Source: Octopus vulgaris (taxonomy: Eukaryota). From it: a DNA stretch of 64,000 nucleotides. Within the stretch, counting starts at the first letter, position 1. Each line of letters begins with the position of its first letter. The notes beneath the pieces were generated by a model. That model worked only from the letters and a program-made list of their open reading frames with translations, made no database searches and had not been told where the DNA came from. This document shows, in pieces, positions 1-64,000 of this stretch. The translations under genes were made by a program, and so were the position numbers. The stretch is from assembly GCA_951406725.2 (NCBI GenBank), contig CATOCA020000001.1:11656001-11720000 (forward strand). Reading direction: 5' to 3'.

Positions 1-449
1 GTCTCTCATAATCTCGCAGAGTTACAATGAAATTTGTTCCAAGTGTGAACATACTTTTCTCACTGAAAATAAATCTAGCATTAAATGCACTAAACATTGT
101 CTTTGTCCAAGAAGAAGACTTTGGTTTCCTGCTGGGACAACCATTGTCTCACTCTCTTCAGGATAAATATTTGCTGCAAGATACAATACAATAAATGACA
201 TCGTCCTCATCATTTATCATCTGATTTCCATCCTCCTATCAATTGGATGGATGGATGGCCACTATCCAAGTCAGTTCTTATTCAGAATTACTATCCACCG
301 TCATTGGTTGAGGAACACATCTCACTGCAACATTCCGACTTTTCCATGGTGGTATGTCTTTCCAAACATCAACCACATTCTACGGGGTCCTGGGGACATT
401 TTATTGTACCAAAAACCCTAGAAAGATTGTTTGGTCTTCAAGAATATTA

Positions 450-1790
450 AACTTCCATTTCTAACTTATGCAAGGAAATATCAGACACATTGGCAGAAGA
501 AACGAGAGTAAACAAATTAGAGAAGAGATCCTTAAAAACCCTAATGAGGTTACTAGGAAACCATTTGCAGATACTAAATATGGTAGGGGAAAATATACTG
601 AAAATGGACTGGACGGCCATATACAGGAGACCTACAGTGACCCAAAGCGAGATCAACCATTCCTACTCGTGGACAGTTTGAAATGACCATCGAAAGCAGT
701 AGTCATATATTTCAGCTTGGTTGATTTCAGCAAGAGGAAAGAGCGCCCCAGAAGGTGTTTGTCTACCATATAAAGACAAAGTGTACAAGTATTGTACGCA
801 ACTATGTTATAAGCTTTGGCTTCCGTTTAGAGTGTTGTAGCATAAAAATGAACTGTTGATGCCTGGTGCAAGGCAGAAGAGTTTAATTAACAAAAGAAGC
901 TAAAGTAAAATTTATTGGTCAATTCAGACCAGTTTCAATCCTGACTGTAGATGACAAGATTTACATGGATTTACTTGCTAAAGGGATCAGCTACATATCT
1001 ACAAAATCATGTCTATAGGACGGGAAATGTCCAGAAGGCTGACATTCCCGGAATTCGTGGATATGTGGAACAAGCATTTTCAATCTGGGATGCATACAAG
1101 ACAGACAGGAGAGTAAAAAGGAGTTGAATGTTGTATGGTTTGATCTGGCTAATGCTTCTGGTTCTGTACCACTCGGTAGATAGCTACAATCAGTTGTTGA
1201 TGAAAGCAATGGACTTCTTTTATATACTGGAAGAAAAGATTATCTGATGAAGAGCTGCTATAACAATTTCAAAATGCAGTTCATGGCAGAAAATTTCACA
1301 ACAGAGTGGGATCGTCTTGAATTTGAAATACCTGTAGGTTGCACAATATCGGTCATTTGAGCTTGTTATGGAGAAGCTACTTAGATCAGCAGATTGATCA
1401 GAAGAAATGGCTCAAGTGAAATCACCTGAGAAGGCATTAATTGATGATATAACAATAATAACAAGAGAGTAAAATGATATACAAATCGTCCTGGATAGAC
1501 TGGATGGACTAATTACTTCGGCAAGAGTGTGGTTTAAAGCTAATAAGTTACGCAGTCTGTCAGTTGTCAAAGGTCATCAGAAGAAGTTCAAAATAGCAGG
1601 TGAAACCATGTCAAAGGTTGAAAAGAAACCTATAAAATGTTTAGGACAATGGTACACTACCTCATTGTCCAATAAGAGTAGAGGCATTGAGATCATGGCA
1701 GAAAGAGAGGGTGGGTTATAAGCAATAGATAAGTGAGGACCTCTCGGAAAATACGAGATTTGCTGCGTCCAGTTTGATCTATATCTCCGT
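450..1790 (+). mobile_element. Degenerate HERO-like (R2 superfamily) non-LTR retrotransposon, RT region
   Basis: Broken frames give HIQETYSDPKRD, QKADIPGIRG, LNVVWFDLANASGSVP, VGCTISVI, IDDITII, FKANKLRSLSVVKG and KPIKCLGQWY, matching HERO-type RT motifs; many stops and frameshifts. Confidence 0.75.
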
Positions 1791-1899
1791 CTTGCGTATA
1801 TATTCTTGAGCATCCGTTCTTGTGTACCATTTCAGATATCTTTTGCCGCCATAACGTGTGGATAATTAGTTATATGAAGTTAATGAGGTTTGTGCAAAT

Positions 1900-3132
1900 G
1901 TAGACTGTAGCGTGTAAAATCTAGCATGCAATAATTTCAACACTTCTTATTAATAACTGCACTTTTTGATTCCACGTAAATTGACAACTGAATGTTCAAA
2001 GAAAACTTGTAATGTGACTAGTAGCGACCTCTTTTGAAAATGAACAAAATATGGCTTCGTGCAGAAAAAGGGTTTATTCCCCAAGGGCGATCATGCTGAC
2101 ACGGTTGCTATATTAGGTGATGACACTCCAACTTTATCAACTGTACAAAAGTGGACAGTGTAATTTAGGAGGCGAACTGAGAGTATTGAAAAGGACCCAA
2201 TGTCTGGACGTCCTGCTACTTTCACCACCGAGGAAAACATTTAACATTTTCACCGCATGGTGACGGATGACGGCTGATTGACTATAAATCAAATAGCCAA
2301 TGGTATTAGCATTTTCGGTGACAGATTTGAGAATATTCTGCACTTGGCATGACAATGGTTTCTGTTTGGTGGGTGCCACCTCTTTTGAGACCTGATGAAA
2401 AGCACACTAGGCTGATCACATTATTCTAAAATCCGACATTGCTTGAAGCAGATTCAGCTGAATTCGTTGAACCTTTCTTAATCCACGATGAGTGTTGGAT
2501 TAAACACTTTGAGCCTCGGACAAAAAGATAATCCATGCAGTAGAAACACACCTATTCACCTGTTCAAACGAAGGCCAACATCGTTTCATCTGCATGGAAA
2601 GGGATAGTCTCAGATTTTTGTGATGCAAAAAGCATTGTATTTATTGACTATTTTCAGAAGGGCTCAACCATCGATGGAGGGTATTATACCATCTTACTGA
2701 ATCAGTTACAAAAGACTATCGAGACCAAATGCCCCGGGAAACTAATGCAAAGAGTTTCGTATCATCAAAACAAGACAATGCCCCAGCACGTACGTCCTTG
2801 CATTCAATGGCTGTTGAGCATGGCCCTGGGTTTGAACTAGTTGATCACCTTCCTTCTTCCCCCGATTTACCCCCTTCTGACTATCATCAACTTTCAAAAA
2901 TACTCGGTTGGGAATCGTCATCGCATTGACGATGTCATCATATCTGCTGTTGCTGACCTTTTTTGAGCAACAGGATGAAAGCTTGTTCACGAATGGGATT
3001 CAAGAACTGAAATACCAACGGAAGGGTTGCGTGGACCTCAAGGGGGAGGGTGTTGAAAAAAAAACCCCTCATTTGCTCACATTCGTTGAGAGTATCTTTG
3101 TCAGACTATGAACTTTTCAGCCGACCATCATA
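1900..3132 (+). mobile_element. Degenerate mariner (Tc1/mariner) DNA transposon
   Basis: Fragments TVQKW..F, DPMSGRP, WVP, DECWI, QDNAP and PSSPDLPPSDY (YSPDLAPSD motif); TIR-like end gaacttttcagccgacc near 3110-3128. Confidence 0.85.
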
Positions 3133-3334
3133 TGTAGGATGCCTTAATAAATAAAAGCGATTTAGGAAGATTAGCTGGATATTAAGCTATTGTATGGTAC
3201 CGTTGTAAAACGTTTGAAAATGTTGGGCAAAACAGTTGCGGTCCCCATTTGGCCATTGATGATACGAATATCTTACGATAATAAAATATCGATTATTAAT
3301 TAAGATTAAGGAATTTTACTAGAAAATGTAAAAC

Positions 3335-3425
3335 ATGGAAGAATTTATTTCAGATACGAAAAAACTGGAGGAGAAGGATCTCCTGAAAGTGGCACGGCAA
3401 TTGGGAAGCAAATGGTGGCAAGCTG
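3335..3425 (+). CDS. Death-domain gene, shared exon (approx. DD helices 1-2): (MEEFIS)DTKKLEEKDLLKVARQLGSKWWQAG
   Basis: Perfect donor G|gtgagt at 3425/3426 (phase 1). Begins either at ATG 3335 (aaacATGG context) or at acceptor tttatttcag|3354. L..VA..LG..W pattern is typical of the DD N-terminus. Confidence 0.8.
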
Positions 3426-4449
3426 GTGAGTAGAAAATAATAATATCTAATTGATTTCTGTAAATGTTACTTTTACTTAAAGCTTTTGTATGTCAGATTG
3501 ACTGAGAACAGGTTCCATTCCTAATTTCCATTTGAAATGTTATATGTAAGATAATTCTATTAAATATATTAATGTAATTTAATGAAAATGGGGTAAAATG
3601 GATAATTAATAATACACAATAGAATCGATTTTGTCTTTGGCAAGAAGTGGACTAAAACAGGTTGTTGTTTAAGGGTAAACAGGTGAGCTAATGACAATGT
3701 TTTTGTTTGTCTTACATTTTTACTAAGTTTACTGCTTGGTATTTGTAAGGAAGGGAAATTAATATCCAGAATAAGTCTTGTTTATTCCACCGTAAGAATT
3801 TGAGGCAGGTTCTTCTTAGGATCATTGTGTAAACAGCAGATAATTTCAGCTCATATAACAAATATTTGACGTCTTAATCACATGGCATATGTCTGTAGAT
3901 GTTTTAACGAAAGACTAACTATAGAAAACTGATTAATCATATCATATTCTCTCTAGCCAAGAAGATAGAATTTTTCTAAGAGAATTTAACAGAGAATGAA
4001 TAGTCACAAGTCAAGCCAAACTGGAGGTGACCTCTCTCACTGAAACTGATATAATTATAACAGAACAGACTCAGGAGAATTGATGGAATCTAGAGTTCAT
4101 TGAGAATTGGTGAGAAGAATTATTTGGACAAGACTCAATTTGGATTGAATTTGACTCAGAATTATCGACTCTTGAAATATAACTGATCATTCGATTTTCA
4201 GTATCGTTTTGGGAATTTTGCAAGGTGATAGACTGCAAAGAGAGGCATTACTTCCATGAACTTTTGAATATCAGATTTGGGCATATTGAGGAGGCGGTTG
4301 ATTCAATATATTCAACCTCATTCACTAAAGGATCATATTGGGACTGAACACAGCATTTCAAAAAACAGGGCCTGGGTTACTCAACCAAGTTGGAATTGAT
4401 GTCCCATCTATAGATTGTCCGGAATAATTGGACATTCTTCGATGGGTGG

Positions 4450-5010
4450 GGGTACATTAGATGCTGTACAAAACAGGAAACAGATTGAGTGAGGTCCATG
4501 TTTCACGTTTAATTTTTGGAGCGGCAAGCAAGTTCCATAGCTTTCTAAAGAAAACAATTGTATCTTTCACACTGTCCATTTATGGTGGGATCATACGCGC
4601 ATGTCTTACTAGAGGCAACAATTTCAATAGGAAGCCATTTTTTACAAATCGTCTGACATGATGCAGCAGCCTGTATTTAAATACACATCGCTGGAATACA
4701 GAATATTGATAGTATACAACAAAGATGGTTGTTGAAATACTAATGTCTGTACATGGACGAACAACAGGACGTCTTCTAGAATATTCATCTACCACAGTAA
4801 AAATATATTCATTATGAGCAGCAGATGAAAGCAAACCAATAAAATGTCAATTAACTCACTGAAATGATCGTGATGCTTATCCTGTCAAACTATATTTCTT
4901 TGAAAATGTCGATGAAGATGTCTTCGTTCGTCAGGATCTACTTTATCAATATAAAAGCCTCAAAGATGAATTCGTCAGTTCTAAGCCACCATTATCTGTA
5001 TATGGACTGT
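4450..5010 (-). mobile_element. Degenerate Ty3/gypsy LTR retrotransposon remnant (integrase region)
   Basis: Minus strand FTVVDEYSR and NGQCERYN integrase-like motifs. Confidence 0.6.
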
Positions 5011-6124
5011 CAACACTATTACACCTTCTAAATTATTTAATAATTTATCAGTTGTTTAGTCAGGTATCTGCCTTCATCTGGAAGACTTCAGATTGTTCCA
5101 AGTGTGACGTTTCTGTCTTTTACTTGGAAGCGTAAGACTGCATCATTAAATGTGTCCTTTTTCAGATGTCACTACTTATCTTGAGTGACATGTCGTGGCC
5201 TCTCCACCTCCCAGTGTTCATCTAGTTGAGGATCACACTTCACTCACCGGTAGATATTCGTGAGTCTTCTTTCCTGCAAACTAAAACTCTTCGTATGTTT
5301 ACATTAAGAACTTTCCATAATCAGCTTCTCTCTAAATTGATGGCCTTGATCCAGTGAAATAAATTATTATTATTATGCGTCATCCAGACAGAATACTTCT
5401 TCTATAATATGTGAGATGTACCTGACAGTATTATATTAATAATCCAAAGAAGGTAAGGCATCGCACAAGACTATTTAAGCATTGGTCATGTTAAACTGCT
5501 ACTTCTCTGCATTGAGTGGTCACAACTCCAGTATTACTGAGATGTGATGAGAATGTCAGAGGAAAGATTCCTCAAACTGTGCCAACAGAGATAGACCCCA
5601 GGGTTAGACCAGCAATGAGATGGTCGGATTATAGTCATCGACTTTGCCGTTTATGCTTGGGAAGCCAACCAAAAAGTCTAATGACAATTGCTTCTGATAG
5701 GACTTTATGGAGGAAGTACTTGAGGGAATATCGTCAGGACCCCGCCAGGAATATTGAGCTGAGAAAATGAATGAGGAGATCAAATGGTTCGTTGGTGGTT
5801 TATGTTGATTCTTTAGGCTCTGATACACGTTTGCCTTTACAAACACTTCTCCTGCAATTTATTCACCATAAATATTCTCAAGTGTAATTTTCGTTCGATC
5901 TTTGAAATTTGTTTCTCCGTCTTCAGCCTTTATTTCAACTTCTCTTATTTTTGTCAACATCCTTAGAAATAGTAAACAGAGTCTTATATTTTTCATGTTT
6001 CTTAACTATTTCTTTAAGTCTCATATTCAGTTTCTTTGTTATATTTATAACAACCTACAGTACACGTCTTTCATATAATTGTTAATTTTTTGGCAATTAT
6101 TTCTTATTCTTATATCTTTTGCAG

Positions 6125-6330
6125 GTATTTTCTTGGACATTAAAACTTCCGAGCTGGACATTATCAAGCGTGACAATAGTAATGACATTGTAGAACAGAG
6201 CTATCAGATGATGTACAAATGGTTCACAAGTTGTGAACCAAAGAAACGTACAGCTGAAACAATAAATGCAGCTCTTGAAGAAGCTGAATGTTATAATGCC
6301 CTTCAATGTCTATCGTTGGACAAAAACTGA
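6125..6330 (+). CDS. Death-domain gene, terminal exon A (approx. DD helices 2-6): GIFLDIKTSELDIIKRDNSNDIVEQSYQMMYKWF...AALEEAECYNALQCLSLDKN*
   Basis: Polypyrimidine tract + gcag acceptor in phase 1, joins exon 3335-3425 in frame; DD signature EQ.YQM...W and final helices. Confidence 0.85.
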
Positions 6331-6589
6331 ATCTCTGTGTAGTTGCTGATCTTATTAAGTCCAAGGTCTACCTTCGCCAACAGATACCCATCATCAAATG
6401 CCTTCCATCCAGGACCATCCTATCTTTATCCAAATTATTGACAACCCATAAGCACATTGTCCAATGTGTCCTTGTTTAAGGTGATAAATTGCGAATCAAA
6501 GAGGATTCAGCTACTAATTGTAGCACGTCTATAGACCACAGAAAAACTCCCTGAATGATTTGGATTTCTTGCTAAGGATTAAGGTTTGA

Positions 6590-6595
6590 AATAAA
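6590..6595 (+). terminator. Polyadenylation signal for DD exon A
   Basis: AATAAA ~260 nt after the stop, followed by a GT-rich (tgt)n element; positionally conserved in the second copy. Confidence 0.6.
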
Positions 6596-6795
6596 GATAA
6601 ACTTTGAAATGTCCATTTGTTGTTGTTGCTGTTGTTGTAAATCTAATCACCTCCCTAAACACTCCCATTGTTATAAGAACAGTTTTAATATCCTCTGGTA
6701 TATTGACAGTTACTTGCCTTCATTTATAGCTGAGAGTAGAATGTCTGGTACAGAAATATTAATGTCCTTCCTCTGTGTGTATCATATAGCGATAT

Positions 6796-6975
6796 ATTTC
6801 TTTATTGCCCACAAGGGGCTAAACATAGAGGGGATAAACAAGAACAGGCAAAAGGAGTAAGTCTATTACATCGACCCCAGTCCGAAACTGGTACTTTATT
6901 TATCGACCCCTAAAGAATGACAGGCAAAGTCGACCTCGGCGGAATTTGAACTCAGAATGTAACGACAGACGAAAT
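6796..6975 (-). mobile_element. tRNA-derived SINE with Meta-like central domain, 5' part missing at the CR1 insertion
   Basis: Reverse complement contains GAGTTCAAATTCC (B box) and GGTCGACTTTGCC..GGGGTCGATAAA; matches the copy at 34140. Confidence 0.8.
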
Positions 6976-6976
6976 G

Positions 6977-8856
6977 TTTAGTTAGTTAGTTAGTTAGTTA
7001 ATTTTTTGGCTCAAAAAGCAAAAAATCAAGGCCATGTAGGAGGACATGGAGTTATGTACAGGGTGGTGTTCATGTAAAGAGTTCGGGCCACTTGTGGTCA
7101 AGGGAGACTTTGAACCGAGCGGTCGTCGGCATCTTCACCATCTCGTCTGGCAGCTTATTCCACGGATCCGCAACACGGACGGAGAAAGTCCCTCTCCTTC
7201 GATTGAGATGAAATCGTCGCAGATAGAGCTTTTCGGAATGACCCCGCAGCCGACGCTCTGGAGCAGGAGTGAAGAACTGCTCTTCGAGAGGTTACACTTT
7301 CCGCTTATGATGTTGTGAGCAAGAATGAGATCACCACGGCGTCGTCGTTTTTCTAGAGAATAAAGGTGGAGCGTCTTCAGCCTTTCTTCATAAGACAAAT
7401 TCTTGAGACCAAGAACGATGCGGGTAGCCAGCTTCTGGACTCTTTCGAGATGCTGTATGTCTTTGAGGAGATAAGGAGAAGAGGCTTGAATCCCGTACTC
7501 CAATATGGACCCCACCAGCGTGACATAGAGCGGTAGGAATATGGCTGCTGTGAGCATTCCGAATGACCGTCGAATCAAGAACAGAATTCCGCGTGCTTTG
7601 TTGGCAGCATGGACGCACTGGGCCGAAGGCGAAAAGGAGGAATCCACCAAGATACCCAGGTACTTTACCTGATCGGTCCTCTCCAGCAGCAGACGACCCG
7701 GCTCGAAATCAAGTTGAGTTGCAGGAGGAGAGCCAACAGGCAGATGACAGGACTTTGACACGTTCAGACACAGGTCCCATTCGTTAGACCGTCTCCAAAT
7801 TTGGTGGAGGCATCGACGAAGATCCTCTATATCACCGCGAAAAGCGACCAGTTTGACATCGTCAGCAAATAGAGGGCAAGTCATTTATGAAGACTAAGAA
7901 CAATAAGGGCCCAAGCACTGAACCTTGAGGCACGCCACTGCTCGCACTGGAGACGTCGGACCGCGAACCATTCACTTGGACTTGGAAGGAGCGATCTGAG
8001 AGGAAGGCAACAACCCATCGTACTATATCCTGATGGAAACTATATGCTTGAAGCTTGACAAGTAATAGGCGGTGGTTTACCGAGTCCTAAGCTTTGGCAA
8101 AGTCCAATAAAACGATGTCAACAGCATCACTATCATCGAGGATGCGCGTCACCAATTCTTCCATTACCAGTAAGTTGGTCAAGCATGATCTCTTCGGCAC
8201 GAAGCCGTGTTGGGAATCAAAGATAGAGGCTGTGTTTTGGAGGTGGAGCAACATACTTTTCTTAAGGATGGTTTCGAACATCTTGCTGATTATTGATGTA
8301 AAGGAAACCGGTCGGTAGTTAAGCGGGTCTTCGCGGCTCCCTTTCTTGAAAATTGGGCAGATTATCGCTGTTCTCCAGTCCGCAGGTATAAAGGTATAAC
8401 ACCCGTCGCCAATGACATATTGAATAGACGTGTTAAGGGCTCGCAGATGACCGGAGCCAACGCTTTGATAACCCGTGGGTGTATGCCGTATGGGCCGTGA
8501 CCCTTGTTGACATCGAGGCCTTGAATAACGCGTTCGACTTCGTCGCGCGTGATGACCAATCTAGGCATTGGAGGTACCGATCTATCAAATGGAGGGGGTT
8601 CACGACCATCATCTTGTTTGAAAATAGTTGAAAAAACCTCGGCAAATAATTGACTCTGTTGATAAGGGGCCTCAAACAATACGCCTGTAGAGTCTACCAA
8701 CGTTGCAAATTGGTTGTTCAAGCGGGAATTCCGTTGGACATGGGCAAATAAGGTTTTTGGATTGCTACTGGCGTTTGCCGCGATTCTGTATTCATATCTG
8801 AAGCGTTCTTCCTTTTCAATTTTCACGGCTCGGTCTCGTTGAGTTTTGTAATGCAT
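6977..8856 (-). mobile_element. 5'-truncated CR1-like LINE (ORF2 RT, disrupted) with (TAAC)n tail
   Basis: ORFs 8362-8856, 8087-8281 and 7135-7884: GPYGIHP, QHGF, LDFAKA, GVPQGSVLGP, FADDVKL, LEKRRRRGDLI; (ttag)n at 6977-6998. Confidence 0.9.
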
Positions 8857-8857
8857 A

Positions 8858-9086
8858 TTTCTGTACTACCCACAAGGGACTAAACACAGAGAGGACAAAC
8901 AAGGACAGACAAACGGATTAAGTCGATTACATCGACCCCAGTATGTAACTGGTACTTAATTCATGGACCCCGAAAGGATGAAAAGCAAAGTCGACCCCAG
9001 TAGAATTTGAACTCAGAATGAAACGGCAGACGAAATACGGCTACGCATTTCACCCGGCGTGCTAACCACTCTGCCAGCTCGCCGCC
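8858..9086 (-). mobile_element. tRNA-derived SINE (Meta-like domain family)
   Basis: Full-length homolog of 34140-34366 in reverse orientation. Confidence 0.85.
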
Positions 9087-9104
9087 TTGTGTATCATATA
9101 GTAA

Positions 9105-9482
9105 TGGATGGATGGAAGCACTCCTTCGGTTACGACGACGAGGGTTCCGGTTGATCCGATCAACGGAACATCCTGCTCGTGAAATTAACGTGTAAGTGGC
9201 TGAGCACTCCACAGACACGTGTACCCTTAACGTAGTTCTCGGGGATATTCAGCGTGACACAGAGAGTGACAAGGCCGGCCATTTGAAATACAGGTACAAC
9301 AGAAACAAGAGTGAGAGAAAGTTGTGGTGAAAGAGTACATAGGGATCACCACCCCCTGCCGGAGCCTCGTGTAGCTTTAGGTGTTTTCGCTCAATAAGCA
9401 CTCACAACGCCCGGTCTGGGAATCGAAACCGCGATCCAATGACCGCGAGTCCGCTGCCCTAACCACTGGGCCATTGCGCCGC
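9105..9482 (-). mobile_element. tRNA-derived SINE, second family
   Basis: Reverse complement begins GGCGCAATGGCCCAGTGGTTAGGGC...GGTTTCGATTCCC (Pol III A/B boxes). Confidence 0.8.
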
Positions 9483-10299
9483 CACCATATAGTAATAGTG
9501 TCTATATGAATATTTCACTTTGTATTGTTGTGGTTGAAGACAGAGTCGGGGTGGTTGCATAAAGAATCAGGTGGTTGGGTGAGCAATTAAGAACTACTTT
9601 TGATTTATATTCTAGCCTTAGGATTATCATTATTTACTAAGTACTGCAGTTAGTTTTTCAGTGAAAACTTTATGATTTTCCATATCAAAATAAATCCAAA
9701 ATTTAAATATGTAATAATAACTGTGCTGAAAAATCCTGTCATATTAAAATAATTACACATTTGTTTTTTTAATTCCATGTGATTTTGGGAAATCCACAGT
9801 GTCTCCCTCTTTTCAGATAACTTCTGATAATGGAAAAGCACTATTTTCCCCCTAAAATATTACCCTTTAAACTGCACGACTTTTATTCCATTTTAATTTG
9901 CAATGAAATATCGAGTTTTTGCATCATGTACTCAGATTAAATAAGTAAAATTTATGAGATGTGGCAGGAAGCTCCGCCGTGCAAAATTTAGTGAAACAAG
10001 AGAGGAAGACTCCTAAGCATTATCCACTCGTTATTGGATTCTTTTGTGATTGGAGTGAATAAAGTTGGTTGATCTGAAATTAAATACAAAAAAATATTTA
10101 AATTACATCAAATTTATTTCAGAAAATGATAAGCAGTTATTAATAGAAATTATTAGTATTAAAACGAATTATTAGGTATCAAAATTAGTACAGAATTGAT
10201 TAGATTTGATTTAATTTCAGCTCATGAGTTGTGGCCATGCTGTGGCACCGCCATTTGGTGTTGCTATGTAATTTCACTTCACTGATTCTTTTTAGAAAG

Positions 10300-11040
10300 T
10301 GACATTTGGTGCATGAGGGAGTTTAATGCCGCAGCCCTCATCTGCACCTCCTACTATGAAGTTGGTTCATATGGAACACTTGACAGTACGGGGCCCAGTT
10401 TCATTTTGCAGATACCTACATACACCCCATGCATGTCTCTCTGGTCATTCGGGAGGATATTGAAGAGATGCGGTCCCTTGAATCCCAGGCTGTTGCAGCA
10501 TCATGTCCTATAACTTGATGGCAAATTTGAAGTCCTTGGCACTATGCAGAGGTGCCCTGTTCTAGTATTTGTGTAACTCTCGATGCTAAAGTTTGGGCAT
10601 GTCTTCCAGATGTACATATGACATATCTTTCTCGCCTACGCTCTAAGGAATTGAGTCTTAATCTCTTGAGTCTTTCCCAGCAACGTATATGTTGCATAAA
10701 GGGTAGCTTCGTGTAGATTTGTTGCATTGCCTCAAGTCCTGAAATGAATGTGACACTGGATGGTGACCATAGCTGAGAGCAATAGTCAAAGTGGCTTAGG
10801 ACAAGTGTCCTCCAGAGGAACATCATGGTTTACTGGTCTCTTGTTCTAAAAGTTCTAAGAATCCATCCAGTCAGTCACCTGCATTTCATTGCCAACTTAG
10901 CAACATGAACATGGTAAGATGCATCATTACTCATGTAAATGCCCAGGTCTCGCACTGACTGTGTCTCTGGCATTGCAATCCCTCCAGGTCCAGTGTATTT
11001 ATTGGGTATTGCATTTAGAATAATGAGAAATGTGTCACGC
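10300..11040 (-). mobile_element. CR1-like LINE 3' fragment
   Basis: VRDLGIYMS, LSHFDYCSQLWSP, LERRRERYVI. Confidence 0.8.
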
Positions 11041-11042
11041 AG

Positions 11043-11881
11043 GTGCGAGCCTACAGAGTTACAGCTTACAGCCATAAAGAAAGGATCAGAGTATACAAAG
11101 GAGCCATGAAGAAATTTGATAATATATTATGTAATGAGAGGAATGGGATTTGCCCACTCTTTAGGAGCAAGCCATGGAATACTATGGAAAGGACAAAGAA
11201 GAGAATAGGGAAGGCCACATCTTGGTATGATAGCTTCAAATACCAGAGTGTCATGTTCGTCGACACCACCCCTAGAGGTGAACTGGTGTACCTATTTAGA
11301 AGGGCCCTAGACAAACTTAAGCTAAGGATTAAGGTTGTTGAAAAGCCAGGCAACACTATCAAATCCATAATCGGTAGAACCTACCCTTTTTAGTTGAACC
11401 CCCTGTACGGATAGGTACTCTGCTGTGTGTAGATTTAGCCCACAAACAAACTGTAGTGTCAGAAATGTAGTCTATAGTATAAGATGTATAGAAGGACGAT
11501 GCAGTAACAAGACAACGACATACGTTGGGGAAACAGCACGAAGCATAGGAGAGCGAATAAATGATATTGGAGAGAACTTAAAGAAGAAAAGAGCTCATCG
11601 GTTCTATACCAACACGCCCAGCAGGAACACGGGGGATCAATCAATAACATAGAAATTAAAATATTGTCCACACATAGAACAGACGCAACAATCAGACAAA
11701 TTACGGAAGCTACACACATAATAGAAGAAAAGCCTAGCCTGAATAGGAAACTAGAATGGAACACTAGCACACACCACAACATATGACAGAAGAGGATCCC
11801 CATAAACTGGTTAAAATATAAACAAAACTGAAAACATAAACTAAAATGAAATACACAGAGAAATTAACATATGGAAGTAAA

Positions 11882-11918
<37 letters not shown>

Positions 11919-11975
11919 ATTATTATTATTATTATTACTAGTATTTTTGTAATACATACATACATACAAGCAAGC

Positions 11976-12021
<46 letters not shown>

Positions 12022-12350
12022 GTGGATGTAAACACATGAACAAAATAAGAATAAACAAAAACAAAAACAAATTACACGGACGTATATAAACAGAAGATAC
12101 AAATATCCCCCCCCGCACACACACTAACTAAACATAGACGCACATAGAGAAATACGCATGAGCAAATGAAGACATACAATAGAAATACAAAATGGCTGAC
12201 GGTTAGTAAGGAGAGACACAAATAAGAAAGAAGACAGCAAAGGACCACTGATGCGGTCACAGGAGTGTGACGAAAGAACTCTGGCCGAAATAAGATTAAG
12301 ATTAATGTAAAAAATAAATAACACTGAAGCAAAGTAACACCAAATATATA
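11043..12350 (+). mobile_element. Penelope-like element 3' fragment with GIY-YIG endonuclease and 3' terminal region
   Basis: C..RNVVYSIRC...C....YVGETARSIGERI (GIY-YIG signature); hammerhead-like motif at 12245-12284. Confidence 0.8.
12245..12284 (+). ncRNA. Degenerate minimal type I hammerhead ribozyme-like motif
   Basis: cca-CTGATGC-g-gtcaca/tgtgac stem-GAAA-gaactc-tgg; one core mismatch (CUGAUGA to CUGAUGC). Confidence 0.55.
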
Positions 12351-12849
12351 GTGCGTGTGTTTGTTTTTTTTTTGGTTAAACTGGCAAAATGACCATTCTG
12401 AAATACAACAAATTCTATTAAATATATTAATGTAATTTAATGAAAATGGGGTTAGCGTCATTGGTAAAATGGATAATTAATAATACACAATAGAATCGAT
12501 TTTGTCTTTGGCAAGATGTGGACTAAAACAGGTTTTGTTTAAGGGTAAACAGGTGAGCTAATGACAATGTTTTTGTTTGTCTTACATTTTTACTAAGTTT
12601 ACTGCTTGGTATTTGCAAGGAAGGGAAATTAATAACCAGAATAAGTCTTGTTTATTCCACCGTAAGAATTTGAGTTAGGTTCTTCTTGAAACAACCATTG
12701 TTCGGACCATTGTGTAAGAAGAAGGTAATTGCAACTCATATCACCATATTAGAATGACGACGTCTTAATCACATGACATACGCCAGCAAAATGGTTGAAT
12801 CATTTTCATATTAAGCAAAGCTCCTAATATTGTATTAACTTTGTGATTG

Positions 12850-13420
12850 AGGAAGTTTCTTTCTCGATTTAAAGATGTTTTAACTCAGAATTCTGCGAGA
12901 TATTTGAGAAAAGAATCAATAGGCCTTCCTCCCTGATTTACTGATGCATCTATTGCAAAACCAGAAGCATCTCTTGCAACACGAATGGGTCAAGTTTCAT
13001 CTTAGCCACAACTACTGAGTCTTCGACATCTTTCTTCAGTTGGTGAAAAGGTTCAAGTCCAGCTTCAGAAAAATGAAATGTACTAGTTTTAATTTTAACC
13101 TAAATATTACATATCCACTTTAAATGATATGAAAAGTGGACATGTTATGGTCAGTTTGTGTCTTCAGGACAATGCTTATGATGTCCCCCTATGACTGTAA
13201 ACCTATTGCTATTAAGTCTCGTTCTTGCAATATATCATATCAAGATTCGTCAAATTACAAGTCCGATATCTCCAGGCAGAAAAGATTATTAAGACTTTTT
13301 CAAGTTGCTGTTTCTACCAAGGAATGCCATAAAAAATGAATGGTTGTTGATTATTCTCAGAAAGAGAATCGATTCACCAAACACGATGTGAATCAACAAC
13401 ATTGAATTTCTGATGAAATC
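12850..13420. mobile_element. Ty3/gypsy remnants (RNase H on minus strand, RT fragment on plus strand)
   Basis: Minus: RDASGFAIDASVNQGGRPI (TDAS..AI.A.L.Q.GRPV motif). Plus: MVVDYSQ..NRFT. Confidence 0.6.
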
Positions 13421-14278
13421 AATTATAGGTTCTTGTGTAGGAAGCTGATAATTAATTTCAATTTAAATCACCATACTGGAATGACTTCTTACCACATTAC
13501 TTCAATATAAAGAAGAAGCTTAATAGAGGACACTCAACAGAACCATATCACTTATAATCGTTAAATATCAGTGTTAATCCAGCAGACTTAAGTTTAAAGG
13601 CGTTCCAAGTGTGACGTCTCTGTCTTTTACATAGGACAACATCCTTAAATGGTCCTTTTTAAGATGACAAATTGTAGTTCTAGTGACCTGTAGCTTCTCC
13701 ACTGTCCAGTGTCCATCTGGATGTGGATCATACTTCACATGTAGGGCTTAATTGTCCGTAAGTGAATGATGTAGATGTTGAATAAGTTCTGTCTACTTTC
13801 CTTCGACCTCTTTACAAATTGTGGCTTTGATCCAGTGAAAGATATCGTCATTATGTGCCATGCATCCAGAGAGATTAAGCCAGTGTCTTCCATAATTTGT
13901 GTTGTTTACCTAACAGTTTATATTAATTAGTCAGAGCAGGTGAGGCATCACGCTAAGAAATGACTTATTTCAAGCATTAAACATGTCAAGTACACATTTT
14001 CTAGTATGAAGGACAAGCGATTAGAATTTTACAGAAAAGGATAGCAAGCTTAAGCAACCATGAGGAAACCACGAATTATTTGGGTGGTGCCTGAGAACTC
14101 TAGCCTTGTAACCGTTCTAGAAATACTGTGCTAAGAAAATGAATGTCTTATATTTTTCAGGTTTCTTCACTATTTTGTATTTCTCTATCGATATAGTTTT
14201 TTGTTATATTTATAACAACAACCTTTATATTATTGTTAATGTTTTTCCTGTAATTTCTTATTCTTCTATCTTCAACAG

Positions 14279-14484
14279 GCATATTTTTGGGGATTAAAAG
14301 TATCCAACTGGGAATTATCCGGCATGACTTTTTTGGTAATGTTCAAGAGCAGAGCTTCCAGATGCTGCTCTACTGGTCAACACATTGTGATCCGCAGGAA
14401 GTTACGGTGGATACATTGAGGGCAGCTCTTGTGGAAGCTGAATGCTTCGCTGCACTCAAATGTCTATCATTACAAGAAAAGTGA
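14279..14484 (+). CDS. Death-domain gene, duplicated terminal exon B: GIFLGIKSIQLGIIRHDFFGNVQEQSFQMLLYWS...AALVEAECFAALKCLSLQEK*
   Basis: Acceptor ttcaacag in phase 1; same 206-nt length as exon A, no indels or premature stops; 34/68 aa identical to exon A by manual alignment. Confidence 0.8.
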
Positions 14485-14739
14485 ATTGTGTAAATGTTGT
14501 TTAGTCACCAGATCAACCATGACCAAACAATGATCTATGATCAAATGTCTCCCAGCCATGACCATCCTGTCTTTATTGCTAATGTAGAAAACTCAGAACC
14601 ACATTGTCCCACTTGTCCTACCTTAAGATGATGAAGTGTGAATTTTGGTAAATTTGGTTATTATTTCTAGCAGATCTGTCAACCAAATAGAGACCACTTT
14701 ACTGGTTTGGCTCCCTTGTAACCAGAAATTACATTCTGA

Positions 14740-14745
14740 AATAAA
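14740..14745 (+). terminator. Polyadenylation signal for DD exon B
   Basis: AATAAA ~256 nt after the stop, followed by (tgt)n; homologous to 6590-6595. Confidence 0.6.
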
Positions 14746-14896
14746 TATAAACTTTGAAATGTTCAATTGTTGTTGTTGTTATTGTTGTGCATAGAATCAC
14801 CTCCCTAAACAATTCCATTGCTTTACAGAGTATTTTAATAACATCTGGTATATTGATAGATATCCTTAGCCTTGAATAGAATGTCTGGTATATATG

Positions 14897-14962
<66 letters not shown>

Positions 14963-14963
<1 letters not shown>

Positions 14964-15121
14964 AGGAGTGGCTGTGTGGTAAGTAGCTTGCTTAGCAACC
15001 ACATGGTTCCGGGTTCAGTCCCACTGCGTCGCACCTTGGGTAAGTGTCTTTTACTATAGCCTCGAGCCACCCAAAGCCTTGTGAGTGGATTTGGTAAACG
15101 GAAAGTGAAAGAAGCCCATCG

Positions 15122-15157
<36 letters not shown>

Positions 15158-15399
15158 AGTGTGTGTGTGTGTGTGCGTGTGTGTATGTTTGTGTGTCTGT
15201 ATCTGTCGCCCCAACATTGCTTGACAAGCGATGCTGGTGTGTTTACGCTCCCGAAACTTAGCGGTTCGGCATAAGAGATCGATAGAATAAGTACTAGGCT
15301 TACAAAAAAATAAGTCCTGGCGTCGATTTGTTCGTCTAAAGGCTCTGCTCCAACATGGCCACAGTCAAATGGCTGAAACAAGTAAAAAAGATTAAAAGA
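14963..15399 (+). mobile_element. Octopus-type tRNA-derived SINE with internal (TA)/(TG) microsatellite
   Basis: GGAGTGGCTGTGTGGTAAGTAGCTTGC...GGTTCAGTCCC head; ends GAAACAAGTAAAA; homologous to 19335 and 36785. Confidence 0.9.
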
Positions 15400-15402
15400 G
15401 TA

Positions 15403-15481
<79 letters not shown>

Positions 15482-15500
15482 ATATCTATCTATCTATCTA

Positions 15501-15577
<77 letters not shown>

Positions 15578-15589
15578 ATGTCTTTTTTA

Positions 15590-16265
15590 TCTCTATATAT
15601 AAAAGTAAAATGGGCGAATGTTACATGTTTGCGTGTTTCATTTAGTGGTTATGCAGGTTTCAATGGCAGTAGGCGTGCTCGGAATTCGGCGTAAATTTAC
15701 AGGGACATGTACAATGAGGCGAGAAAGCGACTTGACTAGGTTAGAAATCTCCATCACAAAAGCTGTGGTTACTAGGGCAACAAAACCCAGACTTTGACAA
15801 GTGTTTGTCGTTTCTCACTTGCGGTTACCAACTTGTCTTCCTCGATCTCTCGCTTTCATAACTTCCCTCCACTTTCTTTCTATATCAACGTTCGACAGCT
15901 TCCACTTTCTTTACCTCTCCGCCTTCGCCATCTCTGTATCACTCTTCCTCCCATCACCCCTCTCTCTCTCTGTACATCAGTCTGTATCTAAGGAAGGAAA
16001 CCGTTGACAGCCGAAAAGTTTAAATATTCCCGCCTCAGGTCTTTTGCAACGGTGGATTCTTATCGCCCACCACCCCTGCATAGTCGTGATAACAGATATT
16101 GATCAGATATTTATTGTGTTAATTTCTATATGTGTATATATATATATATGTGTGTGTGTCTGTGTGTGTATAATGTCTATATATAATGTACATATATATA
16201 TATTTTATATACAAATATTTAATGTATGTATATATATATATAAAGTGTAAATATCTATATCTATC

Positions 16266-16306
<41 letters not shown>

Positions 16307-16387
16307 ATGTTTATATATATATAAAATGTGATTACATATGTATACATAATGCGTATATATATTTAGTATATATATTTAATGCGTATG

Positions 16388-16431
<44 letters not shown>

Positions 16432-17780
16432 CATATAATGAGTGCATATGTGGTCGGATTGAGTTGAAAATATGCACAACTCTGTTAAAAGTGCTGGCTA
16501 GTTTGCATGGCAACTTTGAGTTTGCTCAATTGAAAGGCGTGACCTCTAGGGCAAAAGTATTCATCTTTTAAAAAAGTGGCCCGCGTAGACCCGAATGAAA
16601 TCGGGTTATAATACTTAAGCAAGTAAAATAATAATATACTATTTTAATCCCGAGCAAGGCCGGGTATCTCTGGTATTCTAATATATATTTGTGAAAAGGG
16701 CGGACGTTGTCTCACATAACAATTGTGCAGGCAAAATTGTTAGTAAATGTAGTCAGATTGTGCTGAAATTTTGCACACCTGTTGAAATCCTCAACAGCCA
16801 ACTACCTCCCGGAATTCCACCTCATGACTTTAGACTGAAGATTGGTGTTCCAGTTATGCTGCTAAGAAACGTGGAACCACCAGAACTATGCAACGGTACG
16901 CGTCTGATCATCAAAAACATGGGACCTTAATTCTGACGACAATCATTCTGAGCGGACCATCTGCTGGCGTAACAAAGTTATTAAGCCCCATGAGCCTTAG
17001 TCCCTCGGCGGTGCCATTTGAATTTACGCGACGGCAGTTTCCCGTCAATGAGCATCTACAAGGCACGGAGACAGTCGTTACAAGTAGTTGGCCTAAATCT
17101 GACACAGCAGTTATTTATCCACGGTCACCTATACGTCGGATGCTCCCGTGTCGGCAGTCCACACAATCTCTTCATTTCTGGTAATCCGGGCAACACCAGG
17201 AACGTTGTCTACAAAGAAGCCCTGCAAGAACACTTTTGAATCTTCCGCCATGACTCTCCCGTCGCTGGGGTCATTGTAACTTTCTCAAATTTTTAGCCCA
17301 ACTGCATCCACCGTCTTCATGTTGCTGGCCGCATCTGCAAACTGACCACCTCTGCCACCAGTCAAACTCCCGACCCATGGGTTCACGTCCCGACACTGAT
17401 TCCGCAAAATTAGGTTGGGTGTGACTACATATTGTATCCAAAACATTGCAAGTGCAGTCGTATTATACTATTTCAGTTTTGTGCAGAGACCAGACTGGTG
17501 TTTTGTATTTTTCCAGCATTTTCCCGTCATTCTTTGCCCTTCACATCTGCATCCGCGAGGTTTCTTCAATCACTTCTCAAAGTCTGTTTAAACATTTGGC
17601 ATTCTTTTTTACATTACCAATTTCTAATAAAAGTTTTTTTTTTTGGTGGGTGGGAATTCCTCATCCTTAAAATGTGGCCCGAGTAGACCCGAATGAAATC
17701 GGGTCATAATACCGAAACAAGTAAAACAATTAAAAAAACTGCTATTTTAACCCCGAGCAAAGCTGGTTTTCTCTGCTAGT
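15590..17780 (+). mobile_element. Composite Helitron remnant with Pif1-helicase fragment and two 3' ends
   Basis: 5' [65 protein letters not shown] at 16770-17239. Duplicated 3' hairpin modules at 16577-16680 and 17675-17780, the last ending CTAG-t. Confidence 0.85.
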
Positions 17781-18739
17781 GTATCATATAGGAATAGTAT
17801 TTCTATGTAATATATGATGTGTCTATGGATGTTTCTATTTGTTCTGTAGTGATTTAAGGCAGGTTTTCCCAATGTGGCAATGGTTGCATGTTCTTTATTT
17901 TATATTCTACCAATATGATCATTGTTACTCAATAGTTATTTTAGATTTTAAGCAAAACGTCAAACTTTACCATTGTACATATAAAAAATAATCCATAAAT
18001 TTAAAATTTGAAAATTTAGTGAAACGCAACTCGTAAGTATTGTCCAATTGTTATTGGATTCTTACGTGATACGAGTGAACAGACCTGATTATTTTGAAAT
18101 TTAACATAAAATTATTTAAATTACTTCAAATTTATTTCAGAAATTGATAAGCAATTACTATTAGAAATTATTGGTTTAGAAACAAATTATATGGTATCAT
18201 CCTTTATATAAAATAATTTTGAATAAATTGCTGACATATCTTACTAATTTTTAGCTCCAAAAACCTGGAATGAACTAATATTCAAAGATTATATGTGATG
18301 TAAAAACACAACAAAAATATAATAAACATGATCTTTCTTCCTGAAAGTTGTACAAAACAATAAGTCACTGATTATGTAAACTAAGAGGAACATATTCAAA
18401 TTTAAATTTAATTTGTAACAATAGACTTATTTATAAAAACGACGTTTTGAAAAACAGAGAAAAGAGAACTCTATCACTGACTCTCTGAAACCAAAAGGAT
18501 AACTTTCAAATGTGATGACTCAGAATCAGTTCCTTTATTGAGTGAGATCTTCATCTTGTTCTGCTCAAAGACGGTGACAGTAATTAGCATATTGTAATTA
18601 AAGACAAAATATATTCTCTATAGAAAAATGGCCAAATCTATCGAGGAATAAAACTGCAGAAAGTAACGACGATGATATAACTGAGGAGAGTGAAGAACTT
18701 GAAAGAGTGTCATGAATTCAGAAATAAGTAATTCTTTCA

Positions 18740-20260
18740 GAACGAGCAAAGACGAAATATAATGGATTTACTTTTACTTTGGACAAATATTGAAAGAATT
18801 CCGGTCAGCTTTATTTGTAAGAATTGTTTGGTGTCTGAAAATATGAAGCCCACAAAAATTTAAAACGTTTTGATTCAAGACATTCCTTTATAATAATAAG
18901 ACTATAGAATTGTTTTGAAAGGCTATCAGTACACAGAAGCAATCTCTTGAGCAAGTTATTCACTCAATAGACAGAGTGAAATACTTAAGGGCATCTTTTG
19001 AAGCTGTTTATTTAATTGCAAGAGATAAAAGAAACCCCAAACAACATCGGCGAAGAACTTGTATTAGCAGCAGCAATGAAAACATCAGGAATTATTCATT
19101 GAAATAACATGCAGATGAATCAAAGTTCGTCTGCGAAATGATAATGTTGGTATTTGTATTTCAGAAATGAATAATGATTAATTGGAGTAAATTATGCGAA
19201 GGTTTTTAAACAACGTCTCTAAACATGCAATTCAATTAGATGAAGCAAGTAAAATTACAAACTATAGTAATATAGAATAGGGTCCAGGAAGATTGGTTCG
19301 TTAGATGGGGACTTTGTAGCTAAAAGTAGACGATAGGCGCAGGAGTGGCTGTGTGGTAAGTAGCTTGCTTACCAACCACATGGTTCCGGGTTCAGTCCCA
19401 CTGCGTGGCATCTTGGGCAAGTGTCTTCTGCTATAGCCCCGGGCCGACCAATGCCTTGTGAGTGGATTTGGTAGACGGAAACAGAGAGAAGCCTGTCGTA
19501 TATATGTATATATATATGTGTGTGCATATGTTTGTGTGTCTGTGTTTGTCCCCCTAGCATTGCTTGACAACCGATGCTGGTGTGTTTATGTCCCCGTCAC
19601 TTAGCGGTTCGGCAAAAGAGACCGATAGAATAAGTACTGGGTTTATAAAAGAATAAGTCCCGGGGTCGAGTTCCTCGATTAAAGGCGGTGCTCCAGCATG
19701 GCCGCAGTCAAATGACTGAAACAAGTAAAGGAGAGATAGAACTAGGCCTTGGATGGTATAAATGTAATGTAGTATGTAATAAAGATGCAGAAGCTATGAT
19801 AAGGAGGGAAATTGGGGTTCAAGTTAAATTTGTAAGATAAAAACCCTATTTCTGTCACTTATTGCAATCTTCACTGAGAGGTGTTTGTTTCTCAGAAAAT
19901 ATTTCCAGATACTTTTGCAATATTACAAGAAGCGGTTAAAATTATTAACGTTATTAAAATTCTTGTTCTCAATAGTTTCCTCTTCTGTGAGAAAATGGCA
20001 TCCAATTTCAGCAAAGTTTTATGAAGAACAGAAGTGTGATGAATCTGAAATGGAGAAGCTTTGAAACAATTGTTAGAACTTTAAGAAAATGAAGACATAA
20101 TATTCCTGCTGGGATTAAATTCAGATTTGTTCCACAATGAAGATTCGTTATACAAATTATTCTATTTGTCAGACATTTTTGGACAACTTAATAAACGTAA
20201 TATGTCTGTACAAAAGGGAAAAACACTGAAATTTCTTATTTAAATAAAAGATTCAAGAAA
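18740..20260 (+). mobile_element. Highly degenerate hAT (Buster/Charlie-like) transposase remnant, interrupted by a SINE
   Basis: C..CLVSENMKP, ASFEAVYLIA..K, IGEELVL, AIQLDE and C.LH-like motifs in broken frames. Confidence 0.65.
19335..19735 (+). mobile_element. Octopus-type tRNA-derived SINE
   Basis: Homologous to 14963-15399. Confidence 0.9.
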
Positions 20261-20279
20261 AATGAAACACATGGTTGAT

Positions 20280-20579
20280 CGTAAAGACAGATGCCACTTC
20301 CCCGCAGCTGAATTTCGTCGAGATACCTGTGCATCTGTCTCAATCTTCCACCACCGACCAGATATTTCTGCCGTCGACCTACATGCTGTTAACAATGGGA
20401 ACCGGCTTCTTACACATTTTAAGCCGTTGATGCTTCAAGGAGTCGAGGCTTAGGGTACATGTCAGCTGCAGATGGACAGCTACTTTCTCTGTCATTGTCG
20501 GTCTTAGGTCAGGTGAGGATGATTCTGATGGTTGGGTAGGGCTGCAACATAACACCCAGAGAGAAAGAAAGAAAGAATT

Positions 20580-20618
<39 letters not shown>

Positions 20619-21073
20619 GTTAGTGAGGAAAAGAGACGACTCAGATGGTGCTTGGATTTGACGGTAATGTCCCACCGACACGCACAGATGCGGGAGAGGA
20701 CAGCCGAGAAGCTTTCCGACTGGAACAGCGATTTCCAGCAAAAGACCCGTGTTGGGAAGGCAGCCATTCTCACAGATGTGTGCGACGCACCGAATTTGTT
20801 TCCTCATAACTCCCCGACAAACAACATTATTTAATTAAATTTTCTGTAAATACGCTTCAGATGGTGATCATTCTGATTATATCGGAATTTGTAGCGAAAC
20901 AAATTTGTCTGTGGGCGGAAAGATGAGTTTCGTAAAATTCACACGAATTGTCTGTGTTTGCTCAGAACTTTAACAAAAAATGGGTTATTTTCTAAGGTAA
21001 TTTTCTACAAATACGTTACAGTGTGTGTAAAATGCGATTATATTGGAATTTAATGTGGAAAGAAAAACTATTG

Positions 21074-21134
<61 letters not shown>

Positions 21135-21900
21135 ACGCACATCACAATTTTCTTCCAAATTTCAAGTTTCCTTTTGTCGATATGTGACCTGTTGTACTAT
21201 GTATGTGTAATAATCCACCAAATTAATTTTCTCATATTCATTTCCGATATAATTCTAATCGACACACTCCGAAAGGCATTTATAGAAAATTCCATTAAAA
21301 ATTTACTATTTTTCTGAAATTTGTGAAGAAAGCCAGACGCCTTGTGTGAATTTTCCAAAACTCCTCACATCGAAGAAGGAAAAATGTTTTCATCAAATAT
21401 TCCGATATAATCGCAATTTACAGCATCAGAAGCTCAGTTTTAGAAAATATAATTTAAAATCTCCATTTTCTGGAAGCTCTGAGGCAGGAAATTCGGGTGT
21501 CAAACATCTGAAGCAATACCGAAAGGCATTTAATATCTTCACACTGAACTCCTTCATAACCGTCGAGATGCGTCAATTTCCGTCGATTTCCGTTCTCGTA
21601 GCTGTTTCCCCGCAACACAGCTCCGTCACACATCCATGAGACCGGCCTGCGATGAGTAAAAACAGTGTGTCGAGATGTTTCGGTGGTAGAGGCGTCGTCA
21701 CTATGAGCTGAATTGTTCTCCGTTAGATGGCATTCACTTGTTTCCTGTTCTATTCTCATCACTTCCGGTCTGATCCCTTTCCTTCTCGAAGTTTACTTTC
21801 ACATTTTTGCAGCTTAAAATAGGACGACAACCAGTGCACGGCTGCACTAAACTGCACTTTCATTGCATATTCTTGCTCCCTTCTCTTTGTAGTGGACAGT
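20280..21900. repeat. Unclassified repeat, probably a non-autonomous DNA element, with inverted subrepeats around a (CA)n tract
   Basis: gattatatcggaa / gattatattggaa at ~20876 and ~21038 versus ttccgatataat at ~21242 and ~21400. Confidence 0.4.
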
Positions 21901-22749
21901 CAATGGCTAATCTTTGCAGTTATCTGACCAAATGCCAATTATAAAATAGAAACTATTAGATTGAGGGAAATGTCCGTGCGTCGTGTTAAAATAATGATTT
22001 TTTATGCAAGAATTTATTCAAAAGCAACAAATATTCTTCAAAATAAAGACCAAACGCACGAACTTTTTCCTCAACTTAATAAATAAATTTTGAAGCAATT
22101 AAAGAAATCAGAGGTTTCATTTAGTATGCGATGTTTGGCTGCTATTTCTAGCAGCTGCATCCACAATAGGTGCAGGGTGCAGTGTGAAGATTACGAGGAG
22201 GAAATTAAGGGCTAAGAATTGCAATATTAAACCCTTCGATCTATTATTTACATTAAATCATTTTTGGAAATCTTCAAATTCTGCGCAAGAAAAAAATAGA
22301 ATTTAAAGCGAAAAGGGATTCAATAAGAGTTATTGTTCTTACCCTTTCAACGTTGACTCCTCCCACCACTTTGCATAATGTAGACTGACTCCGCCCATTT
22401 TGCTTTCTTTATTAACTCATACCCTTCCCCTATTACTAAATATATATCGTCCAATAAGCGCGCTCTCCCTCTTTGTCTCTTTCTCTTCGCCTCCCTCTCC
22501 CACCTCCTCATATATTACCCAATGCTTCCCCCTCCCTTGCTTTTACTCTTAATTCCCTCTGTCTGTACCTCACTGAACCCTTAATGCATTTTCATACTCT
22601 TTCTCCCTCCCCTACAAAACATATCCTCCCACTTCTCCCTCTTTGTCTCCTTTCTCTCAGAACCTCATTATATATTCATTTTAATCACCGCCCACCTCCC
22701 TTGCAAAAGCGTTCACCTCTTCCTCTCCCTCACTAACTGTATATCTGTC

Positions 22750-23055
22750 TCTCTCTCTCTCTCTCTCTCTCTCACGCATTCTGTCTCTCTCTCTCTCTCC
22801 CACTCTCTCTCCCACTCTCTCTCCCACTCTCTGCTTCCTCATACATTAATATATCCCTCCCCTTCCCTAAGGGTTTCTCTCTCTCACTCTTTCTTCCTTT
22901 CTCTCTCTCTCTCTCTCTCACGCATTCTGTCTCTCTCTCTCTCCCACTCTCATTCTTTCTCTGCTTCCTCATACATTAATATATCCCTCCCCTTCCCTAG
23001 GCTTTCTCTCTCTCACTCTTTCTTCCTTTCTTTCTCTCTCTCTCTCTCTCTCTCA

Positions 23056-23105
<50 letters not shown>

Positions 23106-23835
23106 CTTTCTCTGCTTCCTCATACATTAATATATCCCTCCCCTTCCCTAGGGTTTCTCTCTCTCACTCTTTCTTCCTTTCTTTCTCTCTCTCTCTCACG
23201 CATTCTGTCTCTCTCTCTCTCCCACTCTCATTCTTTCTCTGCTTCCTCATACATTAATATATCCCTCCCCTTCCCTAGGGTTTCTCTCTCTCACTCTTTC
23301 TTCCTTTCTTTCTCTCTCTCTCTCTCTCACGCTTTCTGTCTCTCTCTCTCTCCCACTCTCACTCTCTCTGCTTCCTCATACATTAATATATCCCTCCCCT
23401 TCCCTAGGGTTTCTCTCTCTCACTCTTTCTTCCTTTCTTTCTCTCTCTCTCTCTCACGCATTCTGTCTCTCTCTCTCCCACTCCCACTCCCCCTCTCTGC
23501 TTCCTCATACATTAATATATCCCTCCCCTTCCCTAGGGTTTCACTCTCTCACTCTTTCTTCCTTTCTCTCTCTCTCTCTCTCATTCTGTCTCTCTCTCTC
23601 TCCCCACTCTCACTCCCCCTCTCTGCTTCATCATACCTTAATATATCCCTCCCCTTCCCTAGGGTTTCTCTCTCTCACTCTTTCTTCCTTTCTTTCTCTC
23701 TCTCTCTCTCTCACACATTCTGTCTCTCTCTCTCTCTCACTCTCACTCCCTCTCTGCTTCTTCATACATTAATATATCCCTCCCCTTCCCAAGGGTTTCT
23801 CTCTCTCACTCTTTCTTCCTTTCTTTCTCTCTCTA
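22750..23835 (+). repeat. CT-rich minisatellite, ~125-130 bp unit, ~8 copies
   Basis: Recurrent ctctgcttcctcatacattaatatatccctccccttccctagggtttc. Confidence 0.95.
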
Positions 23836-24104
23836 TCTCCCCCACCTCCTTATATCTTACCCTCTCCCTCTTCCTCTCCTTTTATCCCTAAGAAACCTTA
23901 CTTTCTTACAAATAAATTATATTTTCAGATTTACCTTCAAATTTCTCTCTCGCTAATTATTTTACCAGAAGCTAATTATTTAACTAAACATTAATTACAT
24001 AATTACTGTGTAGTTCTTAATTGAGCAAATTAAATAGCCGAGACATTGACGGACAATTTAAGAAGCATTTATTCAAAGAATCCTCCTACACCTGGTTTGA
24101 CATC

Positions 24105-24770
24105 ATGCTAGAAATAACAGCCCACTACACTCAAAGTTGCTTTGTTTTTCATACGAAATTGAAAGACAATTTAAGAAGCATTTATAAAACTTTTTCCCGG
24201 ATCTGGTCAGACTTCTTCCTCGAATGAGAAACCAAGTGAAGAAGCGTCTATAAAACGTATTGGTGGTCTGTTATTTGCTAGAAATAACTTTGCTTTGTTT
24301 TTCATACGAAATTGAACAATTTAAGCATTTATAAACTTTCCGATCTGGTCAGATTCTTCCTCGAATGAGAAACCAAGTGAAGAAGCGTCTATACGTATTG
24401 GTGGTCTGTTTTTGCTAGAAACCCCACATCAAAGTTGCTTTGTTTTTCATACGAAATTGAAAGACAATTTAAGAAGCATTTATAAATCTTTTTCCCGGAT
24501 CTGGTCAGACTTCTTCCTCGAATGAGAAACCAAGTGAAGAAGCGTCTATAAAACGTATTGGTGGTCTGGTGTCTTGCTAGAAATAACAGCCCTCTACACT
24601 CAAAGTTGCTTTGTTTTTCATCGAAATTGAAAGACAATTTAAGAAGCATTTATAAAACTTTTCCCGGATCTGGTCAGACTTCTTCCTCGAATGAGAAACC
24701 AAGTGAAGAAGCGTCTATAAAACGTATTGGTGGTCTGGTATCTTGCTAGAAATAACAGCCCATTACACTA
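24105..24770 (+). repeat. Tandem repeat, ~140-170 bp unit, ~4 copies
   Basis: Repeats of gctagaaataac...gatctggtcagacttcttcctcgaatgagaaaccaagtgaagaagcgtctata. Confidence 0.95.
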
Positions 24771-24904
24771 TACTTTACATGAAGGACACTTTAGAAGCTT
24801 CTGGAGAAATATAGTCCAATTGGGGATCAAATGTGATGCTAGAAATAACAGCCAAGTATGTTAAAGTTTGGTTTTGTGTTTCATATGAAAATGAAGGACA
24901 CTTC

Positions 24905-25721
24905 AAAACTCTTCTCTCTCCTTCCTCATTCTGTATTAATACCTCATCCTTCCCCTCTTCCTTTCTTATCACACACATCATTCCACTCCCTCTCTCTATC
25001 CACACATCATTCCCTCTCCTTCTTACTACCTCTCCTCTGTCACTTATTTATGTTATTGTTTAACCCCCCTCCTTCATCCCTCGTTTTCTCTCAACTCTTA
25101 CTCTCCCTCCCTCACAAAGCATATATCTCATACATCATCTCTGTTTCCTTCCCCCTCCCTTACTTTTTGTCTCTCTCCCTCCCTCTTTACCACCTCATAT
25201 CTCATACTATCCCTCTACCTCTTTTGCGCTCCGCCCCACGTCACACTCTCCCTCTCTTTCTAAACCTATGTATCATTCTCTCTCTCCCCTCCTTATATAA
25301 TATCTCTCATTCTCTTACCTCATTCTTTCCCTCCCTTTCTCCTCCCTTTCCATCTCCCTCTCTTTCTCTATGTCTGTCTTTCTCTCTCTTTGCTCTCTTG
25401 ATTTCTCTATTTCAGTCTCTCTCTTTCTCCCTCTCGCTTCTTATGTCTCTCTCTCTGTCTCCGTGTCTCTGTTTGTCTGTCTCTCTCTTTCTCCCTTTCT
25501 CCCTCTCCCTCTCTCTAATACCTTATGTATATATTAATGCTCCGCCTTTTTACTCTTTCTCTCTCATCTCATACTCCTCCTCTTTTCTTAACATTTATTT
25601 CTCTAATCCCTCCTCCTTCCTCCTTCTCTCTCCTCCTCTCCCTCTTTCTTCTCATCATTTTTACAGAATTACGTCGCCTTCCTCTCTATCTCTCTCTCAT
25701 TCTTTCTTTCTTTCTTTCTTT

Positions 25722-25769
<48 letters not shown>

Positions 25770-25812
25770 TTTTTTTCTTTCTTTCTTTCTTTCTTTTTCT
25801 TTCTTTTTCTTT

Positions 25813-25847
<35 letters not shown>

Positions 25848-26890
25848 GTCTTTCTTTCTTTCTTTCTTTCTTTTTTCTTTCTTTCTTTTTTTTCTTTCTT
25901 TTTCTTTCTTTCTTTTTTCCTTTTCTTTTTTCTTTCTTTCTTTTTCTTTCTTTCTTTTTTCTTTCTTTCTTTTTCTTTCTTTCTTTTTTTCCTCTTTCTA
26001 TCTATCTTTCCTTTCTGTTTTCTTTCTTTCTTCCTTCATTTCTCTCATTCTTTCTGTCTTTATTTTTTCTGTCTTTCTTTCCTTTCTTCTTTCTTTATTT
26101 CTTCCCTCATTTCTCTTAGTCTTTCTTTCTTTCTGTCTTTCTTTCTTTCTTTCTTTCTTTTATTTCTTTCTTTCTGTCTTTCTTTCTGTCTGTCTTTCTT
26201 TCCTTTCTTTCTCTTTTTCTTTCTTTCTTTCTTTCCTTTCTGTCGTTCTTTCTTTTTTCCTTTCTTTCTTTCTTTTTCTTTCTTTCTTTCTTTCCTTTCT
26301 TTCTTTCTTTCTTTCTTCCTTCATTTCTCTCATTCTTTCTTTCTTTATTTCCTTCTTTCATTTTCCTTCTTTCTTTGTTTTTCTTTCTGTTTATCATTTC
26401 CTTCTTCTTACCCTTCTTTCTTTTTCTTTCCTTCTCCTTTGCTTCTTTTCTTTTGCTTCCTTCCTATTTTTGTCATTGTTTCGTTTCCTTTCCTTTTCTC
26501 CTTCTTCTCTCTCTCCCTCTCGCTCCTACACCTATCTTTCTCTCCTTCTTTCCTTCATTTTCCTTCTTTCTTTCTTTTTTCCTTCTTTCTTCCTTCATTC
26601 TTTCTGTCTTTCCTTCTTGATACCTTTCCTTCTCCCTTTCTGTCTTTCTTCCCCTCCCCCGCTCTCATCACTTTGTTTATTACGGAATCACTTCGCTTTC
26701 TTTCTTTCTTTCGCTCTCATTTTATGCATCATTACAGAATCACGTTACATTTTCCCCCTCATCTTTTCTTTCATTCCTTCTTTTTATCTTTTCTCTCTCT
26801 CTCTCTCATTCTTTCCTTCTTTTCTCTCTCTCTCTCTCACTCTCTCACTCTCACTCTCTATCTTTCCCTTAATCTCATTGTTTCCCTCCC
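24905..26890 (+). repeat. Polypyrimidine / (TTTC)n low-complexity tract
   Basis: Direct inspection. Confidence 0.95.
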
Positions 26891-27679
26891 AAAACCATTT
26901 CGACTTTTATAAAAGAATCTCACCTCTCTATTGTCTCGCATCATTCGTGAAACAGCAACCAAACACCTTGATATTTCTAAAGTTTTTATTTTATAAAAGC
27001 AGGACACTTGAGGAAGCGTCTATCAAATATATTGTCCTACAGGTGGTCGAGTAAGATGGTAGAAATGACAGTTCAATACACTATATTCTGCATTGTTTTC
27101 ATGAAAGATTGAAGGAGACTTTAAGAAGCATCCGGAGGAATATTATCCAAATGGTGGTCGTATGTGATGCTAGAAATAACAGCCAAGTATATCAAAGTTT
27201 TGTGTTGTCACTCATATAAAAATTAAGGGTACTTAGAAAATCCTCTCTCTCCCACCTCAGCATATATTAATATATCACCCCAAATCTTACCCGAATACCC
27301 CTAACCTCTAAGCCACTTGCCTTCACTCCAGCGACCATGCAAACTGTGTGATGATTGCAGGCAGAGTGAAAGGAAAAGTAAAGAATTGGAAATGTGAAAA
27401 AGCGAAATAAAAAACGAATCAGTGACGTGGAGTCGCAATCTGTACTAATTCCATTGATCAATGTTCGATATTTATCGATAATGTGTTATAAACACTATTT
27501 TATATTATTCTCTCTCTTTTTAATAATAGGCATCATTCGCCATCGCTCCGTCCCTTTCTCTCCCTCCACACACCGCACGATGCTCTCTGAAGCGGAGTTC
27601 CATCCAGATGTCCTCACATCCGTTTCTCTCATCAATAGGCGAACCGTTGTTCCGTCCGTCTCTTTGCCATTGTCGGCCG

Positions 27680-27715
<36 letters not shown>

Positions 27716-27720
27716 ATATA

Positions 27721-27963
27721 TTGGGCTGGTGCATATATTGCGGCTTTTGTCAACAAATTTTATTCAACAAAAACAATAACATGTAACAAAAACATCTTTA
27801 AATGATTATTCCGGAGCATATTCACCACCTACTTCAATTACTGCTTCCCTTTCGCTTGACAGACGGTCAGACCGTCATTTAAAGATGTTTTTGATAAATA
27901 TTTTTATTGTTTTTGTTGAATAGTATTTGTTGAAGAAGCCGCAATAATTATGCACCAACCCAA
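27721..27963. mobile_element. Mariner-type MITE with TA target-site duplication
   Basis: TA|ttgggctggtgca...tgcaccaacccaa|TA terminal inverted repeats; internal inverted aaaaacatctttaaatga / tcatttaaagatgttttt. Confidence 0.85.
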
Positions 27964-28384
27964 TATTTTACCTGACCCTGGGATGGTGTGATATCTTGAA
28001 TTGAGCGTGACATGGATTAAAGTGAGGGAAGGTTGCACAATAGCATCTGACTCACTCTCTCGTCCCTTCCTCTGTGATTCTAGTGAAAGGATGAAGTCAA
28101 GAAAACTACAGACAGGTTGCAGTTCACCCTCCACAAAGTTTGCGGGTCCGTTGAGCCTGTCTAGTGGTTTCCTCAGCACACTCAACAGGTTCACATCCTT
28201 AGATAGACAAGCCCTAGTCCACCAATGGTTAAAGGCCGTGTGCTACCGTTACTATGGTTTAGCCAGCCTCCGGCAGCCGTGACCCTGGGTGGGGATACTG
28301 TTGCATGCTGATAGTATTGATGAACCACAGGTGAGAGGTGGGAGTCACGGGAGGACCAAAGCGGACGGACTACTCCAAGGAGTA

Positions 28385-29320
<936 letters not shown>

Positions 29321-29539
29321 AATGAGGACAAATAAATAATGAATCCTTATTGTAGTTCTCAGCCTTTTCACTCGCTACGAATCCTTTCACAACAGCCACA
29401 AATGAATCCCATGCTCTTTTTTTCTACGTCAGTCCTCGAGCACGAGAATGTCTGGCATTTCATTAACTTTCGGATTTGTGACCCATCAAAAAACACCATC
29501 CATTATTTTATCATAACACAGGAAATGCTAAACAATTGA

Positions 29540-31152
29540 ATTTGAAACAGCTACTCTCCACATTAAGAGCTTCGATATATTACTTCATTAGTCCTAGTTT
29601 AAAATGAAGGGTTGAGAAGATGATTTTCTCTCGCTCAACAAGTGTTTCGTGTATGATATTCTTCTCTCCAGAAGTCAAGCTTTTCCTTAATTGCCAGAGT
29701 TTCCGCTCCCTATGATTGTCTCTCGTTTGGTTATCGCATAAACCCAGGAAAGACGGATGTTTTGTGTAAACTCTGTGTTGACCAAGTAAAAAGTTGAGCA
29801 TTTTTAGATCCACACATATGACCCATTTGTGTTCATCAGATTTGGGTAAATCTAATTCAACTTTTATGTGATCATAATTCTCTTTTAAGTTCACAGAGTG
29901 ACCAATAGGAAGTGCAGCAAACAAGTTTCAATTATGGACTAACAAACATTTTAGACACTTCTTTCAGCTATCTATAAACTCACTACGGTCATAGTATCCA
30001 CCACCCATCGCATTTAACAGCCCCGCCACGTCACAACAGTAAACAAAATAATTTTCAGTTGTAATGAATGCTAAGAGGACTTTTTCTTTGTTCTGATAAA
30101 AAGTCACGTTTCTGCAACACATTCTTCTCTTTAAGCCTAGAAGATAAGTTCCGATAACTCTTGTGACAGTCCTAGGTCTCTAACGAAATACTTGAGTTCT
30201 GCCTGGTTTTCACGTTCTTTGGTCGATGTTACTACAAAGTCTGTATCACTGTCATCTTCATGTTTTACATCTACTTCACATATACCATTTTTATCTTGCA
30301 ATGACGGTAGATCCTTGAAACTGGGTTCTGGGTGAAACATTGGACGATTTGATGAATCCAGATTTGTTCTGTCGCAATCTCTTGCTATAACCAGAAGAAT
30401 TTGTGAGACAAAATTAGCAATCTTTAATATGGTTCTTCGGTTCTTACCATGCCATAGGAATGCCAAAAGTTAGTTGTTTGTTTGAGTCCTTTGTCGATTG
30501 GCATAGATTTTTCGACACCGGGTTTACATATATTGAGCGGGACCCATGATTTATACCGATTGCCAACTTTAATCTTCAGGTAAGTCAATTGAGCAATGTT
30601 CATTCTTGGACTTGATACTGTAAAACACCCACAGGTGTCAGGGAATTTCAATCATTTCCTTCGCAATGACACCATGCTACTGAACCTCTGCATTATTTCA
30701 GGAGATAAATGTGAAAAAAGAGAAAATAACAAAGAGCATATTTATGTATCTAGGTTTGTCTAAATAGATGTCGAAATACTTGGATAAAATAAATATTCAA
30801 CAGAAATGTTTAACGATGATGTCTTTTGTACATTTGTTGATAGTAAGAAGAGATTAACAAAGCAGATTGAGACGACCGAGCGTTGAAGCACAGAGATATT
30901 AGGAAACACACTTCTATACATGTATGTATACGAGGCCAACAGAGCGTCACAACCTCACTCACTGAAGGCTCAACTGACTCTGAGATTCTTACTGCTAAGC
31001 TACTCTACCAAAAACACATCGAGAAATTTCTGAAAGATGGAGCTATGGGTGGGTTAATATGGACCAGTCTATAGGGAAAAATCACATGACGTGATAGAAA
31101 AGACAAATATTGCAATTTTATAACTTAGTGACCCCAAATTACCCCTAAATAG
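29540..31152 (-). mobile_element. Degenerate Chapaev3-like (CMC superfamily) DNA transposon
   Basis: KSWVP..CK, FGIPMAW.EPKNH..DC.FC, VRDLGLS, PIGHS..LKENY, WVICVDLKMLNFLLGQ, LHFKLGLMK; terminal-like motif gtgatagaaa...gaccccaaatta at ~31090-31141. Confidence 0.75.
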
Positions 31153-31164
31153 GTTTCAGACTTA

Positions 31165-31797
31165 TAAATGGGAAGAGAGGCAGAATGGTAGAGTAGTAAA
31201 TAATGAGGTGAGAGAGAGAGAGAGAGAGAGAGAAGCAAAGAAAAGGAGAGAGACACACAGGTAGACAGACAGTCAGATACAGGAAGGGTCAGAGTTAAAC
31301 AGAGAGAAGAAGAGGGAGACAAAGAGATGGGTTTGAAGGAGAGAGAGAGACAGAGAGGATTGAGAGATGGGGTTACAGAGATGACAAAAGAGAAAGTGAG
31401 AGGAGAGAGGGAGGAAGAGACAACGCGAAAGAAGGAAATCAAGAGAGAAAAGAAGAAAGAAGGGAAGGATGGGAGGGAAAAAGAAAGAAAGAAAAGATGG
31501 AAGGAAGAAATAAGAAACAGAACAAGAAAGTGAGGAAGAAAGATGGAAAGAAACAAAAAAAACGTGAAGTGATTCTGTAATAAAGAACGAGATGAGAATG
31601 AGTGAGAGAAAGAGGAGAGAGAGAGAGAGAGAATAGAAGATAGTAAGAGAGAAAGAATGAATGAAAGAAGGAAACAAGGCTAGAGACAAATGGAAAGAAA
31701 GAAAGAGAGAAAGAAAGAGAGAGAGAAAGAGAGAGAGAATAGAAGATAGTAAGAGAGGAAGAATGAATGAAAGAAGGAAACAAGGCTAGAGACAAAT

Positions 31798-31828
<31 letters not shown>

Positions 31829-31899
31829 AAGAGAGAGAGAATAGAAGATAGTAAGAGAGAAAGAATGAATGAAAGAAGGAAACAAGGCTAGAGACAAAT

Positions 31900-31946
<47 letters not shown>

Positions 31947-32192
31947 AAGAGAGAGAATACGAAGATAGTAAGAGAAGAAAGAATGAATGAAAGAAGGAAA
32001 CAAGGCTAGAGAAAATAGAAAGAAAGAAAGATAAAAAGAAAGGAAAGAAAAAACAAAAGAAAGAACAAGAAAACGAAAAGAAAGAAAGGAAATATGTAGA
32101 AAAAGGATAAAAAGAAAGGAAAGAAAGAAAGAACAAGAAAACAAAGAAAGAAATATGTAAAGATAAAAAAGAAACAAAGGCTCAAAAAGATA

Positions 32193-32275
<83 letters not shown>

Positions 32276-33085
32276 GAAAGAAAGAAAGTAAGAAAGAAAG
32301 AAAGGAAGAAAGAAAGAAAGAAGGAAAGGGAAGGAAAGAAAGAAAGAAAAAAGGAAGAAAGAAAGAAAGGAAAGAAAGAAAGAAAGTCGAAGTGATTCTT
32401 TCGTTCTTTGAAGAGAGGAGGAGGGAGAGTGAGTGGGAGAAAAAGCGAGAGACGGAAAGAGAAGGAGAATGATGGAGAGTAAGAAGGAGAGAGAGAGAGA
32501 GGATTAGAACAAAACATAATTGATAGAGAGGGAGAGTAGGAGTTGAGAGACAAGGAGAAAATAGGCGGAGTGTTAATATATAATGAGGTAAGAGAGAGAG
32601 AGAGAGAGGGAGTGACAGTGACAGAGGTTGAAAGATAGAGAGAGAGAGAGAGAGTAAGAAAAGCGAGTGAGAAAGAGAGAGGCAAATAACCAGACAGACA
32701 AAGCGACAGAGAGAACGATGTGTGAGAATGAGAGAGAGAGAGAGAAAGAGAGAGTGACTGATAGAGAGAGAGAGAGAGAAAGAGGGATATATAAGCTTAG
32801 CAAAAGAGGGAAAGTATGAGGTAAGAGATAAAAGCAAAGAAGGCGTAGTCATAGAGCATTATATAATGAGGTGGGGGAGAGAGAGAGAGATGGCGACAGA
32901 GAGGTTTGGAAATTGAGGGAGGAGGGATTGACGTGGGCGAGAAAGCAAAAGAAGTAGAGGGATATTATGATATATGAGGTGGTAGAGAGGGAGAGAGAGA
33001 GAGAGAGAGGGGGATCTCCTCTGAGACAATGATGGGAGAGGGAGTGTATCGGTTGAGAGAGGGAGTGAAAGAATTGGAGGAGCAC
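31165..33085 (-). repeat. Polypurine / (GAAA)n, (GA)n tract with internal ~105-bp tandem units
   Basis: Repeats of gaatagaagatagtaagagagaaagaatgaatgaaagaaggaaacaaggctagaga at 31630-32010. Confidence 0.95.
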
Positions 33086-34019
33086 AGCGAAGGATATGTG
33101 TGTGTGTGTAGAGGGTTTTTTAAGTGTCCTTATTTCTTATAGAAAAACAATACAACATTTTAACGTACGTGGCTGTTATTTCTAGCATCACGTAAGACCA
33201 CCAGAAGGACAATATTTCTCCAGATGCTTTTTAAAGTATCCTTCAGTCTTGCATGAAAATAATACAATGAGCTATTATTTCTAGCAAGATACCGGACCAC
33301 CTGTAGAACAATACGAAGCATCGTTGGTCTTTCTTGAATGATGCGAGACAATATAGGGGTCAGATTGTTTCATAAAGTTTTCTAAAGTTATCCTTCACTT
33401 ACATACATAACAAAGGATAAACAAAGGGAATTTGAAGTCCCTTGGTTTGTGTTTTCAGCATCAATACTGACCACTTTGACGGGGGCAGATTTATGATTCT
33501 TTAAGACCTTTCAGTTCTCTATGAAAAAGAACACAAATTTCTGTGCACTTGACAGTTATTTCTAGCATGATGTGAAGTCCTCTATAAGACAATTCTTTTA
33601 ATAAAAGTTTCTTAAATTGTCCTTCAATGACTGAACTATTTTCATTAAATTAGTTAAATAATTAATTTGTTAGTAATCAACGTAAACAAGAAAACAATTT
33701 TAAGGCAAATCTGAAAATATAATTTATTAGAAGGACAGAAGCGTGTGAGAAATAAAATTAAAGGAAGAGGGAAAGGGTAATGTATAATGCGGTGGGGGGA
33801 GTGGGAAAAGGGAGAGGGTGGGGTGTGATAGGTTAATGCATGGGGGTAACAGAGAAAGAGAGGGGGTGAGTATGAGACATAGGGTTGCGGCAAGTGAGGG
33901 AGAGGATAAGGTAAGTGATGTAGCAAGGGAGGTGGAGAGATTGAAATGAATGTGTAACGAGATGGTGAGAGAAAGGAGAGAAAGAGGGATAACTCGAATA
34001 TATGATGTAGATGCGAGGA

Positions 34020-34061
<42 letters not shown>

Positions 34062-34139
34062 GGTAGGAAAGAGAGAGAGAGAGAGAGGAGAAAGCGGATG
34101 TGAGGAAAACAGAGTATGACGTAAGAGAATCAATAAGAA

Positions 34140-34366
34140 GGCGGCGAGCTGGCAGAAACGTTAGCACGCCGGACCAAATGCTTTGTGGCATTTCGTCCGC
34201 CGTTACGTTCTGAGTTCAAATTCCGCCGAGGTCGACTTTGCCTTTCATCCTTTCGGGGTCGATAAATTAAGTACTAGTTACGCACCGGAGTCGATGTAAT
34301 CGACTTAATCCGTTTGTCTCTCCTTGTTCGTCCCCTTTGTGTTAAGCCCCTTGTGGGTAGTAAAGA
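34140..34366 (+). mobile_element. Full-length tRNA-derived SINE with Meta-like domain
   Basis: GGCGGCGAGCTGGCAGAA...GAGTTCAAATTCC GCCGAGGTCGACTTTGCCTTTCATCCTTTCGGGGTCGATAAA. Confidence 0.85.
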
Positions 34367-34542
34367 ATTAAGCCGGAGTTATATAGCGATATATATATAA
34401 TAAGGGAGAAAAGAGAGAGAGAGAGAGGGGGAGAGAGAGTGACTGAGACGGAGAGAGATTGACATCAATAGATAGGTAGATAGATAGGTAGATAGATAGA
34501 TATATAGATAAATAGGTAGGTAGATAGGTAGATAGATAGATA

Positions 34543-34920
34543 AGTTTCTTTATTAGCCACACAGGGCTGCACACAGATGGGACAAATTACAAGGCAGAGC
34601 TTTTCTTTTGGAGGAAGAAAAAAAAGTGGCGTAGGTTTTCGATCAAAAGGGATCGTAAAAGGGGGAAAAGAAAAAAAGATAAAAAAAGGAAAAGAAACAA
34701 AAGGAAAGAAAAAAGAAAAAAGAAGAGAAAAGAGGAAAAGGGGGAAGCGGAACATAAACGATCAATAGGGATCGTGTATCACAGTGTCATGATGTACGGT
34801 GTAAAGGGGGAGGCAGATAAGGTTTATCCGTGGGAAGAAAAGCCTAGGAAAAAGACAACGGTAACCTCGGTCAATATTGTTATATGTTACCACATTTAAC
34901 TTTCCCCAGAATATTTTCAT
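34543..34920 (-). mobile_element. 3' UTR fragment of the Tx1/L1 family found at 61487, ending at (TATC)n
   Basis: Reverse complement of 34543-34595 matches 63397-63452 (ttgtcccatctgtgtgcagccctgtgtggc.aataaagaaacttatc). Confidence 0.85.
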
Positions 34921-35564
34921 TCCTTCCCACAAAGCAAGAGCTGGACAAAGCAAAGGACAGAGACAAAGAGATAAGTTGTTTGCCACCAATCTTCCAAAAG
35001 GATGAGAGCAAAATTGACCTAGTAGGGCATTGAACTCAGAACATTGGCATGATTGGAAATACCTTTATTTATTCCCCAACAGGAGAGTATAAAAGGTGTA
35101 CATGCAGAAAAATATGTAAGACAGTTCTTATTAGAAATTCCTCAAAGAATTTAAATAATGCCAAAGTATTTTTTTAATCTTCAGTTTAATTTATAATTAA
35201 TCTGCAAAAACTATTTTTTTAGAATTTTTCAACTCTTATGCATACCTCATACAATTTTGGAGTACTTGAAAATGAAGATGTACTTTAAGAGGACACAGCT
35301 TGGATTTTAACCCTATCCACAAACTATATATCGTAAGAAGCCCATTGCATGTGTGTGTGTGTGTATACACACACACACAGATAAGAAAAGAAATGGAACA
35401 ACAATTAACAATTAGAAGTTAATCATTGATATTAAATGGTCATAGTTTAATTAACATTTACATCTGTTTTAGTTTGTTATTTTTGAGGTGAATTTGTATT
35501 TATCTCACTGCTCCCTTTCTTATCTGAATATATTAAACCATGGTTTACCATTTAAATTACCAAC

Positions 35565-35770
35565 TGCAGTGACCTGAATAATAATAATAATAATAATATC
35601 GAAAAATACCTTAGGAATGAGAACCCAGGTTCAAAATTTCCCCAAGACACCTGATGAAGGCTGGAAGGTATATCAGCCGAAGCATTGTGTTAACAACGAA
35701 CAATATAAGGACAAATATCCGTCAAATGTAAATAATGTACATAATTCCTCATCTCTTAAATATAGAACAG
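35565..35770 (+). mobile_element. Solo Penelope pLTR-like fragment containing a hammerhead-like motif
   Basis: gacctgaat(aat)n atcgaaaaataccttaggaatgagaac is shared with 29263-29312. Confidence 0.7.
35646..35691 (+). ncRNA. Degenerate minimal type I hammerhead ribozyme-like motif
   Basis: gacac-CTGATGA-a-ggctg/cagcc stem-GAAG-catt-gtgtt; stems I and II pair; GAAA core reads GAAG. Confidence 0.6.
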
Positions 35771-35933
35771 GACAATGGAGAGTTCTAATCTAGCAAGAGG
35801 CTACAACAATGACATCTCTTACACACACATATCGACATTGAGCTGTTAGAAGTAGATATAACAGTGGTTTATTTTACAGGTACATGGACACACTTTCAAC
35901 TGTTAGAGTTATGGTATAAATATATATATATAT

Positions 35934-35966
35934 ACTAGCTTAATGTGACCCGCTCTACGCGCGGGT
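35934..35966 (-). mobile_element. Helitron 3' terminus (hairpin + CTAG)
   Basis: Reverse complement acccgcgcgtagagcgggt...ctag-t. Confidence 0.6.
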
Positions 35967-35994
35967 AAGAGTGTGGTTGTTACTTTCTGTTGCT

Positions 35995-36315
35995 TCCTTT
36001 CAGCACGTAAAAAGCACCATCCGAACGTGGCTGATGGCAGCGCCGCCCTTGACTGGCTTCTGTGCCGGTGGCACGTAAAAAGCACCAACCGATCGTGGCC
36101 GCTGCTAGCCCCTCTGGCAGCTGTGCCAGCAGCACGAAAAAAGCACCCACTACACTCACAGAGTGGTTGGCGTTAGGAAGGGCATCCACCTGTAGAAACA
36201 CTGCCAGATCAGACTGGAGCCTGGTGCAGCCTCCTGGCTTCCCAGACCCCGGTCAAACTGTCCAACCCGTGCTAGCACGGAAAATGGATGTTAAACGATG
36301 ATGATGATAATGATG
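35995..36315 (+). mobile_element. SINE-like repeat with (GAT)n tail
   Basis: Repeated gcacgtaaaaagcacc, gttggcgttaggaagggcatcca, ends gttaaacgatgatgatg. Confidence 0.7.
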
Positions 36316-36784
36316 ATTCTCCCTCTTTGTTTCTCTCTCACTTTCCCACTCTTTTTTCTCTTGGACTCTCCCTCGCTTTCTCTTACTCTCTATCTTTATC
36401 TATCTCTCTCCCATTTATAAACAACAAAAGATCTTGAGTAAGTTGAGAAATAAAATATTTTGAAAGATCAATCATAAATATCAGGCAGTGACAACGGAAA
36501 GGTCTGCTTCAAGGCAGACAGCAAAACACTAACATTTAAAAGGGACAGACGAACTTGCGAGCTGAATAAAAATAATAAAATATTGGAAACCAAAGTTTGA
36601 AGGGATAGAATCTGAGGATAGTAGAGTCACCATGGCTGGCATTTCTTAACGACGGACAGCAACGTATTGACAGTTTAACGGCTGGCGTAAAATTTTGAAC
36701 TTGATGTAAAAGAAAATTCCTAAACACCAAGTTTTGAATAATCGAAGCCCTGGTGACAATATGATTCTCAGTTGAACAGATAGT

Positions 36785-37165
36785 CTTTTATTTGTTTCAG
36801 GCATTTGATTGTGGCCATGCTGGAGCACTGCCTTTAGTTGAACAAATTGACCCTAGGACTTATTCTTTGTTATCCTAGTACTTATTCAATCAGTCTCTTC
36901 GGCCAAACTGCTAAGTTACAAGGATGTAAACACAGCAGCATCGGTTGTCAAATGATTGTGTGTGAGGGGGAAAGACACACACACATATATATATATATAC
37001 ACGATGGACTACTTTCAGTTTCCGTCTACCAAATCCACTCACAAAGTTTTGGTTGGCTAGAGGGTATAGCAGAAGACACTTGCCCAAGGTGGCATGCAGT
37101 GGGACTGAACCCAGAACCATGCGGTTGGTAAGCAAGCTTCTTACCACACAGCCACTCCTGTGCCT
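36785..37165 (-). mobile_element. Octopus-type tRNA-derived SINE
   Basis: Reverse-orientation homolog of 14963 and 19335. Confidence 0.85.
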
Positions 37166-37880
37166 ATGCAAGGTTTCTCAACATTATTTCACTGAACCAC
37201 TTTGAGAGACCTTCACTACTTACTTCAATCATCTAACCAGCTTTCAACATCAGTTTTCTGTTCATTAAGCCTGTCTGTGCCCACCACTTCTGTATATAGC
37301 GGCACTCAAGTCCCGACTGTGAAAGGTGACCATTTTAAGGACTGTGCAGTGTCTGAACACCTCTGTTATACCAGTACAGAGGATGTGACAGTTTCTGACT
37401 TATGTGAAACTAACTGAATAGGATGACAGGAACCTAGATGAAGAGTAATCGATGATGTTGAAGTTTGGCAGCTGATGAGACAACTTTACACCAAACCATT
37501 TGTCTTTGGGTCAATGGTAAGAGTCAGTTGTGTGGTTTCTTGTAGATGTCCAGCTGGTGGGAAACTGAGAAGAGTTAATGTGGCAAATCTCCTTCAGAAA
37601 CAGAATGATCACTGGCCTTGAAAAGCTGGAGATAATCAATGTATCTATCCTTTGTCCTAAAGAATGTCTGACTTACCCAATTCTGTGGAAACATGAAGTA
37701 CTGTTTGTTTAAAAGTTCATCTCTGGAGGCACAGAGTCGCAAAAGATTCCTTCAATAAAAACCAAAGTGGCATCCATTCATAAAGAAAAAAATTCTAACA
37801 ACTTGTTATCTTGAACAACTGCAATCTTGGAATATTACTATTTTTAAATCTCACAATGAGAGATATTCAGCAACAGTACT

Positions 37881-38234
37881 TTGTAGTAAAGATTGTTTGC
37901 CAACATAACATGGCAGTCCTGGTTTAGGACGAATGTTGCTGTAATTTAGCCCCAGGAGACATCATCTCCAGCTGGCTATACGACATAATCTTCTTTATTC
38001 TGTTTCAATGCTAATGTATTGTAGATGTCAGTGACTGGTTTTGGTAAGGTGAGATGGGAACATATGACCTGTGTTATACTCGTAGGTCATAACATTCTTT
38101 TAGTTGTGATAATCTTGTACGGCTGATCGTGTTATACAGCCAGCTGGAGATGATGTCTCCTGGGGCTAAATTACAGCAACATTCGTCCTAAACCAGGATT
38201 GCCATGTTATGTTGGCAAACAATCTTTACTGCAA
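37881..38234. mobile_element. Foldback/MITE-like element with ~100-bp near-perfect inverted arms
   Basis: 37882-37977 is the reverse complement of 38137-38233 with only a few mismatches. Confidence 0.8.
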
Positions 38235-38270
38235 TTTTGGAATTTAAACTAAAGATGGCAGATAGCATCT

Positions 38271-38370
38271 NNNNNNNNNNNNNNNNNNNNNNNNNNNNNN
38301 NNNNNNNNNNNNNNNNNNNNNNNNNNNNNNNNNNNNNNNNNNNNNNNNNNNNNNNNNNNNNNNNNNNNNN
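38271..38370. other. Assembly gap (100 N)
   Basis: Run of n. Confidence 1.
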
Positions 38371-39793
<1,423 letters not shown>

Positions 39794-39852
39794 AAAAAAA
39801 TGACACACACACACAAACACAAAACACAAAAAAAACCAACACAAAAACACAC

Positions 39853-39909
<57 letters not shown>

Positions 39910-39910
39910 T

Positions 39911-42975
<3,065 letters not shown>

Positions 42976-42976
42976 T

Positions 42977-45900
42977 AGCTAGTCTTAAGAAGCTGCGCTA
43001 TAAGCAATGCTTACATGTAGAGAACCCTAAACTGACAGATCCATCTCCTAATATAAGAATGGATGCTCGTCATGCTTCAAGGTCAACAAATCAAACAATA
43101 AACCGCATTGGTCGTTGCGCTGATTACAAAAGACCACGTACCCGAAAATTGAACCAAATTCTGATTGAAAAATCAGCTACTGGATTATATCTTCCCAACA
43201 CACAGGAGCTGGACGTACCCCACAACCGGAATATTCCAACAGATGGCCATCCATGCTCATCACCAAATAATCAAAACAAAAAGAAGGAGAAATGGTCTAG
43301 AGAAGATAATAAAGAAGTTCTTGAGGCCTTCTACCATGCCATATATTTCCCCACAGATAAATCTAGCACTGTACAAGCATACTTAAACTGGAGACAGAAA
43401 CACCCTGAAGTAAGACCCTACATAGACAGTAACAAACTTGCCAACGTCAGAAGAAACATTATAAAAAAAAAGATACTGACTGAAGTAGAGATTGATCAAG
43501 TTAGACAAGCAATATCGGATAAAATGAACGAAGCTGCAGCTAGAGAAGATAATACAGAGGAAATAATTTTAGACCAGCCCAGGGCTGATAAAAACGAAGT
43601 GAGGATTGAAAGAGTTAGTATAAGTGATAGGCAAAGTGAAATACTCCCTGAACCAATCATAAACACTAAGACAGATGAACATCAAATAGATAAAGAAAGT
43701 CACACAAATATTGACCCAACAGAACTACATGAGCTAAAAAATCAAACCATGATTGAATGGCTGAAAATTAAAGAAACCAGCATGGATGAACGTGATACAC
43801 TTCCTAAAATCCGCAACTCTAACCAAAACATGAAAATAATTGGTAAAATCCGGCTTGCACTTAAGGATATAATTTCAGCTAATGATGTTGATATCACAAA
43901 CCTCAACCACCTATACTATGCATCCGCGAAAATCTCAACGATCCTATGTGGTGTAAAGATTAGAAAACGGCAACATTCCCACAAAAAGCCTTCTTGGCAA
44001 GAGCGTCTGCAACAACAAAATAAAATATTTAGATCTGACATTGAATATTTGAAAAACCTTAAGGCTCACAAGACTACCAAACCTACAAAAACCCCAAAAT
44101 TACTGAAAAAATACAATATGAAAACTATACTTGATATTGATGCCACCATAGAAACCATCAAACAAAAGGTATCTGCCAAAGCTGCCCGCATAGCGAGGTA
44201 TGAAAAGCGTGTTAGATTTTTCAAGGACAACAACATGTTCAAAAATAACACCAAGAATTTTTACAGGAAGATAGGAAAAACAGCGTTTACTGCAGGGTCT
44301 GTACCATCAAAAGAAGAAGTGCAGAGATTTTGGAATAAAATCTGGGCAGAAGAAAAAACACACAACAAAAAGGCCCCCTGGATTGACAGAATATCTACAG
44401 AACTGGACCCCTTAGAAGAGCAAAAGTGGGATGGTGTCAAGGTAGAAGATATAAGATCTGCTCTCAGGAGGTCAAGCAAATGGAAGTCTCCAGGAAAGGA
44501 TAAAATTCCTAACTTCTGGCTGAATGCCTTCCCAGAGAGCCATGAACTGCTAACAGAACTGTACAATGATGTTTTGCAACACCCTAGTAGGATGCCTCCT
44601 TGGCTAGTTAATGGGTTAACATTCCTGCTTCCAAAAAGTGAAGAAACAAATGAACCAAAAAACTATAGACCCATAACCTGCTTAACAACTATGTATAAAA
44701 CACTAACATCTGTCCTGACGGAATATACCTATAGTTTTTTCACAGACAGCAGCATATTCCCTAATGAACAGAAAGGATGTAAACGTGGATCCTACGGCTG
44801 TAAAGACCAACTACTCATCAATAAGGTGATCTTAGAAGATTGTCACAAACGACACAAAAACTTATCAATAGCCTGGATAGACTACAAAAAGGCTTTTGAT
44901 AGCCTACCACATAGCTGGATTAGGAAATGCCTGGAAATGTATAAGATAGCACCTACTCTGCGAAACTTCTTGACTGTAAGTATGAGATTATGGAGAACCA
45001 CACTAACTCTGAACAGTGACAATGAATCCCTAAATGCTGGTGATATAAAAATTTCGTGTGGCATTTTCCAGGGTGACTCACTGTCACCACTCCTCTTTTG
45101 TTTATCCTTAATACCTCTCTCAAAGCTGCTCAATGATGCGCAGTACGGGTATAAAATGTTTGATAAAAATATAAATCATCTCATTTACATGGATGATTTA
45201 AAGCTTTTTGCAAAAAATGACCAACAACTCAAGGGCTTACTAACGATAGTCAAACAATTCAGTGACGACATCAGAATGCAATTCGGCCTCGATAAATGTG
45301 CAAAAGCTACCTTTATCAAAGGCAAAATGACAGAAACATCTAACGTTAACCTTGACCAGCAGAATGTCATAAAAGAACTAGACCCAGCGGAGAGCTACAA
45401 GTACCTAGGGGTAATTGAAGGGAACGGAATAAGGCATTCAGAGATGAAGGAAAGGATCAGGAGAGAATGCTATCGAAGAGTGAGAGCAATACTCAAGACA
45501 GAGCTGAATGCAAGAAACAGGATCGAAGCGATCAATGCATTAGCCATACCAGTCGTGACTTACAGTTTCAATATTGTTAACTGGTCAATTACTGAAATAT
45601 GTCAGCTCGACAGAAAAATAAGAAAACTGTTGACAATGCATAGAATGCACCACCCTAAGGCAGATACAGAACGACTCTATCTGCCAAGAAAAGAGGGAGG
45701 CCGTGGTCTTTTGCAACTGGCAATAACAATGAAGATTGCTACAATTGGCCTAGACACCTACCTGAAAAACTCTGAGGACTGGATGTTAAAACTTGTCTCA
45801 AAACATGAAAACAAGAAAGCATCATACTCAGTCACAAAACAGGCAAAGGAATATCTAAGTGAATTCCGAATACAACCAATTTCGGAATTAGAGATAGACA

Positions 45901-46940
45901 TACAAGAAACAAGCACAGAAAAAGCTAGGCGCATGAAAACCCGTGCCAAAACTGCGGCCTTAGATATTCTGAATAATAAATGGCAAGAAAAACCTCTCTA
46001 TGGCAAATACCCAAAGAGAGCGAATAATGCAGATATCGACAAAGCCCTGACCCATCAATGGCTAATGGCCTCTGGCTTAAAATCTGAAACAGAGGGGTTT
46101 ATCATAGCAGCTCAAGATCAATGCCTACCAACAAGAAACTACCAGGCCAACATATTAAAGAACGGCAGTAACCCAACATGTCGTGTATGCAAGCAACAAA
46201 TGAAACCATTGACCATGTGGTCTCCAAATGCAGTCTTCTAGCGCCTACAGAGTACCTCAGTAGGCATGATAGAGCTGCACAATATATTCACTGGGTAATT
46301 TGCAAAAACCTGGATTTGCCCCATGAAAAAAACTGGTGGGAACACAATCCACCTCCAGTGCTTGAAAATGACCACATCTCACTCCTCTGGAACTTCACCA
46401 TTCAAACTGACAGGAAGATAGATGCAAATAGGCCAGACATCATATTGAAAGACTTCAGACAAAGAACATGCCTCCTCATTGATATGACTGTCCCAATCGA
46501 TATAAACGTATCTGTCAAGACCTACCAAAAACTGAGCAAATATAAAGATCTTGAAATAGAAATCAGCAAAATGTGGAACCTGAAGACTAAAACAATACCT
46601 GTTGTCATAGGTGCCCTGGGAATGATAGCGAAAGGGACTGATTGCTACCTAACTCAGATACCAGGAAACCCCAAAATGGCAGAAATTCAAAAGATAGTGC
46701 TCATGGGAACTGCTCATATCCTACGCAAAATACTCTCTATGTAATCCCAAGGTTTAAAACAAACTTTTTTTTCTTTTTTTTTTAAATTCTTATTTTTATG
46801 TATTAGACATTCACTAGTACAACACCAAAAAAACCCCCACAAATATATGGCACAGAACTTCCAACCTGTTATCTCTTGAGGTCTCTGGGTGAGACTTGGA
46901 GCCAACTTGTACAGACATAAAGCAAAAGTCAAACATAGAA
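42977..46940 (+). mobile_element. Apparently full-length R4/Dong retrotransposon, family B
   Basis: Single ORF 43059-46744 (~1228 aa) broken by one missing base at ~46200; N-terminal KWSREDN, RT (YMDDLKL), CCHC knuckle, RLE (RHD, RPDI); flanked by (TAA)n. Confidence 0.95.
43059..46744 (+). CDS. Dong/R4 ORF: reverse transcriptase + zinc knuckle + restriction-like endonuclease (1-nt frameshift)
   Basis: ORFs 43059-46241 and 46178-46744 join if one A is restored at caacaaa|tgaaacc, giving CRVCKQQNETIDH. Confidence 0.9.
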
Positions 46941-47022
46941 TAATAATAATAATAATAACAACAATAATAATAATAAATAATAATAATAATAATAATAATG
47001 ATAATAATATCAATAATATTAA

Positions 47023-47096
<74 letters not shown>

Positions 47097-47161
47097 TTAA
47101 TTTCAATACAAATAATAATAATAATAATAATAACAATAATAACAACAGCAATAATAATAAT

Positions 47162-47217
<56 letters not shown>

Positions 47218-47233
47218 CGATAATGATAATGAT

Positions 47234-47304
<71 letters not shown>

Positions 47305-47320
47305 TAATACTACTAATAAT
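46941..47320 (+). repeat. Degenerate (TAA)n array
   Basis: Direct inspection. Confidence 0.95.
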
Positions 47321-47734
47321 CTCTTATTATAAAAGGCAGATTTTATCTGCCTCCCCTTGGGAGTTATACAAATCTACAATATAGGATTTCTTCAATTACA
47401 ATTTACCTAGCATTTTTAAGAGTACAATGCATCGCGTCATGACAGGTCCAGTTTTTAAAATTTAAACTCCAATTAAGCAAAATTTACAGAAAACTCACAT
47501 TCTGGTGTGTGTGTCAAATGCTTTTATTAGTCTGGTTTACACCACACGCAAACGCACACACACAGTGGGCAACGAATAAAATGAAAGTAAATAGCGACAG
47601 AGTGATTTGAGGAAGACTAAAGTGAAAGTATTCTGTCTATGACGCTGACAGATACATGAGTAAAATGTATGGGAAGCTAAGAGCTAAGAGTGAGTGAAAA
47701 TGTTCTTGGAAGAGAGTAATTAGTAATAAAGTAA

Positions 47735-48032
47735 ACATACACTCATACATACATACATACATACATACATACATACATACATACATACATACATACATAC
47801 ATACATACACATACACACACACATACATACACACACACATACATACACACATACATACATACATATACATACATACATACATATACATACATACATACAC
47901 ACACACACATACATACACACACACAGTATTGAAGCTTGAGAACAATCAGATACATTTGCAACACATCTGTTGAAAATATTATTGTTCACACACATACATA
48001 TACATATATACATACAGACAGACAGACAGACA

Positions 48033-48075
<43 letters not shown>
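47735..48075 (+). repeat. (CATA)n / (CA)n microsatellites
   Basis: Direct inspection. Confidence 0.95.
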
Positions 48076-48078
<3 letters not shown>

Positions 48079-48124
48079 ATCCAGCATGGCCACAACCTCA
48101 AGGCTGAAACATATAAAAGAATAA

Positions 48125-48495
48125 CAGAATATAAATGTGTGCAAAGTACAAGAAATATTAATGCAGTATATGGGGATTGGACAATAAGCGTAAGGCAGTG
48201 TCAATGGTGGTTCCAGAAATCCCGAGCCATCAACTACAGCCTAGAAGACGAGCCTCATCCTGAAAGATCTGTAGAACTCGACAAGGACATCCTGAAAACC
48301 CTGGTGGAACAAAATATCATCGTAACTGTTGAGGAACTAGCAGAGAAGCTTGGATTTGGTCATTCAACCATTCTTTGACACCTGTGTGCTATCGGAAAAG
48401 TCAGCAAATTGGGTCAATGGGTTCTTCACGAACTTTCCGAGTCTAATTGCATGCAGAGAGTGAATGTATGCTTTTCTTTGCTGTCATATCTCACC
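48125..48495 (+). mobile_element. Mariner transposase N-terminal fragment
   Basis: RNINAVYG, WFQK....SLEDEP, VEELAEKLG..HSTI, GQWV.HEL. Confidence 0.8.
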
Positions 48496-48513
48496 ACTAC
48501 CGCGCTATGTATA

Positions 48514-49150
48514 TCTATATATATAAAACTGTAGTTGTGTGAGTGTCTGTCCCCTTCGATTTAGATTCCTAACTACTCCCACATTTTGCGGTACAGTTTA
48601 ACCAAATTCGGGTAGCTTATAGTCGTGATTCATATCGAGCCCGTCTGAATATTAGCGCGCGTCTACGATGAGTCTACGATTTTAAAAATAATTTAACATC
48701 ATTTTTTATTCCATTTTAATGCATAATTTTTCGTGTGTCGATGGCGGCGGAGTTGGCGTCCACGCTCACACCTGCACCTGTGGGGAAGGGAGTGTAAGGA
48801 AATCAACGTCGTAATGCGTTGTCAAGGAGACCAGTGTTCTTTTAGAACAACGACTTCATGGCTTGAAGACACCAAAACAGAAATGGCTAAGAAAGCGTCT
48901 ACATGAGTCTACGATTTAAAAAAAAATTTACCATCGTTTTTTTTCCATTTTAATGCATTTTTTCGCTATTATATAAGGGAAGTAACTCTCTAAAAATGTC
49001 TACGATGAGTCAACGATTTAAAAAAAAATTTACCATCATATTTTTTCCATTTTTAATGCATTTTTTGCTATTTTTTGGCTATAACTCTCTAAAAATGCTT
49101 ATATAGTTATTTCCCTTACAAACCCGAGCAACGCCGGGCGATACTGTTAG
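48514..49150 (+). mobile_element. Non-autonomous Helitron
   Basis: a|TCtatatatataaaa start; 3' hairpin cccgagcaacgccggg then ttag|t; internal repeats of gagtctacgattt. Confidence 0.8.
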
Positions 49151-49160
49151 TAATAATAAT

Positions 49161-51856
49161 AAAAGATTTACCTGAGATAAAAGAAAAGCTGAAGCAAGAT
49201 ATCCTTGCCAAAGCACAAAGGATCCGCCGGTACGAGAAACGCCAGCGCTTCTTTGAACAAAACAAAAAGTTCAACTCCAACCCCAAAAAGTTCTACCAAG
49301 AACTTGGCAAAAATAAAAATAAAATAGAAATCACTACAGTACCAACGGCAGAAGAAGTGGAAGAATTCTGGAGAGAAATAAGGTCAGCGAACGAACAACA
49401 AAAAAAAAAGAAGTATCGAAACAACAAACTCAGCATCTGAGCAACTTTGGACCCCTATAACAACTGAAGAGGTCACCCAGGCACTGCAAAGACTAAGCAA
49501 CTGGAAGGCACCTGGGCAACTTCTGGTTGAAATATCTAACAGGAATGCACAAAAAGCTGGCTGAAAACTTTAACAGCATGCTAGCAGAGCCAGAGACAAT
49601 GCCTGAATGGCTCACGAAGGGGAAAACCATCTTAATTCCCAAATCAAATGAGACAGCAAAACCAGAAAACTACAGACCAATAACCTGTCTCCCTACAATA
49701 TACAAGGCACTTACTGCAGTGTTATCGCAAAGGTTGAACAAGCACCTGGACGAAAACAACCTGTTTCCAGAAGATCAGAAAGGATGCCGCAAAGGCTCAT
49801 ATGGCTGTAAAGATCAACTAATGATTAATAAAGCCATAACTGAAGACAGCCACAGAAAGAAGAAAGGCCTCAGTATGGCCTGGATTGACTACAAAAAGGC
49901 GTTTGATAGCATCCCCCATCCATGGATCCTCGAAACACTGGCCATTAACAAAGTAGCACCAACAATTATAAAATTCATAGAGCACTCTATGAATAAATGG
50001 CAAACAGTGCTACAGCTCCAAACAAAAGAGGGACTCATGAAAACCAAAGACATCCCCATTAGAAGAGGAATATTCCAGGGAGCCACGCTCTCTCCACTCC
50101 TTTTCTGCTTGGCACTGTCACCTCTATCTGATATGCTAAATAGAACTGGATGCGGATATAAATGTTACGGCAAAACGATCAGCGACCTTTTATATATGGA
50201 TGACTTAAAACTATACGCTGCAAATGACAAACAGCTGGAAACACTATTAAAGACAGTTCATGGATTTACCAAAGAAATAGAAATGAAATTTGGATTAGAA
50301 AAATGTGCCAAAGTAACCATGAAAAGAGGAAAACTAGTTAAGAGTAGTAACATCACACTAGATAAAACCAATGAAATAAAAGAATTAGACCAATGCCAAA
50401 CTTACAAATACTTAGGAATCCATGAACTAGATAAGACACAACACACACAAATGAAAGAGAAAATAAAAAAAGAATATTATAGACGAGTTAGATCAATACT
50501 AAACATAGAGCTCAATGCTAAAAACAAGATAATAGGTATCAACACTTTAGCTGTCCCAGTTATAAGTTACAGCTACAATATCCTTAACTGGACACTAAAT
50601 GAACTGACCAAAATAGATAGGAAAACAAGAAAAATAATGACGGTCTAGGATGCATCACCCAAAATCTGACATAGAAAGACTATATATACAACGTATAGAA
50701 GGTGGTAGAGGCCTTATACAGCTGGAAAACTACTATAAAATAACCACCATAGGACTGCAAAAATATCTACTTCAGAAGGAAGGAAAACTGATACAAATAG
50801 CGGCAAAACACGAGCAAAACAAAAAACTGTTCTCAGTATTTAAGGAAGCTGACAAATACAATCAAGAAATCATACCACCTAATAAATATAAAGAAGAAGA
50901 AGAAGAAGAAAATGAAGAAACAACAAAAGCTATAAAACAAATGAAATCCAAACTAAAAACAGAACAGCAACGAACCATGATAAAACGATGGCAAGAAAAG
51001 CCCCTTCGTGGTAAATACTGGACTAAACTAAACGCAAAAGAAATAGACAAAGAAAAATCCCAGAAATGGTTGAGAAGCTCAGGACTCAAAGCAGTGACAG
51101 AGGGATTTTTAATTGCAGCACAAGACCAAAGCCTCCCCACCAGAAATTACCAAAAACATGTAATGAAAAGAAATATAACAAGTAACTGCAGAATATGTGG
51201 AGATGGACAAGAAACAATAAATCATATTATCTCTAGCTGCCCAGTCCTAGCTAAGAAGGAATATATTCACAGACATGACAAAGTTGGAACCTACATACAC
51301 TGGAAGCTATGCCAACATTATGGAATAACAACAGAAAAAAGATGGTATAGGCACACACCAGAAAAGGTCACAGAAAACGAGAAAGCAACCATACTCTGGG
51401 ATATGCCGATACACACAGATAGAGAAATTAAGGCCAACAGACCAGATATAGTTGTCAGAGATCATGAAGAAAAAAATGCTTTCTAATTGATGTATCAATA
51501 CCGGCTGATGACAACGTTTCTCTAAAAGAAATGGAGAAACTTTCAAAATACAAAGACCTGGAAATAAAGGTAACCAGAATGTGGAATCTAAAAACAGAAA
51601 TAATTCCTATCATAGTAGGTGCATTAGGCATGATAAAAAAAATATTCAGACAAATACATAACAAAAACACCAGGACTTACAAACACATATAACATACAGA
51701 AAATTGCACTACTAGGCACTGCCCACATCCTACGCAGAACACTTTCCATACAATAACCATCAGAGCATCACAATAAATCACAGCACATACCGAAGGCACA
51801 CAGAGCTGCGCTCGGTAGTGAAGTGAAAGCACGCTATAAAAATAAAACTACTGAAT
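49161..51856 (+). mobile_element. 5'-truncated R4/Dong family A copy with frameshifts
   Basis: ORFs 49527-50648 and 50650-51486 nearly identical to 40008-41936; followed by (TAA)n. Confidence 0.95.
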
Positions 51857-51857
51857 G

Positions 51858-51945
<88 letters not shown>

Positions 51946-51978
51946 TAATAATAATAATGATAATAATAATAATAATAA

Positions 51979-52155
51979 TTTAACCTAAATGTATTTTAAT
52001 TTAACCTAAGTGTATTTTAATTTAACCTAAATGTATTTTAATTTAACCTAAATGTATTTTAATTTAACCTAAATGTATTTTAATTTAACCTAAATGTATT
52101 TTAATTTAACCTAAATGTATTTTAATTTAACCTAACTGTATTTTAATTTAACCTA
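51979..52155 (+). repeat. 21-bp minisatellite (tttaacctaaatgtattttaa), ~8 copies
   Basis: Direct inspection. Confidence 0.95.
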
Positions 52156-52289
52156 AAAAAAAAAAAATTAACGAACTACTGAGTTTGGTTTAATTGGCCT
52201 ATCATTGTATACTATGAGTTTCTTTGCCCTAGGAGTCGGGAAGACACTCGGCAAGAAATGGAAGCAAATTTGAAAGAAGAAAAAAAAAA

Positions 52290-52350
<61 letters not shown>

Positions 52351-53358
52351 TAATAATAATAATAATGATAATAATAATGATATTGATAATAATAATAAGA
52401 GGTGAGGTAAGAAGGCGGCTGGACGTGACAGAGGATGGACGTATTTTTCCGATGCTCTGAACTCTCGACAGCTAACCGCGCGGGACAACTGAAAATAACA
52501 ACTGTAGAATACTGGAAGATCTACTGTTTTCTGTGAGTAATTTGAATTTCCTTCAAAATAAGTTAAGGAACTTACATATCTACAGCTCATACAAACGTAC
52601 ACCTAACAAGAAATATTAGAAACATAAATATCTCCAATTTTGTGAACATTTAGCCGTCTTATGACTATAAGAATGTGTAAAATTGCCTTTTATTGTAACA
52701 ACACAATTAAATGCACGATAAAAAATTATGGAATTAAGCACCTGCTAATATATACATACAACTGAATCCAGAAATTAAAAAAATATATACATAACATTGA
52801 ATTCAGAAATTTTAAAAAAAATCATCGACGTAAGCATCAGATAATATGTGTGTGTGAGTATACACATACATATGTATGTGGAAAGGAAGAAAAGAGAAAA
52901 TTAAAAAAAAATAAATGTAAACAGGTTTGACCTTTTACTGACCATTAATGTCATTTGTCTCCACCATCTGCTGAATCTATTTATAGAACCATAGAACATG
53001 ACCTCTTTAACCAACCATTCCCCACACAATGGCAGTAGTGGTGATGACAGTGGCTGTGAATACACATAAAACAATGTCATTGATGATGATGATGGTGATG
53101 GTGGTGAAGGTGATAGTAATAACAATAATAACTGACAGATCCCTTTTTTTTTCTTTTCTTTCTCCGTATTTTATTCTCATTATTTCGAACTTATTTTATA
53201 AGTTTAAAAGAGGAAGGAAAAGAAGGAAGGAAAAAGGGGAAGAAGGAGATAGAGAGAAAGAGAAAGGAAAAAAGGAAAAGAGAGGAAAAAAGAAAAAAGA
53301 GGAAAAAAATGTTCGGAGATAAAACAATCAACAAAAAAATACAGACGAATACAGATCT

Positions 53359-54686
53359 GTTAGCCTTAAGAAGCTGCGCTACGAGCAATGCTTACGTGTA
53401 GAGAACCCTAAACTGACAGATCCATCTCCTAATGTAAGAATGGAAGCTCGTCATGCTTCAATGTCAACAAACCAAACAATAAACCGCATTGGTCGTTGCG
53501 CTGATTACAAAAGACCACGTACCCGAAAATTGAACCAAATTCTGATTGAAAAATCAGCTACTGGATCAAATCTTCCCAACACACAGGAGCTGGACGTACC
53601 CCACAACCGGAATATTCCAACAGATGGCCATCCATGCTCGTCACCAAATAGTCAAAACAAAAAGAAGGAAAAATGGTCTAGGGAAGATAATAAAGAAGTT
53701 CTTGAGGCCTTCTACCATGCCATATATTTCCCCACAGATAAATCTAGCACTGTACAAGCATACTTAAACTGGAGACAGAAACACCCTGAAGTAAGACCCT
53801 ACATAGACAGTAACAAACTTGCCAACGTCAGAAGAAACATTATAAAAAAAAAAGATACTGACTGAAGTAGAGATTGATCAAGTTAGACAAGCAATATCAG
53901 ATAAAATGAACGAAGCTGCAGCTAGAGAAGATAATACAGAGGAAATAATTTTAGACCAGCCCAGGGCTGATAAAAACGAAGTGAGGATTGAAAGAGTTAG
54001 TATAAGTGATAGGCAAAGTGAAATACTCCCTGAACCAATCATAAACACTAAGACAGATGAACATCAAATAGATAAAGAAAGTCACACAAATATTGACCCA
54101 ACAGAACTACATCAGCTAAAAAATCAAATCATGATTGAATGGCTGAAAATTAAAGAAACCAGCATGGATGAACGTGATACACTTCCTAAAATCCGCAACT
54201 CTAACCAAAACATGAAAATAATTGGTAAAATCCGGCTTGCACTTAAGGATATAATTTCAGCTAATGATGCTGATATCACAAATCTCAACCACCTATACTA
54301 TGCATCCGCGAAAATCTCAACGATCCTATGTGGTGTAAAGATCAGAAAACGGCAACATTCCCACAAAAAGCCTTCTTGGCAAGAGCGTCTGCAACAACAA
54401 ATTAAACTATTTAGATCTGACATTGAATATTTGAAAAACCTTAAGGTTCACAAGACAACCAAACCTACAAAAACCCCAAAATTACTGAAAAAATACAATA
54501 TGAAAACTATACTTGATATTGATGCCACCATAGAAACCATCAAACAAAAGGTATCTGCCAAAGCTGCCCGCATAGCGAGGTATGAAAAGCGTGTTAGATT
54601 TTTCAAGGACAACAACATGTTCAAAAATAACACCAAGAATTTTTACAGGAAGATAGGAAAAACAGCGTTTACAGCAAGGTCTGTAT
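53359..54686 (+). mobile_element. R4/Dong family B, 5' portion only (3'-truncated)
   Basis: Near-identical to 42978-44305; extra A in an A-run near 53850 shifts the frame. Confidence 0.95.
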
Positions 54687-54953
54687 CATCAAACATTTTC
54701 ATCAAACATTTTCATCAAACAATTTCATCAAACATTTTCATCAAACATTTTTCATCGAACATTTATCATGAAACAATTTCATCAAACATTTTCATCAAAC
54801 ATTTATCATCAAACATTGTCATCAAACATTTTCATCAAACATTTTCATCAAACATATTCATCAAACATTTTCATCAAACATTTTCATCAAACAATTTCAT
54901 CAAACATTTTTCATCAAACATTTTCATCAAAATTTTAATCAAACATTTTCATC
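54686..54953 (+). repeat. 13-bp minisatellite (catcaaacatttt), ~20 copies
   Basis: Direct inspection. Confidence 0.95.
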
Positions 54954-55338
54954 ATTATATATAGATGTACGTATATATATATATATATATTTTTATTTTT
55001 TTATCTTTTTTTATTTTTTATTTTTTATTATTTTTTTATTTTTATATTTATTTTTATTTTCCCTTTCTCTTTTTGTCTCTCTCCCCTTCTCCAAACACAC
55101 AGAGACACACACACAAACACACGGACACACAGAGACACACACACACACACACCTCCACAAAACGATCATAGAAAGTATGACCCCAAATGACATTTGTCCG
55201 GCCAGCCTACCCACAACACACACTCAGTGACACCAGAATTGACAGAGAGCCAAAATTCTTTGAAAACCATAGGGGGTCCAGCAGGCCAACGGAAATACTT
55301 CTTCTTCCCTCTCAGATACAAACGCGCACACACACACA

Positions 55339-55403
<65 letters not shown>

Positions 55404-55714
55404 ATACACACTTGTTTTCTCTGTCTCACTTCCTCCTCACCCTCTTATACTGTCTTATTCCTCCCCACTAATACGAAACTATAAAATGTTCAAATTCCCC
55501 ACAAAGGAATTGATTTGATTTGAAAACCCCACTGGATTGGGAGAAAGCGCTAATAATCCGAATGATATGATCTGAATGATATGATAGATATATATATGTA
55601 AAAAATGTAATATATAAATAAATATCTATAAATATGAACCATCCGATCTGATTACCTCATTTTTTCTAATATATAATACCTGTACATCATCTCCAAACCT
55701 TCCAATACATATAT

Positions 55715-58700
55715 TTGGATGTACATGACATCAGAATGGATGGACTAGTATCAGATCCACAAACAGAAGATACCAAAAATACAGAAAATATTGAAAGGAA
55801 TGGAACAGAACCAGACCCCAAACAGGCTTATACCAAACACGCAGAAGACCTAACACAAATCTGCCAAATATGCAATGCCGAAATAAACAAGACAGAAGCA
55901 CATCTTCAACAGGGAAATACCAGAAGCATGGAAGATCTACTCACAGAAACCTGTAGTAAGTTGAATTCACTTCTCTCAAAAATTGATACGCTCTTTGCAA
56001 ACATTGCTTTAACAATAAATACAATCCAAACACAAAATATTCTCTCTAAAAACAATCAAGCAAACACAACTGACAACACAAACCTTCTGGCGGGACCACC
56101 CCAATCACAAAGACAACAAATGACGAAGAAACAAAAACTGACACAAACCAAGAAAAACCTTCAAAACCCCAAGACTGGAACAAACTTCTAAACCAACGCA
56201 AATATGCTTATTGGAAAAACATACGCTGTAAGAACATAGCCAACATATATCAAAACTGGCGGGACTTGAAGAACCTAATACTCCCTAGAAAATTTCTTAT
56301 CAAAGAAATAAGGGGTGAAACACTAGAAGAAACAACAATACGTGCAAACCTAGCCCTCTGCCGACTAGAAACGGAAATTTCCCTTCTACAAACACGAAGC
56401 ACACACCAGGAAGATAAGATTAAAACAATCGATACCGTCATAATGGCCGAGATAACAGAAAGGAACAATAACCAAAACAAAGAAAAACTACAACAATTAT
56501 GGAAAGAGGATACCGAACGAGAGGAGGAAAGATCCAGATTTATGTGGACCAAACAACATGAGTGGTTTTTAAACTACGAAAAGAACTATGGGGAAGAATC
56601 AATTATGAAGACAAAAAAACTACCAAAACAAATGAATAGATACAACAAACCAACACCACAAACATATTGGACTCCCAGACATCAAAATAAGCCCTACCAA
56701 ACACAAACCAAAATCCCGCTCCTTACACTGCCGAACCCCCCAATTAACAGATACACAAAATATGAAAGACAACCATCAACCCAAAACCCCACAAAAACAA
56801 ACACACCAACAGCAAGACGAGCACAATACATACAACCAACAACCTATAACACTTGGAGAGAACAAATAGAATATGAACAACCACCAACACATAACACTGG
56901 ACATCCTAAAAGGACACACACATGGAACAATATACAAATGGATAGAAATCAACACATAACCTATAACAAACATCGAGTAAATCGAAACCACACAAACACC
57001 AACCCCATGCAACCCCACAAATTTACAAGATGGATAAAAAACAACTCCCACTATCAATACAATACAAACATAATACATGAACCATCCACCTACCCACAAA
57101 GAATCCTGAACCCCAGTAATAAATATTGGCTCAACAAACACAGAAGATGGGAAGAAAACAACTACCAAAGACAAAACAACACATACAGACCACACAGACC
57201 ACCCCAACTACAAGAAAACCTAAGAACTGAAAATGGAATTTGGAGACGTAACAACACAACCCATTTTTTAGGGAGAGGATACTTCAACCATACTCCAGAC
57301 CCAATACACCAAAAATTCCGGATGAACTCCCAAAACACATAGACCCCAAAATAATAAACTTATCTAAAAGAGAACTTGACGAATATGAAATGAACCTACT
57401 ACTAAAAGGCCTCGAATTTACACCTACACCCACTCCAAACCTCATAGAACTAAAAACTGATATAGACAACTTCAGCCGCTACCTCTGCCTTATGGAATTC
57501 TTTGAAAATAAAGAAACAGAAGATAACTCAATCATAAGAAAAAAATCCCACTTCACCCCTTACAAGGGAAGTGACAAACACCTTGACACATACATAGAAA
57601 CAATATCCAAATTCCCTCTCCACACACACAAATGCAAACAGAATCTCCGCAGAGAAGAAAAACAAGCCCTACAAAAACTGAAAAATGACAAATCAATCGT
57701 TGTAAAAGAAGCTGACAAAGGTGGATCAATAGTAATTATGGACACAGATTACTACAAAGAAAAGATACTGGAGTTGCTGAACAACCAGACATATTACAAA
57801 GAGGAACCAACACCACCGGAGAAAACAACAATAAAAAAAATTAGAAATTTAGTCAATGAATATCAGGACTCCTTTACAGATAAGGAGGAAGATTATCTAT
57901 GCAACTCACAAACCAAAGAAAGCAACTTTTATGGATTACCTAAAATTCATAAAAGCTCGGAAATACAGAGAGCCATAAAGGAACAGAGGAACCACTATAT
58001 AAGAGTACAAAGGCCTGCAGACCTCACAATGAGACCAATAGTGGCAGGACCCCAGGCACCAACACAACAACTAAGCCACTTCATAGATATACTCCTCAAA
58101 CCTTTATGCCCACAGATTCCAAGTTACATAAGGGATGACATAGACTTCCTCACACACATTCCAAATACAGTCCCGAAAAACACCATACTTGCAAGCTTTG
58201 ATGTCACAAATCTATACACAAACATACCACACACCCTAGGTCTAGAAGCTATAAAACAATCAATAGAAAAATACAGAGAACTTATAGACGAACGCTTCAA
58301 GACAAACTTTATCACCCAAGCCACCCAACTAATACTAGAAGAAAACACATTCTCATTCAACAAGACATACCGACAGATAAAAGGCACGGCTATGGGTACA
58401 AAATTCGCACCTTCATATGCCAACCTGGTGATGGGCTTCCTGGAGAAAAAACTATATGACGAAATAGGAAAAGTCTTCGAACACGACTTCAGAGAAGACA
58501 TCAAGAAAAAGTGGAAACGCTACCTCGATGACTGTTTCATCTTTTGGAACAGATCAGAAGAGGACCTACAAACATTCCACAACATCCTCAATACGCTGCA
58601 CCCATCCATCAATTTCACAATAGATACCAGCCACAACAAACTTCTCTTCCTAGACATCAACATCAAAATACACAACTCCATCGTCACAACAGACATCCAC

Positions 58701-59225
58701 TACAAAAAAACTGACACATATCAATACTTAAATTTCCACTCCTGCCACCCATCCCACACAAAAAGAAACATCCCATATAGTATGGCACGACGAATATGTA
58801 GCATAGTAACTGATTCACAAATACGATTAATAAGACTAGATGAACTCAAAAGCTTCCTCCTAGAGCAAAAATACCCCCTTAAACTAATAGAAAATGGAAT
58901 CACAAGAGCATTAAAACTAGACATCACACAACTCAGGACACCTAAAACAAAAAACAAAGAAAACACTATCCCTTTTATAAACACTCACAACCCTGGAGTT
59001 ACCAACATCTTCCAAACAATACATTCAAACCTACCAATAGCCTTACAAAGCCCCAAAATGAAAAACATATTAAACAAATATAGCATAAAAAACAGTAGAC
59101 GACAGGACAAAAACCTAAAAAAACACCTAACAAGAGCGAAATTCTCTTCAGAAACTAAAACGGAATTCTTTGCAAAAGAGTGCGGAGATGGTAGATGTGG
59201 GATCTGCAGCAACCCCACCTACAAA
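55715..59225 (+). mobile_element. Large Penelope-like element with long N-terminal extension; RT intact, GIY-YIG missing
   Basis: ORF 57390-59228: ADKG, FYGLPKIHK, RPIV, SFDVTNLYTNIP, GTAMGTKFAPSYANL, RYLDD, FLDI, HPSHTKRNIPYS, ending at C....C..C. Upstream A-rich ORFs 55715-56191 and 56266-57342 are probably a frameshifted N-terminus. Confidence 0.9.
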
Positions 59226-59304
59226 TAATTGTTTTTTTAGGTGGCTGCTGCTGCTGCTTTCTGTATATATATAGAGTGAATTCTTGTTTACTACTACAGT
59301 CAAG

Positions 59305-59412
59305 ATGCCTCACCATCCACGATACACCAGATTCTGCTTTACACTTAACAACTATGACGATGTCGACGTTTATAGACTTCAGCATATGGAGCATATTCGT
59401 TATATGGTTTTT
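59305..59412 (+). pseudogene. rep: CRESS-DNA-virus (circovirus-like) Rep N-terminal fragment
   Basis: MPHHPRYTRFCFTLNNYDDVDVYRLQHMEHIRYMVF: RCR motif I (FTLNN) with typical spacing to the Y-hydrophobic-F strand; TATA-like tatatatag ~40 nt upstream. Confidence 0.6.
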
Positions 59413-59542
59413 CGAAAATTTTCACCGAAAATTTTACCCAAAAATTTTCGCCAACAACTTTTCGAAAATTTTAATCGAAAATTTTACCCAAAAATTTTTC
59501 AAAAATTTTCCCCAAGAATTTTTCGAAAATTTTCACCGAAAA
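59412..59542 (+). repeat. ~14-bp degenerate minisatellite (cgaaaattttcacc)
   Basis: Direct inspection. Confidence 0.9.
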
Positions 59543-59547
59543 TATGT

Positions 59548-60935
59548 ATACATAGCTGACTTCCTGGTGACCCACAAACTCCTAAATGCAAATCAGCATG
59601 GCTTTCGCTGTGGCAGGGACTGTCTAACACAGCTCTTACACCACATTGAAGATGTACTCAAAGCCTTGGGAACAGGTTCGAACTCTGACGTCATATATCT
59701 TGACTTCAGTAAAGCATTCGACAGGGTCGACCATAATATCCTACTCTCAAAATTGGCAAATGTTGGAATCCGTGGAAAAGTTCTACACTGGATTAAGTAT
59801 TTCCTGGCGAATAGAATACAACATGTTGTAGTTGATGGAGTCCACTCAAGCCCAGCAAAAGTTGCCAGTGGTGTTCCCCAGGGGACTGTCTTGGGTCCGC
59901 TACTCTTCATAATTTACATAAACGGCCTTTCCAGTGTCGTACATTACTGCAAAGTGAAAATATTTGCTGATGACACTAAGCTCCAGCAAATCGTCAATGA
60001 AGAAGCAGACAGAACTCAACTCCAGTCTGATCTATATGCTGTGAGTCAATGGGCAGACAGAAACAAAATGCAACTGAATGAGGGAAAATTTGAACTGATG
60101 CATTTTGGAAAAAATTCCTCACTAAAACAGCCATACTCTCTTCCTTCAGGGGAACCGCTCACAGCCTCTAACAATATCAGAGACCTGGGTGTAATTGTTG
60201 ATGACGATCTCAGTTGGAGTGTACACATCAACAAGAAGGTCGATATAGCTCGTAGGATGAATTCCTGGATCTTTAGAACTTTCCGGTCCAGAGAACAAGG
60301 TGTCATCATACCACTTTTCTCCTCCTTTGTACGGCCACACCTCGAATATTGCTGCCCACTGTGGTCTCCCCATACAAGACAAAACATCTCCAGGATTGAG
60401 TCACCCCAGAGGGCACTCACTAAACGAATTGAAGGCATGGCTGCTCTCGATTATTGGGATCGCTTTAAAGCCTTGAAACTTTACTCTCTCCAGCGTCGCC
60501 GTGAGCGGTACATCATTTATACGATGTGGAGAATATACCGCCAACTTTGCCCAAACGACCTTAACATTAGCTTCAAGGTTCATCCAAGACTGGGACCACG
60601 GGCCATACGTCCCCTGCCCAATTCAAGATCACAGCATACATGTACACTGCAACATAATTTCATTTCCTCAACAGGCCCTGCCCTATTTAACATTGTCCCG
60701 AGGGAGATCAAAGAGGAAAAGGATCCCATCAACTTTAAACGGAGTCTGGATAGATTCCTTCAAAGAATACCAGATAAGCCACCCATAATTGGATACAACT
60801 CACCCAACAAGAACTCACTACTTGAATGGACCATAAACAAAACTTATCTTAAACAGGTTCGAATAATCCTATCAGGTGGTGCTATTAAGTTAGACATGGC
60901 CTGGACCAATCTTTGGTCGAAACATATCTAAGTTT
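59548..60935 (+). mobile_element. 5'-truncated CR1-like LINE with open RT frame
   Basis: QHGFR, YLDFSKAFDRVDH, GVPQGTVLGP, FADDTKL, RDLGV, SLQRRRERY. Confidence 0.93.
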
Positions 60936-60983
60936 ATCATTTTCATTATCATTATCATTATTACTACTACTACTACTGCTATA

Positions 60984-61038
<55 letters not shown>

Positions 61039-61072
61039 TTATTATTACTATTATTATTATTATTATTACTTT

Positions 61073-61122
<50 letters not shown>

Positions 61123-61288
61123 TTACTACTTTTATTATTTTTAATATTATTAATTTTATTATTATTATTATTAATATTATTATTATTACTATTACTATTA
61201 CCATTACTACTACTACTACTACTACTACTATTATTATTTATAATATTATTATTAATTTTTTTATTATTATTACTATTACTATTACCAT

Positions 61289-61335
<47 letters not shown>

Positions 61336-61417
61336 TTCTTCTTATTATTATTATCATTATTATTATTATTGTTATTATCATTATCATTATCATTATCATT
61401 AATATTAGCATTAATAT

Positions 61418-61486
<69 letters not shown>
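60936..61486 (+). repeat. (TAC)n / (TAT)n compound microsatellite
   Basis: Direct inspection. Confidence 0.95.
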
Positions 61487-63452
61487 GAGGGACAAATCGC
61501 CGGGTTTGAATAGTCTACCCTACGAGCTTTACAGTTGTATGCCAGACTTGTTTGGAGACGTCTTGGCAGCGGTGTACTGCAACTGGCAGCAAAACGGGAG
61601 CATTCCTGGTTTTGTGAGCCGAGAAGCCGTAATACTGATGAAGAAAGATCTAAACAAGGGAAATGTAATAGATAACTTTAGGCCCATCACTCTGCTTAAT
61701 GCAGACTTGAAAATTTTGGCCAAGGTGTTAGCCAAGAGGTTGGCGCTTGTCATCGGGAAACTGGTCGACAAGGTGCAAACGTGCGCCGTGCCGGGCCGGA
61801 CCACCCATGACAACCTCCACCTGATGCGCTACATCATAGACAGGGTAGTTAACGAACCTGGCATGGGTGGGGCGCTGATCAATTTGGATCAATCGAAAGC
61901 TTTCGATAGGGTAGACCATCGATACATGGAGGCTGTCCTAAGAGCGGCTGGCTTCGGTCCCGTCTTCCGCGGCTGGATAGCCACTTTGTACAGAGGCATC
62001 CATTCGGTAATTCGCGTAAATGGACATCTATCGAGACGTTTCGACATCGCACGTTCGGTCCGTCAGGGATGCCCCCTCTCGTCGCTTCTATACGTATTGA
62101 CTCTCGAGCCATTATTGCGGAAGCTGGCAACTCTGAGGGGCATCCCGCGAGAATTGGGATGCGGGACGAGCGTGTCTGCATACGCGGATGACGTCACCGT
62201 CATAGTGTCTAGCCACGAGCCCATCGAGCTGGTCGGCGAGACACTGAAAAACTACGAAGCGGTGACAGGAGCGAAAATCAACCAGGAAAAGTCAGTGGGC
62301 TTGCGACTAGGCACCTGGAGAAGCAAGCCCATGCCGTCCACCAGCGCCTCCGTTGTGGGACGCTAGACCGACGGTCCGGTCGAGTTGCTCAGGGTCTGGT
62401 TCAGTCCGGACCTCCAAATGGAGAAGAACTGGAAAGCGATAACGAGTAGGGTGGTCACTCTCGCCCGGCAATGGGCCGAGAGGAAACTGTCCCTAAAAGG
62501 TCGGGTGGAGGTGGCGAACACGTACATCGCATCCGTCATCTACTACCGCCTGACCGTCGTGCCTTGTTCCGACCATACCATCACCAAACTAGAACGCATT
62601 CTCTTTCGCTTCTTGCGGAAAGAATGCGTCCCGATGGTCAGGTTATCCATTTGCTATCAACACCCGTTAAAAGGAGGACTAGGCATGCCGTGGTTGATGA
62701 TGCGCAGACACACGCTGAGACTGCGACATCTCAGGCTCTTCGTAGACGACAGTGAACAGGTGTGGTCGCCGTTTGTGAGGCACGCTTTCCCGCAGCTCGT
62801 CTCCATGACCGAACTGCAGTCGTGGATAAAAAAGAGGCCGAAGAAGGGCGAATGGCACCGCGAGTGTCGCTTTGCTCTCAATCAACTCTGCCGTCCCGGG
62901 TCGACCTTGAGTGACTCCATCACAACCCAAGCATTCTATAGGGGATTAGTGGAGGGGAGGTACGACGACGAGCTCGGGGCGAACCTGGGCGTCGACGAAG
63001 AATACCTGACCCGCCTATTCGGGACGACTTTCGGGCCAGGGCCCATGGACAACTTCCAGAGATCCCTGGCCTGGCAGTGCTACCGAGAAGCGCTACTCGT
63101 TCGGGATAAGCTCTACAGACACGGCTCCAGAAACACGGGGCCGACCTGCCCGAGATGCGGTCAGAGCGACGAAACCGTTCTGCACGCACTCGTTCAGTGT
63201 CCAACAATTTCCGACCTGTGGGCTTATGTCGACCAACTGCTGTCACGTGTAGGACGAGTCGGTTTATCAGCTGAGTCTATCGTCAATATTGTCAAAATGA
63301 GTCTATCGTCAATATTTTTTTCTTTTTCCCTTTTACGATCCCTTTTGATCGAAAACCTACGCCACTTTTTTTTTATCCCCCAAAAGAAAAGCTCTACCTT
63401 GTAATTTGTCCCATCTGTGTGCAGCCCTGTGTGGCCAATAAAGAAACTTATC
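61487..63452 (+). mobile_element. 5'-truncated Tx1/L1-clade LINE (ORF2 RT + CCHC), one in-frame stop
   Basis: FRPITLLNADLKILAK, DQSKAFDRVDH, VRQGCPLS, AYADDV, GGLG, CPRCGQSDETVLHALVQC; stop at 62364-62366; ends aataaagaaact + (tatc)n. Confidence 0.92.
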
Positions 63453-64000
63453 TATCTAGCAGTCTATCTATCTATTTATCTACAGACGTGCTGTCACTTC
63501 GGCTGCGAAGGTAATCGTTTATTTTGACTATTTATAGCCCAATTTTTGTGTACATTTTTGCAAATAAGGTGTGTAAGGCACCAAACTTTCGTTTGAGTGC
63601 TTTTCCAAGGGAGGAATTCGCCCCTAGGGGCAGTTTCAACCCCATTTCATTTCTGTAATTTTCTTCTCGACATTAGAAAATGTCGAGAAATTTTATTGTA
63701 GAACGGTGGTCGCGTTCCTTTATGGACCAGCATTTTCCTAGTTTGGAAACGCTAGAAGAAAAAAAGAACGTACGCACGCAAAGTGCAAACATGAATAACG
63801 GTCGAATGAACGCTGCAACCACGTGCGGTAACAGCCCTGTCACCACCACCACCACCACCACTAACAACAACAACCACGAGACTACTACTGCTACCACCAC
63901 CGCCTCCACCACCACCACCACCACCGCCATCTCATCCACTACCTTAACTACCGACAACAACAACAATAACAATAACAACAAGAATAATAACATTTGCGCC

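Follow-up and report, generated by a model that had tools for sequence, protein, structure and literature searches.

A second last exon probably captured by recombination in an octopus ankyrin-RING-death-domain gene

Exon shuffling by non-allelic homologous recombination in multigene families gives rise to mosaic genes, with switch points in homologous introns. The Mind bomb proteins MIB1 and MIB2 combine an N-terminal MIB/HERC2-ZZ and REP substrate-binding region with an ankyrin array and RING. In the insect gene PpSerpin-1, homologous terminal exons originated from duplications inside the gene and undergo alternative splicing to give 21 forms (PMC10513286). Here we describe a locus in Octopus vulgaris that can be compared with each of these systems. 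The stretch of DNA analysed (64,000 nucleotides, C31:11656001-11720000, hereafter the window) had been annotated from sequence as a death-domain gene with one shared exon and two duplicated terminal exons, between which splicing would choose (the original prediction). Two intact homologous last exons do stand behind one common exon, as in a serpin-1-type cassette. The gene to which they belong and their relationship turned out to be different from what was proposed.

The gene, its family and the two last exons

At the window locus lies the 3' end of a gene that is an intact member of a large octopus ankyrin-RING-death-domain family. The gene (ankyrin-RING-linker-death domain) has 13 exons and encodes 529 aa; its first exon lies about 31 kb before the window and aligns from residue 1 of the relative P0004. 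In the 13-exon model, which starts at C31:11625058, the reading frame is open over 529 residues with either of the last exons, termed A and B. Exons 1-11 (C31:11625058-11655118) are outside the window and are homologous to exons of relatives. All three ankyrin exons scanned scored above the Pfam cut-off, and so did the RING exon (29 vs 27 bits). Among named proteins, Octopus "MIB2-like" proteins are the nearest.

Exon 12 (3354-3425, forward strand, 72 nt, phase 1-1) encodes the death domain from helix 1 to the middle of helix 2, as assigned from the structure model of the relative P0007. Its donor (G/gtgagt) is present at 3425 as predicted. Its acceptor is at 3353, where RNA contigs of runs X1, X2 and X9 join upstream exons, and its equivalent sits mid-protein in the alignment to long Octopus "MIB2-like" proteins. 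With 11 exons upstream it is an internal exon, not the N-terminal exon of a death-domain gene for which it had been taken. The proposed gene start at 3335 falls in the acceptor region of the preceding intron, and a start codon there was rejected in view of the RNA joint at 3353. A small death-domain-only adaptor is likewise ruled out by the 13-exon model and the same RNA joint. Exon 12 was correctly described as a single copy: blastn and tblastn found no further copy within the window, and an apparent alignment of exon 12 to 12150-12410, between A and B, was noise.

The coding parts of the two terminal exons, both of 206 nt and phase 1, are located on the forward strand at 6125-6330 (A, encoding the rest of helix 2 to helix 6 and the stop) and 14279-14484 (B, intact). 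Each has the predicted AG acceptor, a stop and one AATAAA, which lies at 6590-6595 after exon A and at 14740-14745 after exon B (both forward). It was also right that either splice would give a complete death domain, both frames being open and the helix span being judged from the P0007 model. The two exons are identical at 33 of 67 residues and 138 of 206 bases, with dN 0.37 and dS 0.75 (dN/dS 0.37/0.75, 64 codons).

Further exon copies, for which a tBLASTn-type check had been proposed, are numerous: a genome search with exon A gave at least 148 last-exon copies (150 of 162 candidates scored). No stop occurs within the match in 121 of the 148, and 83 of the 148 are on C31 and C29. Same-strand neighbours less than 15 kb apart form 22 pairs among the 148 matches. 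Seventeen of these pairs are in two arrays on C1, all carrying stops; three are on C31, with a stop in the upstream copy (in one of the three each copy has its own exon 12); one is on C10, with a broken B; and the last is the window locus, the only pair of the 22 with two whole stop-free exons. The paralogues display many other combinations of body and tail. A B-type exon with exon 12 is also present in O. bimaculoides (P0007). No published description of the family came up in listings of the open-access literature.

The original prediction had treated A and B as duplicated sister exons, which is contradicted by their relationships. Their dS of 0.75 to each other compares with 0.02-0.09 between either one and copies elsewhere (for A, 0.086 to its counterparts on C29 and C10; for B, 0.024 to those on C6 and at C31:11.23 Mb). 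A FastTree tree assigns A and B to different clades (support 0.995 and 1.000); it holds 32 of 42 loci after loci with stops or gaps were dropped, one retained row duplicating another and one being a broken copy. Local tandem duplication of the last exon was therefore rejected, since A and B belong to separate clades and closer copies of them are on other chromosomes.

Mosaic structure around exon A

We compared 300-nt tiles of the locus with 11 loci. The gene body and the B side best match B-type genes, most upstream and downstream tiles being 94-100% identical to C31:1.66 Mb, and tiles 5400-6900 and 9600-11100 match A-type loci only. The left switch point is at about 3800-3900. The locus at C6:135.43 Mb has no A and otherwise follows the window gene colinearly, first from the last ankyrin exon to 3889 and then over 12411-20000. 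A module of ~8.6 kb (3820-12410, forward, ends approximate), consisting of a foreign-type intron, exon A, its 3' flank and transposon pieces, is thus placed inside a B-type gene and is absent from this colinear B-only locus. In front of it, the 5' segment of intron 12 (3553-3820, forward) is the first copy of a direct repeat, with 260 of 265 aligned bases identical to the second copy at 12411-12692, and is likely the left crossover zone. After the module, B-type intron 12 resumes from about its base +128 without an exon 12 of its own (12411-14278, forward).

Within the module, a dispersed repeat at 6978-8850 (no strand assigned) has 94% copies at C6 and C8 and is missing at the equivalent place in the C10 and C29 units described below; its ORF at 7135-7881 gave no Pfam match. 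The 3' flank of the module (9486-11018, no strand assigned) is shared with C10 (94%), C29 (91%) and C4:130.80 Mb (89%). It is followed by a Penelope-like fragment (11017-12410, forward), which picks up, in the same frame, where the C29 unit's Penelope RT piece stops and has a GIY-YIG match at E 0.008 only, below cut-off. Of the CR1/Penelope insertions predicted at 10.3-12.4 kb, the Penelope-like piece was thus recovered at about 11017-12410, while the CR1 label was unsupported. The two related units, at C10:6.54 Mb and C29:15.79 Mb, carry exon A with the same 3' flank behind it, followed by a Penelope RT piece and sequence of B type, and the link of A followed by B is old because it recurs at these two other loci. 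Exon B is partly deleted in both units and intact in the window.

We consider it probable, with some reserve, that the window gene is a recombinant copy that captured last exon A, and so a tail swap at the DNA level in place of a local duplication. By sequence comparison, the 12 upstream exons and B with its flanks belong to the B clade and A with its flanks to the A clade, and both spliced frames are open. Because the 12 upstream exons are B-type, A would be the newcomer. An old deletion may have orphaned a B exon behind an A gene, and the resulting unit would then have been copied. A donor unit made up of intron start, A, flank, Penelope and orphan B intron would have recombined with a B-type gene through crossovers that flank A within intron 12, aided by homology at both module ends. 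Most transcripts would end at exon A, which is the nearer of the two and has its own poly(A) signal, and B would be orphaned or minor; the event would then amount to giving a particular ankyrin-RING body another death-domain tail. The fallback offered with the original prediction, in which B lost its upstream exon where the Penelope sequence sits, fits the history of the A-B unit, but the body of the window gene is B-type, so that it is A that came in.

Some observations run against the capture reading. Exon B is intact here though broken in both sister units, and a contig of run X9 with a depth of 155 matches the first 105 bases of exon B without a difference, which would also fit use of the window's own copy.

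RNA joints between exon 12 and the last exons

RNA evidence came from four of 24 runs over 3200-6790 and four over 12330-14880, X6 and X9 being in both sets and X16 being probably DNA. The runs are assembled contigs without tissue labels, none of them catalogued as RNA, from octopuses not known to include the assembled animal; contigs lose rare variants, and joining across the 2.7-kb intron was taken as spliced RNA. Exon A was expressed in four of four runs behind an exon 12 that ends in the codon GTG, two letters different from the GCT of the window. A single contig crosses this A joint unbroken in X1, X2 and X9, and the contigs of X1 and X2 reach 6608, where the mapping skips a repeat. In X1, one 646-nt contig begins with a different RING exon, continues through exon 12 and reaches the end of A, and is otherwise identical to the window. 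An exact copy of that RING end is present at both C31:4.00 and 4.70 Mb and is absent from the 100 kb upstream of the window; the copy at 4.70 Mb has no exon 12 and no last exon within 60 kb. No gene with the GTG exon 12 and A was found in the assembly among 40 of 250 candidates scored, a further point against the capture reading. A-to-I editing was rejected as the cause of the codon difference, the changes being C>T and T>G.

The GCT-to-B joint was present in two of the four runs: in X6 and X9 a contig aligns to 3426 and continues with 27 letters identical to exon B, so that the first 27-28 bases of B follow exon 12. The GCT ending of these contigs is deduced from the aligner, which stopped at 3422 for GTG contigs. 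Neither a clean 3425-to-6125 joint (GCT-to-A) nor a GTG-to-B joint appeared among the contig ends listed for the four runs, which have six further loose ends, so that a minor form of either joint may exist. Both predicted junctions, from exon 12 to A and to B, hence exist in RNA, but on different versions of exon 12, GTG with A and GCT with B, with rare forms possibly dropped from the contigs. That each version is tied to one last exon in these four runs argues for separate gene copies rather than a splice switch.

On the B side, no loose end at 14279 was among the ends listed for the exon B region (eight further ends besides). Parts of exon B and its 3' end were without cover at 97% likeness, which is no evidence either way.

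These joints bear on true alternative last exons, the case in which, after A was captured, exon 12 is spliced to A or B in carriers. Intact exons, acceptors and poly(A) signals, two open 529-aa frames, both kinds of junction in RNA of the organism and the singular status of the locus among the 22 neighbour pairs argue for it. It is opposed by the pairing of each exon 12 version with one tail in the runs examined, by the contigs of X1, X2 and X9 that run unbroken through the A joint, and by the decay of B in both sister units. In addition, 4-7 replacement and 1-2 silent changes separate B from its nearest copies, and selection to keep it cannot be shown from so few. We regard this alternative as unlikely. 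The predicted switch is supported in part, by junctions to both tails and by spliced products that would be complete death domains, while the tie of each exon 12 version to one tail speaks against it; alternative use of A and B within one gene is a candidate reading.

An assembly chimera, in which GCT-B and GTG-A copies or haplotypes were joined through their common exon 12 and intron start, would account for the GCT-A combination of the window not being listed in the four runs. It would also suit a switch that falls in a 98% repeat, and the RING exon found before A in RNA, which sits in the C31:4.70 Mb copy, where exon 12 and a nearby last exon are missing. However, there is no assembly gap in positions 1-38270 of the window or in the 100 kb before it, and A followed by B recurs at two other loci, which makes that link an old one. 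The repeat copies are 98% alike, each about 93% to C6, yet they are not identical to each other. We judge a chimera to be quite improbable.

Least probable, and by our estimate very unlikely, is a gene in which B remains the last exon used and the inserted A is skipped as a silent passenger of its intron. B is the only tail listed behind the GCT exon 12 and the gene body is B-type. On the other side, A is nearer, and its acceptor and poly(A) signal are of the type used in A-type relatives. Moreover, contigs from the B intron diverge from the window by about 2-3%. Of 36 differences tested (out of the 40 listed, with 27 more beyond these), 29 match at least one of five paralogues; these transcripts probably come from other B copies.

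Death-domain surfaces and comparison with known systems

The HMMER check of the Death family (PF00531) was borne out for exon A (25.9 bits against a cut-off of 22.6) and not for exon B alone (14.7 bits); the relative P0002 scored 23.7 bits, above the cut-off, and the B-type P0007 22.2 bits, below it. Fold results come from models of the relatives P0007 and P0004, which stand in for the window's own spliced products. The model of P0007, 82% identical to exon B, has a pLDDT of 91-97 over residues 101-180 and a six-helix death fold, and its top Foldseek matches were the death domains of ankyrin-G, RAIDD, FADD and PIDD. The model of P0004 is likewise helical; at full length it matched ankyrin proteins only. 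By sequence, the nearest solved structure is that of the PIDD death domain (E 1.3e-6).

The joint between exon 12 and the last exon falls inside helix 2. With the interface surfaces defined as in PMC8403095, all six would draw wholly or partly on the last exon in the modelled fold, which agrees with the predicted swap of most of the death-domain surface. A change of tail from A to B could therefore change the binding partners, as judged from the models. The putative division of labour is that the ankyrins would bind targets, the RING would ubiquitinate and the death domain would assemble.

The feature is real and its cause is ordinary. The locus gives dated steps of tail swapping between gene bodies: a module moved between paralogues, and an orphan exon decayed at two loci and stayed intact at one. 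Should carriers splice both tails, capture from another gene would here have produced alternative last exons, a rare example of its kind. Otherwise the locus reflects ordinary turnover in a family that recombines fast, and junction reads need resolution to the gene copy before alternative splicing is called. It is doubtful to us that a splice switch was born in one step of capture that kept the former last exon intact, with carriers whose single ankyrin-RING protein has two death-domain tails and a family in which tail swapping connects more than 100 variable ankyrin sensors to different signalling partners.

Like PIDD1, RIPK1, ankyrin-G and RAIDD, the family has a predicted death-domain fold, with identity below 30% in the structure matches. 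With MIB1 and MIB2 the window gene shares an ankyrin array followed by a C3HC4 RING, and P0001-P0006 carry the database label "MIB2-like"; the MIB1 ankyrin structure 8v0e ranked 43 among many ankyrin matches of the P0004 model in Foldseek. Unlike Mind bomb, the window family ends in a death domain, has more than 100 copies and shows no match above cut-off to a MIB/HERC2 or ZZ-MIB N-terminus in P0001-P0004. By its architecture, read from sequence, the window gene is not a Mind bomb orthologue. The likeness to serpin-1 is one body with several homologous terminal exons at a fixed phase, each altering the part that sets specificity; in contrast to the in-gene duplication reported there (PMC10513286), A and B stem from different clades, probably by recombination. 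The locus resembles exon shuffling by non-allelic homologous recombination in being a mosaic gene, and differs from it in that the replaced exon stays intact behind the new one.

Exon 12 and the linker exons

Exon 12 of the window gene (window 3354-3425) is missing from the database models of the related 'MIB2-like' proteins P0001, P0003, and P0006; in a model lacking this exon, the death domain would be short of helix 1 and a portion of helix 2. Contigs of two runs taken as spliced RNA (X1 and X2) carry a direct joint from the RING exon to exon 12, with the linker exons skipped. Upstream of the window lie three small phase 1-1 linker exons, L041:5699-5776, L041:8177-8254, and L041:9062-9118 (in G000:C31:11651699-11655118 of the octopus assembly). 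The CVQTE motif is present in all three, and two of them are a recent 2.5-kb tandem duplicate with an identical encoded peptide.

The end of exon B

The last part of exon B, window 14442-14479, does not match the four copies closest to this exon but resembles the more distant type of C29:12.76 Mb and P0006. The segment is likely a short conversion tract.

Other copies and fragments of the family

Death-domain last exons form tandem arrays at G000:C1:216930652-216965055 (11 genome matches to exon A, period ∼3.5 kb) and C1:102708591-102732827 (8 matches), and every last exon of both contains stops. In a tandem tail duplication at L118-L119 (G000:C31:7298138-7309294), each last exon has its own exon 12, and a stop is located near the end of the first last exon. 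The family copy L101 (G000:C31:4700001-4710000) has a RING exon with a one-base frameshift; neither exon 12 nor a last exon was found within 60 kb of it. In RNA, the RING end of this copy is what precedes exon 12 joined to exon A. L101 may be an allele that has been broken, the partner of an inversion, or an error of the assembly. L079 (G000:C4:130.80 Mb) and L076 (C4:131.01 Mb) are 3' fragments of family genes. In one of them exon 12 is damaged and an exon A deletion is present, and the other retains exon 12 with no last exon nearby.

The remainder of the window

Low-complexity repeats, tandem and inverted, occupy window 22.6-33.8 kb, and their long open frames gave no match in Pfam. After a gap of 100 N (window 38271-38370), several reverse-transcriptase ORFs (RVT_1, zf-RVT) extend over window 39909-63404, with internal repeats of 96-98% identity (39909-42157 vs 49722-51979; 42980-44311 vs 53361-54693).
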